This document shows, one piece after another, positions 1 through 64,000 of a DNA stretch of 64,000 nucleotides. The stretch spans positions 1 through 64,000 of the forward strand of contig CAVTBR010000001.1 in NCBI GenBank assembly GCA_963733055.1, given 5' to 3'. The translations under genes were made by a program, and so were the position numbers. The notes beneath the pieces were generated by a model. It saw only the letters and a program-made list of their open reading frames with translations. It was not told the origin of the DNA and did not search any database. This stretch comes from Candidatus Bathyarchaeota archaeon (GTDB taxonomy: Archaea; Thermoproteota; Bathyarchaeia; 40CM-2-53-6). Positions within the stretch are counted from its first letter, which is position 1. The number at the start of each line of letters is the position of its first letter.

Positions 1-399
1 CACCTCAGTTCCGATACTGTGAAACTTCAACGGCTCCGCTATGGCGTCCCCGATTCTGACCCTAGGATTCAGCGCCGCCACCGGGTCCTGGTAGACCATT
101 TGCGATGTCCGCCTGAACTTCTTGAGCGCTTCACCGCTCAGCCCAGTTATGGCCTGGCCGTCGAAGAGAATGTTCCCTGCCGTAGGAACGTATACCCGAA
201 GGCTGAGCTTGCCGAGAGTCGTCTTCCCGCTGCCGCTTTCGCCTACGAGGACAAAGACCTCCCCCTCCTCGATGCCGAGGGAGACGCCGTCCACTGCCCT
301 GACGTACTCCGGCTCAGCCCCGACCAGCCCCTCGAGGAAACTCCTCCTTACGGGGAAGTGCATCTTAACGTCCTGGAAGAGAAGCAGAGGGCCGCTCAT
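1..399 (-). CDS. Peptide ABC transporter ATP-binding protein (DppF/OppF-like), runs off the window start
   Basis: Manual translation MSGPLLLFQDVKMHFPVRRS...VGESGSGKTT (Walker A)...QMVYQDP; ATG at 399 overlaps the stop of the upstream ATPase gene. Confidence 0.9.
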   Translation of the reverse strand, partial: MSGPLLLFQDVKMHFPVRRSFLEGLVGAEPEYVRAVDGVSLGIEEGEVFVLVGESGSGKTTLGKLSLRVYVPTAGNILFDGQAITGLSGEALKKFRRTSQMVYQDPVAALNPRVRIGDAIAEPLKFHSIGTEV

Positions 400-1364
400 T
401 TTCGACCGCCGTCGTACAGGTGGCAGGCCACCCAGTGGCCTGGTTCGATATCTCGTAGGGTCGGCCTTTCTCTCCTGCATCGCTCGAAGACGAAGGGGCA
501 TCGCGCCGCGAACTTGCACCCCGATATTGGATAAGAGAGGTCCGGGGGCGAACCTGGAATCCACTCCAAAGAGGTGATCTCCGAAGCAATGTTCGGAACC
601 AGCTTCAGGAGCAACTGCGTGTAGGGGAAGAGCGGCTTCTTGAAGATGGCCTTCGTCTCTGCGAGCTCGTAGATCTCACCGCCGTACATTATTGCTATCT
701 TATCTGCCACTTCTGCGACAACCCCCAAATTATGCGTGATCAAAATCATGGACAGCTTGAGGGAGGACTTTAGCTGGCGTAGCAGGTCGAGAATCTGAGC
801 CTCTATCACCACATCCAGGGAGGTGGTGGGCTCGTCGGCAATCAGGAGCTTGGGATCGAGGATAAGGCTGAGACCGATCATAATCCTCTGCTTCATGCCT
901 CCGCTAAGCTGGTGGGGGTAGTCGGCCAGCCTGTCCGGAGAGATCCCAAGTTCGCCCAAGATCTTCCCGGCCTTCTCCAAGGCCTCGCCTCGCATGGCGC
1001 TGGGGTTGTGCGCCCTAATGGCCTCGACGAAGTGCTCCCCTATCTTCTTCACCGGGTTCAGAGAAGTCATAGGGTCCTGGAAGATCATCGAGACCACCTT
1101 CCCCCTCGTCCGCCTCAGCCGCTCGTTGTCGAGGGACAGTATGTCCTCTCCCTCGAGGAGTATCCTGCCGTCGGTAACCCTCCCCTGCGGAGGCACGAGG
1201 TTCAGGAGCGCAAGGCCGAGGGTTGACTTACCGCATGCAGACTCTCCGACGATACCCAAAGTCTCCTGCTCCTCGAGCTCGAAGTCCACCCCCTGGACGG
1301 CCTTCAGTTCTCCCTTCATGGTCTTGTAGCTGACGTTCAGTCCTTGGACTTTGAGTAGCGTCAT
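396..1364 (-). CDS. Peptide ABC transporter ATP-binding protein (DppD/OppD-like)
   Basis: GESACGKS Walker A, LSGGMKQR signature, IADEPTT Walker B, C-terminal GC.F..RC..C..C domain. Confidence 0.95.
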   Translation of the reverse strand: MTLLKVQGLNVSYKTMKGELKAVQGVDFELEEQETLGIVGESACGKSTLGLALLNLVPPQGRVTDGRILLEGEDILSLDNERLRRTRGKVVSMIFQDPMTSLNPVKKIGEHFVEAIRAHNPSAMRGEALEKAGKILGELGISPDRLADYPHQLSGGMKQRIMIGLSLILDPKLLIADEPTTSLDVVIEAQILDLLRQLKSSLKLSMILITHNLGVVAEVADKIAIMYGGEIYELAETKAIFKKPLFPYTQLLLKLVPNIASEITSLEWIPGSPPDLSYPISGCKFAARCPFVFERCRRERPTLRDIEPGHWVACHLYDGGRK

Positions 1365-1365
1365 C

Positions 1366-2244
1366 TCACCTCCTCAACCTCGGGTTCAGGACTTCGCTCA
1401 ATCCTTCCCCGATGAATGTGAACCCGCCTGCGAGGAGGACGACCAGCAAGCCTGGAAAGAGCACGGTCCACCAAGCGCCGGCCAGCATGGATTGGTATCC
1501 GTAGTAGATGTCGAAACCCCAGTCCGGAAGTGCCGCGTTCACTCCGAGGCCGATGTACGTGAGACCCGCCTCGGTGATGACGGCGTCAGCGACATTGATT
1601 GACGCGATCACAGCCACGGAAGCGAGCACGTTCGGGAAAATCTGCCTGAACAGGACGTTCAGGGTTCCGCCGCCCTCCACCTTGACCGCCTCCACGAACG
1701 GCATCTCCTTCAGGGTCAAGACCTGACTCCTGACGACCCTGAAGTAGGTAGGGATGTACACCACGGCTATGGCTATCGCGAGATTCACGACACCGCGGCC
1801 GAGGACAGCAGCTATGGCTATTGCCAGGACGAGGCCCGGAAAGGCGTAGAGAGAGTCCATCAGTAGCGAGAGGGGACCGTCAATCAGTCTCCTGGAGTAG
1901 CCTGCGAGCAGGCCGAGGGGAACGCCTATGAGGAAGCAGATGGCAACCGCGAGGCCGGCTACCTCCATCATGGTCGAACCTCCGGCAATCATCCTGCTGA
2001 AAATGTCCTGGCCGAGGCGGTTGGTGCCCATGGGAAAACTCAGCGACGGAGCTGCGTCGGCAGGGCCGACGGAGAGTTGAATCGGGCTGTGAGGTGTGAT
2101 GAATGGGGAGAGTATAGTCATCGCCATCAAGATGATTACGATGACGGCTCCGATGACCACCATCATTCCGCCTGTCCCGAATTTGGGCAGCGTGAAGAAG
2201 AAGTTGATTGCAGGTCTAATCCGCGAATCCGATTCTTTCTTCAT
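1366..2244 (-). CDS. Peptide ABC transporter permease (DppC-like)
   Basis: GTNRLGQDIFSR, EAA-like loop, C-terminal GEGLSEVLNPR. Confidence 0.93.
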   Translation of the reverse strand: MKKESDSRIRPAINFFFTLPKFGTGGMMVVIGAVIVIILMAMTILSPFITPHSPIQLSVGPADAAPSLSFPMGTNRLGQDIFSRMIAGGSTMMEVAGLAVAICFLIGVPLGLLAGYSRRLIDGPLSLLMDSLYAFPGLVLAIAIAAVLGRGVVNLAIAIAVVYIPTYFRVVRSQVLTLKEMPFVEAVKVEGGGTLNVLFRQIFPNVLASVAVIASINVADAVITEAGLTYIGLGVNAALPDWGFDIYYGYQSMLAGAWWTVLFPGLLVVLLAGGFTFIGEGLSEVLNPRLRR

Positions 2245-2252
2245 GAAATCAC

Positions 2253-3281
2253 CTAGTATCTTATCCTCGGGTCGAGATAGGCGTACAGGATGTCGACCAC
2301 TAGGCTCACCAGCGCAACCAGAATTCCGAAGAAGACCACGGCGCCCTGAATTGCAATGTAGTCCCGGTCAGTGATGGCCGTGACGATATAGGTCCCTATT
2401 CCATTCCAGGCGAAAGTCGTCTCGGTCAATATGGCCCCTCCCAGCAGGCCGGCGAACTCAAGGCCCATGATCGTCAGCACAGGAAGCAAGCCATTTCTGA
2501 GGCCGTAGCTGTAGAGGACGGTCCTCTCTTTGAGCCCCCTCGCTCTGGCTGCGGTGACGTACTCCTGGCCGAGCGCTTCCAGCATGTTGCTTCGGGTTAT
2601 CCTCAGGAAGACGGCAGAGATGTAAAGCCCGAGGGCAGTGCACGGAAGTATCAAGTGCCGCACTGCGTCGACGAACTCGCCCAAGTTTCCTGCCAAAAGA
2701 GAATCAATGGTGTACAGCCCCGTCTGGATGTGCACGCCGAAGACGGTCCCGCCGATCGGGATTAAAAGGGAATACCTTCCGCCCGAGGGAAGAATGTGAA
2801 AAGCAACCGCGAACACGCCGATGAAGATCAGACCCAGGAAGAAGACCGGAATGGAGTAGACGACAGCGCCGAAGGTCCTGATTATCTTGTCCTCCAGCGA
2901 ACCGTATTTCCTCGAAGACCTGACGCCCAGGACCACGCCCACCAGCACCGCCACAATCATAGAACCAATCGAGAGCTCCAGAGTGGCCGGGAAAGCCGAG
3001 AGGACCTGCGGGGTGACCGGCTCTTCGTTCGAGAAGGCGATGCCCAAATTCCCATGAAACAGACCGATGATGTAGTTGTAGTACTGGACGTAGATGGGGA
3101 CGTCCAGGCCGAGCGAATGCCTGACCGCGGCCAAGGCGGTGGGATTGACCTGCTTTCCGAAGTGGAGGAGAACCGGATCCCCTGGAAGCACCCGCACGAT
3201 GAGAAAAACTATCGTTACTAGAAGGAACACAGTCGGAATTGTGAGGAGGGCACGCGTGACGATGTAACTCTTTAAGCTCAA
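2253..3281 (-). CDS. Peptide ABC transporter permease (DppB-like)
   Basis: LPGDP, LGLD.P..VQY, TAARARGL, DILYAYLDPRIRY. Confidence 0.95.
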   Translation of the reverse strand: MSLKSYIVTRALLTIPTVFLLVTIVFLIVRVLPGDPVLLHFGKQVNPTALAAVRHSLGLDVPIYVQYYNYIIGLFHGNLGIAFSNEEPVTPQVLSAFPATLELSIGSMIVAVLVGVVLGVRSSRKYGSLEDKIIRTFGAVVYSIPVFFLGLIFIGVFAVAFHILPSGGRYSLLIPIGGTVFGVHIQTGLYTIDSLLAGNLGEFVDAVRHLILPCTALGLYISAVFLRITRSNMLEALGQEYVTAARARGLKERTVLYSYGLRNGLLPVLTIMGLEFAGLLGGAILTETTFAWNGIGTYIVTAITDRDYIAIQGAVVFFGILVALVSLVVDILYAYLDPRIRY

Positions 3282-3338
3282 TTGCTCATCCCAAAAATAG
3301 GGAGAGGGGGAAGCTCTGCAGTAGAGTTCCCCGCTATG

Positions 3339-5069
3339 TTATGTTGTCTCTGTTGTCTCGTAGATTGTTGATAGCCTGAAGATCAGGGTAACGTCCAAGT
3401 AGACGCCGCCCACCGAAGTCTTAGCCACCGCACCGCAGCAGTTGGAGCCGCCTTGGTACAATGGAACCATCGGGACATCGTGAGCCTGCAGTGTCTGAAT
3501 TTGGCCGTAGATCGACGCGGCGTTGGAAGGCGTGGCTGAGAGTGACTGGGTCAACAGGGAATCCATGGCTGTACTGTTATAGCCGTCATTGAGCCACGAA
3601 GCGCCCGTTGAGGATAGGAATGGTGTGGTGTAGTCGAAGGGGTCGATGAAGTCAGGGTACCAGCCGTAAATGAACGTGCCCATGCTGCCCGCTCTTACGT
3701 TCGAGTGCATTGTGGGCCAGTCAACCCCGTTGAGGGTGACAGTAATCACACCGCTCGCCTCTAAGTCCTTCTTCAGGACAAGGGCTTGGTCTGAACTCTG
3801 AGGATAGTGCCCGGTGGTCTCGTACCACAGGTCGACCGTTAGCTTGTTGTTGGCATTGTAGCCCGACTTCGCCAAAAGCTGCTGAGCGAGAGCGTAGTTG
3901 GGGCCGGCGCCATATGCCGTTTCGAAGGCATCTGTGTGGTACCCCATGCCAAAAGGTATTTGCGAGTAGAGAGGTGTGGCTGTGCCAGCGAAGACGGTGT
4001 CGATAAGGTCGGTTCTGTTGATGGCTGCGGCTATACCCTGCCTAACGTTGATGTCATTGAACGGAGCCTTGTTCTCGTTGATGACGAGATACTGGATGAA
4101 GGCACCGGGGCTCGAGTATACGTTAAGCCCGGGGGTTGTCATCAAGCTCCGGATGTCGGTCGTGGTGAACTGCCTGTAGGCAAGGTCAACGTCGCCTGAC
4201 CTGATGGCGGCTGCCAGCGAGGTGGCGTCGGGGTAGAATTTGATTATTATCGTATGGGTCTTCGGGTAGGCTGGATAGTTCCAATAGTTGGGATTGGCAG
4301 TCAGAACCATCTCCGTGTCCTTGGTGCCCGATCTGGTCCACGTGGTCAGAGTGTAGGGGCCGAGGCCGTTGGGGTTGCTAGCTGCTGCGTTGTTGGCTGT
4401 GAAGTTGACTATTCCAGTCATAGCGTTGCAGGGGTTGCATGTCCCCTGCGGCACCTTGTTCGGGTTCACTGGATACATAATGCCGAAGGTCATCATGTTT
4501 AGGAATCCTGAGAACGGTGCCTTCAGGTGGAAGACCACCGTATTCGCGTCGGGTGTTGTTACGGAGTCGATTATCGATGCGACGCCGAGACCGTTAAACG
4601 CGCCATTGGGGTCGTATATGGCTATTCCTCTATCCACGCTGAACTTAACGTCGGTGGAGTTGAACGGGGTGCCGTCATCATACTTCAGCCCTGAGCGGAG
4701 GGTGAATGTGTAGGTCAGGCCGTCCGAGCTTTGTGACCAGTTTGTGGCTAACGCCGGCTGAAGGCCGGACGGGCTTGTGTTGTTAGTTCCGGGCGCGAAG
4801 TCGACGAGCGGCGCGCCTAGGTTGTTAATCATGTTAATGCCAAAGTAGTCATAGGCGTCGGCGGGGTCGATTGTAGTCTGGACGGCGTCGGTCGTTCCCA
4901 TCACAATTGTGTCTTTGTACTGTGCTGATGTCGTCATGGCGGTTGTCATTGTCTGAGCGGGTGGTACCGCGGATGACTGGTAGAAGTAGTATCCAATGCC
5001 GGCCAATATGATAACTATCAGCACGGCTGCTGCAACATACTTTGTGTTCTTCTTTGATGTGGTTGACAT
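3339..5069 (-). CDS. Family 5 peptide ABC substrate-binding protein, N-terminal membrane anchor
   Basis: LATNWSQSSDGLTYTFTLRSGLKYDDGTPFNSTDVKFS family 5 signature; start taken at the ATG of MSTTSKK. Confidence 0.9.
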   Translation of the reverse strand: MSTTSKKNTKYVAAAVLIVIILAGIGYYFYQSSAVPPAQTMTTAMTTSAQYKDTIVMGTTDAVQTTIDPADAYDYFGINMINNLGAPLVDFAPGTNNTSPSGLQPALATNWSQSSDGLTYTFTLRSGLKYDDGTPFNSTDVKFSVDRGIAIYDPNGAFNGLGVASIIDSVTTPDANTVVFHLKAPFSGFLNMMTFGIMYPVNPNKVPQGTCNPCNAMTGIVNFTANNAAASNPNGLGPYTLTTWTRSGTKDTEMVLTANPNYWNYPAYPKTHTIIIKFYPDATSLAAAIRSGDVDLAYRQFTTTDIRSLMTTPGLNVYSSPGAFIQYLVINENKAPFNDINVRQGIAAAINRTDLIDTVFAGTATPLYSQIPFGMGYHTDAFETAYGAGPNYALAQQLLAKSGYNANNKLTVDLWYETTGHYPQSSDQALVLKKDLEASGVITVTLNGVDWPTMHSNVRAGSMGTFIYGWYPDFIDPFDYTTPFLSSTGASWLNDGYNSTAMDSLLTQSLSATPSNAASIYGQIQTLQAHDVPMVPLYQGGSNCCGAVAKTSVGGVYLDVTLIFRLSTIYETTETT

Positions 5070-5402
5070 TAAGATATTTTCCTCCAATATTCGGAGTGCT
5101 CACTCCATCCTTTGCGCAATATAAAAGCTCCCACAAAGCGATGCACAATCGGGCTAGGGCTGGAAGACACGCCAAAACGCGCGGTGGATTGTTGTCCGCT
5201 ATTACGCAAGGCATAATCTTGGTTCGTCGATGATTTTTTTCCGATCACAAGATAGGTTATTTCACGACTCGTTATTCAACCGTCGAAGTGAAAAATCGCA
5301 AAGGTCTCGCGGACTAGTCGACCTAGGAAACGTTAGTGGGTACAAAGGAGAGAAAAAAGAAGAAAAGGGAAGAAGGGAGATTGCTCGATCGCTCGTACCC
5401 TG

Positions 5403-7646
5403 TTATGTTTTAGTCTTCTTGCCGCGGCTTCGGAGGACTATTGCGGCTATGGCGACGATGACGATTATCACAATCGCGGCGGCGGCCGTCGTTAGATCGA
5501 AGCTTGGCGCTCCTGCTGCCGATGATGTTGTTGTCGAAGTCGCGCTTGATGGTGCTAGCGACGCGAAGTATGGGCCATCTGGTTGAACAGATGGGTTCCA
5601 AGTGAAGCCTGCGACATTGGATGTGAAGGTCACGATGGCGTCGGTGGTCCCATCCCATCCTCCTAGAGGATAGAATGTCCACAGGTACATTACTGCTTGA
5701 TTGGCGATGGTGTTCATTGCGTCAGTGTCTTTGTTCAGCGTGGCGACGTCGCCGGTCGCGCTTGCCTTCACCGCGTCCTGGTACAATGCTCCCAGAGCTG
5801 GAACGTTCCAGCCGTCTGGGCCGGGGTAGGTTTGTGCAGGGGCGTACATTGGGCCGAGGAAGTCTATTGTCCAAGGATAGTCGTCGAACCATCCTAGTGC
5901 ATACATGTACAAGTTGCCGGAGAACGCCTCGGTTATCATTGTGCCGATGGGTATGGGTTCAACGGTTACGGTTAGCCCCATGTTGTAAGTCGTGCTGACG
6001 TTGTTCACGTTGCCAGCGATCGTGTTCAGGATCGCTAGATCTACTGTGTCCCCGGTGGGTGCCACGAGTGAGATTGACTGTGTAACTGGGTTGTCACACT
6101 TCCCTGACGAGGACAGGGTTGAGCAGCCGAACGCATTACTGAACGTGCCTGCGGGTGCGGCAGTGCCGTTCGCAAAGTTGAAGGAAGTGATCGGGTTCAT
6201 CATAGCGTCGAGCAGAAGACTCTGAACCGCGCCGAGGTCATAGCTGTAGGCGGGTGTGTTATTGGGATTGTAATTGCCTTCAGGTGGTAGACCCGGTGGA
6301 ATAACGTTCAGGGCCACTTGGCCGAGCTTGTTATTGACGGAGGTATTGATCGAGGTCATGTTTACCGCGTCAGCAAATGCGAGTCGCATTCTTCTGTCTG
6401 CAAAGGGTTGGAATGAGTATGGTTTGCCGGTGAAGATGTTGGTCACGTTGGTGTCGAACGGGTCGAAGAGGGTCGAGTAGCTGCTGTATGGTCCGTATAG
6501 CGTAACGCCGTCGATTGTTGATTGAATCTGGTTATTGTTGATCCACATGTTCCTGTCGGCTACGTCGTATATGTGGTCGCCAGTCACGTCTATCGTCATA
6601 GCTTGTCCAGATCTTGCTGCATTTCGTAGGTCAATCTCACGAGTTGCCTGGTCTGGAACATAATTGATTGTGGCTGTCTGATACTGTGGCGTAATCTTGG
6701 TAGCATAGGGGCCGCCCCAGTAGTTCGGGTTCGCTTGGAAAACTAGGTTGTTGGTCGTCTGACCGACACTCTGAAGCGTGTATGGGCCTGTCCCTGCCAT
6801 CGATCCTTGGTAAGAGTTGTCTAGGTAGGTCGTTCCACATCCAGACGGTGTGATTCCCGAGTTGCATGTAGCTACTTCATCATACAGGTAATTCTTGATC
6901 ATTGTCATCTCGTCGGGCGCACTCGACAGTGATGGGTAAGGAAGAGTGTATCCTGTGCTGCTCTGGTTCCAGAGGGCAAGATCATGCTGCATCACATAAT
7001 TTGGAGCGACAATATTCGCCCACTCATTTGCGAGAAGGTACGGAAAAGCAGAGTTAGGGTTCATCACGTTTATCGTGAACGTAGTCGGGCTGGTCACTTG
7101 CACGAAGTTCTGGGCGAGAACTGAATCAACGTAGGCGGAGTTGTAGGTCACGTGCCCCCCAAGAGTTGTACTATAGGCCGTGTTCTCCAGTTGTTGAACT
7201 ATCCATGACGCTTGGGTTCCATGGCTTACCGGGGAGCTGCCGTCCATAACGAGTAGCCTGTTTAGGCTAAAGTAAACTGCGCTAGAGTCGACGGTCTCGC
7301 CGTCAGCAAATGTGACGCCCGAGCGTAGCGTGAACTGGTAGGATTTGAGGTCCGATGAACTAGTATAGCTTTGTGCTAACCAAGGAATAACGCAGGTCGA
7401 GCATGTGCCGTTGTACCAAAGAAGTGGTTCGTACACATTCTGCATGATTCCGAAGTCGTACGAGAAGTACGAGACTTGCGGATCTATGTACTGATGCGTG
7501 TCCCATGTTTCCCATGTAATCGATGAACCCGATGCATTTTGACTTTGGCCCGAGACTGCTGGAAGGTTGCTGCTCGCGAAATAGACTGAGCTTAAAGTGG
7601 ATACAGCAAGTAAAATCATTAACGTTACTGCTCTAGAATTCGACAT
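5403..7646 (-). CDS. Family 5 ABC substrate-binding protein with signal peptide and C-terminal TM anchor
   Basis: PWLAQSY..SSDLKSYQFTLRSGVTFADG, GTGPY; Ser/Thr linker, hydrophobic helix and basic tail. Confidence 0.9.
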   Translation of the reverse strand: MSNSRAVTLMILLAVSTLSSVYFASSNLPAVSGQSQNASGSSITWETWDTHQYIDPQVSYFSYDFGIMQNVYEPLLWYNGTCSTCVIPWLAQSYTSSSDLKSYQFTLRSGVTFADGETVDSSAVYFSLNRLLVMDGSSPVSHGTQASWIVQQLENTAYSTTLGGHVTYNSAYVDSVLAQNFVQVTSPTTFTINVMNPNSAFPYLLANEWANIVAPNYVMQHDLALWNQSSTGYTLPYPSLSSAPDEMTMIKNYLYDEVATCNSGITPSGCGTTYLDNSYQGSMAGTGPYTLQSVGQTTNNLVFQANPNYWGGPYATKITPQYQTATINYVPDQATREIDLRNAARSGQAMTIDVTGDHIYDVADRNMWINNNQIQSTIDGVTLYGPYSSYSTLFDPFDTNVTNIFTGKPYSFQPFADRRMRLAFADAVNMTSINTSVNNKLGQVALNVIPPGLPPEGNYNPNNTPAYSYDLGAVQSLLLDAMMNPITSFNFANGTAAPAGTFSNAFGCSTLSSSGKCDNPVTQSISLVAPTGDTVDLAILNTIAGNVNNVSTTYNMGLTVTVEPIPIGTMITEAFSGNLYMYALGWFDDYPWTIDFLGPMYAPAQTYPGPDGWNVPALGALYQDAVKASATGDVATLNKDTDAMNTIANQAVMYLWTFYPLGGWDGTTDAIVTFTSNVAGFTWNPSVQPDGPYFASLAPSSATSTTTSSAAGAPSFDLTTAAAAIVIIVIVAIAAIVLRSRGKKTKT

Positions 7647-7771
7647 AGCTGATTTTGGCGTACCAAACTTTATTTAAAGCTTGTCACAAAAGCACCGAAA
7701 CTGGTCTTCAAGTGAGTTTTGAGGTAACCAAAGGTTTTGAATCCAATGGCTCAGTATTTCTAGTGGCCTAG

Positions 7772-8890
7772 ATGAAACTCTACGAATACGCCCTAAGGCG
7801 CATGCTTCTACTTACTTTCGTACTCTTCGCCGTTAGTCTAATCGTCTTCTATCTGGCGCGTGGCGCCCTCCCGCCAGAATATTCTCTGTCCCCTTACATT
7901 ACTCCAAGGATGACCGACGCGCAGAAGCTCGGTTTGGCACAGGGATTAGGCGTAGCCACGTCCGTATGCGCGTCGTATCAAGCATTTACCTCACACGCGC
8001 CTGGCTGTGTAGCCCCAATTTGGTCGCAGTATGTCGGTTGGTTGAGGTTGGTTGTGGGAGGCGATTGGGGATACTCTCAACTTCCAGGGCTTTCTGGGAC
8101 GGTGAAAACCTGGGACGTCTTTTCATCCCGTTTCCCATACACAGCACAGCTCGCAGTTATCTCCTCGATCGTGACGTTCATCATAGCGTTCCCTATGGGG
8201 ATCATCTCCGCCACCAAGAACAACAAACTTCCAGACCATGCGTCTAGACTGATCTCGCTCACGAGCTATTCACTCCCAACTTATTGGTTTGGATACCTCG
8301 TTCAGATAGTATTCGTGATCTATCTGTCTGTCAACGGAAGAGGTTTGCTTCCAAGTCAAGGTGCGCTAGCGACCGAATGCGCGGTCTGCTTTTCCTCGCC
8401 TGGGGCTATAACTCCAATCACAGGGTTACCTCTGATAGATTCACTTTTCTCAGGAAACATACCATACTTTTGGGACAGCCTTGTCAGCCTGGTTCTTCCC
8501 ACCCTGACCCTTAGCCTAGGACTGATCGCTTTGCTCACTAGGATAGTGCGATCGAGTATGATGGAAGCACTCAGGCAGGACTACATCTTGCTCGCTAGAT
8601 CAAAAGGCCTCCGCGAAAGGATAGTCGTGTATCGACATGCGCTCAGAAACGCTATGCTCCCCGCAATTACCGTTTCAGGCTTCTTGTTCTCGGGCCTACT
8701 GGGCGGAGTTGTCCTAGTAGAATACGTGTTCGCCTATCCCGGCATAGGGCAGGCCCTTGTTGCCGCGAGCCTCGTACTTGACATAAACTTTCTTGAACTC
8801 TACTCCCTCGTGATCGCTTTGATACTTGTCGTCACAAACCTGTCCGTTGACATTCTCTATGCGGTTTTGGATCCGAGGATCAGATACTAA
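7772..8890 (+). CDS. Peptide ABC transporter permease (DppB-like)
   Basis: RSSMMEALRQDYILLARSKGL, DILYAVLDPRIRY. Confidence 0.93.
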   Translation: MKLYEYALRRMLLLTFVLFAVSLIVFYLARGALPPEYSLSPYITPRMTDAQKLGLAQGLGVATSVCASYQAFTSHAPGCVAPIWSQYVGWLRLVVGGDWGYSQLPGLSGTVKTWDVFSSRFPYTAQLAVISSIVTFIIAFPMGIISATKNNKLPDHASRLISLTSYSLPTYWFGYLVQIVFVIYLSVNGRGLLPSQGALATECAVCFSSPGAITPITGLPLIDSLFSGNIPYFWDSLVSLVLPTLTLSLGLIALLTRIVRSSMMEALRQDYILLARSKGLRERIVVYRHALRNAMLPAITVSGFLFSGLLGGVVLVEYVFAYPGIGQALVAASLVLDINFLELYSLVIALILVVTNLSVDILYAVLDPRIRY

Positions 8891-9841
8891 ATGTCACAGC
8901 AAGATAACCCTGTCACGTTGGAAGAAGCGGAGGGCAAGAGTCTTACTGGTAGAAAGGCTGAGCTGAAGTACATCTACTCGCTCTACAAAAGAAACCCGGT
9001 GGTCGTAGCTGGTTCTGTTATCGCAGTTGGATCCCTCCTTATGGCGGTTCTGTCAGGCGTCATAGTTGACCCGAATATTTGGAAAATCCAGCAACTGAAC
9101 CAGCGACTTTGCTGGAACAATCCCGCCTTTAGCTGGCCAATTCCAAATCTGTACAGTTGCCCCGGCCCAACGTACCCCCTTGGAACTGACGCGTACGGCC
9201 GAGATCTACTTCAAATGATCATCCTAGCCCTTCCGTTAGACCTGGAAATCTCATTAGCAATAGTGCTACTAGCTACATTGATTGGCGTCGTTTTCGGTTC
9301 AATGGCCGCGTACGTCGGTGGCAAAATCGACGAGCTCATTTTGAGGATAACAGACGTTTTCCTTGCATTACCAGCGCTCGTGCTCGCTATCCTGTTCATG
9401 GTCGTCCTGGGCAGAACGATATTGAATCTCACAATCGCCGTCTTGATTACATGGTGGCCGTTCTATGTCAGGTTAATTCGATCACAAGTGCTTAGCGAGA
9501 AAGAGAAACCTTACGTGGAGGCTTTGAGGTCGACCGGAGCTAGCCCGCTAAGAATTCTGTTCTTGCATATCTTGCCAAACTCGATCTACCCTATGTTAGT
9601 TCAAATGACACTCGACATTGGCTCGGTTATTCTCACGTTCTCCGCGTTGATGTTCTTGGGGTTTTCGCCGAACCCACTGCTTCCGGAACTTGGTAACCTG
9701 ATTACAGATGGAATAAACTACGTCTTCACCGCTCCGTGGTTGATAATCTTCCCGGGTCTAACAATCGTTGTCGTAGTATTAGGCTTCAACTTGCTCGGGG
9801 ATGGTATCAGGGACGTCCTCGACCCCAGGCTCCGACGCTAA
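8891..9841 (+). CDS. Peptide ABC transporter permease (DppC-like)
   Basis: PLGTDAYGRD, YVEALRSTGAS, FNLLGDGIRDVLDPR. Confidence 0.93.
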   Translation: MSQQDNPVTLEEAEGKSLTGRKAELKYIYSLYKRNPVVVAGSVIAVGSLLMAVLSGVIVDPNIWKIQQLNQRLCWNNPAFSWPIPNLYSCPGPTYPLGTDAYGRDLLQMIILALPLDLEISLAIVLLATLIGVVFGSMAAYVGGKIDELILRITDVFLALPALVLAILFMVVLGRTILNLTIAVLITWWPFYVRLIRSQVLSEKEKPYVEALRSTGASPLRILFLHILPNSIYPMLVQMTLDIGSVILTFSALMFLGFSPNPLLPELGNLITDGINYVFTAPWLIIFPGLTIVVVVLGFNLLGDGIRDVLDPRLRR

Positions 9842-9862
9842 GGATACCGACGTGAGTAAGCT

Positions 9863-10990
9863 TTGCTCGAAACACCGAGACCAGCAATTGCGACGTCAGT
9901 TCTCGAAGTTAGGGATTTGCGCGTGGTCTTTCACACGTACGCTGGCGATGTGAAAGCACTTGATGGCGTGAACCTTACCCTGAATCGACGCGAGATATTG
10001 GGCCTAGTAGGGGAGAGTGGATGCGGTAAGTCGGTGACATCACTCGCGATTGCCGGACTACTACCAGAGAATGCCTCGGTTAACGGGCAGATCATGCTTG
10101 ACGGCCGAAATCTGGTGGAATTCAGTAAGGAGGAGATGCGCCAGGTTCGGTTGAAGGATATTGCCCAGGTCTTTCAAGACCCGATGACCTACCTTAACCC
10201 CGTTTTTCAAGTCGGGGCCCAGATTACTGAGGCATTGACCTCAGAGAGGGAATTCTACAAACATCAAATGATCGAGGAACGGCTACGAGACATAGTGGGA
10301 CACGAAAGGCGTGGCGATCGAACGTTTCAGGTATTGGAGCAGGAGAGAGCGAAGCTTGAGGATTCTTTGCGTTCCGGTAAGCTGAGCAGAGGAGAGGCTA
10401 AGACGCTTGCGAGAGACCTTGCCCTAGAGTACCTCAACATCGTGCAGTTGCCAGACCCTCAACGGATCTTCAAAATGTATCCTTTCGAACTGTCCGGCGG
10501 CATGAGACAACGAGTGATGATTGCAATGGCGCTCGTCAGAAGACCGAAGGTCTTGCTGGCGGACGAGATTACCACGGCTCTTGACGTCACCGTTCAAGCA
10601 CAGATTCTCGCATTACTTCAAGAGTTGAGAGACAAAATCGATGCGTCAATCATCTTAATCACACATGATCTGGGCGTAGTTTCAGAGGTTTGTGATCGCG
10701 TCGCCGTGATGTACGCAGGCAACGTCGTCGAAGTAGCAGACCTCCGTGAGCTTTTCGCCAATCCACTTCACCCATACACGCAAGGATTAATGGCTGCAGT
10801 TCCCCGGCCGGATAGGTCTAGTGTCAAACTCCAATCAATCAAAGGCTCGGTGCCCGACCTTATCTATCCCCCCACCGGTTGCCGATTCCACCCAAGATGC
10901 CCCAAGGCTTTCGCAAATTGTCCACTAACAAAACCCCCACTCATTGCAGTCCAGAAAGGGCACGAGGTAGAATGCCTCCTGTACGGATGA
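9863..10990 (+). CDS. Peptide ABC transporter ATP-binding protein (DppD-like) with a charged insertion
   Basis: GESGCGKS, LSGGMRQR, HPYT, GCRFHPRC. Confidence 0.95.
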   Translation: MLETPRPAIATSVLEVRDLRVVFHTYAGDVKALDGVNLTLNRREILGLVGESGCGKSVTSLAIAGLLPENASVNGQIMLDGRNLVEFSKEEMRQVRLKDIAQVFQDPMTYLNPVFQVGAQITEALTSEREFYKHQMIEERLRDIVGHERRGDRTFQVLEQERAKLEDSLRSGKLSRGEAKTLARDLALEYLNIVQLPDPQRIFKMYPFELSGGMRQRVMIAMALVRRPKVLLADEITTALDVTVQAQILALLQELRDKIDASIILITHDLGVVSEVCDRVAVMYAGNVVEVADLRELFANPLHPYTQGLMAAVPRPDRSSVKLQSIKGSVPDLIYPPTGCRFHPRCPKAFANCPLTKPPLIAVQKGHEVECLLYG

Positions 10991-10996
10991 GCCCAG

Positions 10997-12025
10997 TTGA
11001 CCGATTTCCTCGTAGAGACGAACGACCTCTACAAATGGTTCCCGATAAAAGGCGGCGTGCTTGGGAAGACGGTGGGATATGTAAAAGCCGTCGAAGGAGT
11101 TTCTTTAGGCGTAAAGAAGGGAGAGACGGTCGGACTTGTTGGCGAGTCCGGATGCGGCAAAACAACTGTAGCACGACTGATCTTGAGACTACTGGAATCG
11201 ACAAAGGGACAAGTGTATTTCGACGGTACCGATATCACTAAACTGAAGGGTAGAAAGCTCAAGCCATTCAGACGAAAGATGCAGATCGTATTTCAGGACC
11301 CTTACGCTTCTCTGGACCCGCGGCAGACTGTCCGCTCGGCACTTACAGAACCCATGAGAATTCATCGAATTGTCCGGAACAGGTCCGAGGCGGATGATGA
11401 AGCGAAGAGACTGATTAGGATCGTTGGGCTTAACCCAGATCACCTGGCCAGGTTTCCGCATGAATTTAGTGGTGGGCAAAGGCAGAGGATAGCCATTGCC
11501 AGAGCGCTCGCGGTAGACCCCAAGTTCGTCGTACTGGATGAACCGACGTCCTCGCTAGACGTTTCCGTTCAAGCTCAGATTCTGGAATTGTTGAAAGATT
11601 TGCAGAAGGAGTTCGATTTAACGTACCTTTTCATTTCGCACAACCTTCCGGTAATCAGGTACATGTGCCATAGGATATTGGTCATGTATCTGGGGAAGAT
11701 AGTCGAAGAAGCCGACACGTTGGATGTTTACGAGAGGCCGATGCACCCTTACACTTACGCCCTTCTAGGGTCTGCACCTATTCCAGACCCAGACCTGAGA
11801 AAGGGTACGCCTGTCCTTCAAGGCGATGTTCCAAGCCCGATCAATATCCCGTCGGGTTGCAGGTTTCGAACCCGCTGTCAGTTTGCCACGAACTTCTGCG
11901 CCGAGACAGAGCCAGACCTGGAGGCGAATGCGCCAGGTCACCTGGTCAGATGCCATTACAGAATTGACTTCGCTTCAAAGACGGCTGCTCAAAGGCCGAA
12001 GAAGAGGCACGAGTCAGCGCAGTAG
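10997..12025 (+). CDS. Peptide ABC transporter ATP-binding protein (DppF-like)
   Basis: GESGCGKT, FSGGQRQR, LDEPTSSLD, GCRFRTRC. Confidence 0.95.
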   Translation: MTDFLVETNDLYKWFPIKGGVLGKTVGYVKAVEGVSLGVKKGETVGLVGESGCGKTTVARLILRLLESTKGQVYFDGTDITKLKGRKLKPFRRKMQIVFQDPYASLDPRQTVRSALTEPMRIHRIVRNRSEADDEAKRLIRIVGLNPDHLARFPHEFSGGQRQRIAIARALAVDPKFVVLDEPTSSLDVSVQAQILELLKDLQKEFDLTYLFISHNLPVIRYMCHRILVMYLGKIVEEADTLDVYERPMHPYTYALLGSAPIPDPDLRKGTPVLQGDVPSPINIPSGCRFRTRCQFATNFCAETEPDLEANAPGHLVRCHYRIDFASKTAAQRPKKRHESAQ

Positions 12026-12181
12026 CAACACTACGACTACCATTACAACAATTAAGATGAGAAGCGGCAGAAAGATTGTTTCCAGCGCCGCAATGATGAG
12101 AGCGATGTAATCTTTACCTTCCAGAGAAACACCTAGTTTAGCGATTTTTTCCAAATTATCGTCTTCCTCATCTTTCTTCAT
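12014..12181 (-). CDS. Small single-pass membrane protein (about 55 aa)
   Basis: MKKDEEDDNLEK... followed by a hydrophobic C-terminus; internal ATG of ORF 12014..12391 avoids overlap with the next gene. Confidence 0.5.
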   Translation of the reverse strand: MKKDEEDDNLEKIAKLGVSLEGKDYIALIIAALETIFLPLLILIVVMVVVVLLLR

Positions 12182-12251
12182 GCCGAGGCGACCCCGATCA
12201 CTCTCTACCGGTAGAGCTTCGGTAATTAATTCTCCGTAGAATCTCAGGCCG

Positions 12252-13298
12252 ATGAACATCGTAGAGCGCGCTCTTGGGCTCAGAATGCGCTTATTATGGA
12301 CGTTCGCCCCCATGCGCCGACACGAAAGGCGAAGCAAGTTGCGGTCGTCTGCTTTGAATTGGCTGTTAGAGGAAAAACAACCTTCAATCAAGTACCTGAC
12401 GCTTGTACAGTTATTGGTGAAACCTGAAAGTGACTCTGAAGTTCAATCCGCGAAAAAAATGATTCCCAAAGTAGGTTGGGCAGCGGAGATTCTTGCCAAG
12501 CAGCATCCGGAAGGTTGGTGGGTTGACGATGAAAGCCTGTACAGACCCAAGTATTTGTCAACAAATTGGATGCTACTCATTCTCTCTGATCTAGGGTTCA
12601 CTAAGGCGGACTCTCGGATCAGCAGGGCTTGTAAACTGTGGATGAGGCGGATGGGTAAGAAGGACGGAGGGTTCGGCTCTGAAAAATGGAACAAGGGGCA
12701 TCTTTGTACGGTGGGTAATACGGCTAGGGCGCTCGTGAAGTTCGGTTACGCTGACCACCCGAGGGTTGAACGCTCATTCGAGTGGCTCATCAAGAATCAG
12801 AGCAAGAAGGGTGGATGGAGCTGTTTTGGAAGCGGTAGGAACCTTGACTCTTGGGAACCCATGAGCGCTTTCGCGGTTTACCCGAAGGAGAAGTGGACTA
12901 AGGGGATTAGGCGAGCGGTCGAGATGGGTGCAGAGTTCTTTCTGGAGAGAGAGTTACATAGGCAGGGAACTCGGTATGGGCCTTGGTGTAGATTCCACTA
13001 CCCCATTCACTACTACTATGATTTACTTGTGGGCCTTGATTTCATGACGGCCTTGGGGTATACGGATGATAAGAGGCTCCGCTACGCGATCAAGTTGCTG
13101 AAAAAGAAGAGGCGAAGCGATGGAAGGTGGAACCTTGACGAGGTCCACCCCGATGTCGAGGGCGGAATGGCCGAGTGGTACAAGAAACATCCAAGGGACG
13201 CGCCCACCCCATTCTCACTAGAACAACCAGGAAGACCAAGTAAAATGATCACCTTGACAGCGATGCGAGTGCTTCACAGATTAGGCGAAGACGCGTAG
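12252..13298 (+). CDS. Prenyltransferase/squalene cyclase-like alpha/alpha-toroid protein
   Basis: Repeated QW-like motifs (LAKQHPEGWW, LIKNQSKKGGW, KKRRSDGRW); true start may be downstream. Confidence 0.65.
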   Translation: MNIVERALGLRMRLLWTFAPMRRHERRSKLRSSALNWLLEEKQPSIKYLTLVQLLVKPESDSEVQSAKKMIPKVGWAAEILAKQHPEGWWVDDESLYRPKYLSTNWMLLILSDLGFTKADSRISRACKLWMRRMGKKDGGFGSEKWNKGHLCTVGNTARALVKFGYADHPRVERSFEWLIKNQSKKGGWSCFGSGRNLDSWEPMSAFAVYPKEKWTKGIRRAVEMGAEFFLERELHRQGTRYGPWCRFHYPIHYYYDLLVGLDFMTALGYTDDKRLRYAIKLLKKKRRSDGRWNLDEVHPDVEGGMAEWYKKHPRDAPTPFSLEQPGRPSKMITLTAMRVLHRLGEDA

Positions 13299-13321
13299 GA
13301 AATTCCCGGGAGTGAATTGAG

Positions 13322-13460
13322 GGCCGCCGAGGGGACTTTCACGTCGCGAAAACGACGCTTTGAACCCCTCCCGTAGGGTCCACAGCCTTGTACCCATTTT
13401 CTGGTCTATACGCTACCAAGTTGCGTGGAGTTTCGTGGTCTCCTCTACGCTACGGCGGCC
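13322..13460 (-). tRNA. tRNA-His(GUG) with three non-canonical BHB introns
   Basis: Removing 13421-13444, 13388-13405 and 13336-13358 gives G-GCCGCCG TA GCGT AGCTTGGTA GCGT A TAGGG CTGTGGA CCCTA CGGG AGGGG TTCAAAT CCCCT CGGCGGC C; G-1 and C73 are encoded. Confidence 0.92.
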
Positions 13461-13572
13461 ATCGTTGCACCGTGCGAGCCTGTGCTCATATCAACTTTTC
13501 CAACCAACTTTGATGAAGAATCGAACACCTTTTCTTTTCTCACCTGTTCATTGTGGCGTGGAGATTTCCCGG

Positions 13573-14416
13573 TTGGTTAGGGTTGGTCTGCATGTCTCGA
13601 TTTCAGGTACGATCGACCAAGCCATAGACCGTGCACTGCGAATTACAATGCGACACATTTCAGATATTCACACGGAACCCAAGGGGATGGAAATTCAGGA
13701 GGCTTGATCGGGAAGAGGTGGGTGAGTTCAAACGCAAGAACGAGCCCGACTCAATGAGTCCAGTGGTAGCGCACATGCCTTACCTCCCCAACCTATCATC
13801 GCCAAAGAAATCAATCTACAATCGATCCGTGAAATCCCTCTCCGCCGAACTCGATAGGTGTGGGACCCTCGGCGTCAATTACTTGGTCACGCACCTGGGC
13901 AGCCACATGGGTAAGGGCCAAGACCTGGGTCTAAAGATGATCACTGACGCCATCAACCAAGCTATCTCGGAGAACCCGAATGATGCAATCCTGCTTTTGG
14001 AGAATACCGCGGGCACGAAGAATAGCATGGGGTCATCTTTCGAGGATCTCAAGAGGATCCTAGCTCTCGTTAAGGATAGAAGGAGAGTTGGTATTTGTTT
14101 CGATACGGCACACGCTTATGCGGCAGGCTACGATCTGCATAGCCCCCGAGGGGTTGACGAAACCCTCGCCAAGTTCGACTCGGTTCTAAGCTTAACCACC
14201 TTGAAGGTGATTCACCTGAACGATTCCAAGTTCGGCCTCGGGTCCGGGCGAGATAGGCATGAGCATATTGGGATGGGGTACATTGGGGAGAAGGGTTTCA
14301 GAACCCTACTCAAACATGAAGCTGTGCGAAACCTTCCGTTCATCATGGAAACCCCGATCGACGAACGACGAGACGAAGCCGGTAACATGCGAAAAGTCAG
14401 AGAACTATCAACCTGA
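13573..14416 (+). CDS. nfo: Endonuclease IV (AP endonuclease), apparent +1 frameshift near 13636-13640
   Basis: N-terminus MVRVGLHVSISG is in one frame; QIFTRNPRGW, HMPYLPNL, ENTAG, CFDTAH, HLNDSK, DRHEHIG, ETP are in another. Confidence 0.88.
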
Positions 14417-14764
14417 GCCGAGCTTAGCCAAGATTTCATTTAGTTTGGCTGGAAACGCTCGACGAGGAAACACAACTTCAAACCCAGCCCTTAACGCCTC
14501 TTCAGCTGATTTAACGTCCACGTGAGAGTAGTAACCTACCATTCTACATCCTCCCGGCGAAACAAGTTCTGTCAATGATTCGTGTCGTTCATGCAAGACA
14601 TCAAGGTTCACAACCAATAATTTGGGCAACCCTGCCTTTAGCGCAACGTCAAGCGCGCTCAGTGTGACTATTGTCTTGACTTCGATGCCGAATCTTGCGC
14701 CCGCGCTCTCTATTCGCGACGAGAAAAACAAGTCCGGCTCGTAAAGGAAAACTAACGCCGCCAT
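14408..14764 (-). CDS. Hypothetical protein, receiver-domain-like
   Basis: DLFFSSRI, LVVNLD, VGYYSHVD, ALRAGFE pattern. Confidence 0.55.
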   Translation of the reverse strand: MAALVFLYEPDLFFSSRIESAGARFGIEVKTIVTLSALDVALKAGLPKLLVVNLDVLHERHESLTELVSPGGCRMVGYYSHVDVKSAEEALRAGFEVVFPRRAFPAKLNEILAKLGSG

Positions 14765-14828
14765 CGTCTCATCCGCCGCGGGCTCTCACAGCACAATTCA
14801 TTAAAGTTACCCAGCATCACTCTCTCCC

Positions 14829-15443
14829 ATGATCTTCAAACAGATCCCAGTAGGTACAATGCAAAACTTCGCGTACATAATAGGAGACGATAAGACCAAG
14901 TCCGCGGCCATCGTCGACCCCGCATGGGAGGTAGACAAACTTCTGAGCGAATGCAAGGAGTTGGGTTTGAATGTTTCATACGTAATCAATACGCATTCAC
15001 ACCACGACCATATTGAAGGAAATGACGCTGTCGTAAAAGGAACGGGTGCGAAAGTCATAATGTACGAAAAGTCGCCTGCACGGAAGGACGTTGCTGTCAA
15101 AGACGGAGACGCGATCTCGATTGGGACGTTGAAGGTTAAGGTGATTCATACGCCTGGCCATTGCCCCGATCACATATGTTTACTCGTCAACGGCGTCGTA
15201 TTGACCGGTGACACGCTCTTCGTTGGAGAGTGCGGTAGAACAGACCTGGCTGGGGGCAGTGCAAGCGAAATGTATGAAAGCCTCTTCAACAAACTAATGG
15301 CTTTGGAAGACTCAGTCCAAGTATACCCGGGCCACGATTACGGAAGCAAACCATCATCAACAATCGGAAACGAACGGGCGAATAACTACACGCTAAAACC
15401 TCGCACGAAAGAGGAATTCATCAAATTCATGGCCCAACCATAA
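14829..15443 (+). CDS. MBL-fold metallo-hydrolase (glyoxalase II/ETHE1-like)
   Basis: THSHHDH, TPGH, TGDTLF, CGRTD, YPGHDY. Confidence 0.9.
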   Translation: MIFKQIPVGTMQNFAYIIGDDKTKSAAIVDPAWEVDKLLSECKELGLNVSYVINTHSHHDHIEGNDAVVKGTGAKVIMYEKSPARKDVAVKDGDAISIGTLKVKVIHTPGHCPDHICLLVNGVVLTGDTLFVGECGRTDLAGGSASEMYESLFNKLMALEDSVQVYPGHDYGSKPSSTIGNERANNYTLKPRTKEEFIKFMAQP

Positions 15444-15471
15444 ACCTGCCCTCTCTGCAAAGGCACTCTCT

Positions 15472-16083
15472 TTGAACGCTCAGAATTCAAACGAAATTCT
15501 AATAAAAATTCTAACAACAACTACCCGCGTTCCATCGACGGTCTATGCGCCGAGCGATGATACCTTTCTGATGGTGGACGCGATTGCGACACTTACAATC
15601 GAAGGGAAGGAGGTTCTGGACTTGGGTACCGGGTCCGGAGTGCTGGCGCTTTACTGTGCTCTTCGCCTCGCACATGTCACCGCATCCGATATCGACAAGG
15701 CTGCCATCGATCATACTGCTAAGGCCGCAAGGTTACTAGGAGTTGATTTGAAACTCGTAATATCCGACTTATTCTCCAATCTACCCGGACGATTTGATTT
15801 AATCTTGTTCAACCCTCCCTATCTGCCCAGCAAGGACATTCATGACAAGGCAATCGATGGAGGGCCCGGAGGTGCGAATTTGATCAACATATTCTTGACC
15901 GAGCTGCCTAATCATCTCAAGAAAGACGGAGAGGCGTTTCTTCTCGTTAGCAGCTTCAACGACCCCGACGGCCTACGTCAAAGGCATAGGACACTCGATT
16001 TCTCGATTATTACGAAGCGAGCTTTGTTTTTCGAGGAGCTTCGTGTCCTACGAGTGCGCCTTCGAAACAATCTCCCGATTTAG
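15472..16083 (+). CDS. HemK2/PrmC-like N5-glutamine methyltransferase
   Basis: VYAPSDDTFL, LDLGTGSG, FNPPY. Confidence 0.88.
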   Translation: MNAQNSNEILIKILTTTTRVPSTVYAPSDDTFLMVDAIATLTIEGKEVLDLGTGSGVLALYCALRLAHVTASDIDKAAIDHTAKAARLLGVDLKLVISDLFSNLPGRFDLILFNPPYLPSKDIHDKAIDGGPGGANLINIFLTELPNHLKKDGEAFLLVSSFNDPDGLRQRHRTLDFSIITKRALFFEELRVLRVRLRNNLPI

Positions 16084-16446
16084 CGATCTGATCGCAAGAT
16101 CGTCATCATAGAACTCCTTCTCCACTACAGGTTTTCTACCTGAAAAGCCCCCGTGTTGTGAGTGCCAGAAAGCCACATGATCTTCGCCAAGCTTCCAACA
16201 TAACCAGACTCGTTCTCCCAGTCGAACGGCTGGAAAATCGATCAATCCAATATTCATATCCTTTAGAATGCATCCCAACTCCTCAAGCTTCTTGACTTCG
16301 ACCTCCAATGACCTCATTGATTCCGACATCTGATCATCACTCGTCACCCGGTCCGCCTCGTTCTTTATCGCAATTATGCGTTGAACTGTCTCTTTGACCT
16401 CGGACAGGAACTCGTCAGCGTGTTTCGGGGTGAAGAAGATCGGCAA
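16048..16446 (-). CDS. DUF2203-like protein
   Basis: LKD...GLIDFPA....VWLCWKLGE...FWH....GFSGRKP. Confidence 0.8.
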   Translation of the reverse strand: MPIFFTPKHADEFLSEVKETVQRIIAIKNEADRVTSDDQMSESMRSLEVEVKKLEELGCILKDMNIGLIDFPAVRLGERVWLCWKLGEDHVAFWHSQHGGFSGRKPVVEKEFYDDDLAIRSLNREIVSKAHS

Positions 16447-16681
16447 TGGGCATTCATCCCTAGGTTCTCTCGTTAGAATAAGAGTTTTGCATCGAACGTC
16501 AATGTAATCAATGTACTTGGCTTAGCCAGTGTACTTTCAAGGTAAGTGCAGATGGAGGGTGGACTTATTCCTTGACCGATATCGTGCACGTTTAGAGAAT
16601 TCGTATATCTGACCAATCTCAGACGACAGTTAAGTGACAGGAGTCGAATTCGTGGTACATATGTAGGTAACCGGGATTGGA

Positions 16682-17194
16682 TTGGTGAGCCTCAGTGCAC
16701 GTTCAACAACGAAACGATTACAGCGTGAAGCTGTTGCAGATGCGGCACTGAAGTTCCTAACCAAGGCAAGAGTTGGACATTTAGCCACGTCGACAAGAGA
16801 TGGAAAGCCGGTCGTCGTTCCAATCTGTTTCGCATATCAGGACAATACCTTCTACAGTGCAATTGATCAAAAGCCCAAGAGAATTGAACCAGCGGGTTTA
16901 CGTAGGGTTTTGAATATTGTTGATAACCCGAAGGTTTGTCTCGTAGTCGACGACTATTATGAAGACTGGAGAAAGCTGAGGTACGTGATAGTTCAAGGCA
17001 CGGCCAGTATCCTCAGTAGAGGTTTGGAACACAGGGCCGCACTGTTGTTGCTTAGGAGGAAGTATCGCCAGTATCGCTCTATGAAGCTTGAAAACAGGCC
17101 GATTATCAAAATCAAGCTGCTTCGGACAATTGAGTGGAGAGCAACTCCATCAAACACCCTAACTAAGACGGTTCAACCAAAAGAATATCATTGA
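16682..17194 (+). CDS. PPOX-class probable F420-dependent oxidoreductase
   Basis: ARVGHLAT, VVPICFA, AIDQKPK, VDDYYEDW, KYRQY. Confidence 0.8.
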   Translation: MVSLSARSTTKRLQREAVADAALKFLTKARVGHLATSTRDGKPVVVPICFAYQDNTFYSAIDQKPKRIEPAGLRRVLNIVDNPKVCLVVDDYYEDWRKLRYVIVQGTASILSRGLEHRAALLLLRRKYRQYRSMKLENRPIIKIKLLRTIEWRATPSNTLTKTVQPKEYH

Positions 17195-17204
17195 TCATTA
17201 CTGC

Positions 17205-17531
17205 TTGGTCCGAACCCGTAGCAGGATTGCTATGCAGATGAGCAAATCAGCGGAAATTTCAGGGCTTCAGCCGCGCGAATCACCGGTAGCTGGGCAGTTC
17301 TTCTTTTGCGAAATCTGCAATCTAGTCTGCGAGCACGGTGACCCACTTTGGCAGGAACACCAAACTCAACTCAAGTTCCACAAGATAAAACACATGTTTC
17401 TACTGCGCTGTTGGAATTGCCACAAGGTGGTCGTTGACGCCTATGCCGAATATTCTCCCGAAAGGAACCAATTCTGGTGCAAGAACTGCATCGGAGATAT
17501 CGGATATCTTAGGTTCAGATCTCCGCCCTGA
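17205..17531 (+). CDS. Hypothetical multi-CxxC zinc-binding protein
   Basis: CEIC, CWNC and CKNC motifs. Confidence 0.55.
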   Translation: MVRTRSRIAMQMSKSAEISGLQPRESPVAGQFFFCEICNLVCEHGDPLWQEHQTQLKFHKIKHMFLLRCWNCHKVVVDAYAEYSPERNQFWCKNCIGDIGYLRFRSPP

Positions 17532-17546
17532 CCTTCCCGTAAGCTC

Positions 17547-18618
17547 TCATTTCCAACGCCTGCTTCTACCTTTCCAGTAGGCCTTCCAGTACGGATCAGA
17601 CTTCGGATAGCTTAGTCTCCTGATTGATTTTTCGCTACGGGCGTAAACCAATCGAGATTTCGTTAACCGCCCTATCACGTTCGAATCTATCCCGGCTGAT
17701 TTGAGTCGCGTAAGCAACCTGTTGGTCTTGTTTGGTTTGCAGGTTATGATGAGGCTTCCTTCGCTAAGCGAGGTTAACGGGTCTATGTGAAATAATCTGC
17801 ATATCCCTTTGGTTTCCTCGGAGATTGGAATAGCTTCTAGGTCCAGCTCAGCTCCGACTCTGGACGCGCTCGCGAGTTCTCAGGACCGCGGCGGCAACGC
17901 CGCCCTCGGTTGCATCATGCATCGCGGTAATTCCATTCTCATGGACGCCAACAGACGCTGCCGTACGTGCGTCATTTACCGTCGACACTTTACTTAGGTA
18001 CGATCGAGCCTGATGGAACAGCGTAGGGCCCAGCATCTTTTTCACCGTCTTAGGGAATGATCTTGCCAGCACGGCGGTTGTCTCGATGGCCGCTCCCTTG
18101 GTGAGAATGATCTCGTCCCCCACATTTCCCATGCTCGAGGTCAAGTAACGATCCTCAGCTCCAATGGCGTACATGACCCCGCCGCCGATTATCGTGTAAT
18201 CGCACCCCGGGTATCTGCCGGTGTGGCCGCCGACGATTGCAATTCCTAACCTTTTGCATTCATTATGGAAGGAGCTCCAGTAGTTCGTGAACTGCGTGTC
18301 GGTCATCCTTGGTGGAAGGTTAAAGTCGAATATCCCATACTGTGGACGAAGACCGCTGGTCGTGAGATCTGAGGCGATGAGGTTTACGGAAAGCCAAGCC
18401 GAATCGCGGGCACCCAAAACTGGTATGTAGGATAGTGGGTCTGCCGTCACAATCATTACTTTCCGCTTCGCAATTCGAACAACTGCATTGTCGACTCCAA
18501 ACCTCGGCCCGACGATGACGTTGCGCCTCCCAGCGCCCAGTTGTTGATAGATCACGCTTTGCAAGTAGGAGCGGTTCGGTTTTCCAAGAGTAATAGACAA
18601 TGCACCTCCGTTTGGCAA
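17547..18618 (-). CDS. AIR synthase/HypE/ThiL-fold protein, apparent +1 frameshift near 17879-17883
   Basis: GVDNAV, DPLS, GGHTG, MHDATEGG; the second frame continues ELASASRVG...DPLTSLSEGSL...DPYW to a stop at 17547. Confidence 0.8.
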
Positions 18619-18682
18619 AAGCTGACTGTTCTTACTCTATGAAAAGAGTGGGGGATATGGGATTCGTAGTGGTCTTTGGTCT

Positions 18683-19219
18683 TTAGAGGTAGAGTTGTAG
18701 GACTCCTCGCCGCACTAGTATGAGCATCACTATCTCGCTCACGATCAGCTCCGGAATCAAGTACCAAGCGTTGTAGATCGCAGAATAAGTTGCGGGGTCC
18801 ATGCCCGCGGGAGCATAGGAAGCAAAGAAGACTAGACCGGAAATGAAGTGGGAAAGGAACCGGCCGCCGATTCCTACAGCAACGCCAATCAAAGGCATTA
18901 GCGGCCAGTGCAGTTTGCGGAAGAAGCCGGAGAGGCCGAGCGCTCCAAAAGCTAGCGGGTAATCAAACAGGAACTGAACGGGGTTATAGATGAAGGGTTC
19001 TATGACAAGCACGACCAAACTGAACGCAATCCCAGCCAGAATTCCCACGCGCGCCCCCCTTCTGAAAGCGACGAAGAAAATTGGGACCATGGCGGCGAAG
19101 GTAACCCTGCCACCTTGGGGCATTTGCAGGAATGACATGAATCCTGAAATGAATTCAAGAACGCCAGCAAGTGCGACCATCGCGACGATCTCCATTAGAA
19201 TCCTCGTAGGTATCTTCAC
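18683..19219 (-). CDS. thiT: ECF-type thiamine transporter S component
   Basis: MPQGGRVT.AAMVP, QFLFDYPLAF, RFLSHFISG..FF.SYAP, YSAIYN; SD GGAGGTGA at 19229-19236. Confidence 0.88.
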   Translation of the reverse strand: MKIPTRILMEIVAMVALAGVLEFISGFMSFLQMPQGGRVTFAAMVPIFFVAFRRGARVGILAGIAFSLVVLVIEPFIYNPVQFLFDYPLAFGALGLSGFFRKLHWPLMPLIGVAVGIGGRFLSHFISGLVFFASYAPAGMDPATYSAIYNAWYLIPELIVSEIVMLILVRRGVLQLYL

Positions 19220-19317
19220 GAATCAACTTCACCTCCGAAGCCTGCGTGAAGGTCACCGAGGACGATGATGTCGATTATCGTCGATTCGAAAACGGAATAC
19301 TTGTCCATTTGCGGTTA

Positions 19318-19410
19318 GCACCATCCCTACGCCGGTATTACCCGGATCAGGTTCTCGGGGTCGACGGTTTCAACCGTCCTCTCAGCCGGGACACCCAGCT
19401 CCCCCGGTAC
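19318..19410 (-). ncRNA. TPP riboswitch aptamer
   Basis: Minus strand GTACCGGGGGAGC...GCTGAGAGG...GACCCCGAGAACCTGATCCGGGTAATACCGGCGTAGGGATGGTGC with the conserved CTGAGA, ACCTGAT, TAAT and GCGTAGG cores; lies upstream of thiT. Confidence 0.93.
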
Positions 19411-19473
19411 CTTCACCCAGCACGGTCACAATGGCCCGATTTAGCCTTCGCCCCTAACGCTCAAAACAGAGTC

Positions 19474-20040
19474 TCATGTGCTTACGGGACCGGCGTATTT
19501 TGTTCTGATCGCAACCCTATGGATCCCGATCCGTGGCGTAGCGTACAGGGTTATGAACGGTTCAGGTTTCGTGGTTTCTCCAGCCAAAATGGATCCGGAT
19601 GAGCTTCCCAGATCGTCAAACAACACCTCGCCATTCTCAGACGTGAAGAGTGCAGCGTGGATTCTGGAAGGAATTATTCTTACTCGGCTATCGAATTGTT
19701 CGATTTCGCTCTCACTCTTACTCGACCAAACAACCAGCTTTGAGTCCGAAGCTTGGCGCCTACCCAAGATGTACACGAGTCCCTTTTCAAGTATAGTTGA
19801 CCCTAGGCTACCTGTCAGCGCCCTTCGAGAATCACGGTAGAAAAGTGGCGTAGTCCGTCCAAGGACTATGATGACTGGGTCGATCGTGTTGCTGATCTTG
19901 AATGGCTCATGAACTCTTACCGAATCATCTCCGTATTGTGAGGTGTACGAGGCGTAGGCTTCTTCGAAGTCTGGATATTTTTTGCGAAAAGTGCCAAGAG
20001 AATCTACTAGTCTCTCTTGAAATGAAGTAAGGGATTGCAA
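19474..20040 (-). CDS. FHA-domain-like protein
   Basis: ILGR...SRIHA...DDLGSSSGS matches the FHA GR / SxxH / D.GS.NG pattern, with N replaced by S. Confidence 0.6.
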   Translation of the reverse strand: MQSLTSFQERLVDSLGTFRKKYPDFEEAYASYTSQYGDDSVRVHEPFKISNTIDPVIIVLGRTTPLFYRDSRRALTGSLGSTILEKGLVYILGRRQASDSKLVVWSSKSESEIEQFDSRVRIIPSRIHAALFTSENGEVLFDDLGSSSGSILAGETTKPEPFITLYATPRIGIHRVAIRTKYAGPVST

Positions 20041-20103
20041 CGTTGCCCTTTCATGGTTTAGTGATGGAAGTAAATAAAACCGTACAGCGTATCGGGGACG
20101 TGC

Positions 20104-20700
20104 TTAAAGCTGAACACCTGTGAGCCTATCGAATCCCTCGTTCTGCTCTAGATGTGGGTTCGGAATCAAGGTAGACGCATACTGCCATCCCGGCGCTGCT
20201 CTGGCCGGTCCTCTGAAGGGCGCGAAGATCATCAAACCCAGAGTCTTCTCCGTGTCACGATCGAATATCCTGTTGGTGAAGGTGCGGGCGAGGGCAATCT
20301 TGGCGATTGCCTTGCGGCGGTCCGAGGAAAACGATGTGGATACTACTACGAGAGATGGCTCTTTCTTCGGTAACTGCTTCAGCGAGTGGGCTCTCAGTCG
20401 TAATAATTCTCTGAGGAAATCTTGACGGTAGGATAATTGTTTTCTGCGACGAACTAAGCCGTGTGCTCTCGTTTTGACCTCGATGTAGGTCCACGAGCTA
20501 CCCAGGGACACAGCAAGGTCAGCGTGCTTTCCGCCGGGGAGAGAGGGTTCGGGCCTGACCGCAATACCCCGTTGAGAGTAAGTCCTCGCGAGGCCAGAGA
20601 CAAGGGCGTTATGGTCGAAGCTTGCTGCGTATTTCAGTCCAGAGATGTAGATACCGTTCTTCACGCTTGGGGTTCGCGCCTCAGGGCCCCTGTTTCCCAC
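20104..20700 (-). CDS. Hypothetical PD-(D/E)XK-like protein
   Basis: EP.LPGGKHADL.V......YIEVKT. Confidence 0.5.
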   Translation of the reverse strand: MGNRGPEARTPSVKNGIYISGLKYAASFDHNALVSGLARTYSQRGIAVRPEPSLPGGKHADLAVSLGSSWTYIEVKTRAHGLVRRRKQLSYRQDFLRELLRLRAHSLKQLPKKEPSLVVVSTSFSSDRRKAIAKIALARTFTNRIFDRDTEKTLGLMIFAPFRGPARAAPGWQYASTLIPNPHLEQNEGFDRLTGVQL

Positions 20701-20806
20701 GGGGTACCTTATTGAATTTTTCTCACGAGAAATTCGTGCGCTACGAAAAGGTATTCAAGTATGGTTGCTGACATCAACTTGTTAAATTCACACAAAGAAT
20801 CGGAGG

Positions 20807-21226
20807 ATGAAGCAATTACTTCCTGACGCTTTGAAGAAATTCATGTTAGAAAAATTTGACAGAGAATACAACGGATGTGTGGGTGTTCTGGCTTCCTTGC
20901 GCACTGATGGTTCACCAAACGCGTCGCCGAAACACTTTCGCATGAGGGATGACGAGCACCTAGAATTTACTGATGTGTTCTCTCAGACCCTTGGCGACGT
21001 CTTGAAGAAGACGCCGGACGTGACGGTTACGTTCTTCGACCCGCAAGCGGTCATAGGGTTTAGAATGAGAGGAAAAGCCGTTCTCGAAACCTTCGGCCCG
21101 CTCTTTCAACAAGCAGCAAGTCAGCTGCAGAGCATGGGTTTCAAGCCCAAGGCGGTTGTTAGCATAAAGGTCGATGAAGTTCAGTCACTTAGCTTCGGAC
21201 CGAATACCGGCAAGAAGATTGGATGA
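20807..21226 (+). CDS. Pyridoxamine 5'-phosphate oxidase-like flavin-binding protein
   Basis: LASLRTDGSPNASPK, GFRMRGKA. Confidence 0.8.
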   Translation: MKQLLPDALKKFMLEKFDREYNGCVGVLASLRTDGSPNASPKHFRMRDDEHLEFTDVFSQTLGDVLKKTPDVTVTFFDPQAVIGFRMRGKAVLETFGPLFQQAASQLQSMGFKPKAVVSIKVDEVQSLSFGPNTGKKIG

Positions 21227-21278
21227 GCGAAAAGCACAGCGCAACCAATGAAAGGTCCACCTGAGTAAGATGAAGAGT

Positions 21279-21575
21279 TCAAGCATCGGCCAAGGAAGCG
21301 GACCCACCCGTTTGCGCAACTTCACGGGCTCTCCTCGCGGCTGCCATGATCAACTCCTCAACGGAAAATGCGGCCGAATGGGCGTCGATGTAGTGCACGT
21401 TCAACATTTTCCTTTCGCCGAAAACCATGTCGCAGAACAAGCACCGAAAGTCGCGTCTATCGACTGTGCCTCCCTCGCTTAGAAAGTAGATAGCCAATAT
21501 GTACACCAGATCGGGTCGTAGGTTCTTCTGGGTATATATGGTCGGTTGGAGGAAAATAACAATTTGGAGAAACAT
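21279..21575 (-). CDS. Small C2H2 zinc-finger protein (start uncertain)
   Basis: FRCLFCDMVF.....LNVHYIDAH. Confidence 0.55.
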   Translation of the reverse strand: MFLQIVIFLQPTIYTQKNLRPDLVYILAIYFLSEGGTVDRRDFRCLFCDMVFGERKMLNVHYIDAHSAAFSVEELIMAAARRAREVAQTGGSASLADA

Positions 21576-21643
21576 CTACTTCTCTACCTGCGCCTTATCT
21601 CCATTCTGAAATCAAGTAGAATATGTCCGAGTTTGATTGCTAA

Positions 21644-23506
21644 TTGAAGATCGTTGTGTGCATCAAACAGGTCCCGCGCGTCGAAGAGCTAAGATTCGAC
21701 TCTGAGAAGAAGACATTGATCCGGGAGGGGGTACATAACGAGATCAACCCATTCGACCGTCGAGCCCTAACCTTCGCAGCTACTGTGAAGAGCAAGTACG
21801 GCGGGGAGGTTGTGGTTATGACGATGGGTCCACCCCAAGCCAAGGAAGCTCTTCTTGAAGCTATGGCGATGGGCGCCGACAGGAGTTTGCATCTTCTCGA
21901 CCGAGCCTTCGCCGGGTCAGACACCCTCGCAACCGCAAGAGCGCTAGCCGCAGCCATTAGACGAGAGATGCCCATCGACCTCGTTCTATGCGGGAAATAT
22001 AGCGTTGACGCGGAGACTGGACATATCGGCCCCGAAGTTGCCGGGTTACTCGACATACCACATGTTTCGGGCGCAATTAGAGTAGAACTCCTAGGGGCAT
22101 CTCCTGGTCTTGTTGTGGTTGAAGCTGAGACGGATTATGGCGTTCAAAGGATCGAAACGCGTCTGCCCCTTCTAATTACAACGGCTGAGAGGCTAATCAA
22201 ACCCTATTCCCCTAAGCCCGATGAGGTTGAAAATGCGAAAAGCAAACCCTACCGAGTTGTTCAGGCGCAAGAACTAGGCCAAGATTCACTCTTCGGTTTC
22301 AAGGGATCCCCGACCTCTGTTTCAGAGATTTACTCCATCGAAACGAAGAGAAAATGCGAGATCATCCAGGGCGAAACGTTAACCGAAAAGGCACAGAAAC
22401 TCGTTGAGATCCTCACTACCCAAGGACTGTTCACAGGATGGAAAGTTGAAAAGGCTGCGAGCTTCCTGCCCGAGGAATCTCGCAACATTACCGGGAATAG
22501 AGCATTTTGGGTGGTCACGGAAATTGTTCAAAGACAAATTCGACCTGTAACGTATGAGTTGTTGGGTAAAGGATTAAAGCTAGCAACAAAGCTCGAGAGC
22601 GAGCTTTGCGCCTTAGTTTTCGGTGAAGCGACTGAGGATCAGATTCAAAGCGTCATAACTCGCGGCGCTGACAAGGTCTTAGTTCTAAAGAATGAGCAGT
22701 TAGTTCAGTATTCAAACGATGCATACGCTGACGCCTTGGCTCAAACCTTAACGAAGTACAAGCCCTTCGCGGTAATTGGAGGGTCAACTTCGTTTGGTCG
22801 GGACTTGATGCCACGAGTTGCGGCGCGCCTCGGGCTCGGGATGACTAGTGATTGCATTGGCCTCGAACTAGATGCTCAACAGCAATTGATTCAGCTGAAA
22901 CCCGCCTTTGGAGGAAATATCGTTGCACCCATAATTAGCAAGACACTCCCCAAAATGGCAACCATCCGCCCTGGAATGCTAACCCCACCACAAGCGAATC
23001 GCTCGCGAAAAGGGGAGATCGTTGAGGTACGGTTAACTGGAATTAAACCAGTCTCACATGTTGTTAGCGAGGAGTTTCGATCAGATCGTGACGCGCTAAG
23101 GTTGGATAACGCAGAAGTTATCGTTGCGGTTGGAGCTGGGGTTGGTGGCCCCCAAAACCTATCCGCGATAAACCAGCTTGCAAGCATATTGGGTTCGCCG
23201 ATAGCTGCGACTAGGAAGGTCGTTGACCTCGGATGGCTTCCCAGCCAGCTCCAAGTGGGCTTGACCGGAAAATCTGTCGCCCCGAGATTATACATCGCCG
23301 TAGCCATCAGAGGAGCGTTCAACCACATGGTGGGCGTTGGACGCGCGAAGACCGTAGTGGCCATAAACAACGACCCCAACGCGCCAATCTTCAAAAACTG
23401 TGACTACGGAATCATCGGTGACTATGCAGAGGTCGTTCCGGTCCTGAATGAAGAGTTGAGCATAGCCAAGGCGAGAATGGCAGGGATCAACCGACCAAGA
23501 GCTTAA
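21644..23506 (+). CDS. Fused electron transfer flavoprotein beta-alpha
   Basis: N-terminal VCIKQVP, GSDTLAT (beta); C-terminal PAFGGNI, QVGLTGKSVAP, AINNDPNAPIF (alpha). Confidence 0.92.
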   Translation: MKIVVCIKQVPRVEELRFDSEKKTLIREGVHNEINPFDRRALTFAATVKSKYGGEVVVMTMGPPQAKEALLEAMAMGADRSLHLLDRAFAGSDTLATARALAAAIRREMPIDLVLCGKYSVDAETGHIGPEVAGLLDIPHVSGAIRVELLGASPGLVVVEAETDYGVQRIETRLPLLITTAERLIKPYSPKPDEVENAKSKPYRVVQAQELGQDSLFGFKGSPTSVSEIYSIETKRKCEIIQGETLTEKAQKLVEILTTQGLFTGWKVEKAASFLPEESRNITGNRAFWVVTEIVQRQIRPVTYELLGKGLKLATKLESELCALVFGEATEDQIQSVITRGADKVLVLKNEQLVQYSNDAYADALAQTLTKYKPFAVIGGSTSFGRDLMPRVAARLGLGMTSDCIGLELDAQQQLIQLKPAFGGNIVAPIISKTLPKMATIRPGMLTPPQANRSRKGEIVEVRLTGIKPVSHVVSEEFRSDRDALRLDNAEVIVAVGAGVGGPQNLSAINQLASILGSPIAATRKVVDLGWLPSQLQVGLTGKSVAPRLYIAVAIRGAFNHMVGVGRAKTVVAINNDPNAPIFKNCDYGIIGDYAEVVPVLNEELSIAKARMAGINRPRA

Positions 23507-23540
23507 GAGCACTGAATGATTCTAGAACTCCGTCCGAAAA

Positions 23541-23867
23541 ATGTTCCTAGTCAGAGCGTGCAAGCAATCTGACGTATCCCCAGGCACGGTCAAACTCGTT
23601 AAAGCTGACGGGAAAGATTTGGTTCTCTCCAATGTCGACGGAACTTTCTTCGTAATGGACAATTGGTGCACTCACGAGCAAGGCAACTTAAGCGAAGGAC
23701 AACTCAACGGGAACATCCTAACCTGCCCCGATCATGGAGCGAAGTTCGATGTGAGGACCGGCAAGGTTCTAGGCGGACCGGACGGCGACTCCCCTGACAC
23801 TATACAACCTGAGAAGTCTTACAAGGTAAGCGTTCAGGGCGACGATGTGATGATCGAGATTCCCTAG
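23541..23867 (+). CDS. Rieske [2Fe-2S] ferredoxin
   Basis: CTH...CPDH Rieske motif. Confidence 0.9.
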   Translation: MFLVRACKQSDVSPGTVKLVKADGKDLVLSNVDGTFFVMDNWCTHEQGNLSEGQLNGNILTCPDHGAKFDVRTGKVLGGPDGDSPDTIQPEKSYKVSVQGDDVMIEIP

Positions 23868-24406
23868 CTGTTCAATCCCAGAGAACTCGTGTACGCATGA
23901 TATCTGAGTTGCCCATCAACAATGGTAGCACACTGTGTGTATTGATGTTCCTGAGTATGCTTTTGGTCGAGAATATGTGTGACTTCAATCCCTTTTGACT
24001 TCAGATAGTCGGCTATCATGGAGCGGTGGCATCTCCAGTAGAGACTTTCGGCACACATTAACGCAACAGTTGCGTTCTCACCTAGCTGAATTAGTTGTCC
24101 GGTTCCCTCCGTGAATTGTTCCGTTTCCATATAGTCTGCGTAATTTCTGAAGGAAATGTTCTTCCAACAAGTGTTCTTGGATAGCTTGCCCAACCCTTCC
24201 CTTCGCCCACCGAGTTTCTCCAACCACACGTACTGAATTCCACACTTGGCTAACTCCGGTCCGATTGCATCTGTGTTGAATTGTGGGTTCTTGAAGGATC
24301 TAGGAAACCTTCGGACGTCTGCTAGGGTGAGGATTTGATGAGCGGCGAGTATTTTGCATAATCCGTCGACGGTCCGGGTGGAATGCCCTATTGTGAAGAT
24401 GCGCAA
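23864..24406 (-). CDS. DUF488 family protein
   Basis: IFTIGHS, DVRRFP, LGGRR, MCAE...WRCHR. Confidence 0.88.
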   Translation of the reverse strand: MRIFTIGHSTRTVDGLCKILAAHQILTLADVRRFPRSFKNPQFNTDAIGPELAKCGIQYVWLEKLGGRREGLGKLSKNTCWKNISFRNYADYMETEQFTEGTGQLIQLGENATVALMCAESLYWRCHRSMIADYLKSKGIEVTHILDQKHTQEHQYTQCATIVDGQLRYHAYTSSLGLNS

Positions 24407-24437
24407 ATCGATTCGACGAATGTATTCAGGTATTAGT

Positions 24438-25889
24438 CTACATCACTTCGACATCATGCGGATAACTTTCCTTAAGCCCCGCGGGAGAAATACGCACAAA
24501 TTCACCTTTCCCACGCAGTTGAGAGATTTCCGTAGCTCCGCAGTAACTCAGGCCCGATCTCAACCCGCCCACGAGTTGATTTATGAGCTCGGAAGCAGTT
24601 CCTTTGAATGGAACGAAAGCTTCCACGCCTTCGGGAACATAATCAAGTAACTCTACGGCATCATCGTTTTCCAGTTGGTCAGGTTCGCGAGCGGCCCTAT
24701 CATAGGACGCTGCCACAGAAGCCATTCCGCGGACGAGTTTGTATTTCCTTCCCTCTCTCATTACCGTTATACCTGGACTTTGTTCCGTCCCTGCCAGCAG
24801 GCCACCGATCATGACCGTAGAGGCCCCAGCAGCGATTGCCTTGGTAATATCTCCGGAGTTTCGTGTGCCGCCGTCCGCTATTACTGGTACTTTCGCATCA
24901 TCCGCGACCTTAGCACATTCCATTATGGCGGTGAGCTGTGGAACCCCCGCGCCTGTTACGATTCTTGTGATGCAAATTGACCCAGACCCGATTCCGATTT
25001 TGACCGCGTCTGCTCCTGCTTTGATCAGGTCGTTTGTTCCTTCCTTCGTGGCAACGTTTCCAGCCATCAGCTCGGCCTTCGGGAGAGACTTCTTAACCCC
25101 GCGGATGACCTCGAGCGTGATGTCCGAGTGGGCGTGAGCGATGTCAAGTACGAGTATGTCCACGCCCGCCTGATGAAGGGCCCTAGCGCGTTCCAAGTAA
25201 TCCGGCTTAACGCCAATCGCCGCGCCAACCATGAGCCTTCCCTTCTTGTCCTTTGAGCTGTTTGGGTACTGTTCGAGGTTGAGGATATCTCGACTTGTTA
25301 TCAAACCTCGTAACTTCCCGTCTTTGCCGATAAGAGGCAATTTCTCTAGTTTGTTTTTGTGAAGTATCCGTTCAGCTTCCTGAAGGGTTGTGTTCGGAGG
25401 AGCAGTCACCATATCTTTGACGGGCGTCATCATTTCTGCAACTTTCTTTTCTAAGTCGCGTTCGAAGAGGATGTCACGGGCGGTTAGGATACCGTTCAGT
25501 TGACCGCGTTTGTTTAGGATTAGTAGGCCGGAGACTCCGCGTTGAGACATTAGGCGTTTTGCGTCTTTCAGTTTCTCATTTCCCGTCAGACTGTAGGGTT
25601 GATCGATCACAATGCTTTCGGAACGCTTGACTTTCAGAACCTCCTCAACTTGGTGTTCGATGGACATGAATCGATGAATGATTCCAATACCGCCGGCGCG
25701 CGCCATCGTAATCGCCATCGCATGCTCGGTGACGGTATCCATTGGAGAGCTAACGATAGGAATCGTCAACTCGATGTGGCGGGAGAGTTTAGTGTTTGTG
25801 TGAACATCCTTCCGAGAATGAACACTGGTCTTCTTGGGGACGAGTAAAACATCATCGAAAGTTAAACCGTCTACGACTTTGAATGACAA
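24438..25889 (-). CDS. guaB: IMP dehydrogenase
   Basis: [13 protein letters not shown] pair, [16 protein letters not shown]. Confidence 0.95.
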
Positions 25890-26128
25890 TTGTGATACCT
25901 GACTTATCTGATTGCAGTGATTTGCATTGGGGAGATACCTAGTGCCTGGATCTGCGAGAAACGGAAAACTCTCGATTCACCGGGCCTCAATAACATGCCC
26001 GTTACTCAACCTCAGATTTGAGTCCAATTTTAACTTTCAGCGAATACTATCTCTGAAATGATTCGACCGGCTCAAAATCAGTTTAGGTTAAATATGCCAT
26101 ATGTCATGACAGAGGCCAGTGAACTTCC

Positions 26129-26986
26129 ATGTCTCAAACAAGTGCCTACAAGCATCCTGAAGTTCTCGTCGATACAGCGTGGGTAAGCGAGCATCTCAAA
26201 GATTCAAACGTCCGCGTAGCTGAGGTTGACTACGACCCCACAGCCAACTACAACCTCGGTCATATTCCCGGCACAGTCCTCTTCGACTGGAGAAAAGACA
26301 TGAACGACCCGCTCACACGCGACATCCTCAGCAAGCAGCAACTAGAAGACCTGCTCTCAAGAGCCGGTGTCGGACCTAACACCACTCTCGTCCTCTATGG
26401 TGACTTCAACAACTGGTTTGCCGCTTTCGCATTCTGGATTCTCAAATACTACGGCGTAGAGAAAGTCGTCCTGATGAATGGGGGCCGTAAGAAATGGCTA
26501 GCGGAAGATAGAGAAGTAACGAAGGAAAGCCCGCACCCTCCCAAAGCCACGTTCAAGGCGAAGGGACCAGACGAAACAATCAGAACTTACCTAGACAATA
26601 TGAAGAAAGATCTAGGACAACAAAACATAGTGCTCGTAGATGTCCGAAGCCCCGCGGAATTCACTGGAGAGATAACCGCCCCTCCCGAATACCCAAACGA
26701 ACACGCACAGCGCGGAGGCCACATCCCAGGCGCGGTGAACATACCTTGGTCTCAGGCCGTCAAGGAGGATGGGACATTCAAACCCGCAGAAGAACTCGCA
26801 AAATTGTACCAAACTAAAGGTGTCACGTCCGATAAGGATGTCGTCACATACTGTAGAATCGGCGAACGATCATCATTCTCATGGTTCGTTCTGAAGTATC
26901 TACTCGGCTACCCGAACGTCAAGAACTATGACGGATCATGGACCGAATGGGGAAACATGGTCCGCAACCCAATCCAGAAACCCTAG
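26129..26986 (+). CDS. Double-domain rhodanese/thiosulfate sulfurtransferase
   Basis: GHIPG twice, active-site YCRIGER, YDGSWTEW. Confidence 0.93.
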   Translation: MSQTSAYKHPEVLVDTAWVSEHLKDSNVRVAEVDYDPTANYNLGHIPGTVLFDWRKDMNDPLTRDILSKQQLEDLLSRAGVGPNTTLVLYGDFNNWFAAFAFWILKYYGVEKVVLMNGGRKKWLAEDREVTKESPHPPKATFKAKGPDETIRTYLDNMKKDLGQQNIVLVDVRSPAEFTGEITAPPEYPNEHAQRGGHIPGAVNIPWSQAVKEDGTFKPAEELAKLYQTKGVTSDKDVVTYCRIGERSSFSWFVLKYLLGYPNVKNYDGSWTEWGNMVRNPIQKP

Positions 26987-27649
26987 AATTTCACTTTCTT
27001 CACGATAAAATGCATCAACTTCCCTTCCTTCCTGGATTCGAGGACAGCTTGACCCGTTTCATCTGACCATCTCTCCATCTCAATATCAGCGGTCGGGTCG
27101 TCAGATACCACATGAACGACTTCACCAAGCTTGCAACGCTCCATTAACTCATTCAATCGGATAAGAACCGCGGCGCATTCGGTCCCGATCTCCCACATTT
27201 CGTAATCTGGATAAGCCTTGAAACACCGGACACGCAGCTCACCAATCTGCTTCCTAATCCTCTCTGAAGCGTTTCTCGGTTCGACGAGAAATTGCCGATC
27301 ACCCGGAAGGCTGGGCTCAACTTCTGCGAACCACCCGAGAGAGTAAGGCGAATCGTTTGCGAGCTTAGGTTCCCCCTCCAGTTTAGAATTAACAGCGACT
27401 AGAGTTCCTGCCAGTGGCGATCTAACGACACCGAAATACCTTACACTTTCAATCGTCGCAACGCTTTGAGATCTGTTGAGGCTTGAACCGATTTGTTTGA
27501 ATTTCACTTGGTTGATTCTCCCCGCGAGGGCGGCGTGCACACTAGTTATTCCAAGCTTTGCACGTTTTTGAGAATCGAATCTGACCCACACGTTGTTCTC
27601 GAGATCGTAGAGCGCAGTCATCTGGAAACTCGCAGTGATCGATCTGCAA
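26983..27649 (-). CDS. GcvH-like domain fused to a TusA/SirA-like domain, apparent +1 frameshift near 27613-27617
   Basis: MQIDHCEFPDD / LYDLENNVWV..LGIT..TIESVR..SPLAG..VN..P.LANDSPY..GW, then GTECAAV..VVSDDPTADIEMERW..G. Confidence 0.75.
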
Positions 27650-27667
27650 TCATGTATTCCTTTCCAA

Positions 27668-28687
27668 TTATGCTTGACTTTGAATGGTAGAAAGAGAGCG
27701 ATCGGGTTCGTACCTAACACCTCGAACTATTCTTGGCGATCCTAGTCGTTCCATCAAGAGTTCGTTGATACTAAGTTTACAAGTAGAATCCGTCTCTGGC
27801 TCAAATCCCGTTATTCGAAGCACCGCCTTGCTATCCATCGTGACATTTCTTAGTCCTCCGTACGATTTCTCTACTACGTTGACGATAGCGGAGACTTTCG
27901 CACCAGATTTCTCGACGAGTTGAATACATGCATTGCGTGTTCGTCCCGTGAATCCGACGTCATCAAATATTATCACGTGGTCATCCTTTAGAATGGAGCC
28001 CTTTGGTATCGCAAAGTAATGTTCGGTTTTTTTCGTCGCGGAGGGTACCTGCACGTCGCCGGTGATTGTTCCACGCCAGGTCCTAGGCACCTGGGGCTTT
28101 GCCTTATCGTAGACCTTTACGGCTCTCACAAAACTCAGACCCGCGATACTTGCGTAGACTGCGGCTAGTGGAGGTCCAGAAGCTTCAGGAGAAAGTACCT
28201 TTGTAGCTGTTCTCCCAAGCTTCGGTCTAAGAACATATTTTACAATGTCCCCGAAGAATGGAGCGTCGAAATTTTGGTTAATGAAGGGTACATCCAGTCC
28301 ACCATCTGCGAGGACTGAGAATTGTTGCGGATCGATTAAATGAGCTATTAGCCTCTCTTCCAGGTTTTTTATTCGCTCCTGAAACTTTGAGAGGAGTGTT
28401 ACTTCGTTTGAGGCCACAAGAACTGAATCTCCTATCTTAGGCAGGTATACCTGAAGAGCAAAACCCAGAATATCTGTCTCTCTCGGTTGTTTAATGAGTT
28501 GCTGATACCGATCAACGGCTAGACCATGCTCCGACACTTGAGCCGGGAAGCGGTCTATCTTAGTCACGGTCCCGATTTCGCCTCTTATCGCCTCCGAGGC
28601 GAGAACCGCGTCATCGTTGATCCGAACTTGATCATTCTCTTTGAAGGTGAGTACTCCCGACTCACGCCCGGGAATCGGATCGGTCAT
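27668..28687 (-). CDS. Purine phosphoribosyltransferase-like protein with N-terminal extension
   Basis: VPFINQ, PEASG, IIFDDVGFTGRT PRPP motif. Confidence 0.7.
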   Translation of the reverse strand: MTDPIPGRESGVLTFKENDQVRINDDAVLASEAIRGEIGTVTKIDRFPAQVSEHGLAVDRYQQLIKQPRETDILGFALQVYLPKIGDSVLVASNEVTLLSKFQERIKNLEERLIAHLIDPQQFSVLADGGLDVPFINQNFDAPFFGDIVKYVLRPKLGRTATKVLSPEASGPPLAAVYASIAGLSFVRAVKVYDKAKPQVPRTWRGTITGDVQVPSATKKTEHYFAIPKGSILKDDHVIIFDDVGFTGRTRNACIQLVEKSGAKVSAIVNVVEKSYGGLRNVTMDSKAVLRITGFEPETDSTCKLSINELLMERLGSPRIVRGVRYEPDRSLSTIQSQA

Positions 28688-28764
28688 CCTTCAAGGCCTG
28701 CAGATTAGAATCCCCACCCTGTTTAAGAATCATTGCAAATGAATCCGCAGAACGGTCGCACGGT

Positions 28765-29970
28765 ATGATTCGAAAGTACCTTTCCAACCTGCCTAGACGC
28801 CGCCACTTCTGGTTCCTCATGTCGAACATCGCGGTTACAGGATTAGCGTCCACAATGTTCAGTCCATTTCTTCCCGTCTTTCTGTATCACCAGCTAGGAA
28901 TATCGGTCGGTGCGGTATCACTACTCTACTTTGTCAGCGGTCTAGTGGGCACCATCACAGTTGTCCTCGTCGGATGGCTAATTGACAGGATTGGAAGAAG
29001 GAAAGTATACGTCTTCGGAGACTCAAGCGCGGCTATAATCCCCGCCGCACTCTCCCTGACTAGAACATTCAGCCAGGCACTGCCTGTCATCTCACTGTCC
29101 GGGGTTATGGATGCGGCCTCACGAACTTCACAGACTACAATCATAGCTGACCAAGTTGAAGAAGGAAAGAGAACGACAGCATACGGAATCAGCAGAATCG
29201 TCGCGAATTGTTCGTGGATAGTGGCGCCATTACTCGGCGGTGCTATACTCGCTGGCGGCAACAACTTCCAAGGCCTATTCTTAACATCATCCTTGCTTGG
29301 GATAGCAGGCCTAGCACTCTTCATCGGACTCGTACCCGAGTCAAGAAAAACGGGGTTAGAAAAACCCAAGCTTCCAAGAATCGGGGTATTGAAGGACCGC
29401 CGGCTGCTTGTGCTCTGTGTGGCTTCGCTCTTCGCGATGTTGTTCTATACACAGTTCTACTCCCTCCTGCCAATTTTCGCAATACAAGTCAAGGGATTGA
29501 ATAGCCTGCAGGTAGGGGCGCTGTTCTCTATTTCAGGAGTTACGGTGGTCGTGTTTCAGTTGCCGACTTCACGCTGGCTAGAAAAGATCCCTGATCAGAC
29601 GGGCTACATTTTAGGAGTCGTCGTGATGGCGGCGGGCATAACGAGCCTAGCTCTGGCCCCAACGTTCTACTGGCTACTTCTCGCAGTCGTGGTCATGACG
29701 TTAGGGGAGAATATGTTCTTCCCAATTGCCTCCACGATGGTAACGGAGATCTCGCCTGAACCAGAGCGTGGGATGTATGTTGGTGTATTGAACCTCTTCC
29801 TCAGCTTAGGAGCGAACATTTCGCCCTTGCTTGGAGGGACCATTTGGCAATTGACTGGGAACGCAAGCCTTCCTTGGTTGCTGAGCCCACTCTACGCCGC
29901 CGTTTCCATCGTGCTCGCAGCGATTTTCAAGATTGGAGGCAGAGAAAGAGTACAACTTAGAACAGGATAG
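28765..29970 (+). CDS. MFS transporter
   Basis: GWLIDRIGRR motif A, about 12 TM helices. Confidence 0.9.
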   Translation: MIRKYLSNLPRRRHFWFLMSNIAVTGLASTMFSPFLPVFLYHQLGISVGAVSLLYFVSGLVGTITVVLVGWLIDRIGRRKVYVFGDSSAAIIPAALSLTRTFSQALPVISLSGVMDAASRTSQTTIIADQVEEGKRTTAYGISRIVANCSWIVAPLLGGAILAGGNNFQGLFLTSSLLGIAGLALFIGLVPESRKTGLEKPKLPRIGVLKDRRLLVLCVASLFAMLFYTQFYSLLPIFAIQVKGLNSLQVGALFSISGVTVVVFQLPTSRWLEKIPDQTGYILGVVVMAAGITSLALAPTFYWLLLAVVVMTLGENMFFPIASTMVTEISPEPERGMYVGVLNLFLSLGANISPLLGGTIWQLTGNASLPWLLSPLYAAVSIVLAAIFKIGGRERVQLRTG

Positions 29971-30016
29971 AGGCGTGGTAATAAGCAAGTGCCTTGAGAA
30001 AGTCGGCGACACCCAA

Positions 30017-31129
30017 ATGATTGTAGCTAAGGGCCTAGAAGGCGTCATCGTTGACACGAGTTCTATTTGCCTAATAGATGGAAATGCCGGGCGACTCATC
30101 TATCGAGGTTACGACATTCACGATTTGGCCTCCAACCTGTCCTTCGAGGAAGTAGCATATCTTCTTTGGAAGGGCGACTTACCTAACCAAAAACAGCTGG
30201 AAGAACTAAGAACTCAGCTGGATCAACAACGGCCCATCCCCGAGAACTTGAAAGCAGCTATTCGAAATCTCCCTAAATCGTCAAACAGTCTCGACGTCCT
30301 TCGGACGGCCATATCGATTCTTGGAACCGGAATTCCCCTCAAAACTCCGGACATGGCTGATGCAATCGCGATAACAGCTAAGATTCCTACAATCAACGCT
30401 GCGTTCGATCGCATTCGCAAAGGCCAAGAACCTGTCGAGCCGCGCAGCGGACTTAGCCATGCCGCCAATTACCTCTACGTGTTGACCGGCCGCGAGCCAG
30501 ACGCGGCCAAGGTTGAGGCTCTAAACAGGTATCTCATCGTTCTCGCCGATCACGGTATGAATTCATCGACATTCACCGCCAGGGTTGTCGCGTCAACATG
30601 GTCGGACATGTACTCAGCCATAACCGCGGCCATCGGAGCCTTGAAAGGACCCCTCCACGGCGGCGCCCCCGCTCCCGTACTTCAAATGTTGAAAGACATC
30701 GGAAGACCTGAACACGCCGAGCCGTGGATAAGAGACTCGTTGAACGCGGGAAAAAGATTGATGGGATTTGGACACAGAGTCTACCGTACTACCGACCCAC
30801 GTGCTGAAATCCTCAGAGAAGTCGCGAGCAAAACCGCCGAAAAGAACTTCTTTGAACTCGCATGCAAGGTCGAGGAAACGGGAATTCGAATTTTGCAAGG
30901 AGAGAGGCCTCGCAAGAAGTTGTACACTAACGTAGAATTCTACTCAGCGGTCGTAATGGACTCAGTCGGCCTGCCGCCCGATCTATTCACGTCAACGTTT
31001 GCAGCCAGCCGAAGCGTTGGATGGTCGGCGAACGTGCTTGAGCAGGTGGCTAATAATAGGTTGATTCGACCTGAAACCGAATATACTGGGCCACGGGATC
31101 GAAAAGTTATGCCAATCGAGAAACGTTAG
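30017..31129 (+). CDS. Citrate/2-methylcitrate synthase
   Basis: GLEGV, DHGMNSSTF, GPLHGGA, GFGHRVY, NVEFYS; start at ATG 30017. Confidence 0.93.
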   Translation: MIVAKGLEGVIVDTSSICLIDGNAGRLIYRGYDIHDLASNLSFEEVAYLLWKGDLPNQKQLEELRTQLDQQRPIPENLKAAIRNLPKSSNSLDVLRTAISILGTGIPLKTPDMADAIAITAKIPTINAAFDRIRKGQEPVEPRSGLSHAANYLYVLTGREPDAAKVEALNRYLIVLADHGMNSSTFTARVVASTWSDMYSAITAAIGALKGPLHGGAPAPVLQMLKDIGRPEHAEPWIRDSLNAGKRLMGFGHRVYRTTDPRAEILREVASKTAEKNFFELACKVEETGIRILQGERPRKKLYTNVEFYSAVVMDSVGLPPDLFTSTFAASRSVGWSANVLEQVANNRLIRPETEYTGPRDRKVMPIEKR

Positions 31130-32027
31130 TTTGGCCCTTCTCGGCCATGTCTTTCATGTATTGAAGTATGCTTTTCCAAATGTACCCTTCCTTATGCATT
31201 CTATTCTCGAAATTGTTAACGTTCACGAAATCGCGCAAAGCCTGCTTTGTCTGCTCGTCGTAGTTCCCGTTGACTGAGCCTTTGTAGAACCCTAGGTTCT
31301 TCAGGCTACCCTGCAAGGTTTTCAGGACGTTGCCTGTTATCGCGACTAAGTTGCTTGGGTCTTCGCGAGACAGCATTGTCATGTCGTAGATCTTGAAGAT
31401 TCGTTTCAGTTCGTCGATGGGTTGCGGGGAATCGTCGACTCGTAGGTCCACGTATCTGTCAGTGAACCCTTCGTAACCACCTTTCTCCCTAACCACAAGA
31501 AGTGCTGCTGACTGTTGCCCTCTCCGATCGCCGCCAGCCCTTTGGCCCGCAGAGAGCGCAGCGAGAAGCCTGTCGATGAGGTCGCCCGGGGTTTCTTCGT
31601 ACGCTCGTGCCATCGATTCGACGACATTCTTTCCGGTGAGAATGTTTCCCTGGCAACTGTACCCATCACCGGTCACATGCCCCGCCCAGTCCATACACTC
31701 CTTCCCAGTGTGAACTGCCACTGTGCCTTTGGCATCGACTACAGCTACCTGGCGGCTTTGAGTGGATACATCTTCCGCCAAGAGCCGCCGAAGCACTTCT
31801 GAAGAATCAAGTCCCTGCTCAAGCATCTTGATAGCTTTCGGTCCGTAGGTGACATTTGCGGAGGCTTGTGTTGCAACAGCTCCTATCTTGGCCTTTGCCC
31901 AAGGCACGACCGAGCCGACGGCTATGAATTTAGATTGAACCGCGACGCCCAGATCACCCGTCCTACGATCGAGAGCGACAATCGAGAATGTTGAAGGACC
32001 CAAGGATTTCACCCAAACCTTATTCAT
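31107..32027 (-). CDS. DUF1028 (Ntn-hydrolase-like) protein with C-terminal PG-binding-like domain
   Basis: TFSIVA, GVAVQS, QGNIL, GGDRRGQQSAA, DLRVDD. Confidence 0.85.
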   Translation of the reverse strand: MNKVWVKSLGPSTFSIVALDRRTGDLGVAVQSKFIAVGSVVPWAKAKIGAVATQASANVTYGPKAIKMLEQGLDSSEVLRRLLAEDVSTQSRQVAVVDAKGTVAVHTGKECMDWAGHVTGDGYSCQGNILTGKNVVESMARAYEETPGDLIDRLLAALSAGQRAGGDRRGQQSAALLVVREKGGYEGFTDRYVDLRVDDSPQPIDELKRIFKIYDMTMLSREDPSNLVAITGNVLKTLQGSLKNLGFYKGSVNGNYDEQTKQALRDFVNVNNFENRMHKEGYIWKSILQYMKDMAEKGQTNVSRLA

Positions 32028-32123
32028 CTTAGGTTAAGGATTTGCCCTTCAAATCCCGGGCACGTCCCGGTGCGCATTGATTAGAATGCGGATAGGTCGC
32101 TGACGAATAGGATGGGCTGCCGC

Positions 32124-32375
32124 CTAGGCGCCCTCTTTGACCTCAACGATCTCATCCGCAACGAGCCCGTGCGCCTCTCGATGAACCGCTATAGCGGCTT
32201 CCTTACTTGGAGCATCGACCATGCAGAATGCTTTGCCCGACGACTCATCGAACCAATATTTGAGATACTTCACTCCGTATTTTCCCTGAACTGCAAGATC
32301 CTTCGCATGCGCGGCCATAATCGCTTCAGCCGTAAGCCCACTAATCTTGTAGTGTATGTCCATGTAGAGTGGCAT
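32124..32375 (-). CDS. DUF4242/SCO4226-like small metal-binding protein
   Basis: MDIH, AH.KDL.VQ, FC.VDAP, VH.EAHG. Confidence 0.85.
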   Translation of the reverse strand: MPLYMDIHYKISGLTAEAIMAAHAKDLAVQGKYGVKYLKYWFDESSGKAFCMVDAPSKEAAIAVHREAHGLVADEIVEVKEGA

Positions 32376-32489
32376 TTTTTAGTGTCCTCAGCCACATTGT
32401 GGCGATGCCTGTAGATTTATGTTTTGGCACGCTCAAAGTTTCACTAGATTTTCTCCAAATTGATGAAGAAAGCAGAGGGTTTGAACTAA

Positions 32490-33224
32490 ATGCACGTTGC
32501 TCTCATCCAAGAGTTGCTCAAGGAACCATTGCCCCCTGGGTCAACGCTCCTAGTCGAGTATGATCCAACATCAACCTGGTACCAAGCATCCCTCTGCATG
32601 GCGGCGGAATGGTTGAGAACAGGCGGAGTTGTTAGCTACCATGTTTCCGCACAGCCGCCTCAGAACGTCCGTTCACAGCTCGCACAAATGGGCTTGGATG
32701 TTGAGAAGCTCGAAGCGGAGGAAAAGCTGAGAGTGTTTGATTGGTACACAGCCACCCTGGGCCGTAAGTCAAATGAAAAATACGCCTTCTACTCTTTGAA
32801 GGCAGCAGATCTGAGCGTACTCTTCTCAAAGTACCTGATGGCAAGCCCGGGGGGCGATTTTTCGGTGGACGCGATACCTCCTCAACCCTCACCTGACTGG
32901 TTGAGGATCTTGGATGATATTTCATGTCTTGCGAGGTTCAATGAAGAGAAAAGCTGGGTCGAGTTCGTACGAACAAGAATAATTCCAATTGGATCTCTCT
33001 GGAAGTCTACTGGAATAGGAGGAATTATTCGAGGAATTCATAGCGAATGGGCCTACAAGAGCCTTGAAGCCGCTAGCGATGGTGTGATCGATTTCAAGCT
33101 AGACGAAACGGGCGATGAGGCCAAAAATCTTATTCGGATCAAAAGTATGCGACCTGTCGGTTTCGACTCAAAGTGGCATCCGCTAATGACAAGAGATAAC
33201 TTTGAGGTTGCATTTCAAAGCTAA
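32490..33224 (+). CDS. Degenerate RAD55/KaiC-like ATPase-fold protein
   Basis: LPPGSTLLVEYDP (Walker A lost), SDGVIDF, IRIKSMR. Confidence 0.7.
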   Translation: MHVALIQELLKEPLPPGSTLLVEYDPTSTWYQASLCMAAEWLRTGGVVSYHVSAQPPQNVRSQLAQMGLDVEKLEAEEKLRVFDWYTATLGRKSNEKYAFYSLKAADLSVLFSKYLMASPGGDFSVDAIPPQPSPDWLRILDDISCLARFNEEKSWVEFVRTRIIPIGSLWKSTGIGGIIRGIHSEWAYKSLEAASDGVIDFKLDETGDEAKNLIRIKSMRPVGFDSKWHPLMTRDNFEVAFQS

Positions 33225-33260
33225 GGAGCCATAAGGGGAACAGAAGGGAGGAATCAGTAA

Positions 33261-34637
33261 ATGGACGCAAAGGTAATCGCGGATCTGAGGACCCAAATCA
33301 GGGGTGACGTGATCCCGCCGGGCGATGAGAGGTATGATGGTGCACGCAAAGTCTACAATGCAATGATCGACAAACGACCAGCCATTATCATCCGCTGTGT
33401 CGATGTCGCTGATGTAATCGCCGCCGTAAAGATGGCCAAGACACAGGGCCTCGCTGTCGCAGTTCGCGGTGGAGGGCACAGTGTGCCGGGTTTCGGCACA
33501 GCAGACGATGCCCTTGTCGTGGACCTTAGTCGGATGAAGGGCATTCGCGTGGACCCCGCCTCGAAGACTGCGTGGGCACAGGGTGGATGTACATGGGGAG
33601 ATTTCAACCACGCAACTTACGCGTTTGGCTTGGCCACTACGGGCGGTATTATATCGACTACGGGAATCGCGGGGCTCACGCTTGGTGGAGGCATCGGCTA
33701 TCTGACCCGGGGCGCCGGTTTATCCTTGGATAATCTGGTTTCAGCAGACATTGTTCTGGCGGATGGTTCATTCGTGACTGCGAGTGAGAAATATCATCCG
33801 GACCTCTTTTGGGCGTTGCGGGGTGGTGGAGGGAACTTCGGTGTCGTGACAAGTTTCCAGTACAAATTGCAGCCGATCAAAGACATTGTGGGAGGAGCAA
33901 TGCTCTTCGAGGTCGCGGATGCCCCAAAGGTGATGAGAGCATACGATAAGTACATCACCACTGCTCCTCGGGAACTCGGAGCATTCTTCGCGTGGCAAAT
34001 CGCACCCCCACTTCCCTTCATTCCCGAGAACCGTCATGGTGACACCTTCTGCGCGATCGTGGGGTGCTGGACGGGTCCGCCCGATCAAGCAGCCAAAGCC
34101 TTTGCACCGTTCCGCGACGCAGCCCCCGTTGTAGCGGAGTTCGTTGGACCCATGCCTTACCCCGCTATGAACAGCCTATTTGACGGCCTAGTACCCCCCG
34201 GCCTCCAACACTACTGGAAAGCGGTCTACGTGCGAAACCTCACTGATGGAGCGATCGACGCACACATGAAATTCGGCCCCAAGGTCCCAGTAGTGAACTC
34301 GACCGTGCACATTTACCCCATCAACGGCGCCGTACACGACGTCGCACCTGACGCCACAGCGTTCGGACACCGCGACGCAAAGTATGCCACTGTCATTGCA
34401 GGCATGTGGCCCGACCCGAAAACGAACGATACAAACATCCGCTGGGTCAAAGACTTCTACGCGGCCCTGGCGCCCCACTCCGAACGGGGAGGATACATCA
34501 ACTTCGCAGCTGCCGATGAAGCCGATCGAGTAGGAGCCAACTTCGGAATGAACTTCGATCGACTCCGCGAACTAAAGAAGAAGTACGACCCAGGCAATGT
34601 CTTCCGGATCAACCAAAATGTCGTCCCATCGTCATAA
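33261..34637 (+). CDS. FAD-linked oxidase (BBE/6-hydroxy-D-nicotine oxidase family)
   Basis: RGGGHS, GGGIG, RGGGGNFGVVT, KYDPGNVFRINQN. Confidence 0.9.
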   Translation: MDAKVIADLRTQIRGDVIPPGDERYDGARKVYNAMIDKRPAIIIRCVDVADVIAAVKMAKTQGLAVAVRGGGHSVPGFGTADDALVVDLSRMKGIRVDPASKTAWAQGGCTWGDFNHATYAFGLATTGGIISTTGIAGLTLGGGIGYLTRGAGLSLDNLVSADIVLADGSFVTASEKYHPDLFWALRGGGGNFGVVTSFQYKLQPIKDIVGGAMLFEVADAPKVMRAYDKYITTAPRELGAFFAWQIAPPLPFIPENRHGDTFCAIVGCWTGPPDQAAKAFAPFRDAAPVVAEFVGPMPYPAMNSLFDGLVPPGLQHYWKAVYVRNLTDGAIDAHMKFGPKVPVVNSTVHIYPINGAVHDVAPDATAFGHRDAKYATVIAGMWPDPKTNDTNIRWVKDFYAALAPHSERGGYINFAAADEADRVGANFGMNFDRLRELKKKYDPGNVFRINQNVVPSS

Positions 34638-34917
34638 CTATCGCTTGGTATCAAGCATGTCTGTGACGCGTTCTGTAGTTTGCTGGCGCGCGATTGAATA
34701 AGTCTCTCAGGACAACCCTTGAAATCTGCCAACCGAAAGTTTGAATCAAGCATTCCGTAATTTGCTACCGATCGATGGCGCAGCATTCGCCAAATGGCGA
34801 TGTAAGGAAAATTAGGGTCAATCGGTACTACTTCCGAACCACACTAGGAGACAGCTCGAAATCCATTAAGTTCAGTATCGTAGATTCGTCAAACGCTTTC
34901 TGAGGCATGGTCTGACA

Positions 34918-36345
34918 ATGAAGTACCAGTGGGTCGTCCTTTCAGTGACCTCCGTCGGCATCTTCATGGCCGGCCTCGACACACGAATAGTCTTGATAGG
35001 ACTCCCCACGATCGCAGAGTCACTTCACTCCGACCTCGAGACGCTCCTGTGGATAACTCAGGGCTATCAAATTGCCATAACCATCGGCCTCTTGTTTCTC
35101 GGAAGATTTACCGACATTTTCGGGAGAGTCAAGGTCTACATCGTAGGATTCGCGATCTTCACGCTCGGTTCAGGCCTCTCGTTTATCTCCCAAACAGGTG
35201 AACAGCTAATACTGTTCAGGGTAATTCAAGGATTTGGCGCTGCGGTCCTCATACTTAACAGCGCAGCGCTCATCACGGATGCGACTCCCCCATCGGAACT
35301 TGGGTTCGCTCTAGGAGTTAACCAGATCGCGTTTACAGTCGGAGCGGTTTTGGGGTTAACAGTCGGAGGTATACTTATTGACACGACCGGGTGGAGGGTG
35401 ATATTCGTCTTGAATGTGCCCATAGGTATCTTCGCTACACTTTGGGCGCGGCACCGGCTTCATGAAACCTCGAAGAGAGAGCCGCATTCAGGGTTTGATT
35501 ATCGAGGACTCGGCCTGTTTACAGCTTCCCTCACCCTGCTCCTCCTAGTGATCAGCCTTGACACTATGGACGCAATCGACAGACTCACAGCGGGAGTACT
35601 CTATGTGCTTAGTCTCGTTATGTTCGTACTATTCTATCAGGTTGAGCGACGTACGCCTGAACCGCTTCTTGATTTGCGCCTTTTCAAGTCACGCCTTTTC
35701 TCTGCGGGCAATCTCAGCCAACTCTTGTACTCGTTAGGGTTTGGCGCTCTAAGCCTGATAATGATACTCTATTTCCAGTTGATCCGTGGGTATAATGCCC
35801 TTACTGCTGGAATCCTCTTCCTGCCACTCGACGTAGCCTTCGTCTCGATTGGGCCGATAAGTGGAAGGCTGTCCGATCGGTATGGGACACGTTTCTTTGC
35901 TACGCTTGGAATGGGGATCGGAGCGGTAGCCTATCTGGCTTCCGCATTCTTGTTAACCGCGACGACACCACTTTGGATTGCTGAACTTCTTCTCGTCGTA
36001 ATCGGGCTTGGAATAGGCTTGTTCTCCTCACCAAACATTAGCTCGGTTATGGGCTCTGTCCCTCCCCAACGACGCGGAGTAGCATCTGGGATCAGAGCGA
36101 CGGTTTTCAACACCGGCAACGTGGTGAGCATTGGACTAGTAGCGTACATTATCACAACCGCCATCCCATATCAAGTCGTTTCCGAAATAATCACAGGCGG
36201 CTACACTGCACTAACAGCCACGGAATCCGCAGGTTTCGTCACAGGTATGAGTAGGGCTTTCATCGTGGCCGCAATCATTACCTTCGCAGGCATGTTTGCT
36301 TCAAGTCTACGCGGATCTGAGGGGAAGAATAAAACCAGCCATTAA
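34918..36345 (+). CDS. DHA2-type MFS transporter
   Basis: LDTRIV, D.FGR, WRVIFVLNVPIG, PLLDL.LF. Confidence 0.9.
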   Translation: MKYQWVVLSVTSVGIFMAGLDTRIVLIGLPTIAESLHSDLETLLWITQGYQIAITIGLLFLGRFTDIFGRVKVYIVGFAIFTLGSGLSFISQTGEQLILFRVIQGFGAAVLILNSAALITDATPPSELGFALGVNQIAFTVGAVLGLTVGGILIDTTGWRVIFVLNVPIGIFATLWARHRLHETSKREPHSGFDYRGLGLFTASLTLLLLVISLDTMDAIDRLTAGVLYVLSLVMFVLFYQVERRTPEPLLDLRLFKSRLFSAGNLSQLLYSLGFGALSLIMILYFQLIRGYNALTAGILFLPLDVAFVSIGPISGRLSDRYGTRFFATLGMGIGAVAYLASAFLLTATTPLWIAELLLVVIGLGIGLFSSPNISSVMGSVPPQRRGVASGIRATVFNTGNVVSIGLVAYIITTAIPYQVVSEIITGGYTALTATESAGFVTGMSRAFIVAAIITFAGMFASSLRGSEGKNKTSH

Positions 36346-37604
36346 GGGCGCGTCGAACGCTTTCGAGTTACTGCCACAAAGAACGCCAAAGCGACCGCCC
36401 CCGCGGCAGACGTCACAACAGTATACTGAAACGCAATAGATGAACCCACAGCTGTCCAAAGAAATCCGAAAACCGAATTCGCGACGAAAGAACTCGCGCC
36501 CACCATCATGTAATAGAAGGCGTAAGCAGTTCCCTTTAATTCGTTCTTCGTGAAATCGGGAACTATCGCTCGCTGAACTGTATCCGATATTCCAAGATAG
36601 ATTCCGAATACGCCGGCGATTACGAAACCGTACGACCAATTTCCCACCAAGATAATCCCGACTACAGATGTTACAAGGAAGACGAGATAGCTCAGAAGGA
36701 GAACTGGAATCTTGCCAATCTTGTCCGCGAGGAGGCCTGAAGGGTAGGCGGCTACGACTGACACTGCGTTAATGGTCACATATACGAGTGGTATCTGGCC
36801 GTCCGGGATACCAAGCGATGAGGCCCGAAGAAGTATGAAGGAAAAACTGTAGGCCCCTACCGAGAATATGCCCAGCGCGGCCAGAAGGTAGATGAAACGT
36901 CGGTTCAATACTGCGGAGGCGTTTTCGAAGAAGTGCCTCTGTTTGGTTAAGCCAACGGTTTCTGTTACGAAAAACACGAGGATTACGAGTGAGATTATTG
37001 CTGGAACAAAAGACAGCCAGAATATGCCTCTGAAGCCGATTAGGGGGAACGCGAAGAAGGCAAGTAACGGGCCGAGCACGGCCCCAACTTGATCTAATGA
37101 ACCCTGAAGGCCAAAGGCTTTTCCAGCCTGCGACTTAGCAACCGAATCACTAATTAAAGCATCTCGAGGGGAACTTCGTGCTCCTTTTCCCGCCCGATCG
37201 ATCACTCTGACAATGAAAGCTTGCCCCCAGGAGGTCGTCAAGGCGAATAGCGGTTTCGCGAAAGTAGAGAGCGCATACCCTAACAGCACTAAAGGTTTGC
37301 GTCGTGCGATCCTATCCGTAATTACACCCGTCAGGATTCGGAATGAGTCGTTCACAGCTTCTGCGCTTCCTTCTATGAGGCCGACCAGGGCATACGATGC
37401 TCCAAGTTGGTCGTGAATGAATACGGGAAGAAGGCTCAGAATCATCTCAGTTGAAAGGTCGGTGAAGAGACTTACGTAGCCGAGTCTCACAACGTTCTGG
37501 AATCCCGCTAACTTCTCCTGCTTAGATCCGATACCACGCTTCCTTCCTGTGCCTGCCATATCCGATGACCCTCGCAGAAGATCTTTGTTAGCGTGACTAC
37601 CCAT
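36342..37604 (-). CDS. MFS transporter
   Basis: SLFTDLSTEM, DRAGKGAR..PRDALI. Confidence 0.9.
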   Translation of the reverse strand: MGSHANKDLLRGSSDMAGTGRKRGIGSKQEKLAGFQNVVRLGYVSLFTDLSTEMILSLLPVFIHDQLGASYALVGLIEGSAEAVNDSFRILTGVITDRIARRKPLVLLGYALSTFAKPLFALTTSWGQAFIVRVIDRAGKGARSSPRDALISDSVAKSQAGKAFGLQGSLDQVGAVLGPLLAFFAFPLIGFRGIFWLSFVPAIISLVILVFFVTETVGLTKQRHFFENASAVLNRRFIYLLAALGIFSVGAYSFSFILLRASSLGIPDGQIPLVYVTINAVSVVAAYPSGLLADKIGKIPVLLLSYLVFLVTSVVGIILVGNWSYGFVIAGVFGIYLGISDTVQRAIVPDFTKNELKGTAYAFYYMMVGASSFVANSVFGFLWTAVGSSIAFQYTVVTSAAGAVALAFFVAVTRKRSTRP

Positions 37605-37736
37605 TGAATCTTCGACCCGAGACTTCTAGCTATTTACGGTTAGCGAACAGTCACTATTGACGTAGAAACAACCGTGAAGCCGCTTCGTGTAGTCAAACTC
37701 AAGTGAGCAAGGTTTAAAATAAATCATAACCACGCG

Positions 37737-38222
37737 TTGAACAGACCCAAGTTGTTCGTACATATCAAAGTAAAAGTGGCGCCAAGCTACAGAGTCGCTT
37801 ACTTAGTTCACACCGGTCCGTACACGGGTCAGAACATGTGGAGAGCGGAGTTTAGTCAACTTGTAAAATGGGCAAAGAAAAGAAAGCTTCGCACGGGCAA
37901 GTGGATCATGTATTTCATCGATGAATGGGGAAAACGCCCCGAACGGAAACGCCGTTCAGTAGCCTGCCTTGAGATCAAAGGAAAAGCAAAACCTGAGGGC
38001 AAAATCAAGCTCATGACTTTGCCACGACAGCGCGTGGCCAGCGTTACATTCGACCCAGACAAGTTCTCGGACGACCTTGTTTACCATGGCATTGAAGGCT
38101 GGCTCCAATACCACCCTTACAGACAGGCTGCTCGAAGTAGAGAGGTCTACGTTGACGGCCCGTGGACAAGCCGTCGTGCGTGGGCAAACACCGAAGTACA
38201 AGTTCCCCTAAAGAAGAAGTAG
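37737..38222 (+). CDS. GyrI-like small-molecule-binding protein
   Basis: VAYLVHTGPY, REVY, TEVQVP. Confidence 0.65.
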   Translation: MNRPKLFVHIKVKVAPSYRVAYLVHTGPYTGQNMWRAEFSQLVKWAKKRKLRTGKWIMYFIDEWGKRPERKRRSVACLEIKGKAKPEGKIKLMTLPRQRVASVTFDPDKFSDDLVYHGIEGWLQYHPYRQAARSREVYVDGPWTSRRAWANTEVQVPLKKK

Positions 38223-38274
38223 GAATGACGCGGCCGAAATCCCGTGCCCCAACACTTCTGGGACAGCGGCAAGT

Positions 38275-38631
38275 TTGAAGAAACGCGCGAGGCTCGACAT
38301 CTACCGTGACATACTGGAAGTACTGAAACGTCAACCCGAAGGCGTCCTCATCACTAGACTATCATACGGTGCCGGTCTACCAATCGACCGAGTCAAACCA
38401 ATGCTCGATGGCTTGGCACACTGTGAGCTGGTTGTCGTTCGTGTTAGAGGTGACCCCTTGCAAGCCAGCCTCGTCCAACGTCGATTCTACTACATAACAA
38501 GGAAGGGCCTAGAATTCTTGGAGGCTTATCGCAAAATCCAGGATCTGCTGACCTATTTGGGAACCGAAACAGGGGCCGTCAGGAAAACTCGACCATCCGC
38601 ACCAATTGACTTTGTAGGCATTACAGAATAA
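38275..38631 (+). CDS. Archaeal winged-helix regulator
   Basis: R.RLDIY.DIL, ITRLSY, YYITRKGLEFL. Confidence 0.75.
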   Translation: MKKRARLDIYRDILEVLKRQPEGVLITRLSYGAGLPIDRVKPMLDGLAHCELVVVRVRGDPLQASLVQRRFYYITRKGLEFLEAYRKIQDLLTYLGTETGAVRKTRPSAPIDFVGITE

Positions 38632-38635
38632 ACAT

Positions 38636-39082
38636 GTGACTCCCTTTCGTCTGTCAGCTTATATCGAACTCAGACGACCTGATGGGATGATGAATGTGCG
38701 ATCAAAATTCATCTATACCGGAATTCACGTTTCTAACCTAGAAACGTCAATCACGTTCTACAGAAGAGCGTTGGGAATGAAACTGCTCTTTAAGACGTCG
38801 ATAAAGGAAACTGGTGGACGCGTCGCATGGTTAACCACTAAGGGAACCAAGCAAGTCTTAGAGCTAAACTGGTATCCAAAGAGATACCGGCATGGGGGAA
38901 GATCGGGACTGGACCATTTAGCCTTCGAAGTCAAAGACGCCCGATCCGCATACCGTACCTTAACCAAGAAACGGAAAGGGGCTATGAGCCCATTCGAAGA
39001 AGGCAAGTGGTGCTTGGCTTACATCAGGGACCCGGATGGAAACTGGGTAGAGTTAGGATCACGCCTCAGAAAGAAGAGGTGA
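38636..39082 (+). CDS. VOC/glyoxalase family protein
   Basis: V.NLE.SI.FY...LGM, LEL, DHLAFEV, DPDGNWVEL. Confidence 0.85.
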   Translation: MTPFRLSAYIELRRPDGMMNVRSKFIYTGIHVSNLETSITFYRRALGMKLLFKTSIKETGGRVAWLTTKGTKQVLELNWYPKRYRHGGRSGLDHLAFEVKDARSAYRTLTKKRKGAMSPFEEGKWCLAYIRDPDGNWVELGSRLRKKR

Positions 39083-39090
39083 ATGCTTGT

Positions 39091-39267
39091 CTAGGCGGTT
39101 GTTTGGGTCGCCAAGACATCGAACTCGTCAACTCGTTCGATCTCTGGCTCAGCAAACGGTTCTTCTGGTTCAATGCGTCTTTCGGGGGCAAGCTTTGGAG
39201 TGGACTTTCGGATCTTCCGTCTCGTCTTCTTAGTTTTCCTGACTTTTCCGGCTCTTTTCTTTGGCAA
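39091..39267 (-). CDS. Small 58-aa protein with basic N-half and acidic C-half
   Basis: Manual translation MPKKRAGKVRKTKKTRRKIRKSTPKLAPERRIEPEEPFAEPEIERVDEFDVLATQTTA; TTG start; fills the intergenic gap. Confidence 0.5.
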   Translation of the reverse strand: MPKKRAGKVRKTKKTRRKIRKSTPKLAPERRIEPEEPFAEPEIERVDEFDVLATQTTA

Positions 39268-39331
39268 CTACTCAGCCTCAGGGAATTTCCGGAGGCTGCG
39301 CAGTTAAGGGTGATTCCACTTAGTAGAATCT

Positions 39332-39724
39332 CTAGGACAGGTTCACGGTTATCCAGTAGTCCCCGCCATTGCTTTGGACGGGCATTGTGGACGTACCGGA
39401 TATGGGCCAGTATGCCGGACTGGTCACATAGTAGTAGGTTAGAGGTCCGCTCGCATACCCCGAGGCGCTTGCTGTCAACGCGATCGTGGGAGATTCCGTT
39501 CGAACGGGGATTATGAGCATGCTTCCGTCATAGCTCGTTCCTTGGCCAACGACGCGGCCCGATTGGTCGCTGACTGTGACATGGAGGTTGTAGAGAAAAT
39601 GAAATGGGTAGAAGAAGCTCACATAAACAGTGTACCCAGTGGTGACTCCCTGCCCAGCAACTCCACCCAAGCAAACGCCGATGAGGAGAAGGGATAAGGT
39701 GATCATATAGATGGAACTTCTCAT
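39332..39724 (-). CDS. Putative secreted protein
   Basis: Signal-peptide-like N-terminus, beta-rich body. Confidence 0.6.
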   Translation of the reverse strand: MRSSIYMITLSLLLIGVCLGGVAGQGVTTGYTVYVSFFYPFHFLYNLHVTVSDQSGRVVGQGTSYDGSMLIIPVRTESPTIALTASASGYASGPLTYYYVTSPAYWPISGTSTMPVQSNGGDYWITVNLS

Positions 39725-39916
39725 TAGTCACATCTCCGAAATTTATCTACGCACTCGCGTAATATAGCCTCAATCCAACCAATTCCACATAGTCTCATGC
39801 CTAAAAGATATCGACCGTAAACGCCACACTTCCAGCCGGTAGATCTTGAGCGAAACATCACCGTATCGCGGAAAGAACATTGATATACCGGTAATCCTTC
39901 CACAGCCGCGGAAGCA

Positions 39917-40957
39917 ATGAAAGCAACTCTCACACAACAGCAACTCTTCGCAACGCTATTCGTAACAATCGCAATCCTCGCCCTGACTCCCGCACTGGCG
40001 CATGCAGACCTACAATCGCAACCCCAAACTATCGCCCTCAATACTAGTGGTCAGGCCACGGCAATCGGTAACGGCCTCTCAGGGGCAAGCACCCTCAAGC
40101 TGACTGCTTACGCCAACACGACAGCTAATCACTGGCTCATGATACAAAACGTCACGGGATCCCTCCAAATTGGCTCCACGACCATCCCCATAACCGGCGG
40201 TCAGGGAAGCGTGAAGAACGCGGGAGCGACCGCGATATTCGCTGACACAAACTCCGGCAAAGGTCAACTAATCCTCATTGGGACAATGACCAACAGCACT
40301 GTTACCTTCAACTCACCAGAAAGCCAACTCGCCTCGATGTCATATCTCTCACTTTCCGGTACGGTCAATAAGACCACCGGCAACCTAGGCGCGAATCCTG
40401 GGAATACCAATACGAACTCCACATCGCTGACAACGGGTCTACTAAATAGTACTCTACAAACCAATTCATCAACAACATCATCAGCGGCCCAGCTTCAAAA
40501 CACCACAAGCATACAGCCTGCAAACATGACATCTACAACGAACGCCGCTGTAACTTCGTCCATGACGCTGACTACAATTCCGGTAAACGCGACTCAAACG
40601 GCTAATTCCACATCTGTGTCATCAATCGTTCGGCTTCAGAACACGACAAACGTACAAACTGGAAACATGACATTGACGTCAACGACTGTTGCTAATGTAA
40701 CTTTATCCAACACTCTCAACAATTCTACCAACTTTACTGCCACGGGTTCTACCAATATTCCGCCCAGTGCCGTACGAGCCCCTTCGAACGTCACCATAAC
40801 CGTGACGCAGTACGTTAGCCAGACAGTGTCTGTGACTCAAACGGTTGCTAATGTAACGGTCAGCTATACTGTAACCTCTACGGTAGCCAACATTACTATA
40901 ACCCAAGGGAATGTCACGACGACAACTGGAAACGTAACAACGACGGCCACAACTTAG
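39917..40957 (+). CDS. Secreted Thr/Ser/Asn-rich surface glycoprotein-like protein
   Basis: Signal peptide, many N-x-S/T sequons, repeated ANVT and LQNTT blocks. Confidence 0.7.
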   Translation: MKATLTQQQLFATLFVTIAILALTPALAHADLQSQPQTIALNTSGQATAIGNGLSGASTLKLTAYANTTANHWLMIQNVTGSLQIGSTTIPITGGQGSVKNAGATAIFADTNSGKGQLILIGTMTNSTVTFNSPESQLASMSYLSLSGTVNKTTGNLGANPGNTNTNSTSLTTGLLNSTLQTNSSTTSSAAQLQNTTSIQPANMTSTTNAAVTSSMTLTTIPVNATQTANSTSVSSIVRLQNTTNVQTGNMTLTSTTVANVTLSNTLNNSTNFTATGSTNIPPSAVRAPSNVTITVTQYVSQTVSVTQTVANVTVSYTVTSTVANITITQGNVTTTTGNVTTTATT

Positions 40958-41052
40958 ACAGGGCCTTATGGCCCTTCCACATCTTTTTCGGCAACAACGG
41001 CCTTACTCTGTGAGCCTAGGGCTCTCTGAGCGACGCGTATTCCATACTTTGT

Positions 41053-41520
41053 ATGGACATCGCTCCGGAAATTTGTGGGGCTTTCCATACTCGTAACCAC
41101 CTTTGCGATGACTACAAAATCAATAAATGGTACGGACCCTTCAAGGGCCTCATGGAAGCTGCGTTTCTAGTTCAACCGTGGATTCATACTCGCACGACGA
41201 TGGACTGTTGCAGGCTTTGCTACCAAGCAAGGGAAGGCTCAGGTTTTCTGGAGTGCAAACGTGCTCATTTGGGCGGCTTCAACTCCCTCTTGGCCATGCT
41301 CAGGATGGAGCCTAGACCTGAGTTCGGTGCAGCGATGAAGCATCTGGAGGACGCGAAAGAGACCTGCCTCGCATCTGCGAACCCGGATATGCGTTGCCAT
41401 GAGAAAATGCAGAACGCTCTACAGAGTACTCAGCTTCTTTTCGATCAGATGATTGACGATTACAAGCTCAAGTATTCAATGATGATTACGAACAAACCGT
41501 CGAAAGCGCCCCCGATGTAG
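41053..41520 (+). CDS. Hypothetical Cys/His-rich protein
   Basis: 155-aa ORF with ATG start; no family recognised. Confidence 0.55.
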   Translation: MDIAPEICGAFHTRNHLCDDYKINKWYGPFKGLMEAAFLVQPWIHTRTTMDCCRLCYQAREGSGFLECKRAHLGGFNSLLAMLRMEPRPEFGAAMKHLEDAKETCLASANPDMRCHEKMQNALQSTQLLFDQMIDDYKLKYSMMITNKPSKAPPM

Positions 41521-41670
41521 GCCGAGACTTCGGATTTTGTTAAGTCGGTAAATTTCTCTACTCGAGGACTTGTTGCCGGTAGCATTGTAGGTAACAGCTT
41601 ATCGAGCAAATGCCTCGACAACGAGGTTATTGCGCAATGCGTCCATGAAAATTGGGATGGAAGATTGGGG

Positions 41671-41835
41671 TTACTTTGCTCCGAGTTCGCGTTTCTTCGC
41701 ACGCAAGTTGTGGCCGTGGCACTTTCTGCACCTGTTCGACGCTTCTGGGTTACGCGCGCCACAGTCTCTGCAAACCTTGTAGTGTAACCTGACTTTCTGT
41801 GCGAGTTGCTTCTTTACGACATCAGTGATGGGCAT
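41671..41835 (-). CDS. rpl40e: 50S ribosomal protein L40e
   Basis: Manual translation MPITDVVKKQLAQKVRLHYKVCRDCGARNPEASNRCRKCHGHNLRAKKRELGAK (below the ORF-track length cutoff). Confidence 0.92.
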   Translation of the reverse strand: MPITDVVKKQLAQKVRLHYKVCRDCGARNPEASNRCRKCHGHNLRAKKRELGAK

Positions 41836-41952
41836 TGGTGAACCACTTAGATTAATTCGTCCTCTGAGACGGAAAAGTGCAATATATACCGTGTGTTGCC
41901 AAGGTCACGAGACAATACTTCGATTCCAGTCAGTCGAGAAGAGTTGAGGTGT

Positions 41953-42516
41953 ATGGAATCCCGAGATTCGATTGCTGAAGTGTCAAGCGAGGTAGTCGGT
42001 TGTACCAAATGCCGACTGTGTGAGACTCGACGAAAAGCAGTTCCGGGCGAAGGTCTGGAAAGATCAAGGGTCATATTCATAGGAGAAGCGCCGGGCGAAC
42101 AAGAGGATGCTCAAGGGCGACCGTTTGTCGGGGCCGCCGGAAAACTGTTGACCGAACTCCTAGTATCAGTTGGTTTGAGGCGGGAGGATGTTTACATTAC
42201 GAACATTGTCAAATGTAGGCCTCCGAACAATCGGCCTCCAAGAAAAGATGAATCATCCGCGTGTAGGCCTTACCTAGACCGGCAGATCAGTTTGATTGCT
42301 CCACGGATTATCTGCCCGATGGGGAACTCCGCAATCCACGCGTTAATGGATTCAGATAAGGGCGTGACGGATCTGCATGGGATGCCGCTTGAGATCGGGC
42401 AAGTTACCTTCTTTCCCATGTATCATCCAGCCGCTGCCCTCTACACCTTCCAGTTGAGGAAGGTGATGGAGGAGGATTTCAAACAGTTAAAGAGGTTATT
42501 GAATACTTACGGCTAA
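41953..42516 (+). CDS. udg: Family 4 uracil-DNA glycosylase; its last codons come from the integrated element
   Basis: CTKCRLC, GEAPG, PFVG.AG, TNIVKCRPP.NR, HPAA. Confidence 0.92.
   Translation: MESRDSIAEVSSEVVGCTKCRLCETRRKAVPGEGLERSRVIFIGEAPGEQEDAQGRPFVGAAGKLLTELLVSVGLRREDVYITNIVKCRPPNNRPPRKDESSACRPYLDRQISLIAPRIICPMGNSAIHALMDSDKGVTDLHGMPLEIGQVTFFPMYHPAAALYTFQLRKVMEEDFKQLKRLLNTYG
42472..42481 (+). repeat. Left attachment core GAGGATTTCA
   Basis: Identical to 48825-48834. Confidence 0.85.
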
Positions 42517-42604
42517 GGCCGCTTTAGCGGGTATTAGGGATTCGCTGAACTACATGGAAGATTAACCCAAAAAAAAGAGGGTGGGCCGTTAAGCCCGAAA
42601 CTCA

Positions 42605-42931
42605 TTACTTCTTAACGTATTTGGATGGGAACACGTACACGTCCGCACCTGACTTCCTAACCGCTACTGGGGGCTGTTTACCTTTAGGCGTAGTCTTACT
42701 TACCCTGCCTTTAATCGCTAGATACACGTTCGTTGCCCTATCAGCAGAGTTAAGACTAAGCTTAACCGTCTTAGTTTTGCCGTCGTTAATTAACGGGTCG
42801 TAGTCGCTTGAACGGTGGGCTTCAAGCACATTATCGGGCGGCGCAGGTAGAGTTTCAGTGTTAACTAAACCTTTAATCTGATACATCTGCGGCTTACCTT
42901 TATCGGAACCCGTATTCGCTGCCATAGCCAT
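42605..42931 (-). CDS. Element-encoded 108-aa hypothetical protein
   Basis: SD-like GGGGGGTGAA upstream; T-run downstream on the minus strand (near 42569-42576). Confidence 0.7.
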   Translation of the reverse strand: MAMAANTGSDKGKPQMYQIKGLVNTETLPAPPDNVLEAHRSSDYDPLINDGKTKTVKLSLNSADRATNVYLAIKGRVSKTTPKGKQPPVAVRKSGADVYVFPSKYVKK

Positions 42932-43058
42932 AAATCCAATTCACCCCCCGCACACTAAACATACCACCTCTACCCACACTAACATAATAAGCGTATTGAC
43001 TAAAGTCACTTTAAGTGAACCTTAACCTTGCCTCCTTAAACGTCTAGGCTTGCAGGCA

Positions 43059-43160
43059 TGTTAACGTGCTTACCCGTAAAACCGTGTATTTACCTCGTTA
43101 AACTCTGTATTCGTGTTTCATGCACCTTTGTTAACGGTACCGGTAAAACCCGTGTTTACC
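43059..43160. repeat. Imperfect 32-36 bp direct repeat, two copies
   Basis: TGTTAACG..TACC.GTAAAACC.GTGT.TTTACC at 43059-43094 and 43129-43160. Confidence 0.6.
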
Positions 43161-43420
43161 CGCTTATTTCAGCTAACGGAGGCCACTTTGACCCCCGATT
43201 ACCTTCAGCAGGCAAAGAGTTGGCTGCATACTTGCTTGTGTATGGTAATACTATAGGGTTACTGGTTGCTAAAGCAACTTGAGTTGCTATACGGCATAGT
43301 AGGCTGCTGTTAGGTTACCTGCATTTACGGTTACCCTCCCCCATTACTCTAATGTACTATAGTGTACGTGGGAGGTTTATTGTTGTGTTGCTGCTGTCTG
43401 CCCCGTGCTGCCGCCTCCAT

Positions 43421-43481
43421 GTGCCTCTTAGTGCCCTATCATAAGGTGCCTACGGGTGCCCTCATAGAGAAACAAGGTGCC
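43421..43481. repeat. Iteron-like GTGCC cluster
   Basis: GTGCC at 43421, 43431, 43446, 43456 and 43477; the first four form two pairs with a 25-bp period. Confidence 0.55.
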
Positions 43482-44013
43482 TTACTGCTATCAGATCGTA
43501 ATAGTCAAGTAACGTATAGTATGGTGCCTGCTGCTGGATGGTTTACGTTGGTGTGGCCTGCCCTCCACCCCACCTTAATCGTAGTCTTAGCCCGCCCACC
43601 AGCCCCCAGCGCCACCCGTAACGGATAACCACCCATACTATTTCACTTCACCCTAAACCCCTACTATTACACCTACTACAAATAAGGCTTGAGTAATAGC
43701 ATAGTTATATAATAAGAATAAGTTCTACTCCTTGCTATCCGTGCCTGTAACGTGATGTATGCTAACCTAAGGTTTCCTTACGGAATTTATGGGTTCCGAA
43801 CTGGGTTTAAGGGAAGATTAGGGTTTATTGGCCCAAAAAATTTTTTGGTTCTATAGGACCTTCCCCTTTTTAGGTGAATTATGGTTGATTATGGTTATTT
43901 ATGTCTGTTTTAGCTTAACATCATGTTTGTTTAATCATACGTGACGCCATGTAACGACAAAGGACGTGTATTGACGGGAAAAGGCTGTATGTGGGAGGTT
44001 CTTCCTCCCTAGT

Positions 44014-44481
44014 GTGGGGCGGACAAATATGCCTCGTCCAACTCCACGCCTCACTCACGGTCTAATTATTTTAGGAGAAAGATTTTGTTTGAACCGTAAA
44101 AATAGTAAGCCGAATTGCTTTAGTAGGATTCGACCTTCAATCGCTCAGCAGCTCCAAGCCGTCGATCTTCTCGTGCAATTGTTTGGTAGAGTCATCAGTT
44201 GTCCTAAGTGTGGTAAGGCCGGTCGAATCAGCGTTAACCGAACTAACCATTACGCTGTGTATCGTTGCCGTGTCGGGTTAACGCCCACCCATCCGAAGCT
44301 CTGTAGCCTCGGCGTTTTTGACGGACGATTTCTACTTAACGACCCTGAAGGGTCAGAAGCCGTTCAAAGGCTGTGGCAACTGTTCCGGAACGTTGTTAGG
44401 CCGCTGGCTTTGTCGGTTGCTGAACGATCGCTGCTTGTTAAGATAAGAACGTACTCGAATAAGAAAGAAGGTGATAATTAA
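44014..44481 (+). CDS. Element zinc-ribbon protein (start uncertain)
   Basis: CPKCGKAG...YRC......H...CSLG. Confidence 0.6.
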   Translation: MGRTNMPRPTPRLTHGLIILGERFCLNRKNSKPNCFSRIRPSIAQQLQAVDLLVQLFGRVISCPKCGKAGRISVNRTNHYAVYRCRVGLTPTHPKLCSLGVFDGRFLLNDPEGSEAVQRLWQLFRNVVRPLALSVAERSLLVKIRTYSNKKEGDN

Positions 44482-45012
44482 ATGACAAATGAAATTAAGA
44501 AAGATGATGGAGCCTCCGAGCACCCCCCAGCAGGGAGTTGGGCTGAAGCAGCATGGGCTTACCAAAGACACCAAGAGGCCACGCAGCCTAAACCAGCTAC
44601 TCCACCTTACGGTTTCACAACGGAACAAGCTTCAAGGTTCAACCTTTTGGAAAACCTGAAGACCGCCCGTGAGAACCTACAGCAGAAATTGGAGGCTGAA
44701 GCCCCAGACATCAGTCGATTAGATGATACTACGCCGCTTACAGGCACGCCTTACACCTTGCTAACCTTTCCGGATACCGACACGATGGATCACTGGGTTT
44801 CAAACGCCGCCCCTAATATTCGGGTTTGGAAGACAGGAAAAAGTTCCTACAACATCTCTGTCTGGTGCATCGTATCTTACAACAACACTTCGGCCGGTAA
44901 GTTGCCGAGCGTGCCCGACCCAGAGAAGGACTTACGTAATAGTGGCCGTGACCAACCAGAGAATCCTTCTAACAGCCAGTCCGGCGGAGCAACCGACAAC
45001 GACTTTCCTTAA
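44482..45012 (+). CDS. Element hypothetical protein, 176 aa
   Basis: SD GAAGGTGA upstream; T-rich tract downstream near 45031-45039. Confidence 0.7.
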   Translation: MTNEIKKDDGASEHPPAGSWAEAAWAYQRHQEATQPKPATPPYGFTTEQASRFNLLENLKTARENLQQKLEAEAPDISRLDDTTPLTGTPYTLLTFPDTDTMDHWVSNAAPNIRVWKTGKSSYNISVWCIVSYNNTSAGKLPSVPDPEKDLRNSGRDQPENPSNSQSGGATDNDFP

Positions 45013-45076
45013 CCTCCCCTAATTCCTCCGTTCTTTTTTGGAGGCATATTTCCGTTAAAATGAATGTGAGTATGAA

Positions 45077-45370
45077 ATGAGTATTCTTGATTTAATTCGA
45101 CGTGGCCTTCCTCATATCTCGATTACTTATGGTAACGCCCCTACAGCCACTGCGCCTACTACTCCGCCGACACCTATAGTAACTAAACCGCCATTGCCAG
45201 TTAAGCCCCCGAAAATCACACACTTCAAGGATGGAAGCTGTCGTTTTGATTTTCCGGATTCGGAAAGTCAGCAGGCTTGGTTATTGGCCCACAGTGGCCG
45301 TCCACTAATTTTCCAAATTGCACCTGAACGGACGACTACCGCTTTTGTCCTCAGCGGGGTAGACAGGTAG
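45077..45370 (+). CDS. Element hypothetical protein, 97 aa, Pro/Thr-rich linker
   Basis: ATG start, same strand as neighbours. Confidence 0.6.
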   Translation: MSILDLIRRGLPHISITYGNAPTATAPTTPPTPIVTKPPLPVKPPKITHFKDGSCRFDFPDSESQQAWLLAHSGRPLIFQIAPERTTTAFVLSGVDR

Positions 45371-45380
45371 GTAGTCTAGC

Positions 45381-45530
45381 ATGGAATCGAAAACGTATCG
45401 CTGTTCCCGCTGTGGCAGAACCGTAAGTGCCCCGAAGAACATTTACAGTTTCACGGACCAAGCCAACGTGAGGCGTAGGCTGCATAGAGCCGACTGTGGG
45501 TTGCTTAAAGCCGTAAAAAGGGGTGAGTGA
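45381..45530 (+). CDS. Element 49-aa zinc-finger protein
   Basis: Manual translation MESKTYRCSRCGRTVSAPKNIYSFTDQANVRRRLHRADCGLLKAVKRGE. Confidence 0.55.
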   Translation: MESKTYRCSRCGRTVSAPKNIYSFTDQANVRRRLHRADCGLLKAVKRGE

Positions 45531-45686
45531 AACTTAACAAATCATCTAACCGTATTTACCGACCTTCCATCTGCTCAAGCTATGGCTGGCGTTACCGGAA
45601 CCGTCGTGTCCGTGTGGAGTAACGCAACTATGAGTCAAATCCTCATTCTCTGGCACGATTAAGGCTGATTTCCGGGGTTCTTAACC

Positions 45687-46556
45687 TTGAGTGAACAAAT
45701 AGAGGAATACACTAAAGATTACGGCTACAATAGTAGCTTCCGCTCTGCTGAACCACCGAACAGGCTACCTGAACCCGTTAGGCAACTGATTCTACAAGGA
45801 GCATACGGACCCACTCCACCGGAACCTAACAACCAGAATGAAATTATTGGCCGTGAAGGCGTTCTTAGAACCCTACACAGCTTGAAGCATCAAGGCTTCA
45901 CCCGCCGCCTAGTTAATCAGGACCGAAACAACGATGAGAAAGCTCACCCCGACATCTTAGCTTACCATCCAGCATTAGGCTGGGTTCAAGCTGAAACCCA
46001 CTTCTACATTAAAACCCGCTACGTAGACGACCAGTTAAGCATCCGGAAGAATATTCGAAAAGCATGGTTCCAAAACTTACCTAAATTCGTAGTCATGATA
46101 TGGCAAACCCCCTACGCTTACTCAGCCCAACATAACCTACTCCTACACGGAATAGGCTTATGGAACGGCCTAAACGAACTAACCGGCCTAACCGACGAGG
46201 GGGTGTGTGTTGTACAAGGACAGTGTGAAGGTGTCTGTATTGATAGTAAACGGGGTCAGAGAGAGGGTTTGAGTGAAGGTAAACGTGCTGTGGAAGGTTA
46301 CTTACAGGGGGAAGGTCAGTGTAATGGGTACTGTAATAGCGGTTATAGTACTGATGTAAGTAACGACGACGTTTATGGTGGGGTTGGTGCCCCTCGCCGG
46401 AGGCTCCCTATTGCTGGTTTAGAATCATCTCATAAGCACTTCAACGGGGTAGGCCGTAACCGGTCGTACTGTGATGGCCTGCAGGGTTATTGTGAGCATG
46501 GTTACTGTAAAGGGTACTGCATGTGGGGGGCTTGTAACGTTAGGTGGGTTAACTGA
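45687..46556 (+). CDS. Element protein with a PD-(D/E)XK-like N-terminal domain and Gly/Tyr/Cys-repeat tail
   Basis: GREG..., HPDILAY....GWVQAETH; tail QCEG, QCNG, YCNS, YCDG, YCEHG, YCKG, YCMWG. Confidence 0.5.
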   Translation: MSEQIEEYTKDYGYNSSFRSAEPPNRLPEPVRQLILQGAYGPTPPEPNNQNEIIGREGVLRTLHSLKHQGFTRRLVNQDRNNDEKAHPDILAYHPALGWVQAETHFYIKTRYVDDQLSIRKNIRKAWFQNLPKFVVMIWQTPYAYSAQHNLLLHGIGLWNGLNELTGLTDEGVCVVQGQCEGVCIDSKRGQREGLSEGKRAVEGYLQGEGQCNGYCNSGYSTDVSNDDVYGGVGAPRRRLPIAGLESSHKHFNGVGRNRSYCDGLQGYCEHGYCKGYCMWGACNVRWVN

Positions 46557-46605
46557 TGTTGATGTTGTTCATGATTGGTCTGAACCGTTTATTTATTTCA
46601 TCATG

Positions 46606-46867
46606 GTCACGGCTTAGTGGTTGTTTCCAGAAATGGTTTTTTCCTTAAGCCTGACATGCCGGGTCGGTTGCTTCATCTCCTCCGATTCGGCGGCGGGTTG
46701 AGTTTCACTTCAGGGGCAACCCGTTCCTAGTTTCTTCCTTCCTTCCCAGTCACGGCTTGAGTAGTTGCTTCTTAAGCCGGACAAGTGCTGAGCCGGTTGG
46801 CTTTATCTCCTTTCGGCTCTGGCCGGGTTGTTTGCTTCCGACGTGTTCGTTGGAGCAACTTAACCCG
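46606..46867 (+). repeat. Tandem imperfect duplication (143-bp period), three hairpins per unit; candidate structured ncRNA
   Basis: Units start GTCACGGCTT at 46606 and 46749; stems are kept despite substitutions; G-U pairs fit the + strand. Confidence 0.65.
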
Positions 46868-46871
46868 CCTA

Positions 46872-48245
46872 CTATTTTATTGGTTTTAAGTGTTTGAGCG
46901 GTAGCGCTGAAGCTGAAGGAAGAGGCTTACTACTCCTCCGTTTCTTCTTGAGTGGTTTCGGTTTAGGTTGTGCTGCTGACGATTCCACGACTTCAGCGGC
47001 TACTCCTAATCTACTCAGGCGATTAATGAGTTTCTGCTGCTCCCAGCGCATGCGTTCGTTGTTAGGGTCGTCTGGTGTGGGGTCCTCGGCTATGGCTATT
47101 TGCACCATGTCTAATTGCTCCTTCAAATTCACAATAACTTCGTCTTTGAGAAGTTTGTTTTCTTCTTGGAAGCTGGTTAACTGCTGGGTCATAGCTTTGA
47201 CTTCGCCCTGTAGTGTGGGGTTCTCTGCGTCCACGTAAGCCCGCCACTTCATCCATTCTGCCTTAACCTGTTCTGGCTTGTGTAGTAGCTGTAGGTACAT
47301 GTTCTTGTCTACTACGTGACCGGTCATGAACTGTAGGTACACTTGGTTAATCTTAGCGTCTGTTAGTCCGTCCGTGACCATCAGGTCCCTGAAGAAATGT
47401 GGCCTAGTCGTTTCCTTTATGCCCGCTCGCTTACGGGCCATATGCCAAGGCTTAAGGTAGTGCCATCCCCGTATAGCTTCTTTACGGCCTTGCCCGCCAT
47501 GTACTCTAACCATCCATGGGGCAGGCTCATTAACGAATGGTGTTAACACTTTGGCCGGTATGAATGTGAAGTAGCCTTGTTCCTGACTCTTACGGAAGTT
47601 ATAGCTTAACATGATAGCTTCGTTAGGTTCTCTTGCCGCCTTTACCTGTTCTACTAGCTGAGGCCACATTTTGTTGATGAGTAGGGCTTCACGTCTGCCT
47701 AATCCACCGTACATCATAGCCGAGAATAGTTCACGGTATGGCGTCTTACAGGCCGATATAGTGGCTTTGGCTTGAGCTAGTGGCATGTAGGTAACTTTAG
47801 GTTCTATTGCTTGTTCGTCTGTGTGGTTCTCTACTATGTGGAATGTTTCAGGCGGCAGAGCCGCCCTATTATGTTTATAGAACGCCTTAATGGCGGCATA
47901 TAATAGCTCCTTACGCTTACGGCTTAACTCCGCTATGAGTGTGGTTTTATCATGTCTTTTACCGCTGGGATATAGCCTTGAGGTCTTAACTATCCCTGAT
48001 AAGATGAACTGCTGGGCTTGGTCTAGTGCCTTGTAACCGTCTGGGTCTACTTCCCTGTTCTGTCTCTCTGTAAGTAGTAGGTCAGGTGATTTACCTATGC
48101 CTGTACAATATTGGTATATGGCGTAGCTGTAAGAGTCTCGGCTAGACTCGGCCCCTAGCCTACTAAGGAACCTCTGCATACTAGCGTTAGCTTCAATGAA
48201 CGGTTTACCTATCTCGCCTTCGTGGAATAACCCTGAACGGCTCAA
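46872..48245 (-). CDS. Tyrosine recombinase/integrase
   Basis: SAM-like N-terminus (IKAFYKHN), YGGLGRREAL, FRK, PHFFR (HxxR), MTGH, catalytic Y in KNMY; coiled-coil and basic tail. Confidence 0.85.
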   Translation of the reverse strand: MSRSGLFHEGEIGKPFIEANASMQRFLSRLGAESSRDSYSYAIYQYCTGIGKSPDLLLTERQNREVDPDGYKALDQAQQFILSGIVKTSRLYPSGKRHDKTTLIAELSRKRKELLYAAIKAFYKHNRAALPPETFHIVENHTDEQAIEPKVTYMPLAQAKATISACKTPYRELFSAMMYGGLGRREALLINKMWPQLVEQVKAAREPNEAIMLSYNFRKSQEQGYFTFIPAKVLTPFVNEPAPWMVRVHGGQGRKEAIRGWHYLKPWHMARKRAGIKETTRPHFFRDLMVTDGLTDAKINQVYLQFMTGHVVDKNMYLQLLHKPEQVKAEWMKWRAYVDAENPTLQGEVKAMTQQLTSFQEENKLLKDEVIVNLKEQLDMVQIAIAEDPTPDDPNNERMRWEQQKLINRLSRLGVAAEVVESSAAQPKPKPLKKKRRSSKPLPSASALPLKHLKPIK

Positions 48246-48769
48246 AGCCCTAACCTCATTAGTGGGATGGGGGTTGGCCCCTTGTCGGCTGAAGCCGCTT
48301 TAGCGGGGCCGTGTCTATCCTGTATATTTCTCCTAAGCTGAAATATGCAGGGTAGGCACAGCCATTCATCTGTCTCGCTGTTATGGTAGAGGGTTCTGAA
48401 GAGGCCGCACTTCTCACATGATGTCGGCTTATGGCCTGTGCTTATGCTAGTCAGGGCCATGGGCGGCGTACTCTGATATGTCGTGGTACTCTGCCAGCAT
48501 CTTAGACCGGTGGGCCTTGCCCTTACAATGGCATGTCTGCGGGTTGAAGCTAACCAAAGGTTAGCTTTAGCTAACCCTTTACAGCGGACATTATGGGCGT
48601 GCTGACAGGGGCCGCTCTTACACTCTCGGCGGTTCATGTAGTCGGCTAGTTCTTGAGGTAGCTCATCGGTACTAGGCTCCGGGGACACAACAACCGGAGC
48701 CAAGAATATCGGGCCGCTTTGAAACCGTAAGGTTCCATAGCGGTCTATCGTCGGTAGTTCTCGGTTCAA
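48242..48769 (-). CDS. Element Cys-rich zinc-binding protein overlapping the integrase start
   Basis: CKSGPC.H.H...C and CEKC...CLPC; TTGA stop/start overlap. Confidence 0.55.
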   Translation of the reverse strand: MNRELPTIDRYGTLRFQSGPIFLAPVVVSPEPSTDELPQELADYMNRRECKSGPCQHAHNVRCKGLAKANLWLASTRRHAIVRARPTGLRCWQSTTTYQSTPPMALTSISTGHKPTSCEKCGLFRTLYHNSETDEWLCLPCIFQLRRNIQDRHGPAKAASADKGPTPIPLMRLGL

Positions 48770-48824
48770 GGTTTTTGCCTCAAACCTACCCTACTTCATT
48801 CAGGAATAAAAAAGTATGGATAAA

Positions 48825-48872
48825 GAGGATTTCAGGAAACTTCGCGGGCTTCTAGATTCCATATCCAGTTGA
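48825..48872 (+). other. Right attachment core plus the displaced original udg 3' end
   Basis: Reads EDFRKLRGLLDSISS-stop in frame with the core and ends 2 bp before the convergent AKR gene. Confidence 0.85.
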
Positions 48873-48874
48873 GA

Positions 48875-49852
48875 TCAGTCTTCTTCGAAGGTTGGTTTGT
48901 TCCCGAGAACGCCATCGATTCTTTCCATAACTTCTTTGCTGAGGTTCTCAATTATTGCCTCGGCCTTCATGTTCTCAGTTACCTGTTCTGAACGTGTTGC
49001 GCCGGTGATGACGGTGCTTACGTTCGGGTTCTTGAGGCACCACGCCAAAGCTAGCTGAGCCAACGTGCAATTCAGAGATTTCGCTATCGGTTCCAATTTC
49101 TTGACTCTTTCAAGGTTCTGTGGCGTGAGGATGTATTCTTTGAGCCATTCGTAGCCTTGGAGTGAAGCTCGTGTGCCGTGCGGTATCCCACTGTTGTATT
49201 TGCCGGTAAGAAGCCCCGATGCTAGGGGGCTCCAGATTGTTGTTCCCAACCCAATTTCCCGGTATAGGGGTAAGTATTCTTTCTCGACCCTGTCTCGGTG
49301 GAGCATGTTGTATTGTGGTTGTTCCATTTGTGGTGGCGTAAGGTGATATTCACGTGCAATTGCGTGGGCGCGCATTATGTCGGCGGCATTCCATTCCGAT
49401 GTCCCCCAGTACAATACCAAACCCTGGTGAATTAGATCGTCCATGGCGCGGACCGTTTCTTCAATAGGGGTCGTGGGGTCGGGGCGATGGCAGAAGAAGA
49501 GGTCAAGATAGTCAAGCTGTAACCGTTTCAGGGAGCGTCGGCATGCTTCGTAAATGTGTTTGCGCGATAAACCTCGGTCGTTGGGCCCTTCGCCGCCCCA
49601 GAAAACTTTGCTCGACACCACAAAGCTCTCTCGTGGCCATCCGGTTTTCTTCAAAACATTGCCCATGACCGTTTCTGCGTTCCCATTCGCGTATGCTTCG
49701 GCGTTATCAAAGAAGTTTACCCCCGCCTCATAGGCCGCGGACATACACTTCAAAGCCACCTCTTCACCAACCTGGCCTCCATACGTAACCCACGCGCCGA
49801 GGGATAATTCACTGAGTTTCAATCCCGAGCTGCCGAGACGACGATAGTTCAT
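48875..49852 (-). CDS. Aldo/keto reductase (Kv-beta-like)
   Basis: [38 protein letters not shown]. Confidence 0.93.
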
Positions 49853-49965
49853 TCTCGATTCACAAGGCGATGAATAAGGAGGGAATATTAAAGCAATGAC
49901 GCTGCACGAAGGCGGGGTTCTTTGGGAAACATCTTATTTCCATACAGACTCACAAACTACTCGCT

Positions 49966-51156
49966 TTGGTGTTCCTTGTGAGTCGAGATGAGAAGAAACT
50001 TGAACGCATCCGCAAAGCCATGCAACATGAAGGGCTTAGCGGTCTCGTACTTCGTATACCCGAGAATGTTTCGTACATTTCAGACGCATGGCCTGGAAGA
50101 GGCCTAAGCTACTTAATCGTACCAGTTGACCGCGACCCCATTCTAATCCACCCCGCGGGGGAGACAGTGCCTCGAACTTGGGTGGAGAATGTGAGGTTGT
50201 ACAAGTGGGAGACCTACGAGCACCTAGGGGACTCACTCGCAGTAGGAGTTGACGAAGTACAGAGAGCCTTAACGGATCTGGGAATCGGGTCTGGCACGAT
50301 TGGAATAGAACAGGGGTGGGAACATTTCCTCGGGACACCACTTCGGTACGAAATGATGGTTGCCGGAGAAAAGACAGCCACCGCACTCAGGAATCGACTT
50401 GCCGAATATGATGTGAAAAACGCTTCTCCGCTCCTAGTCCAAGCTAGATCCGTGAAGACTGAAGGTGAAGTTGTTGCGATGAAGAAGGCAAACCGAATAG
50501 CGCGCGTCGGACTGGAAACTTTTGAGAGAAATCTCAAGCCAGGACTCACCGAAGTCCAACTTTCATCGAAGATAGAACACGAGATCGTCACTCAAGGCGT
50601 GATGAAGTTCCGTGCCAATCACGTTGTTGCATGCGCTTTCGTAGCATCTGGACCCTCCACGGCGGAGGCTTACAAGTACGTGGTCGGGAATACGAAACGA
50701 AAGATGAGGCGTGGAGATCTGGTAATGTTGGAGCTTGACGTGGTGGCGGACGGTTATAGTTCTGATACGACTCGGACCTTCGTAGTCGGAAAACCCAACA
50801 GGAAACAACATGCTCTTCTCGAAGCAGTTCTAGATTCGGAAAGCTCGGCGATCGCTGCCATAAAACCAGGAGTGAGCGCGGCCGAGATAGCACGTACGGC
50901 GAACAAGGTCATTGAGAAACATGGTCTATCGGAGTACTTGGTGCATAGACTTGGGCATGGGATCGGAGTTGCAGTTCATGAGCCGATACCTGCTTTACAT
51001 GTTGAGTCGAAAGATCAGCTGAAACCTGGAATGGTTCACAGCGTTGAGCCGGGTATCTATAGCAAAAAGTTCGGTGGCATACGGATAGAAGATGACATTC
51101 TCGATACCGACCGCGGAACCGAGTATCTTTCAAACTTTCCGAGAACTCAAGAATGA
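49966..51156 (+). CDS. M24 Xaa-Pro peptidase family protein
   Basis: GYSSDTTRT, HRLGHGIG..VHE, SVEPGIY, GIRIED. Confidence 0.9.
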   Translation: MVFLVSRDEKKLERIRKAMQHEGLSGLVLRIPENVSYISDAWPGRGLSYLIVPVDRDPILIHPAGETVPRTWVENVRLYKWETYEHLGDSLAVGVDEVQRALTDLGIGSGTIGIEQGWEHFLGTPLRYEMMVAGEKTATALRNRLAEYDVKNASPLLVQARSVKTEGEVVAMKKANRIARVGLETFERNLKPGLTEVQLSSKIEHEIVTQGVMKFRANHVVACAFVASGPSTAEAYKYVVGNTKRKMRRGDLVMLELDVVADGYSSDTTRTFVVGKPNRKQHALLEAVLDSESSAIAAIKPGVSAAEIARTANKVIEKHGLSEYLVHRLGHGIGVAVHEPIPALHVESKDQLKPGMVHSVEPGIYSKKFGGIRIEDDILDTDRGTEYLSNFPRTQE

Positions 51157-51251
51157 GCCACCAAGTGGGATTATGACCATGATCCTGCGCGAACAGGTAC
51201 ATATCCTGCTACCAAGATGTGGGTAACTGATTCCGAGAAATCTGAGTCTGC

Positions 51252-51842
51252 TTACCAGTGTTCGTAATGTACAACTTGTGCGGGCGGCTTTCGGCCGCGT
51301 TTCAGCGAAGGTGATTTGACGTCCTCTGCGGGCAAGCCGATTGATATGACTCCAACGGGATGATAGTGCTCTGGAATCCCGAGTAGCTTCTTCATCTCTT
51401 GGACTCGAAATACGCCCGTGAAGGCTGAGGCGTAACCTTCGTCGACTGCTGCTAGGAAGATTAGCATGCATGCGGCGCCGATGTCAAAGTGCCAGTACGG
51501 TGTGGGCCATTCGATCTCGGTTCCGTCCTCTTGGAGTTTGTCTGCTTCTCGGTATCGATCGTGGTAGACCTTTTCGCTAGTACACGCCACTATTAACAAC
51601 GGAGCCTCTGACACGAACTTATGGAATCGATCAGCGTAGAAGTCAGCTTCCCCTTGGAGGTTCCCTACTTGTTTCCTCAACTTCTCGTCTTGCACCACAA
51701 CATATGCCCAGCCCTGGCTGAAACCGGCGCTCGGCGCATGCAAGGTGAGATTAAGAATTCTGTCGACAGTCTCCTTTGGTACAGGCTTTGACTGGAAGTT
51801 TCTGACCATTCTTCGCTTTAGGACTACCTTCTCGAATTCCAT
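51252..51842 (-). CDS. Nitroreductase family protein
   Basis: RRMVRNF, APSAGFSQ, LLGIP; start at ATG 51842. Confidence 0.88.
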   Translation of the reverse strand: MEFEKVVLKRRMVRNFQSKPVPKETVDRILNLTLHAPSAGFSQGWAYVVVQDEKLRKQVGNLQGEADFYADRFHKFVSEAPLLIVACTSEKVYHDRYREADKLQEDGTEIEWPTPYWHFDIGAACMLIFLAAVDEGYASAFTGVFRVQEMKKLLGIPEHYHPVGVISIGLPAEDVKSPSLKRGRKPPAQVVHYEHW

Positions 51843-51979
51843 TTGCAACCCAATCGCCAACTGTGGGTCGGGAGATTTGAATAATTGCAATCGAAGCCAG
51901 CGCAGCGAGCCTGGGTTCAGGCATCATGTAAAACAGAAAGAGAAGAAAAGGAGACTTAAGGAATTACACCAGAAACGGA

Positions 51980-52123
51980 CTAGTATCGTCTGTGTTTCTG
52001 GTAGCAGGCTCTACAGTAGACTGGTCGGCCTTGCGTAGGCTTGAACGGTACTTCAGTTTCAGCACCGCAGTCAGAACATGTGACTTTGTACATAGTTCGG
52101 CCGCCATATCCTTCTTGACTCAT
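51980..52123 (-). CDS. CxxC-x17-CxxC zinc-ribbon protein
   Basis: Manual translation MSQEGYGGRTMYKVTCSDCGAETEVPFKPTQGRPVYCRACYQKHRRY. Confidence 0.88.
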   Translation of the reverse strand: MSQEGYGGRTMYKVTCSDCGAETEVPFKPTQGRPVYCRACYQKHRRY

Positions 52124-52480
52124 ACTAACACCACTCTATGCTTTAGTTACGCGTACCATAGTACCTAAGTACAATCGCAGCGTACCGACGGCTAGGAAGC
52201 CTCTGAACGTAATTAAAGCTATACTACAATCAACTATCAAACTAAGCTCGTACACTAACTCGACCCGCTATGTGGATACGCGCTCGAACCTGGTATTCGA
52301 GAGAGGAAACCGAGAAGGTTACATTCTTCCACCCGTATGATGGGGCGTACATGCGAAACGTGGGTTGCGGTGGAAGATCTGAAAGGCAGTTTTTCATGTT
52401 TGTGGGCCAATGGACTCTGTCGATGGCTGGTAAGATCCTTGGCGCCCTAACTATCCGCGAATGTTGGAGGAAAATGTAAG

Positions 52481-52732
52481 TTGAGAATTGAAGAAATACG
52501 GAACGGAATGAGGGGTATCCATCTAGAGGGAAAGATTTTCGATATGAACCAGTTCATGCTAGTGCTAGATGATGAAAGCGGCCGAACCTTCGTCAGATAC
52601 AATTACAGAAATCTTGCAAAACCAATTCAAAAGGGCGACTACGTTAAAGTAGACAATGGGCAAGCGGTTAACTACTCGGGGATTCTGCAAGTGAAATTAC
52701 CGCGAAACGGCTCCATAACACCGACCCAGTAG
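52481..52732 (+). CDS. Single OB-fold ssDNA-binding-like protein
   Basis: I.E.RNGM..I.LEGKI, L.DESG, GD.VKV.NG, G.LQV. Confidence 0.7.
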   Translation: MRIEEIRNGMRGIHLEGKIFDMNQFMLVLDDESGRTFVRYNYRNLAKPIQKGDYVKVDNGQAVNYSGILQVKLPRNGSITPTQ

Positions 52733-52783
52733 ACGTCCACTTTCCAACTGTGCTACGCCTTACTCGGAATTTCCTTAGCTCGG

Positions 52784-53929
52784 CTAAACGCGTTGAAACT
52801 GATCCTTTGTTACAGTTTCTTTCGAAATTGTCTTCGATTCAAGAAATTCTTCATCCACTTGAACTCCTATTCCAGGTTCACGCGGCACCTCAATCGTTCC
52901 AGCCCCCGTTAGTTCGAACTCTTGTTTGATTATGTCTTTCTCGAAATACAGTTTGCTTGCGGAAATGTCACCAGGAAAGGTGAAGCCTGGCAGGGAAGCC
53001 AATGCGACATTAAATGCTCTGCCAATTCCGGTTTCAAGCATTCCGCCGCACCATACTGGAATCTTCCGTGCCATGCAAAAATCGTGCAGCTCTCTCGAAC
53101 ACCCCAAGCCTCTAACCCGTCCTGGTTTGATGTTTATGACTCTGCACGCATCGATCTCTACCGCTTGACGCACGTCGTTCACACTTCGTATGCTCTCGTC
53201 AAGACAAACGGGTGTTGAAAGCTGCTTCTGCAATTTCGAATGATCAATGAGATCGTTAGGGGCTAGGGGCTGCTCAATCAGTAACAGTTTGAAGCCGTCA
53301 AGCTGTTTCAATATATGCGAATCCTCAAGAGTATAGGCCGAGTTCGCGTCCACTTGGAGTGGAATATCAGGGAAACGTTTCCTAATCGCCCTCACTGGTT
53401 CGAGATCGAACCCTGGTTTAATTTTGATTTTTATCCGCCTGTATCTCTCGGCAAGACGCGATGTGACCTTGTCGACGAGGCTCTGGATTGAAGGTTGAAT
53501 ACCTACACTTACTCCAGCTTCAACCTCCGTCTTACTTCCTTTGAGTAGCTTGGAAATTGGTTGGTGTGTTAACTTTCCCATGAGATCCCAGAGTGCCATT
53601 TCGACCGCGGCTACGGCCATATTGTTTCCTCTTAATCTTCGACTGGAATCAAGAAACTGGGCGGGAGTCGTGAATAGGTTTGCAAAAAGTGATGGCGCAA
53701 GGAATTTCTTGATGACGTAGCTGGCAGACATTATGGTCTCTTCGCTATACCAAGGCCCATTTCCAGCAACACATTCTCCGTAAGCAGTAAGCCCGTCCTT
53801 TTTGACGATCACAATCAGAGCCTCCTTAACGGATTCTACGCCAAGATTGCTCTCGAAATTGGAAACGAGCGGTAATCGGACAATGCGCAATTCCAGGGAA
53901 TCGATAGGCGTCAGTTCAGGAGAATCCAT
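52784..53929 (-). CDS. menC: o-Succinylbenzoate synthase (NSAR/OSBS-type enolase)
   Basis: KIKIKPG, VDANSAY, EQP, LDES, NIKPGR, WCGGMLETGIGRA. Confidence 0.88.
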   Translation of the reverse strand: MDSPELTPIDSLELRIVRLPLVSNFESNLGVESVKEALIVIVKKDGLTAYGECVAGNGPWYSEETIMSASYVIKKFLAPSLFANLFTTPAQFLDSSRRLRGNNMAVAAVEMALWDLMGKLTHQPISKLLKGSKTEVEAGVSVGIQPSIQSLVDKVTSRLAERYRRIKIKIKPGFDLEPVRAIRKRFPDIPLQVDANSAYTLEDSHILKQLDGFKLLLIEQPLAPNDLIDHSKLQKQLSTPVCLDESIRSVNDVRQAVEIDACRVINIKPGRVRGLGCSRELHDFCMARKIPVWCGGMLETGIGRAFNVALASLPGFTFPGDISASKLYFEKDIIKQEFELTGAGTIEVPREPGIGVQVDEEFLESKTISKETVTKDQFQRV

Positions 53930-54161
53930 CTTCCCAGCTACCTCGCATCTGAATGAGATTCCTCGTGATTCTAATAGGCCCCGCGACGGTCTGGCTCAAT
54001 GCAACGCATATGTCCCATCTAATTGCAGTCCTCCTTTTATCAAGAATACCGTGCCCATCTCGCAATTAGCCGGAGGAGCTTAGAATTAGGATAGGTTCTT
54101 CTGTCTGAGAAATCATGAGCAACAACGCCGCCATCGGGAAGAGAGAAGCGGGAGAGGCAAG

Positions 54162-55613
54162 ATGCGAAGAAGATCTTTAGAAATTCAGTCCCAAAACAGT
54201 GAGATGGCGGGCTTACCTCAACCTTCCGATTCGATTTCATTCGGCAGAGTACTTGAGTTGATTTCGGATGGAAATCGATGCGCCGCTGAAATGAGCAGAC
54301 CGATACTTGTATCCCTCACCCAGCCTCTTAGACTCGAAAACGATCCTGAACAACTCTTCTCCGCGGCATCGCGAATTGACAGTACTAGGAACTACTGGGC
54401 CCTACCTGCGAAGAAATCTTGGAGTGTGGGCGCCGGTAAGGCGGCTGACATAGTCGCTGAGGGCTCTCAAAGATTCCAACGAGCCGCTACCTCACTTCTG
54501 GATACGATGAATTCGGCGATTGTTGAGGAAAACGGCGGTCCCGGACCAATTTTCATGGGGGGCTTCAGGTTCAACCCACTATCACCTGTTGAAGGGCTTT
54601 GGGAGGATTTTCACGATGGACTGCTGACACTGCCCCGGTGGGTGATTACATCTCAACCGAACGGGCGACGCTGGGTGACCATCAATGTGGTTGTGAATGG
54701 ACGCACGAAGATTGATTCGCTACAAAAGGATCTGAAGACTCAAGCCGCCGACCTCTTCGATTCGCCCAGTGACTTCCCGGAACCTGTGTCTGCTTCAATA
54801 AGATCTCAACCGGCTGTTGATCTTTGGCGACGAAGTGTGGAACAGGCTCTGGACGCAGTCAAAGACGGAAGACTGACCAAAGTCACTTTGGCGAGAATCC
54901 TAAAACTCCGCGCTAGGACACCCATAATTCCCGAGATTGTCCTTCGAAGCCTCGCAACCAATTACCCCGAATGTCAAGTATTCGCCTTCTGCCGGTCGGG
55001 TACATGTTTCGTAGGAGCTTCCCCCGAGGATTTAGTGAGCCTTCACGATGAGCAGGTGAGTTCGACCTGTTTGGCGGGTTCAGCCCCCCGCGGCGCTTCG
55101 GAGACCGAGGACTCGAAGCTTTCGGAGTGGCTGTTAGGAAATGTTAAGGAACGAAGAGAACACGAAGTCGTCGTCGACTGGATTTCTGAACGAATGGGAA
55201 AGCTCTGCTCTAAACTTCAGTGGGACGACGACCCCCATTTGATGCGGCTAGGGAACGTTCAGCATTTAGCGACCCGTTTTACGGGCAAGCCAAAGAAAGG
55301 CGTCAATGTCCTGGATTTTGTCAATGCGTTACACCCAACGCCCGCCGTTGGTGGCATACCTCTTGAGCCAGCCCTTGAAATGATTGAGAGGCTTGAGAAG
55401 TTTGATCGCGGTTGGTATACGGGACCGGTTGGATGGGTTGACAGGAATGGGGACGGGGAATTCGCCATCGCAATTCGATGTGCGCTCTTGCGTGGCAATG
55501 AGGCGTTCCTGTACGCAGGGGCCGGTATTGTTGCCGGATCGGACCCAGACCGCGAAGATCAGGAGACTATGATCAAATTCAAGCCACTCCTGACGGCCCT
55601 GGGAGTGCCTTGA
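54162..55613 (+). CDS. menF: Isochorismate synthase
   Basis: KVTLAR, GASPE, LAGS, KERREH, LHPTPAVGG, YAGAGIV.GS. Confidence 0.9.
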   Translation: MRRRSLEIQSQNSEMAGLPQPSDSISFGRVLELISDGNRCAAEMSRPILVSLTQPLRLENDPEQLFSAASRIDSTRNYWALPAKKSWSVGAGKAADIVAEGSQRFQRAATSLLDTMNSAIVEENGGPGPIFMGGFRFNPLSPVEGLWEDFHDGLLTLPRWVITSQPNGRRWVTINVVVNGRTKIDSLQKDLKTQAADLFDSPSDFPEPVSASIRSQPAVDLWRRSVEQALDAVKDGRLTKVTLARILKLRARTPIIPEIVLRSLATNYPECQVFAFCRSGTCFVGASPEDLVSLHDEQVSSTCLAGSAPRGASETEDSKLSEWLLGNVKERREHEVVVDWISERMGKLCSKLQWDDDPHLMRLGNVQHLATRFTGKPKKGVNVLDFVNALHPTPAVGGIPLEPALEMIERLEKFDRGWYTGPVGWVDRNGDGEFAIAIRCALLRGNEAFLYAGAGIVAGSDPDREDQETMIKFKPLLTALGVP

Positions 55614-57403
55614 TGCCTCTCCCACCGAATCGCAACTACGCTTTCTCAGAAGCATTTGTTGATGAACTCTACCGTTCAGGCCTGCGACATGCCTGCATCT
55701 GTCCAGGTTCGCGATCAACACCCTTAGTGATTAGCCTAGCGAAGCAAGAGCGTATCAAGGTCTGGGTCCATTCGGACGAGCGTTCGGCTGCGTACTTCTC
55801 GCTTGGGATGAGCCGGGCCCTTAGCGCGCCAGTCGCGGTCGTTAGCACGTCGGGTACAGCTGCGGCTAATTTCTTTCCCGCCGTAATCGAGGCTTACTAT
55901 TCACATGTGCCAATCTTGATTTTGACCGCGGATCGTCCCCCAGAGTTGTGGGAATGGGGTGCGAACCAAACAATCGACCAGACTCGGATGTATGGAGGCC
56001 ACGCGAAGTGGTCGGTGAACATGGCTACTCCAGAGTTCACGCTTGACTTGCTGAGGTATGTTCGTGAAATTGCGTGCCGCGCATTGAGCACGGCGATTCA
56101 ATCGCCCGCTGGGCCCGTGCACATCAACTTCCCGTTCGGAGAGCCATTAGTACCCAAGGATGTTCCAGCGGAAATCCCAGAACACTCCTCGCTGGGAACC
56201 CAAAACGCTTGGGAAGGTCGGAAGCAAGCCAGAGCCTACACAGACGTCCGGAATGGGCGGCGATTTATCAACAGAGAGCAGGTCAAGGAGTTAGCGGGAG
56301 AGATACAGACCCTGAGCGAGGGGGTTATCGTTTGTGGGTCTCAGTATGATTTAGGCTTCCCCCAAGCGGTCTCGACTCTAGCCAACCGCTTGGGCTTCCC
56401 AATACTCGCAGACCCCCTATCCCAAGTTCGGTGCGGTACGCACGACCGAAGCCTCATCGTTGATTGCTACGACGCTTTCCTACGCTCTAGGAGAGTGGCG
56501 GAGGCATTGGAACCTGAAATTATCCTGCGGTTCGGCGCCACGCCCACGTCCAAGGCATTACAAGAATACATTGAGCAACACCACCGGGCCAGGCAAATAC
56601 TAGTCCGAGAGGGAGACTGGCAAGACCCAATGCATACGGCCACCGACATGTTTCAGACCGACCCCGGCCAATTCGCAAGAGAACTTGCAACTGAGACCAC
56701 CAGTACTCGCCAAAGAAAGTGGTCGGACACTTGGTTGGCTGTCGCTGAGAGAACACGTCAAGCTATTCATGGCGAGATGAGCAAAATCGAAGAGATGTTT
56801 GAAGGGAAGATTTTCGCGAACCTAGCGGCTTTCTTTCCACCCAAAGCAACATTGTTTGCGGGCAACAGTATGCCGGTGCGTGACCTTGACTCATTCTATC
56901 CGTCCACTTCTCAGGAGGTCCGATTTTTGGCGAATCGAGGAGCGAGCGGAATAGATGGAGTAATCTCCACAGCGCTAGGAGCCAGCGCGGTTACCAAGGA
57001 TCCAACGGTGCTCGTGGTCGGCGATCTTTCTTTCTACCAAGACATGAATGGTTTGCTGGCGGCGATGAAATACGGTCTCAATGCAACTATCGTGTTAGCA
57101 AATAATGATGGCGGCGGCATTTTCTCCTTTCTTCCTCAGCGAGAGTACAAGGACTACTTCGAAAAGTACTTCGCGACCCCACACGGCCTTACCTTCCGCG
57201 CCGCGGCCTCCCTATACGGTCTAACCTATTCCAAGGCTACGTCGTGGGAAGAATTCCATACCGCCGTTTCGCGGAACGTGGGATCCACGGGCACGGGCGT
57301 AGTGGAATTGCAAACTAATAGAGATCGAAACGTTGAGCTTCACCGTCGCATTTGGTCAGTTGCAACCGAGGCGGCGGAGGGCACGCTCATGGAGCGGACT
57401 TGA
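55610..57403 (+). CDS. menD: SEPHCHC synthase
   Basis: CPGSRSTPL, DERSA, TSGTA, ADRPPE, NRGASGIDG, GDLSF, NNDGGGIF. Confidence 0.95.
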   Translation: MMPLPPNRNYAFSEAFVDELYRSGLRHACICPGSRSTPLVISLAKQERIKVWVHSDERSAAYFSLGMSRALSAPVAVVSTSGTAAANFFPAVIEAYYSHVPILILTADRPPELWEWGANQTIDQTRMYGGHAKWSVNMATPEFTLDLLRYVREIACRALSTAIQSPAGPVHINFPFGEPLVPKDVPAEIPEHSSLGTQNAWEGRKQARAYTDVRNGRRFINREQVKELAGEIQTLSEGVIVCGSQYDLGFPQAVSTLANRLGFPILADPLSQVRCGTHDRSLIVDCYDAFLRSRRVAEALEPEIILRFGATPTSKALQEYIEQHHRARQILVREGDWQDPMHTATDMFQTDPGQFARELATETTSTRQRKWSDTWLAVAERTRQAIHGEMSKIEEMFEGKIFANLAAFFPPKATLFAGNSMPVRDLDSFYPSTSQEVRFLANRGASGIDGVISTALGASAVTKDPTVLVVGDLSFYQDMNGLLAAMKYGLNATIVLANNDGGGIFSFLPQREYKDYFEKYFATPHGLTFRAAASLYGLTYSKATSWEEFHTAVSRNVGSTGTGVVELQTNRDRNVELHRRIWSVATEAAEGTLMERT

Positions 57404-57407
57404 AGGC

Positions 57408-58217
57408 GTGCTGGTCGACGAAGTCAATCTAAATGTCAAGGCTGTGGGTTCGGGTCCAGCAATCTTAGCACTTCACGGATTCTCAGGGTCTATGTCCACC
57501 TGGAGCGAGTTCGTGGAGGAGGCGCAGAAAGAATACAGGATTATTACAGTCGACTTGTTAGGGCATGGAGGTTCAGATGCTCCCAGCGATCCCAAGAGAT
57601 ATCGTGTGGAACAATCCATCGCCGACCTTGCTGCGGTTCTAGACAAGTCAGATGTCGCCAATGCTTGCTGGTTAGGGTATTCTATGGGGGGCCGGATCGC
57701 TCTCGGAGCCGCTGCGTTAATGCCTGAAAGGTGTGGGTGTTTAGTGCTTGAAGGAGCTTCCCCCGGGATTGACGAACCCAAACAAAGGGCAGAGAGGAAG
57801 AGACGCGATGACGCGCTGGCACGCCTGATTATGAAAGAAGGCATCGAGACGTTTTCGAAATACTGGGAGCAACAGCCAATATTTGCCAGCCAAAAACTTC
57901 TCCCCCTTGAAGTTCAAGAACAAATCAGAAACCAGCGGCTCAAAAACAACCCTACAGGGCTCGCGAACACTTTACGCGCCGCAAGCTCCGGCGTCCAGCC
58001 CCCCTTCCACAAATCACTTCCTAACATCAAAATCCCCGTCCTCTGCATTGCTGGCGAATACGACCACAAGTTCTCTGCCATCGCAGAAGACATGTGCAGC
58101 AAGCTACCAAACGGGCACCTTTCCATCATACCAGGTGCGGGACATGCTCCGCACATTGAGAAGCCTGAGGAATTCAACAGAATCGTACTGGGCTTCCTCC
58201 GTGAATCGAATTGGTAG
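57408..58217 (+). CDS. menH: SHCHC synthase
   Basis: LHGFSG, DLLGHG, GYSMGGR, D.KF, GHAPH; start uncertain (GTG 57408). Confidence 0.9.
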   Translation: MLVDEVNLNVKAVGSGPAILALHGFSGSMSTWSEFVEEAQKEYRIITVDLLGHGGSDAPSDPKRYRVEQSIADLAAVLDKSDVANACWLGYSMGGRIALGAAALMPERCGCLVLEGASPGIDEPKQRAERKRRDDALARLIMKEGIETFSKYWEQQPIFASQKLLPLEVQEQIRNQRLKNNPTGLANTLRAASSGVQPPFHKSLPNIKIPVLCIAGEYDHKFSAIAEDMCSKLPNGHLSIIPGAGHAPHIEKPEEFNRIVLGFLRESNW

Positions 58218-58290
58218 TTATTACGTCATCCTTGGCTCAGTAACTGGTTCACCACAGAGTATAATTTCGCTGGCTTCAATCTCTTGCCTC

Positions 58291-59517
58291 ATGATTAGCC
58301 GAAAGTCTTCCAGGGACAATCCTAGACTGAATCCATTAGCCGGGATAACCGTCCTAGAAATAAGCCACATACTCTCTGGCCCGTTCTGCACCATGCTTCT
58401 TGCAGATCTTGGCGCGAAGGTTATCAAAGTTGAGCGGCCGAACTTGGGAGATGAAGCGCGACGATTAGGTCCCCAAGTGAGCGGAGATAGCGCGTATTTC
58501 ATGAGCGTAAATCGAGGAAAGAAGAGCATCACTATCGATCTTTCCCGCGAGGAGGGCCAGAAGTTGGCCCGGGAACTGTGCCAGCACGTTGACATTCTTG
58601 TCGAGAACTTTGTTCCTGGGACAATGCAGAGATTCGGTCTCGACTATGCGAAGGTAGGGGCGCTCAATCCTCGTCTGATCTACACATCGATCTCAGGCTT
58701 CGGCCAAAGCGGTCCCTATACCCACCATCCCGCCCTGGATATTATTGTTCAAGCGATGGGCGGCATTATGAGCGTGACGGGTGAACCCAATGGCCGTCCC
58801 TTGCGGCCCGGGGCATCGCTCGGAGATAGCGTCGCCGGCCTCTTCGCTGCGTTAGCAATACTCAGCGCTCTGTTGGAGAGAGAACGCACGGGCCGGGGGC
58901 GATATGTCGACGTCTCGATGCTAGACTGTCAAGTCACTATGATGGAGAACGCGTTTTCAAGGTACTTTGCCACGGGTGAGGTACCGGGACCGCTGGGATC
59001 ACGCCACCCTGCCGCAGTTCCCTTCCAGTCGTTTGCGACACAGGACGGATACATAGTGGTTGCACTAATCTCCGACAGCCCCGAACCCTGGAACCGCTTC
59101 TGTACCGCGATCGGGCACCCTGACCTTGCGAAAGACCCTCGTTTTGTTGACGCACCATCTAGAGTTCAGAACTACGGCGTGCTCGCGCCTATGATCGAAG
59201 AGGCGATGCGCAGGAAGTCTTCGCGAGAATGGCTTGAAGAATTCTCGCGCCTTGAAATTCCGTGCGGCCCGGTAAACAATGTGGGCGCAGTAGCTAAGGA
59301 CCCTCAGATACTCTCCCGCGGTATGATCGCAAAGATACCCCACAAAAAGTTGGGCGAATGGAAGGTCGCCAATACTCCCTTCAAGGCGGACGGTGCCTCC
59401 TCAGGCCCACAAGGTCCTTCGCCAGACTTAGGTGAGCATACCGACGAAGTGCTTCAAGAAATGCTCGGCCGTTCCCAGAATGAGATTGCCCGCTTGAGAT
59501 CGCTCGGCTTGGTTTGA
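58291..59517 (+). CDS. Family III (CaiB/BaiF) CoA-transferase
   Basis: PLAGI.VLE, GP.C...LADLGA.VIKVE, NRGKKSI.IDL, ENF.PG, SISGFGQ.GP, catalytic Asp in SLGDSVAG, P.LGEHT. Confidence 0.92.
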   Translation: MISRKSSRDNPRLNPLAGITVLEISHILSGPFCTMLLADLGAKVIKVERPNLGDEARRLGPQVSGDSAYFMSVNRGKKSITIDLSREEGQKLARELCQHVDILVENFVPGTMQRFGLDYAKVGALNPRLIYTSISGFGQSGPYTHHPALDIIVQAMGGIMSVTGEPNGRPLRPGASLGDSVAGLFAALAILSALLERERTGRGRYVDVSMLDCQVTMMENAFSRYFATGEVPGPLGSRHPAAVPFQSFATQDGYIVVALISDSPEPWNRFCTAIGHPDLAKDPRFVDAPSRVQNYGVLAPMIEEAMRRKSSREWLEEFSRLEIPCGPVNNVGAVAKDPQILSRGMIAKIPHKKLGEWKVANTPFKADGASSGPQGPSPDLGEHTDEVLQEMLGRSQNEIARLRSLGLV

Positions 59518-59573
59518 AAACGACCCTCTTAAGAAGCAAGCGCTGAGTAAAACTAGGAAAGTGGATATTCCAA

Positions 59574-60371
59574 ATGGAATTCAAAGACATATTTTACGAA
59601 AAGAAGGAAGGGGTAGCTTTCGTTCGAATTAACCGCCCGAAGGTTCTCAACGCCTTTCGACCGTTGACGATAGATGAGATGCGGCAGGCTTTCGTAGACG
59701 CTTGGTACGATCCGGAAGTTGGAGTTGTTGTTCTCACAGGGACAAACGGTAACTTTTGTTCAGGCGGTGATGTGAACGTTCGGGGAGAGGGTGGTTATGA
59801 GGACGATTCGGGCACGCTGAGGCTGCAAGTTACGCATCTGCACAGGTTGATACGAGAAATACCGAAGCCCGTCATCGCAATGGTGGATGGTTACGCGATC
59901 GGCGGGGGACATGTCCTTCATGTGTTATGTGACTTGACGGTTGCCTCCACGCGTGCAGTCTTCGGACAGATAGGGCCTAAGTACGGTAGCTTCGACGGAG
60001 GATTCGGGTCCATTTACCTCGCGCGCATTGTTGGGGAAAAGAAGGCACGAGAGATCTGGTACCTATGCCGTCGTTACTCTGCCCAAGAAGCACTAGACAT
60101 GGGACTCGTCAACTTTGTCTTCCCTCCGGATCAACTCGAGAACGAGGTGGTGTCTATGGCTCAGGAACTGCTCCAGCGCTCACCGACTGCTTTGCGATTT
60201 CTGAAGTTTGCCTTCAACTCAGACACGGACCACGTCTACGGGACACAGAATCTAGCACACGGCGCTACAGCCCTTTACTACGCGAGTGAGGAATGCAAGG
60301 AGGGCACGAGAGCCTTCCTTGAGAAACGCGCGCCAAACTACGCTCGCTTTCGAAAGCAACCTCCTTGGTAG
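59574..60371 (+). CDS. menB: DHNA-CoA synthase
   Basis: NRP.VLNAFRP, FCSGGD, GYAIGGGHVLH, GSFDGG.G, EKKAREIWYLC. Confidence 0.95.
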   Translation: MEFKDIFYEKKEGVAFVRINRPKVLNAFRPLTIDEMRQAFVDAWYDPEVGVVVLTGTNGNFCSGGDVNVRGEGGYEDDSGTLRLQVTHLHRLIREIPKPVIAMVDGYAIGGGHVLHVLCDLTVASTRAVFGQIGPKYGSFDGGFGSIYLARIVGEKKAREIWYLCRRYSAQEALDMGLVNFVFPPDQLENEVVSMAQELLQRSPTALRFLKFAFNSDTDHVYGTQNLAHGATALYYASEECKEGTRAFLEKRAPNYARFRKQPPW

Positions 60372-60427
60372 ATAATCACCCCACCAGCCCGACATCATGA
60401 ATTCAAAACGCAGTACGCGTTTCATAA

Positions 60428-61381
60428 TTGAGACGGGATCTGGCCGTGCAGCAGAGAAGCAACAGGCACTCATTAGCCGTCTGGTACGTTGCGCTTAGGC
60501 CATTTACCTATCCGGCGTCAATCGTCCCCGTGCTTGTGGGTTCTGCCGTGGCTTGGTATAGGGGACACACGGATTTGGTTCTCTTTCTGCTCACCCTGTT
60601 CGGGTCCGTAGCGGTGCAGGCGGGAACGAACTTAGCCAACGAATATTTTGACTATGTGCAGGGAGTTGATAGAGCGGACTCTTTGGGTCCCGCCGGCGTA
60701 ATTCTTGGAGGAAAACTCAGACCAAGGCAAGTGCTCTGTGCAGCAATAGTGGCTTTTGGTTGTGGTACGATCGCTGGTGTGTATATAGCCGCGCAAGTTG
60801 GATGGATCATCCTAGTTCTCGGAGTAACGAGCGTTCTGGCAGCCTGGTTCTACACTGCGAAACCTCTCTCGCTGGGTTACAGGGGCCTTGGGGAGCTGGA
60901 GGTTTTCGTATTTATGGGTCCCGTCACGGTTCTCGCGAGCTATTACGTTCAAGCCAGAAGCCTCGCCTGGAGCCCCCTGCTGCTCTCTCTCCCCGTAGCT
61001 CTTCTAGTAACCGCCATTCTTCACGCTAACAACCTGCGAGACATTGTGCAAGACAACGAGCGACATCGAATTACTTGGGCAGTGCTGGCGTGTAGATCTT
61101 GGGGTATGGAGCGAGGCAGGATTTTTTCCCGTTTCGTCTATTGCGCGATGCTGGCGGGAGCCTATATGATCTTAACTGGACTTGTTGCGACACATGCCGC
61201 CCCTCTACCGACGCTCTTGACGTTCCTTACGATCCCGCAAGCATATTGGCTCATTCGGTTTGTGGCTTCGGGAGTCGAAGGCAAGGCACTCAGCCGCGCT
61301 GTTCGAGGCACGGCACGCCTCCAGATGTCATTTGGCGTGACATTGACTGTTGGGTACTTACTTGCTATGTTGATGCGCTAA
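60428..61381 (+). CDS. menA: DHNA prenyltransferase
   Basis: RP.T.PASIVP, NLANEYFDY..GVD, GYRGLGE, ANNLRD. Confidence 0.9.
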   Translation: MRRDLAVQQRSNRHSLAVWYVALRPFTYPASIVPVLVGSAVAWYRGHTDLVLFLLTLFGSVAVQAGTNLANEYFDYVQGVDRADSLGPAGVILGGKLRPRQVLCAAIVAFGCGTIAGVYIAAQVGWIILVLGVTSVLAAWFYTAKPLSLGYRGLGELEVFVFMGPVTVLASYYVQARSLAWSPLLLSLPVALLVTAILHANNLRDIVQDNERHRITWAVLACRSWGMERGRIFSRFVYCAMLAGAYMILTGLVATHAAPLPTLLTFLTIPQAYWLIRFVASGVEGKALSRAVRGTARLQMSFGVTLTVGYLLAMLMR

Positions 61382-61612
61382 CCAAACATTTAGAGTAGGC
61401 ATTGATTCGTTTGGTGAAAGTTTCTCTTCTAGTGAATCAATTCGACCGCTCAGAAAACGCATACGACTGACAAGAAATCAAAATTGGTCAACGATGAAGA
61501 GCGTAATTGTACACTCAATAGTATTGGAATCGCCAAATTCAAATTGTCATAGTCAGGAACCATCGGTAACCCGTTTATCACCAGCCCTAAGCTCAGACGT
61601 AAACGGGTTGAA

Positions 61613-64000
61613 ATGGCCAGTATCGAGAAGATGCTAAACCCCAAGACAGTCGCGGTGATCGGGGCTTCTGAGAGCGAAGGATCGATTGGACAATCTCTGA
61701 CCAAGAACCTGTTGCTGGGAAGAGACCACAGGAAAATCTACCCCGTGAACGTAAACCGGGAAATGGTCATGGGCCTGAAGTGTTACCCATCAGTATCCAA
61801 GATACCAGAGCATGTCGACTTGGCTGTTATTGCCACTCCTGCAAGAACTGTTCCATCTATAGTGAGCGAATGTGCGAAGGCTGGCGTGGATGGCGCCGTT
61901 ATTGTTTCAGCGGGTTTCCGTGAAGTCGGAACGGCTGGGGCAAAGTTGGAGGATGAGATCAAGCAAATTCAATCGGCGCATGACATTCGAATACTAGGAC
62001 CAAACTGTGTGGGCGTGGCGAGACCGCAGATCGCCCTCAATGTCACATTCCTCCGAGACAACCCTCAACCAGGCCAGATCGCATTCATATCTCAGAGCGG
62101 CGCGCTAGGCTCTGCGATAGTAAACTGGGCCGTAAGTACAGGAATAGGGTTCAGCATTTTCGCTTCCCTGGGTTCTACACTGGACATCGATTACGGGGAC
62201 ATGATCGATTATCTTGGGGAGGACCCTAACACTAAGAGCATCATCGTTTACATGGAGGGCGTCGGAAACGCCAAGAAGTTCATGAGTTCGGCAAGAGGCT
62301 TTGCACGTACAAAACCGATTATCGTAATCAAAGCCGGAAGAAACGCCGCTGGCGCAAAGGCGGCTTCGTCGCATACCGGCGCACTTGCGGGTGACTTCGC
62401 CGTTTACGAAGCCGCCTTCAAGAGAGCTGGAGTTGTGATGGTTGATGAGATTGGAGACCTCTTCAACTGCGCTACCGTCTTGGACTCAAGGTTTCTTCCC
62501 GCGGGCCCGAACTTAGCCATCGTCACAAACGCCGGAGGGCCAGCGGTGCTAGCTGCTGACTCAGTCGTCACTCATGGCGGACAGCTGGCTCAGTTGTCCG
62601 ATGAGTCCATGAAAATATTGAATGGAGCCCTCCCGCCATACTGGAGCCGAGGAAACCCCCTTGACATACTAGGGGACTCTGATGTTTCTAGGTATGAGCT
62701 CGCTGTGAAAACGTGCATTGCGGATCCGAATGTCGATGGACTCCTTGTAATCTACACCCCTCAGGGAACGACTCAACCCACCCAACTTGCCGAAGCGGTT
62801 ACAAAAATCGCTGCAGACAGACGTAAGCCAATGCTTACGGTCTGGATGGGCGAGAGCAGCGTCAGAGAAGCCCGCGAGATATTCCATCGAAACGACATAC
62901 CTACTTACTCAACGCCTGAGGAAGCGGTGAAGACCTACGCATACATGTACCAATACCGACGAAACCTAGACCAACTCTACCAAACTCCCCAGGAACTACG
63001 CGTGGACTTCTCACCGCCCAAGAGCCATCTCAAACTCATGATCCGAAAGGCGGCGAAGACCCGAAAAGCCCTAACTCAACCCGAAGTAGATCGGTTCCTC
63101 GATGCCTACGGGATTCCAAGGGCAAAGGGATCCATAAGCAAAAGCGCGGACCAGGCGGCAATGATCGCCTTAGACATCGGTTTTCCGGTAGCGCTAAAGA
63201 TTTCTTCCGAGGACATTCTTCACAAAACAGACATTGGCGGAGTCGTCACCGGCCTTAGCTCAGCCCAAGCGGTCAAGGACGCGTATAAGGCAATTATCGA
63301 GAGGGCGCACAAAGCGAAACCTGAAGCTAAAGTCGACGGCGTCTACGTGCAAGAAATGGCATCTGCGATAGACTATGAACTTATCCTCGGCTCGAAAAAA
63401 GACAGAGACTTTGGATCGGTTATTCTATTCGGAATGGGCGGGACCGCAGTCGAACTCATTAACGATGTGTCGATCGGACTTGCGCCCCTGAATCAAATTC
63501 TGGCCCATCGAGTCATGGAAGAGACAAAAATCTACAGAGCTCTTACCAAAGGCCTTCGGAACAAGAAAGCCATAGACCTACAGCCCCTCGAAGAGATTAT
63601 GGTGCGATTCTCGAATCTGATTGTGGATTTTCCTGAAATTGCTGAAATGGACATCAACCCACTCATAGCTAACAACGGCAAATTCATCGCTCTCGATGCA
63701 AGAATGATAATCGACCCTAGCGCGCTCAGCCGGGCCGAAGCCTACCCACACCTAGTAATCACTCCCTATCCCTCTAAGTATGTTGTCCCATGGAGATTGA
63801 AGGACGGCACCGAGGTAACTCTGCGGCCCATAAAACCCGAAGATGAACCCATCGAACTTGAGTTCATACGGGGCTTGTCGACGGAAACGAGCCGATTCAG
63901 GTTCTTCCAAATAATCAAGGATCTACCACACGACGCCCTCGTCCGTTTCTGCAACATCGACTACGACAGGGAGATGGCCATCATCGCCGAAGCCCGAGAA
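61613..64000 (+). CDS. NDP-forming acyl-CoA synthetase-like/GNAT fusion (Pat/YfiQ-like), runs off the window end
   Basis: VAVIGAS, GPNC.G, SQSGA, SHTGALAG, NPLD, ATP-grasp HKTDIGGV, then GNAT start LRPIKPED...IDYDREMA. Confidence 0.88.
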   Translation, partial: MASIEKMLNPKTVAVIGASESEGSIGQSLTKNLLLGRDHRKIYPVNVNREMVMGLKCYPSVSKIPEHVDLAVIATPARTVPSIVSECAKAGVDGAVIVSAGFREVGTAGAKLEDEIKQIQSAHDIRILGPNCVGVARPQIALNVTFLRDNPQPGQIAFISQSGALGSAIVNWAVSTGIGFSIFASLGSTLDIDYGDMIDYLGEDPNTKSIIVYMEGVGNAKKFMSSARGFARTKPIIVIKAGRNAAGAKAASSHTGALAGDFAVYEAAFKRAGVVMVDEIGDLFNCATVLDSRFLPAGPNLAIVTNAGGPAVLAADSVVTHGGQLAQLSDESMKILNGALPPYWSRGNPLDILGDSDVSRYELAVKTCIADPNVDGLLVIYTPQGTTQPTQLAEAVTKIAADRRKPMLTVWMGESSVREAREIFHRNDIPTYSTPEEAVKTYAYMYQYRRNLDQLYQTPQELRVDFSPPKSHLKLMIRKAAKTRKALTQPEVDRFLDAYGIPRAKGSISKSADQAAMIALDIGFPVALKISSEDILHKTDIGGVVTGLSSAQAVKDAYKAIIERAHKAKPEAKVDGVYVQEMASAIDYELILGSKKDRDFGSVILFGMGGTAVELINDVSIGLAPLNQILAHRVMEETKIYRALTKGLRNKKAIDLQPLEEIMVRFSNLIVDFPEIAEMDINPLIANNGKFIALDARMIIDPSALSRAEAYPHLVITPYPSKYVVPWRLKDGTEVTLRPIKPEDEPIELEFIRGLSTETSRFRFFQIIKDLPHDALVRFCNIDYDREMAIIAEARE

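Follow-up and report, generated by a model that had tools for sequence, protein, structure and literature searches.

Archaeal tyrosine integrases are divided into SSV-type and non-partitioning enzymes, and the icd gene of Escherichia coli is a target of phage 21 as well as of the element e14. In Thaumarchaeota, 14 of 68 integrated elements lie in the 3'-distal parts of protein-coding genes, and the att sites are short (down to 8 bp, with a median of 17 bp); these sites were verified against empty sites in related species, and most such elements carry no hallmark genes (Krupovic et al. 2019, PMC6563490). In NitEve-E2, the target gene's last 8 nt, stop codon included, are replaced by element DNA that restores the frame (PMC6563490). 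The element e14 supplies a homologous replacement for the 3' end of icd, the displaced end being icdC, and the enzyme is reported to be active in both states, with e14 integrated or not (PMC13626634, in an account that goes back to Hill et al. 1989). Protein-coding targets are known for archaeal integrases, none of them tested biochemically according to a review (PMC8371274). Precedents for integration in the 3'-distal part of a protein gene with a rebuilt frame thus exist, both among thaumarchaeal elements (PMC6563490) and in E. coli, with e14 in icd, and the case reported here, in a uracil-DNA glycosylase gene (udg), is a further example.

The host of the element-bearing DNA is a Bathyarchaeia archaeon (genome hereafter referred to as G000), of which a stretch of 64,000 nt (hereafter referred to as the window) was analyzed. 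Like the thaumarchaeal elements, including NitEve-E2, the udg element is small, archaeal and defined by its integrase, with a very short att site and verification against empty sites; it differs from that set in its host class and in its target, udg not being among the targets listed (PMC6563490). Whereas 8 nt of unrelated DNA are supplied by NitEve-E2, the udg element replaces 11 codons with a look-alike of the natural helix, and it is further distinguished by signs of purifying selection in this tail across two elements and by an integrase clade that escapes Pfam. As with e14 in icd, the integration is into the 3' portion of a housekeeping gene, with a replacement end and a stranded fragment. 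However, e14 is a bacterial, 15-kb prophage remnant of lambdoid type, its replaced segment is much longer than that in udg, and its excision has been demonstrated experimentally, whereas the udg element is known from sequence. The predicted tyrosine recombinase fold, the att site outside the gene and a gene that stays intact on integration are all shared with the non-partitioning archaeal integrases, but the enzyme could be placed at the sequence level in no curated integrase family, and its nearest structural match is the SSV1 catalytic domain.

Insertion with exact borders at the 3' end of udg

The two core copies (Table 1), both with the sequence GAGGATTTCA, are identical at 10/10 positions, and their starts are 6353 bp apart. 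A third copy is present in the window at 30805(-), giving three matches against 0.19 expected, a number reached in none of 100 shuffles. The 10-bp repeat is unremarkable in itself, as at least 60 direct-repeat families occur in an 8.5-kb stretch and the 20 largest do not include the GAGGATTTCA pair; its significance comes from the fact that the copies are the breakpoints relative to the uninterrupted junction between udg and the aldo-keto reductase (AKR) gene in 18 relatives, similarity to this junction breaking off and resuming exactly at the two copies. The frame past the left copy reads EDFKQLKRLLNTYG-stop, which is the end of the ORF at 41893-42516, and past the right copy the frame is EDFRKLRGLLDSISS-stop, which closes at 48872, with the AKR stop codon 2 nt away. 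An earlier, sequence-only reading of this DNA had described GAGGATTTCA as flanking 6353 bp, with these two frame ends, and the positions of the repeat and the ORFs agree with this description. No tRNA gene was found within the window, and there was no Rfam match in 41500-50000.

Table 1. Coordinates in the window of the integrated element, its predicted genes and its flanks
Feature	Position	Strand	Basis or remark
Chimeric family-4 uracil-DNA glycosylase gene (udg)	41893..42516	+	PF03167 1.8e-36; TIGR00758
attL core, left copy of the 10-bp repeat	42472..42481	+	Relatives' udg similarity stops here
Integrated element body	42482..48824		6343 bp between repeats; 6353 bp including one repeat
ORF, 108 aa	42605..42931	-	No Pfam, PHROGs or NCBIfam match
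ORF-poor stretch of ~1.1 kb, lowest G+C of the element (0.43-0.47)	42932..44013		No Rfam match
ORF, 155 aa, Cys-X2-Cys zinc-ribbon-like motif	44014..44481	+	PSV ORF131-like domain, E 0.0053, below cutoff
ORF, 176 aa	44482..45012	+	Only itself found in a search of 5.8 billion proteins
Two small ORFs, of 97 aa and of 49 aa (Cys pairs in the latter)	45077..45530	+	ORF list, profile search
ORF, 289 aa, predicted restriction-endonuclease-like (PD-(D/E)xK-type) domain at ~25-165	45687..46556	+	Homologues, model
Divergent tyrosine recombinase (integrase), predicted, 457 aa, intact	46872..48245	-	Predicted fold
ORF, 175 aa, Cys pairs, upstream of the integrase gene with a 4-nt overlap	48242..48769	-	Sub-threshold zinc-finger match
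Attachment-site P arm, conserved, lying between integrase operon and core	48796..48824	+	attR alignment
attR core, right copy of the 10-bp repeat	48825..48834	+	Repeat match
Orphaned original udg 3' end, 12 codons and stop	48834..48872	+	Matches tails of 18/19 relatives
AKR gene, conserved convergent neighbour of udg	48875..49852	-	PF00248 1.1e-75

An empty udg-AKR junction in relatives, which the sequence-only reading had proposed as a check, was found in 18 of 19 loci from the same genus, in which udg is directly convergent with the AKR gene, without interruption. All 18 udg genes at these loci have an ending of the type [ED]DF-x-K-L-R...[DE]S, which is that of the orphaned 3' end, and an ending of the KQLKRLLN type was found in none of them. 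An insertion bounded by direct repeats and an uninterrupted site in relatives together identify an integrative element. The claim that this element targets udg and supplies a replacement C-terminus is supported by the empty sites, the tails of the relatives and the re-use of the site described below; the two findings named beforehand as contrary to it, a KQLKRLLN ending in relatives lacking the element and an orphan tail that fails to align with udg orthologues, were not made. The 19th locus (G011) combines an element-type udg tail with an insertion of its own at the same codon. The udg body of G000 is 85-87% identical to those of its closest relatives (G019 and G013), and the absence of the insertion from these genomes indicates that it is recent at the genus scale. 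Comparison of the element DNA with 59 genomes of the family yielded the integrase gene of G011 and two matches of 26-30 nt, and nothing more. The short match in G013 lies inside an unrelated 603-aa ORF, not in a repeat array, and that in G019 lies inside an integrase-like stretch; a CRISPR-spacer link of the element was therefore rejected. In sequencing reads, one soil-metagenome run contained 26% of the sampled words, with thin and broken cover; contigs of 161-390 nt from this run matched the element at 99% or more, none of them spanning either core and none containing a joint at this thin cover. Two sister runs held next to no matching reads.

The predicted integrase and the other genes of the element

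The ORF named an integrase in the sequence-only reading had no match in Pfam, PHROGs or NCBIfam, and PF00589 gave none at an E-value of 0.01, so that this call needed proof, which was provided by the predicted fold. An AlphaFold2 (AF2) model (mean pLDDT 72.6, falling below 50 in residues 302-320, which include the tyrosine) starts with a core-binding-like domain at the N terminus, continues with the catalytic domain at ~150-341 and closes with a coiled coil that has a basic tail. The top Foldseek rows for this model were XerA (2.2e-4), IntI and XerH. VIA-align matched the catalytic domain of the SSV1 integrase at Z 12.0 (rmsd 2.8, 139 aligned residues, model residues 152-341) and placed XerA and Brujita Int within about 1 Z unit of it, and its best 30 rows were all tyrosine recombinases. 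The model thus predicts a tyrosine recombinase catalytic-domain fold for the 457-aa ORF. In an alignment of the 14-member family, R171, K219, H283, R286, H310 and Y317 vary little or not at all and follow the expected order, and the putative catalytic roles R-K-H-R-H/W-Y were assigned to them by their position in this alignment. Six of the 14 family members match PF00589 weakly (E-values up to 1, the best being 0.0014), all below threshold, and the G000 integrase scores under the gathering threshold that marks sequence-level membership; in the G011 homologue, the C-terminal part of PF00589 was matched at an E-value of 8.5e-4, in the region of the conserved residues. Searches of PDB sequences with phmmer and with the family profile returned only chance coiled-coil rows (E about 1), and no relatives were found in IMG/VR. 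The clade is small, with 14 proteins among 5.8 billion and a presence in 4 of 401 genomes of the class. The core site lies outside the gene, ~580 bp upstream of the integrase start; with the ORF intact, this led us to reject an SSV-type (self-partitioning) integrase.

Among the other ORFs, the 289-aa ORF has 12 homologous clusters over residues ~25-170, in which P88, D89, E103 and K125 are invariant, and its model has a pLDDT of about 79-96 over residues 31-160. Its top Foldseek rows were AF1548, NucS/EndoMS, MspJI and Hjc, with weak E-values (1e-3 to 0.2), and its C-terminal half is rich in Gly, Cys and Tyr and predicted to be disordered. We would guess at a regulatory or origin region in the ORF-poor stretch and, equally as a guess, at an accessory or directionality role for the 175-aa ORF. 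The sequence-only reading had noted the absence of a recognizable Rep, capsid or conjugation gene, from which it guessed at a possible new satellite or mobilisable family, and the searches of Pfam, PHROGs and NCBIfam likewise recognized no replication, capsid or conjugation gene among the ORFs of the element. As in the cryptic integrated elements defined in Thaumarchaeota (PMC6563490), there is an integrase with att sites, and no viral, conjugative or casposon hallmark was recognized. With no recognizable replication, capsid or transfer gene, the element may depend on its host or on another element for its replication or spread.

The chimeric udg gene and re-use of the site

The body of the chimeric udg is intact and host-derived up to position 42480; element DNA makes up the final 11 codons and stop codon (42481-42516), and the whole is a full-length open frame. 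The product scores 204.1 bits against the TIGR00758 profile (UDG_fam4; cutoff 125.3), with an alignment over positions 1-172 of the 173 in the profile, tail included, and 224 against the archaeal equivalog NF040953, under the cutoff of 250. It aligns to the solved family-4 enzymes 4zbx and 1vk2 to within 3-5 residues of their ends; on this coverage and these alignments, the tail is part of the conserved UDG domain. In the reading favoured below, the chimeric enzyme would be active.

The insertion in G011 is of ~13.5 kb, and its integrase is 51-53% identical to that of G000; no other protein shared by the two elements was detected (tblastn, E 1e-3). On the metagenome contig L042, the AKR gene, an orphan udg tail and an integrase with 49% identity follow one another. 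The same site is thus re-used by two independent elements with related integrases, and the homologues that the sequence-only reading had suggested looking for beside udg are indeed present next to udg/AKR. The P arm is conserved across the attR sites of G000, G011 and L042, the DNA further in not being alignable. The core copies of G011 differ at 2/10 positions, a pattern compatible with strand exchange in the core's left part and not with a simple target duplication. Independent assemblies, one of them a genome record and two of them metagenome contigs, show the G011-type architecture.

Within the first nine codons, the tails supplied by the G000 and G011 elements are separated by four substitutions, all synonymous, and by no amino-acid change; the last two tail codons differ between them, as does the DNA past the stop codon. 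This synonymous-only divergence argues that the supplied tail is translated and under selection, on the basis of only four substitutions between two elements. The back-translated pattern DF-K-x-L-K-x-L-L-N was found in only two of the 59 family genomes (G000 and G011), both with an insertion at this codon. Among the 120 closest udg clusters, 88 have the host-type tail, as in the orphaned stretch, and 12 have element-type K..LLN tails, each of the latter on a body with a host-type tail among its five nearest neighbours in a nearest-neighbour table. It is conceivable, but in our view quite unlikely, that the tail swap, instead of neutrally repairing the frame, marks a widespread lineage of Bathyarchaeia elements specialized on this codon, with an element helix that might tune uracil repair in the element's favour (by altering stability, partner binding or regulation, for instance). 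If this were true, the K..LLN tails on unrelated udg bodies in these 12 clusters, about a tenth of the closest ones in public metagenomes, would make natural populations mosaics of two UDG C-termini.

Proposed integration, alternatives and related loci

We favour, with a probability of about 0.88, a reading in which a small cryptic element integrated site-specifically into the udg gene of a member of Bathyarchaeia by means of its own divergent tyrosine recombinase, a look-alike tail keeping udg open. The recombinase would catalyze site-specific recombination into the chromosome, by crossover between a short core (at most 10 bp) in the part of udg encoding the last helix (attB) and an identical core, attP, on a circular element. 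On the element, the core would be followed by 11 codons and a stop codon imitating the natural ending, so that the integrated udg would be read through attL into the supplied tail and remain a full-length open frame, with the original 12 codons stranded at attR beside the AKR gene. The insertion was probably made by the integrase, and the element is probably still able to excise.

That there is no insertion, the locus having been wrongly joined in assembly or the KQLK tail being a normal allelic variant of udg, is scarcely credible: the assembly is of metagenome type, with 5.3% contamination, and K..LLN-type tails were seen, at the protein level, in the 12 clusters, but both junctions lie within one contig of about 1.57 Mb, the G011-type architecture was recovered in independent assemblies, the orphan tail at attR is explained only by an insertion, and every K..LLN-tailed body has a near neighbour with the host-type tail. 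Insertion by a transposase or casposase, with the 10-bp repeat as a target-site duplication, is very improbable. No transposase or Cas1 was detected with Pfam, PHROGs or NCBIfam, no inverted repeat pairing the two ends was present among the 25 longest inverted pairs listed, and a tyrosine recombinase is predicted instead; the mismatches between the G011 repeat copies, and the conservation of P arm and core among three elements at a single codon, also stand against this explanation, even though a direct repeat around an insertion looks like a target duplication and protein-gene 3' ends are targets of thaumarchaeal casposons as well (PMC6563490).

Conservation of the tail as a DNA-binding site of the integrase (P' arm), and not for UDG, would make the open frame a by-product. 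Arms of such length are usual in att sites, the conserved stretch and the coding tail end at about the same point, and the P arm on the opposite side is likewise conserved, though it is non-coding for udg. Nevertheless, we regard this as unlikely, since all the G000/G011 differences in the first nine codons are synonymous, as predicted by selection at the protein level and not by a DNA-binding constraint, and since the tail retains the residue pattern of the natural helix; P' arm constraint and selection on UDG can both be true together. Somewhat unlikely, too, is a fixed remnant, an island now domesticated or in decay that, after a single integration, can no longer excise. The integrase ORF is intact and has kept all the residues conserved in the family, the core copies are identical, and the insertion is recent at the genus scale. 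A remnant would nonetheless be consistent with the lack of recognized replication and transfer genes, with a 176-aa ORF that has no relatives and with the absence of circle or empty-site molecules from the reads, whose cover has almost no power in this respect.

The integrated element of our preferred reading provides Bathyarchaeia with a cleanly delimited mobile element; the literature that we found for this class describes viruses and proviruses (PMC10848311), with no cryptic elements of this kind. It also adds udg to the protein-gene targets of archaeal integrases, our literature search having found no paper linking a uracil-DNA glycosylase gene with attB and integrase insertion. The small integrase clade defined here is missed by profile libraries, so that elements of this type would go unnoticed in annotation pipelines. 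The supplied tails, with their synonymous-only divergence, are a small natural example of how part of a host gene is maintained by a mobile element, and the short core, with three natural attB/attP pairs, offers a ready substrate set for biochemical tests of att sites in protein genes (PMC8371274).

The udg tail was absent from 13 metagenome loci (L045-L057) with integrases of 35-39% identity and from three integrase loci in genomes (G016, G011 contig 1 and G308). On contig L044, an integrase with 50% identity has a gene for an Lhr-type helicase on one side and one for a proteasome subunit on the other, with no repeat of at least 10 nt and no displaced tail found in its flanks; this different site indicates that the clade is not exclusively udg-specific. 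The L044 integrase is preceded by a 117-aa Cys-rich ORF, which shows no significant similarity to the 175-aa ORF of G000 (E 0.026 in a single comparison) and is placed like it.

The udg-AKR junction in related genomes

A search for the UDG protein across 41 related genomes provided the loci for comparison: the 19 best non-self matches, which are all within the same genus. In 18 of them, udg is followed directly by the AKR gene in convergent orientation, giving the empty udg-AKR junction for which the sequence-only reading had proposed looking. At one of these 18 (L003, in genome G013), the match to AKR is broken into three pieces that lie in different frames; the gene is probably frameshifted in this assembly. 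All 18 uninterrupted loci have a udg gene with an ending of the [ED]DF-x-K-L-R-...-[DE]S type, which is that of the tail orphaned beyond the right repeat copy in the window's genome (G000). It had been proposed that element-free relatives would not end in KQLKRLLNTYG, and that the right-hand tail would align with udg orthologues; both predictions held, as the KQLKRLLN-type ending occurred in none of the 18 udg genes, and the right-hand tail matched the endings of all 18. The similarity of G000 DNA to the uninterrupted junctions stops at the left repeat copy and picks up again at the right one. Given the empty junctions and this break in similarity at the repeat copies, the 6.35 kb separating them is an insertion. 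This insertion in udg is genuine and has clear borders; the mechanism proposed from the sequence, an integrative element targeting udg and supplying a replacement C-terminus, is the best explanation.

The 10-bp core GAGGATTTCA was located at both borders, with the start-to-start spacing of 6353 bp that had been claimed. The udg ORF, the body of which is intact in G000, runs through the left copy and terminates in ...EDFKQLKRLLNTYG-stop; the frame across the right copy reads EDFRKLRGLLDSISS-stop and ends two bases from the stop of the convergent AKR gene. There were three matches to GAGGATTTCA in the window, versus 0.19 expected. The third, without any tie to the element, is probably due to chance. 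At least 60 families of direct repeats of 10 nt or more were found in the same 8.5 kb, with the GAGGATTTCA pair outside the 20 largest; taken alone, the 10-bp repeat has little meaning. Upstream from udg are genes for a Thr/Asn/Ser-rich protein, the N-terminus of which is signal-like, and for ribosomal L40e, the latter indicating an archaeal host.

Features of the udg-AKR region and of the element (window positions)
Feature	Position	Strand	Evidence or remark
Third 10-mer copy	30805-30814	-	
Thr/Asn/Ser-rich protein	39917-40957		346 aa
Ribosomal L40e gene	41671-41835		PF01020, 1.2e-7
Family-4 uracil-DNA glycosylase (udg)	41893-42516	+	PF03167 1.8e-36; TIGR00758 204 bits vs cutoff 125
Left core copy (attL)	42472-42481	+	GAGGATTTCA
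22-nt direct repeat, first copy	42510-42531		
Region without convincing ORF	42932-44013		~1.1 kb
289-aa ORF	45687-46556		
Integrase (457-aa ORF)	46872-48245	-	
22-nt direct repeat, second copy	48286-48307		
Conserved attR-adjacent DNA	48796-48824		~29 bp
Right core copy (attR)	48825-48834	+	GAGGATTTCA
Orphaned host-type udg tail	48834-48872	+	
Aldo-keto reductase (AKR)	48875-49852	-	PF00248 1.1e-75

Further elements at the same codon and their recombinase

The 19th locus, in the related genome G011, has a udg tail consisting of EDFKQLKRLLNT plus two different residues, with no AKR gene nearby. In this genome, the AKR gene is about 13.5 kb from udg and is preceded by an orphan host-type tail, before which lies a gene with a product 51-53% identical to the 457-aa ORF. 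No match to the other proteins of the window's element was found in the G011 insertion (tblastn, E 1e-3), in which Pfam recognized zinc ribbons, a winged-helix regulator and a DUF, and nothing else. The back-translated pattern of the element tail was present in two of the 59 genomes of the family, G000 and G011, both insertion carriers. A search of metagenome contigs for the integrase family yielded 18 loci, two with the G011 arrangement. L042, a different contig, has the order AKR, orphan udg tail, integrase (49% identical), and its orphan tail is identical to that of the G006/G010 species. Thus, the question as to whether integrase homologues adjoin udg can be answered in the affirmative for two further elements, those of G011 and L042. 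In the attR regions of G000, G011 and L042, a stretch bordering the core is conserved, and the DNA further inside is unalignable. The two core copies of G011 mismatch at two of 10 positions, which is unlike a simple target duplication, but expected if strand exchange occurs in the left part of the core, each side keeping its own right part.

The 457-aa ORF had no match in Pfam, PHROGs, NCBIfam or PDB sequences. In a collection of 5.8 billion proteins, its family numbered 14 members, for none of which a precomputed Pfam domain was listed; it was detected in four of the 401 genomes sampled across the class, all in one family, and no relatives were found in IMG/VR. Six of the 14 members weakly matched PF00589 (best E 0.0014), and five matched the SAM-like N-terminal integrase domain. 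When the AlphaFold model derived from the family alignment (mean pLDDT 72.6) was searched with Foldseek, the best rows were XerA (2.2e-4), the integron integrase and XerH. In VIA-align, the top row was the SSV1 integrase catalytic domain (Z 12.0, rmsd 2.8, 139 aligned, model residues 152-341), with XerA and Brujita Int within about 1 Z unit, and all 30 best rows were tyrosine recombinases. Across the 14 members, R171, K219, H283, R286, H310 and Y317 are fully or almost fully conserved, in the canonical order, and are the putative catalytic residues; the segment bearing the tyrosine is poorly modelled. Integration leaves the integrase gene intact, and the core lies outside it, on the upstream side, so the integrase is not of the self-splitting SSV type.

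Other members of the family were also observed. At L044 (metagenome contig, 6400-21143), the integrase is 50% identical and again has an overlapping Cys-rich ORF in front of it; it is located not at udg but between genes for an Lhr-type helicase and a proteasome subunit, and its att sites were looked for and not found. A downstream FttA/aCPSF1-like gene at this locus contains an intein with a LAGLIDADG domain. Thirteen further metagenome loci (L045-L057) encode integrases 35-39% identical, with a udg tail on none of the 13; most of these contigs start 6 to ~530 bp upstream of the integrase start. Assembly may tend to stop at the presumed att site, which would be expected if integrated forms coexist with free or empty ones. 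The G011 genome, which looks rich in integrated elements, gave six integrase-like matches to the query; one of them, on contig 1 and with 31% identity, is another member of the family and lies at an unrelated site.

The supplied tail and known systems

The tail supplied by the element falls within the conserved domain of UDG: it is included in the TIGR00758 profile, and alignment with 4zbx and 1vk2, family-4 enzymes of solved structure, continues across the same EDF/EDI-helix, stopping a few residues short of their C-termini. The elements of G000 and G011 have only the half-identical integrase in common. Within the first nine codons, their tails differ at four positions, all four synonymous; the final two codons are not the same, and the DNA past the stop is unrelated. 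Native udg tails also vary in the last two residues. Synonymous-only differences are the pattern predicted by selection on the encoded peptide, and these changes, only four in number, suggest such selection on the supplied tail; constraint on an att arm at the DNA level may add to its conservation.

Among the 120 closest udg clusters of a large protein collection, the native x-x-L-R tail was found in 88 and K..LLN-type tails in 12, on diverse udg bodies. One of these 12, P0044, looks like ordinary variation. With G000 and G011 included, each of the 14 K..LLN rows counted one or more native-tailed bodies among its five nearest, and the single nearest body was native-tailed for seven. These mixed neighbours would fit many independent lysogens, and provide a lead in that direction.

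In the e14/icd system of E. coli, which follows the same logic, icd is described as extending into the prophage, with the displaced C-terminal fragment at the far end, and the enzyme as active in both states (PMC13626634, in which Hill et al. 1989 is cited). For Thaumarchaeota elements, the account of Krupovic et al. (2019, PMC6563490) includes att sites down to 8 bp and insertion in tRNA genes (39/68) or 3'-distal regions of protein genes (14/68). It also describes NitEve-E2, in which element DNA substitutes the last 8 nt, including the stop, with the frame restored, and "cryptic integrated elements" without hallmark genes as the majority class. A 2021 review (PMC8371274) gives a list of protein-gene targets and states that biochemical tests are lacking for all of them. 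Proviruses carrying integrases are described in Bathyarchaeia virus papers (e.g. PMC10848311), with no udg site. In a literature search outside subscription papers, no paper was found joining uracil-DNA glycosylase, attB, integrase and "integrates into". What is new here is the class of the host, the gene targeted and a clade of integrases overlooked by profile libraries; the insertion is also a neat small case of a mobile element that maintains part of its host's repair gene.

Cargo and internal sequences of the element

The element has about eight ORFs besides the integrase and, consistent with the sequence-only reading, no Rep, capsid or conjugation gene was recognized among them with Pfam, PHROGs or NCBIfam. 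No relative of a 176-aa ORF was found in the 5.8-billion-protein collection. The N-terminal ~140 residues of the 289-aa ORF are conserved in 12 clusters (50% identity), with P88, D89, E103 and K125 invariant, and no Pfam family covers this domain. Its model is of high confidence, with a likeness to restriction-endonuclease-like folds (AF1548, NucS/EndoMS, MspJI and Hjc) at weak E-values; a language-model search gave the same weak lead. This family was not found in the other fetched elements, and elsewhere in the genomes of the host's family it occurred in one genome only, with marginal scores. The C-terminal half of the ORF is Gly/Cys/Tyr-rich, with 55 stretches of match to a repetitive protein of 5048 aa. 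The start of the integrase gene is overlapped by a Cys-rich ORF of 175 aa; our guess is that this ORF encodes an accessory factor.

In the region without a convincing ORF, G+C drops to its minimum within the element (0.43-0.47) and Rfam gave no match; this DNA may contain a regulatory sequence, an origin or an RNA that has escaped recognition. A 22-nt direct repeat (20/22 identical) containing a small palindrome with a 4-bp stem was also observed within the element. One copy extends from the last two udg codons to just beyond the new stop, and the other falls within the 3'-terminal part of the 175-aa ORF, some 40 nt ahead of the integrase start. This repeat was not seen at the G011 junction. 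By a rough estimate, such a match is unlikely to occur by chance in 8.5 kb, and the repeat could be an arm-type or regulatory site.

Follow-up and report, generated by a model that had tools for sequence, protein, structure and literature searches.

The Integrated Element and the Convergent Gene Pair

The window analysed here is a stretch of 64,000 nucleotides from a Candidatus Bathyarchaeota archaeon. In it an element of about 6.35 kb is inserted in the last codons of a uracil-DNA glycosylase gene (41893–42516), and inside the element an array of hairpins lies between two convergent open reading frames (ORFs). The left att core, a 10-bp GAGGATTTCA within the last codons of the glycosylase gene (42472–42481), marks the point where matches to the left flank end; GAGGATTTCA occurs again at the right core (48825–48834), beyond which lies the original 3' end of the gene, displaced by the insertion. 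The element body between the cores (42482–48824) was delimited by comparison of the flanks with other genomes of the genus. The left flank, with the family-4 uracil-DNA glycosylase gene, was found in 22 of 22 of these genomes, and the right flank, with an aldo-keto reductase gene, matched in 20 of the 22 only from about 48797–48963 onward (from 48825 in 13 genomes). In two genomes, G043 and G050, the flanks abut, i.e., the site is empty. Since these empty sites could be aligned to both junctions, with the 10-bp core at each, the approximately 6.35 kb represent an insertion, and site-specific integration of the element is proven. As read by eye, the element provides the interrupted gene with a similar replacement tail, KQLKRLLNTYG for the displaced RKLRGLLDSISS.

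A 22-nt repeat was detected by repeat search and alignment on the + strand near the left end, inside the element (42510–42531); its right copy (48286–48307), identical in 20 of 22 positions, lies within a structured region at 48238–48405 which is described below. The two copies may be arm-type recombinase sites.

Rightward ORFs of the element start at 44014, 44482, 45077, 45381 and 45687, all on the + strand. The ORF at 45687–46556 encodes a protein of 289 aa (P0002) and is situated just upstream of the array. Convergent to it, on the − strand, is the gene for a recombinase of 457 aa (P0001; 46872–48245), and the stop codons of the two ORFs enclose a gap of 315 bp (46557–46871), which contains the array.

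In a family alignment of 13 recombinase sequences, R171 was invariant and H283, R286, H310 and Y317 were nearly invariant, which fits the pattern R..HxxR..H..Y. Weak matches to Phage_integrase (PF00589) were obtained for 5 of the 13 members, the best with an E value of 0.0014; P0001 itself had no Pfam match, and comparison of the family profile with IntI4 (2a3v) yielded a non-significant E value of 0.95. P0001 was accepted as a divergent tyrosine recombinase because of the conserved residues, the weak Phage_integrase matches and the proven insertion.

In the 289-aa protein a PD-(D/E)xK-like domain at the N terminus precedes a repeat tail rich in Cys and Gly. For the N-terminal domain 12 homologues were found; P88-D89, E103 and K125 are invariant in the family, and H or K occurs two residues past E103. 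With an AlphaFold model (pLDDT 80.3) the best Foldseek match was 1y88 (E 2.6e-3), none reaching an E value of 0.001; the other top matches were mostly of the restriction-endonuclease fold (Can2, MspJI, NucS and Hjc were among them, but also the RNA polymerase subunit Rpb5). To call P0002 nuclease-like appears reasonable but not proven. The earlier note on this DNA, which was made from the sequence, had labelled the two genes "nuclease-like" and "integrase". Both labels hold loosely, the first by its motif but with weak fold matches, and the second by the insertion but without a Pfam match of the protein's own. No relatives of P0002 were detected in genomes of the order; among 401 genomes of the class two weak matches were present in one (G051), and the 252-bp gap following one of these folds at z +0.97. 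The other ORFs of the element gave no significant match in Pfam, NCBIfam or PHROG, and no replication protein (HUH or Rep) was recognised in the element by the same annotation searches.

Organisation of the Array

A repeat search revealed that positions 46587–46875 form a diverged tandem duplication with a period of 143 bp. Alignment of the two units (46587–46729 and 46730–46875) showed a mean column identity of 76%. Six hairpins, H1 to H6, are present on the + strand, three in each unit, and the GC content of the array is 0.49–0.55. The six stems quoted in the earlier note, the 143-bp period and a pyrimidine spacer were all confirmed in the sequence. DNA contigs from three runs of one study contained pieces of the array, none of them spanning it completely, which were identical to the window, without variants.

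Unit 1 begins with a T-rich leader (46587–46605, with TTTATTTATTT at 46588–46598), which the repeat family, the alignment and the sequence itself showed to be homologous to the pyrimidine-rich spacer (46726–46748; sequence and alignment) preceding the hairpins of unit 2. As obtained from folds, H1 (46606–46655) possesses the stem GTCA-C-GGCTTAG / CTTAAGCC-TGAC and a loop consisting of GGTTGTTTCC, a small inner hairpin and a run of six T residues (46637–46642). H2 (46658–46691; folds and pair table) has a 10-bp stem, two pairs of which are G-U, and the loop UUGCUUCAUCUCCU. H3 (46692–46725; folds), with the stem CGGGTTG / CAACCCG, is followed by a pyrimidine tract, and a consensus scan detected a terminator-like site at 46712–46728. 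The hairpins of unit 2 are copies of these in the same order. In H4 (46749–46782; alignment and fold), the copy of H1, the loop is shorter by 17 nt and the stem is intact. H5 (46790–46819; pair table, alignment and fold) has the loop of H2 nearly unchanged (UUGGCUUUAUCUCCUU) on an altered stem, in which one compensatory change, from U-A to C-G, is found. H6 (46821–46869; fold) differs from H3 in that the loop is replaced by a longer insert forming an extra stem, whereby the inner stem is extended; it is the last and the strongest hairpin of the array and ends 2 nt short of the recombinase stop codon, with TTTT at 46875 and 46884 beyond it.

Folding Strength and Strand Preference

Folded as RNA, the + strand of 46600–46875 had an energy of −115.2 kcal/mol (z −5.61), and the − strand −91.8 kcal/mol (z −3.84); in both cases 0 of 200 dinucleotide shuffles were as good. 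Each unit folded alone on the + strand into its three hairpins, unit 1 with −49.3 kcal/mol (z −4.04) and unit 2 with −58.8 kcal/mol (z −6.02). In a scan of the 64 kb with segments of 120 nt, five segments from the array held ranks between 8 and 14 on the + strand (−3.0 to −3.4 sd). The earlier note had proposed folding of both strands, and had regarded energies no better than those of dinucleotide shuffles as evidence against a structured RNA; both strands were superior to the shuffles, the + strand more strongly so. Thus, the structure of the array is real, far better than that of shuffled sequences, and biased to the + strand.

Several measures bear on the bias. The minimum free energy structure of the whole stretch contained 11 G-U pairs on the + strand versus 1 on the − strand, and when the units were folded singly, 8 and 4 versus 0 and 0; 27 and 25 of 27 model pairs can form in the two units on the + strand, and 24 and 22 of 27 on the − strand. 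The difference in energy between + and − strand amounted to −23.4 kcal/mol, compared with −9.8 ± 4.6 kcal/mol for shuffles (z −2.97, 0 of 150). The array is G+T-skewed on the + strand, and composition alone yields about 10 kcal/mol of the difference; as the strand differences of shuffles do not reach the real one, composition leaves about half of the bias unexplained. The view that G-U pairs favour the + strand, which had been put forward from the sequence, was therefore borne out. With DNA parameters the z values were −5.16 (+) and −4.21 (−). A fold which is better than that of shuffles and biased to the + strand would fit a single-stranded role, as RNA or as single-stranded DNA, of that strand.

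A second structured region with a + strand bias is present inside the element at 48238–48405. It is antisense to the recombinase gene at its 5' end and overlaps an orphan ORF of 175 aa. Positions 48241–48400 are the most structured + strand segment of the entire 64 kb (−5.4 sd), and a fold of 48230–48420 gave z −5.26 on the + strand versus −1.65 on the − strand, with z −3.55 for the strand difference (0 of 150 shuffles). The recombinase gene is therefore bracketed by two structures, both with a bias to the + strand.

Pairing between the Copies and Origin by Duplication

The two copies have diverged by 17–24%, yet all six stems survive, and the insertions and deletions between them fall in loops and spare the stems. 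Comparison of 28 model pairs in unit 1 and unit 2 showed one double-sided change, four one-sided changes to or from G-U, and two pairs which are broken in unit 2. Between the copies 25 of 27 pairs are kept, compared with 21.6 ± 1.6 in a neutral simulation (P = 0.033; P = 0.050 with the number of stem changes fixed at 9), which used the observed numbers of transitions and transversions and is based on two sequences and an alignment fitted to the structure. The evidence that pairing is maintained between the two copies is thus marginal. The earlier note had stated that pairing is preserved while the sequence changes; this holds only in part, with one compensatory change and two broken pairs.

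Between H2 and H6, the 5' arm and the beginning of the loop share 88% identity, as was found with the repeat family. Because of this match and the shared GGTTG motif, the hairpins are regarded as paralogues of one module. The array grew by duplication, in a first step of a hairpin of about 35–45 nt and then of the three-hairpin unit of 143 bp.

Loop Motif, T-Runs and Terminator-Like Sites

The motif GGTTG.{0,4}[CT]TT[CT] has seven matches on the + strand of the 64 kb, and five of these are inside the array. The remaining hairpin of the six, H4, contains AGTTG instead of GGTTG; with this modification, the GTTG..(C/T)TT(C/T)-like motif which had been noticed in every hairpin is indeed present. 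The loops of H2 and H5 are nearly identical and more conserved than their stems. AUCUCCUCC of the H2 loop is one base off the 3' end of the 16S rRNA of the same genome, AUCACCUCC, i.e., it resembles an anti-Shine-Dalgarno sequence; sites complementary to the conserved loop were not enriched in the genome (44 matches versus 42 for a reversed control).

On the + strand of 46500–46950, runs of at least four T residues begin at 46637, 46875 and 46884. The − strand has no such run in the same interval (the + strand has no run of at least four A residues), and no run of at least five in 45601–46600. In the interval 45500–48900 a consensus scan detected nine terminator-like sites, compared with 3.7 ± 2.1 in shuffles, with a consensus that is bacterial and a host that is archaeal. 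Five of the six sites on the + strand of this interval are inside the array, and none is found there on the − strand, as matches to the bacterial consensus. The array thus contains the features of an intrinsic terminator-like sequence (a GC-containing stem and then a T-rich tail on the + strand), as far as consensus matches are concerned.

Search for Relatives of the Array

Searching of Rfam 15 yielded no match overlapping 46557–46871 at E values up to 10. Two sub-threshold chance matches were located outside the array, and the sole match in the whole window at the gathering threshold was a TPP riboswitch elsewhere. The Rfam search proposed in the earlier note therefore assigned the array to no family. 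ARAGORN found no tRNA or tmRNA genes in the 64-kb window. No second copy of the array was present in its own genome; blastn against 58 other genomes of the family produced one match of 30 nt at chance level (E 0.0045), and only chance-level matches were obtained with blastn-short and nhmmer against 32 loci.

A covariance model of unit 1 alone (R1) recovered unit 2 at 24.9 bits; therefore, the covariance approach has some reach. With a model of both units (R2), nothing was found in 104 other genomes of the order, where stricter filters were applied. Nothing was found either in 31 loci with integrase homologues (a set without the contigs of P0017 and of P0004, the closest recombinase homologue, with 68% identity), in eight loci from viral contigs, or in L090, L092 and L093. 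A scan of viral contigs for the pattern gave eight matches, which were judged to be due to chance, since none was confirmed by R2.

Relatives of the recombinase were not detected by single-protein scans, nor in viral contigs by an alignment query; in metagenomes and genomes the alignment query recovered 18 metagenome loci and one genome locus. Most of the recombinase homologues abut a convergent ORF. In 10 homologue loci the 276 nt following the recombinase gene showed no comparable structure; the gap after the gene in L026 folded at z −0.15. An antisense structure in L031 (z −3.29, 30 shuffles) was dropped when a fold of 371 nt gave z 0.13.

Structural conservation in related elements, the lack of which the earlier note would have held against its proposal, was thus not observed with R2 in the 104 genomes and 31 loci. 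This non-conservation reflects absence of the region from those elements rather than failure of a conserved region to fold. The array is an orphan known from one locus of one metagenome-assembled genome, and it belongs to no Rfam family.

Possible Functions

The reading which we tentatively prefer is that of a + strand 3'-end module, by which rightward transcripts of the element would be terminated, insulated or stabilised. Such a transcript would reach the T-rich tract and then six GC-rich hairpins with U-rich or pyrimidine-rich runs between them. The module would halt rightward transcription, as a terminator or insulator, before it could become antisense to the recombinase gene; the hairpin-rich 3' tail would protect the upstream mRNA, or would be released as a 3'-derived small RNA. 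The array is a structured, strand-biased and duplicated region between convergent genes of a mobile element; transcription of its + strand, termination and stabilisation are what we infer for it. This reading is favoured because the array occupies the gap between convergent ORFs and folds on the + strand with z −5.61, with a bias in G-U pairs and a strand difference in the same direction, and because T-runs of at least four occur in 46500–46950 only on the + strand, five of the six + strand terminator-like sites are in the array, and pairs are kept between the copies.

It counts against this reading that archaeal termination depends mainly on U-tracts rather than on hairpins. The T6 run in the loop of H1 and the T-rich leader also count against the 3'-end module, as transcripts could end before most of the array is reached. 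A terminator also leaves unexplained why the loops of H2 and H5 are nearly identical and why GGTTG..YTTY, or its variant in H4, is present in all six hairpins; furthermore, nothing comparable is folded downstream of the recombinase gene in the 10 integrase-homologue loci tested, so that related elements manage without a module of this kind.

Hairpins are able to terminate archaeal transcription, as is evident from Haloferax volcanii, where one hairpin gave 59% termination, although they do so less well than T-stretches (PMC7237163). The array resembles the archaeal U-tract and hairpin terminators, as far as these are described in the available text of that source, in that hairpins and T-rich runs follow a gene on its sense strand and lie between convergent genes, and, like the terminator regions there, it offers several successive candidate stop points. 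It is far more elaborate than described terminators, with six hairpins, duplicated units, a shared motif and conserved loops, and termination by the array is a prediction.

Because the loops are conserved and the motif is shared, a trans-acting or protein-binding RNA has to be retained as a competing explanation. According to this explanation, which is possible but doubtful, the element would encode an independent structured small RNA, acting either as a protein scaffold or sponge or, by means of its anti-Shine-Dalgarno-like loops, as a pairing RNA. The + strand structure and bias would be expected for it, and it could account for one motif at the same place in six hairpins (with five of the seven matches of the window here), for loops of H2 and H5 that are more conserved than their stems, and for the likeness of the H2 loop to the 16S rRNA end. 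However, the only TATA-like box (46588–46595, found by eye) would start an RNA inside H1, sites complementary to the loop are not enriched over the control, and neither an Rfam match nor a relative in the 104 genomes was found. CsrB and RsmZ are multi-hairpin small RNAs which sequester proteins, each hairpin presenting a GGA motif. Like them, the array is a row of hairpins that repeat one short motif in the loop or next to it, but the motif is GGUUG..YUUY and not GGA, the host is an archaeon, Rfam has no match, and the protein-binding role is putative. Guide, scaffold or antitoxin roles, which had been suggested in the earlier note, thus gained no support from the Rfam search or from loop targets. 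An antitoxin RNA of the ToxI type (type III) consists of tandem repeats of about 36 nt which precede the gene of an endoribonuclease toxin; this candidate was rejected, since the array has a period of 143 bp in two copies and is downstream of a neighbour with a PD-(D/E)xK-like fold. Likewise, hammerhead, H/ACA and C/D-box readings were discarded when the core boxes were found, by eye, to be lacking. A mimic of CRISPR repeats was also rejected, as no CRISPR-like array and no Cas1 were found in the genome, and the single repeat recovered when 12 Cas1 neighbourhoods of the genus were examined has only words of 7–8 nt in common with the element.

The array might also have no function and be a duplicated, palindrome-rich remnant in decay. 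A single locus without relatives wherever searched would agree with this, as would pairing evidence which is marginal (P 0.03–0.05) and a G+T skew which alone accounts for about 10 kcal/mol of the strand difference. Decay is nevertheless unlikely, considering that all six stems survive at 17–24% divergence, that insertions and deletions avoid them, and that the strand difference is beyond all 150 shuffles.

Still to be weighed is a signal in double-stranded DNA, with six co-oriented, iteron-like GGTTG..YTTY sites or cruciform-prone palindromes, which would serve replication, partition or control of recombination and would perhaps be bound by the PD-(D/E)xK-like protein or the recombinase. The strong local enrichment of the motif, the nearly equal folds of both strands with DNA parameters (z −5.16 and −4.21) and the neighbouring gene for a protein of PD-(D/E)xK fold are in accordance with a duplex signal. 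No strand bias would be expected, however, in the imperfections of its stems, and 11 G-T mispairs on the + strand versus 1 on the − strand were counted; moreover, the array is not AT-rich, and the annotation searches revealed no replication protein among the genes of the element. We regard a duplex signal as distinctly improbable.

Since two structures biased to the + strand flank the recombinase gene, a combined role was considered, in which two structured + strand RNAs, the array and the structure of 170 nt over the 5' end and over one copy of the 22-nt repeat, would bracket the gene in antisense and form an RNA switch controlling whether the element integrates or is excised. In such a switch the array would serve as a scaffold or decoy with several sites, and its GGUUG..YUUY hairpins and anti-Shine-Dalgarno-like loops may attract a protein of the element or the host, or ribosomes. 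Little probability can be given to this proposal; if true, it would mean a new class of regulatory RNA of mobile elements in Bathyarchaeia.

Very unlikely, in our opinion, is a structured 3' untranslated region on the − strand, belonging to the recombinase mRNA and exerting post-transcriptional control as in the lambda sib/tI region. In lambda, one RNase III hairpin on the sense strand of int forms the structure, and integration detaches it from int. Both there and here a structured region is directly 3' of the integrase gene of a mobile element, which can couple read-through transcription to integrase expression. The array begins 2 nt past the recombinase stop codon, and its − strand also surpasses the shuffles (z −3.84); since T-runs are missing nearby on the − strand (none of at least four in 46500–46950, none of at least five in 45601–46600), a transcript of the recombinase gene would be likely to continue through the array. 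In contrast to lambda, it is the strand complementary to the recombinase mRNA that is favoured here, and the att core is found at the opposite end of the gene. The + strand is also favoured by G-U pairs and by the strand difference, the − strand forms 24 and 22 of 27 pairs compared with 27 and 25, and homologues of the recombinase are without any such tail.

The remaining explanation, a signal in folded single-stranded DNA of the + strand, such as a single-strand origin of rolling-circle replication, or hairpin sites for the recombinase in the manner of integron attC or CTX-phage attP, is hardly credible: the + strand is favoured, its DNA fold has z −5.16 and the gene for a tyrosine recombinase adjoins, but no HUH or Rep protein was recognised, the real att cores are elsewhere (42472–42481 and 48825–48834), there are no cassettes between the hairpins, and the strands differ little with DNA parameters. 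With integron attC sites the array has in common imperfect palindromes near a tyrosine recombinase gene and a strand-biased fold. An attC array was rejected, as the hairpins are adjacent, with no ORF of at least 50 aa between them, and integration proceeds via the 10-bp core elsewhere; by eye, the single GTTRRRY (46697) was found upstream of the single RYYYAAC (46857), which is the wrong order. The recombinase gene is convergent, and not divergent as in the integron arrangement.

Should the array prove to work as an RNA module, it would represent a 3'-end or insulator device of unusual complexity, or else a regulatory RNA of a new kind beside a recombinase gene. Such a module and the second structured region could jointly provide a handle on how an element of 6 kb shields the expression of its recombinase from convergent transcription. 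To our knowledge, little has been reported about control of genes in archaeal integrated elements, and we know of no cultured system of host and element in the Bathyarchaeia. Practical value is limited until relatives or transcripts come to light, since the array represents one orphan locus, from a single metagenome-assembled genome.

Comparison with Other Integrated Elements

Insertion into 3'-distal parts of protein-coding genes has been described for archaeal integrated elements, and such targets are used by 14 of 68 thaumarchaeal ones (PMC6563490). The element described here has much in common with the cryptic integrated elements of that work, as far as its available text goes: they are small, contain a recombinase and orphan genes, lack viral or plasmid hallmarks and are inserted in the 3'-distal part of a gene, the end of which is replaced. 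The host here belongs to the Bathyarchaeia instead of the Thaumarchaeota, and a hairpin array of this kind is not mentioned in the available text of that report. Within the genus, the same site in the glycosylase gene is occupied in one genome, G041, by a different insertion of about 13.5 kb, the recombinase of which is 53% identical; its gene abuts the next ORF, and the most structured segment of that element lies inside a coding ORF.

Insertion site

At the left junction the uracil-DNA glycosylase gene has lost its final 11-12 codons to the element, which supplies a similar peptide in their place (42472-42516); the original end of the gene, now displaced, was retained at the right junction (48825-48875). 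In another genome (G041:C2:114875-128345, locus L090) this insertion site, bounded by the glycosylase and reductase genes, carries a different element, about 13.5 kb long; its recombinase is 53% identical to P0001, the recombinase of the present element, and its recombinase gene directly adjoins the reductase gene. Since a different element with a related recombinase occupies this site in G041, the site is reused by this recombinase family.

Within the element, a 22-nt direct repeat is present near each end (42510-42531 and 48286-48307; 20/22 identical), each copy containing a CGGC..GCCG mini-hairpin. In a circular form the att core would sit between the two copies, which makes them candidates for arm-type recombinase sites.

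Second structured region

The highest-ranking + strand structure of the whole 64-kb window was located at 48238-48405 (-5.4 sd), where it is antisense to the recombinase gene at its 5' end. Folding of this region gave z values of -5.26 on the + strand versus -1.65 on the - strand, and an Rfam search of it yielded no match. It is enclosed by an orphan ORF on the - strand (48242-48769), encoding a Zn-ribbon-like protein of 175 aa.

The 289-aa protein

Residues 204-261 of this protein, P0002 (positions 46290-46556), are Cys/Gly-rich C-terminal repeats that matched the giant protein P0019 (5048 aa) in 55 stretches (E 9.8e-73); the two proteins share this repeat module. The N-terminal domain had only two matches among 400 other Bathyarchaeia genomes sampled, both in one genome (G051:C4:673845-674048, L092, and G051:C3:64851-65099, L093); neither match was followed by a hairpin array.

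Other features

About 1.1 kb of the element (42932-44013) was without a convincing ORF; the lowest GC value of the whole element (0.43, at 43500-43999) falls inside this stretch, which might harbor the origin or promoters of the element. Elsewhere in this archaeal genome, a TPP riboswitch (RF00059) was detected at 19306-19415 on the - strand; it scored 79.8 bits, above the gathering score of 54.3.

Follow-up and report, generated by a model that had tools for sequence, protein, structure and literature searches.

A family III CoA-transferase conserved in menaquinone gene clusters is a candidate for the activation of o-succinylbenzoate in place of MenE

The menaquinone gene cluster and its CoA-transferase

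In this study, we analysed a 64,000-nucleotide stretch of DNA (the window) from a Candidatus Bathyarchaeota archaeon and found in it a cluster of menaquinone (men) genes, 52784-61381, in which a gene for a family III (CaiB/BaiF) CoA-transferase is embedded (Table 1). Profile scans of the open reading frames (ORFs) of the window placed MenF, MenD, MenH, MenC, MenB and MenA each above its curated cut-off, and the ORFs and family scans reproduced exactly the gene order and coordinates given in an initial annotation. menC is divergent from menF, with a spacer of 232 nt, and the genes from menF to menA are tightly packed on one strand, the successive gaps being -4, about 4, 73, 56 and 56 nt. As the initial annotation had stated, the cluster contains neither an ANL ligase nor a hotdog thioesterase: no match to PF00501 or to the 4HBT family PF03061 lies in the window, and all matches in the genome are elsewhere. 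The genes at 34.9-51.9 kb are unrelated to quinones (MFS transporters, UDG, aldo-keto reductase, M24 peptidase and nitroreductase), and a tRNA scan of the window found none.

Table 1. Features of the menaquinone gene cluster, with positions in the window
Feature	Position	Strand	Basis
menC, o-succinylbenzoate synthase	52784..53929	-	TIGR01928 347.7 bits > 200.65; MR_MLE_N + MR_MLE_C
menF, isochorismate synthase	54162..55613	+	TIGR00543 332.2 > 224.75; PF00425
menD, SEPHCHC synthase	55610..57403	+	TIGR00173 492.5 > 244.2; sole MenD match in genome
menH, SHCHC synthase	57408..58217	+	TIGR03695 263.3 > 208.55; longest ORF 57333-58217, likely GTG start 57408
Family III (CaiB/BaiF) CoA-transferase, 408 aa; candidate acyl-CoA:o-succinylbenzoate CoA-transferase	58291..59517	+	PF02515
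Codons of catalytic Asp179 and clade-specific Ser180	58825..58830	+	SUGCT alignment; conservation in 156 homologues
menB, DHNA-CoA synthase	59574..60371	+	NF005637 392.1 > 380; TIGR01929 365.6 > 342.7
menA, DHNA polyprenyltransferase	60428..61381	+	TIGR00751 159.2 > 102.15; PF01040

The classical menaquinone pathway looks otherwise whole in this genome, and looks to be its only route. A MenG/UbiE-like gene outside the cluster is borderline (157.6 bits against a cut-off of 158.35), and no protein of the MqnA/MqnD family (PF02621) of the futalosine route was found at E <= 0.001 in the genome, which is 96% complete. A succinyl-CoA synthetase is encoded as well. A search for sequencing runs listed no RNA run and one soil DNA run, which shared 0.30 of words.

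The transferase matched PF02515 over its full length (429.2 bits, profile positions 1-366 of 366). Its start was placed at ATG 58291, since the longest ORF (57883-59517, 544 aa) overlaps menH; this was the only correction to the initial annotation. The Asp in the string SLGDSVAG, to which that annotation had drawn attention, is intact; it is residue 179 (codon 58825-58827), aligns with the corresponding Asp of human SUGCT, shows at least 97% conservation among 156 homologues, and is presumably the catalytic residue that carries the acyl-anhydride and CoA-thioester intermediates of the family. The adjoining Ser180 was found in all 18 clade members (see below) and in none of 138 paralogues, 81% of which have Ile there. 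Further clade-specific residues are A242, W357, F364 and P373; among the signature residues, only Ser180 can safely be placed at the active site. The transferase passed no cut-off of the NCBIfam equivalogs, the highest score being that of the succinate--glutarate CoA-transferase model NF052585 (341.3 against 750), and the other scores within the succinate--glutarate/YfdE/Mct/Frc set were 307.5 against 522, 300.5 against 700 and 286.5 against 504. The top models were those of succinate--glutarate, oxalate and mesaconate transferases, and the nearest solved relatives were SUGCT (E 8e-86), YfdE, Frc-like enzymes and the benzylsuccinate CoA-transferase BbsEF.

Linkage of the transferase to men genes in other genomes

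Among the 80 nearest genome loci, eight had men neighbours, all of them within the top 10 by similarity (57-76% identity), and their gene order was menF-menD-menH-(menC)-transferase-menB-menA. A men-linked transferase was found in three more genomes (G010, G052 and G115), and men genes lay beside the transferase at 12 of the 15 metagenome loci with at least 57% identity, the remaining three being truncated at the gene or within it. In an IQ-TREE tree with 55 rows, the men-linked transferases formed one clade (SH-aLRT 100, stem length 0.56), in agreement with a FastTree tree of 104 rows. The initial annotation had proposed a check of whether this clade recurs in men clusters, and it does: 18 of the 19 clade rows, on Bathyarchaeia-like and Dehalococcoidia/SAR202-like contigs, were men-linked with the transferase between menH/menC and menB, and a single member (L030) did not adjoin men genes. 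Seven paralogues with 55-58% identity and no men context all fell outside the clade. Comparison of these sequences supports the view that the transferase is a dedicated and conserved member of men clusters.

MenB was found in none of 200 sampled relatives of the archaeal lineage. Transfer from Chloroflexota seems to have brought the cluster into this lineage, in which case a whole quinone operon would have moved into an archaeal lineage.

MenE and hotdog thioesterases in the carrier genomes

A search of the whole genome (three contigs) for MenE returned three ANL loci only, none of them MenE by the curated cut-off. The best was a FadD-like gene of 549 aa at C1:693.9-695.6 kb, which gave 232.7 bits with TIGR01923 (cut-off 330.15) and matched long-chain ligase models best; the other two are an Acs-like gene and a split acetoacetyl-CoA synthetase (AACS)-like gene. 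No MenE above the cut-off was found in eight further carrier genomes, nor in G010, G052 and G115, giving 0 of 12 for all genomes with a men-linked transferase. These include two complete chromosomes, whose top matches to the MenE model reached only 136-142 bits, and the top match in G004 was a bona fide acetate-CoA ligase (882 bits). The combination that the initial annotation had named as contrary to its proposal, a clear menE elsewhere in the genome together with homologues free of men linkage, was not what we observed.

In the same bacterial class, MenE was above the cut-off in 34 of 94 MenB-positive genomes, with menE within about 3 kb of menB whenever both were on one contig, and none of these 34 genomes had a transferase match at >= 57% identity. 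Setting the carriers (0/12) against 34/91 gave a Fisher p of 0.008, a value in which independence is overstated, the carriers being related, and in which two sampling frames are mixed. Of the 60 MenB-positive genomes of the class without MenE above the cut-off, only three (plus G115) have this transferase, and two loci (L106 and L114) hold complete menF-D-H-B-A clusters with neither MenE nor the transferase nearby. That many menE-less men gene sets are without this transferase indicates that other solutions or blind spots exist. The TIGR01923 cut-off is strict, being passed in only 4 of 14 control genomes, seven of which pass for MenB and MenD; a score below it is therefore no proof that MenE is absent, and the 549-aa FadD-like ligase could activate o-succinylbenzoate (OSB). 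Eleven menE-less clusters have another family III transferase gene (33% identity) upstream of TPR-TetR-menF; it was not counted as support, the genomes concerned being closely related and very rich in paralogues (59-74 first-look candidates per genome).

In four of the eight bacterial clusters whose downstream sequence is long enough (L017, L018, L020 and L023), the gene immediately after menA, about 10 nt away, encodes a YbgC/4HBT thioesterase (12965-13384 in L017), and the window's genome encodes, away from the cluster, a homologue of this in-cluster thioesterase (C1:1347671-1348111; 31-33% identity, E 3e-17 to 3e-19). The search of that genome for MenI, which the initial annotation had also proposed, gave four hotdog genes (one YbgC/4HBT-like, one PaaI/EntH-like and two YciA-like), none of which passed a MenI model (NF047424, 34 bits against a cut-off of 225). 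That the cluster itself has no hotdog gene is of little weight, and hydrolysis of DHNA-CoA seems to be retained.

Proposed function and comparison with known systems

In the classical menaquinone pathway, activation of OSB by MenE is treated as an obligatory step, and in bacteria it serves as a drug target. Given that the transferase is dedicated to men clusters and that its carriers have no recognisable MenE, it most likely supplies o-succinylbenzoyl-CoA (OSB-CoA), the substrate of MenB. The reading that we prefer, to which we give a probability slightly above one half (about 0.52), is that a men-specialised family III transferase forms OSB-CoA from a central acyl-CoA and so replaces the ATP-dependent ligase MenE, while DHNA-CoA is hydrolysed by a hotdog thioesterase. 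Judging from gene context as to substrate, donor and direction, the enzyme would move CoA from an existing thioester to the aliphatic carboxyl of OSB through an anhydride and a thioester at Asp179, as in family III; the donor would most likely be succinyl-CoA, with acetyl-CoA as the second candidate, and a hotdog thioesterase whose gene lies in another part of this genome would still hydrolyse DHNA-CoA. Activating OSB would then cost one thioester as against ATP -> AMP + PPi.

The initial annotation had gone further and proposed that one enzyme replaces both MenE and MenI in a closed CoA cycle (DHNA-CoA + OSB -> DHNA + OSB-CoA), which would use no ATP and, once primed, no net CoA ester. The part that concerns MenE gains from the conserved linkage and from the lack of recognisable MenE in carriers, evidence on which the cycle draws as much as the preferred reading does. 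There is also no hotdog gene in the window, at the nearest archaeal loci (L015 and L159) or at L019 and L021, and taking CoA from the pathway's own product is the usual role of other family III enzymes such as CaiB, FldA, HadA and BaiF. The genome of one clade member, in which menB-menA is present and no MenD was found, fits any OSB-activating role. The part that concerns MenI and DHNA-CoA as donor is not supported: the thioesterase that follows menA in half of the eight clusters would drain the cycle, the window's genome keeps the YbgC/4HBT homologue and a PaaI/EntH-type hotdog, and the transferase is closest to dicarboxylate transferases that depend on succinyl-, acetyl- or formyl-CoA (341 bits), whereas its score with CaiB is far lower (123 bits). 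In addition, a single acyl pocket would need to accommodate an aryl thioester as well as an aliphatic carboxylate, and a strict 1:1 stoichiometry needs a primer and survives no leak. We therefore regard the closed cycle as unlikely. A version in which succinyl-CoA only primes the loop and the in-cluster thioesterase serves as a bleed or proofreading valve is improbable to the same degree. Were the loop closed, this would be an energy-minimal menaquinone pathway suiting energy-starved subsurface Dehalococcoidia and Bathyarchaeia.

It is somewhat less probable that the transferase is carried along as a passenger or acts on a different acid, and that OSB is activated by a non-canonical ANL enzyme such as the 549-aa FadD-like protein or the 837-aa ANL protein of G004 and G008. 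These bacteria have a great many family III paralogues, with as many as 186 first-look candidates in a genome, so that chance adjacency is common, but neither chance nor a passenger role explains a position between menH/menC and menB that is kept across two domains by nearly all members of a distinct clade. A FadD-like ANL protein scoring 270-300 bits with the MenE model is found in about 200 of 301 genomes of the class, and menE-less men gene sets without such a transferase are many; however, this ANL protein occurs regardless of MenB, and G003 and G006 each show a single ANL match of about 135 bits.

A role at the exit of the pathway only, with CoA passed from DHNA-CoA to succinate or acetate so that the thioester is conserved and MenI replaced, and with OSB activated otherwise, would agree with the window's lack of a hotdog gene and with the transfer to succinate that is typical of the nearest relatives, but it leaves the missing MenE unexplained, would be redundant with the in-cluster thioesterase of the four bacterial clusters, and is very improbable. 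The neighbouring homologue of ADP-forming acyl-CoA synthetases (61613-64279), which has a phosphohistidine-type SHTGA string and abuts the men block here and, on the opposite side, in L015 and L159 (80-82% identity), was rejected as the OSB-CoA synthetase and as such is barely credible: it is missing from all bacterial clusters of this type, bears a C-terminal GNAT domain like that of Pat-type protein acetyltransferases, and in both arrangements forms one block together with a pair of Zn-alcohol dehydrogenase genes, which points to shared insertion-site ancestry and not to function.

If the preferred reading, OSB activation by CoA transfer from a central acyl-CoA, is correct, a non-homologous and ATP-independent replacement of MenE would fill a real annotation gap and would offer energy-limited anaerobes a cheaper route to a respiratory quinone. 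Since 60 of the 94 MenB-positive genomes of the class lack MenE above the cut-off, pathway-completeness calls are probably in error for Dehalococcoidia, SAR202 and some Bathyarchaeia. The initial annotation was not aware of a description of such a variant, and our literature search, confined to the main texts of articles outside subscription journals, likewise found none of an OSB CoA-transferase. On the strength of these sequence comparisons, an OSB-activating CoA-transferase in men clusters is probably a variant of a known pathway for which we found no published description.

The proposed product, OSB-CoA for MenB, is that of MenE, whose gene is found 2-3 kb away from menB where clusters of the same bacterial class are of the MenE type, but fold and mechanism are unrelated: the transferase is not an ANL enzyme and would work by Asp-bound CoA transfer, with no ATP and no adenylate. 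Closest by sequence are SUGCT, YfdE and Frc (PDB 9br7, E 8e-86; 4hl6, E 5e-83; NF052585, 341 bits), with which the transferase has the full-length domain and the position of the catalytic Asp in common. It differs from them in scoring under every curated equivalog cut-off and in forming a clade of its own marked by S180, A242, W357, F364 and P373, and we know of no description of a men operon context for these enzymes. CaiB, FldA, HadA and BaiF/BaiK, members of the same protein family, recycle CoA from the pathway product to the incoming substrate, the logic of the cycle proposed in the initial annotation; CaiB, however, is a weak match to the transferase (123 bits against a cut-off of 413), and related men clusters keep a thioesterase. 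BbsEF, which belongs to family III and uses succinyl-CoA to activate an acid of the aryl-substituted succinate type, is a detectable if distant homologue (9fn0, E 1e-47 and 6e-41); it has two subunits and is catabolic, whereas the transferase described here is encoded by a single gene in a biosynthetic operon.

The men cluster and its CoA-transferase

All six men genes of the window reached the curated NCBIfam cut-offs, and the ORF listing and family scans upheld the gene order proposed in the initial annotation. Given the intergenic gaps of −4 to 73 nt, the row from menF to menA looks like a single operon. A 232-nt spacer separates the divergent menC from menF in the window; in bacterial clusters of this kind a TetR-family regulator is found there (L017 4206–4835; L016 and L018–L020).

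Genes of the men cluster in the window
Gene	Position	Strand	Remark
menC	52784–53929	minus	divergent from the six-gene row
menF	54162–55613	plus	first of the co-directional row
menD	55610–57403	plus	
menH	likely 57408–58217	plus	
family III CoA-transferase	58291–59517	plus	PF02515
menB	59574–60371	plus	
menA	60428–61381	plus	

The transferase is 408 aa long from an ATG at 58291; an alternative, longer frame of 544 aa runs into menH. It matched PF02515 across the entire profile (429 bits) and reached the cut-off of no NCBIfam equivalog model: the top model was succinate–glutarate (341, cut-off 750), the oxalate (YfdE) and mesaconate transferase models scored 307 (522) and 300 (700), and the CaiB model gave merely 123 bits. 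The string SLGDSVAG, in which the initial annotation had seen a retained catalytic Asp, is present; within it, Asp179 lines up with the human SUGCT Asp and is at least 97% conserved in 156 homologues. Ser180, directly after it, is a signature of the clade described below (Ile in 81% of 138 paralogues), as are Ala242, Trp357, Phe364 and Pro373.

Linkage, phylogeny and origin

The arrangement menF-menD-menH-(menC)-transferase-menB-menA was found in eight of the 80 most similar genome loci, namely a Bathyarchaeia MAG (L015, transferase identity 76%) and seven Dehalococcoidia/SAR202-type MAGs (L016–L021 and L023, 58–65%); the other 72 had no men neighbours. A 301-genome sample of this bacterial class added three carriers (G010, G052 and G115). 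Among metagenome loci of at least 57% identity, men genes adjoin the transferase in 12 of 15, the sequence ending at or within the transferase gene in the remaining three (L161 and L162 are apparently one sequence in two records, and L157 equals L165), while 65 more distant metagenome loci had no men neighbours. On metagenome contig L160, a 141-aa PNPOx-like (FMN-binding split-barrel) gene lies between transferase and menB (2267–2692).

The men-linked transferases form one clade in a 55-row IQ-TREE phylogeny (SH-aLRT 100, stem 0.56), outside which fall seven paralogues of 55–58% identity lacking men context; a 104-row FastTree gave the same clade. The clade does recur in men clusters, as had been envisaged, with 18 of its 19 rows men-linked. 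The genome of the exception, L030, has a menB-menA pair elsewhere; MenD was not found there and MenE was not over the cut-off.

The archaeal transferases are a small subclade within an otherwise Chloroflexota clade (IQ-TREE), the window's MenB is 72–83% identical to bacterial MenB, and a sample of 200 further genomes from the window's class contained no MenB at E ≤ 1e-90. Next to the cluster lie a gene whose 888-aa product is homologous to ADP-forming acyl-CoA synthetases and carries a Pat-like GNAT domain at its C-terminus (window 61613–64000, on to C1:64279 of the same contig) and two Zn-type alcohol dehydrogenase genes (C1:64928–66932). This block is inverted and on the opposite side of the men genes in L015 and L159, so the men genes look like a cassette inserted or inverted beside it. 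Taken together, these data suggest acquisition of the cluster as a cassette, a rare event in this archaeal class and apparently from Chloroflexota.

MenE in carriers and their relatives

The genome containing the window (G000; 2.88 Mb, three contigs, 96% complete, the window occupying the initial 64 kb of its 1.57-Mb contig) encodes ribosomal protein S8e and is thus archaeal; the closest transferase homologues carry the label Bathyarchaeia. PF00501 detected only three ANL loci in it: a 549-aa protein whose top models are long-chain fatty-acid ligases (MenE model 232.7 bits, cut-off 330), an adjoining Acs-like gene, and an acetoacetyl-CoA-synthetase-like gene split into overlapping frames of 279 and 420 aa (C1:278215–280214, minus strand), the split being due to a frameshift or an assembly error. 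As all three read as other enzymes, MenE is not recognisable in G000. The genome also contains SucC and a UbiE/MenG-like methyltransferase (157.6 bits, cut-off 158.35), and gave no MqnA/D family match.

No MenE exceeded the cut-off in eight further carriers or in G010, G052 and G115. The best MenE-model matches in two complete carrier chromosomes were 136–142 bits; in genome G004 the best match proved to be a genuine acetate-CoA ligase (882 bits), the only other ANL having 837 aa and 218 bits. In the bacterial class, 94 of 301 genomes had MenB and 35 had MenE over the cut-off, 34 of the latter being MenB-positive. MenE lies within ~3 kb of menB wherever one contig holds both, and none of the 34 genomes has a transferase match of at least 57% identity. 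The contrast between carriers (0/12) and other genomes (34/91; Fisher p = 0.008; G252 counts solely in class-sample denominators) is only indicative, because sampling frames are mixed and relatedness is ignored.

A crude anticorrelation with menE, as looked for at the outset, is seen among carriers, but most MenE-negative, MenB-positive genomes lack the transferase clade: it occurs in only three of 60 such genomes (of 94 MenB-positive) and additionally in G115, where a contig end truncates MenB. Divergent MenEs can be missed, since the model passed in four control genomes only, against seven for MenB and MenD. FadD-like ANLs scoring 270–300 bits on the MenE model occur in ~200 of 301 genomes irrespective of MenB.

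Forty MenB neighbourhoods comprised five MenE-positive controls, picked as such, one with a divergent MenE adjoining menB, 17 with a menB-menA pair only, four with long-type MenB, two full clusters with neither MenE nor transferase nearby, and 11 closely related full clusters without MenE. These 11 (L095–L102 and L126–L128, Dehalococcoidia-class, menF-D-H-(C)-B-A) encode another family III transferase, 33% identical to that of the window (e.g., L095 2114–3376), upstream of TPR-TetR-menF, a placement that could be chance because paralogues abound in those genomes. MenD is absent from 14 of 20 tested MenB-positive, MenE-negative genomes (G243, G295, G092, G163, G266, G240, G211, G305, G196, G111, G292, G180, G030 and G226), all with a menB-menA pair, which suggests that they salvage o-succinylbenzoate (OSB) or a different precursor instead of making it de novo.

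Two further loci were observed. In G119, whose menF-D-H-A-C cluster (L138) lacks menE, an 816-aa frame with two tandem family III domains (L129 7170–9620; PF02515 in two stretches, 522 bits) immediately precedes a long-type menB at ~9866 and is possibly a further CoA-transferase solution, independent of the first, in the form of a fused pseudo-dimer. In G229, genes for a PHP-associated protein, a FAS1_DH/MaoC-like hotdog pair and a 4HBT thioesterase (L147 636–2742) lie directly upstream of menB-menA, its MenB being 83% identical to the window's; similar genes occur in L106 (~12.7–14.3 kb) and L165 (~5.0–5.9 kb).

Proposed CoA transfer to OSB

The initial annotation suggested that the transferase could also replace MenI, with DHNA-CoA as CoA donor. 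However, in L017, L018, L020 and L023 a 139–147-aa gene begins ~10 nt past menA and encodes a YbgC/FadM-type 4HBT thioesterase (TIGR00051 60–71 bits; Pfam 4HBT_2 and 4HBT) weakly matching Staphylococcus MenI. These are four of eight bacterial clusters with sequence beyond menA (L017–L021, L023, L161 and L165), three of the four being close kin. G000 has a homologue at C1:1347671–1348111 (31–33% identity, E 3e-17 to 3e-19); its hotdog genes outside the cluster number four (one YbgC/4HBT-like, one PaaI/EntH-like and two YciA-like), and candidate MenIs of both known types appear to occur. The in-operon thioesterase agrees with continued DHNA-CoA hydrolysis and is a poor match for a closed CoA loop. 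We consider DHNA-CoA an unlikely donor.

MenB requires OSB-CoA, and the sole conserved extra gene of these menE-less operons encodes a CoA-transferase; the nearest relatives of this enzyme transfer CoA to dicarboxylates, with succinyl-CoA, acetyl-CoA or formyl-CoA as donor. On this basis we read the transferase as an acyl-CoA:OSB CoA-transferase, both substrate and donor being inferred. It would move CoA from an acyl-CoA, most likely succinyl-CoA, onto OSB, yielding OSB-CoA for MenB, and DHNA-CoA hydrolysis by the thioesterase would drive the transfer, by itself reversible, in the forward direction. A full-text literature search, covering main texts outside subscription journals, found no published OSB CoA-transferase, in line with the initial annotation, which knew of no such variant. 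We rate the transferase as a probable non-orthologous replacement of MenE in the known menaquinone pathway.
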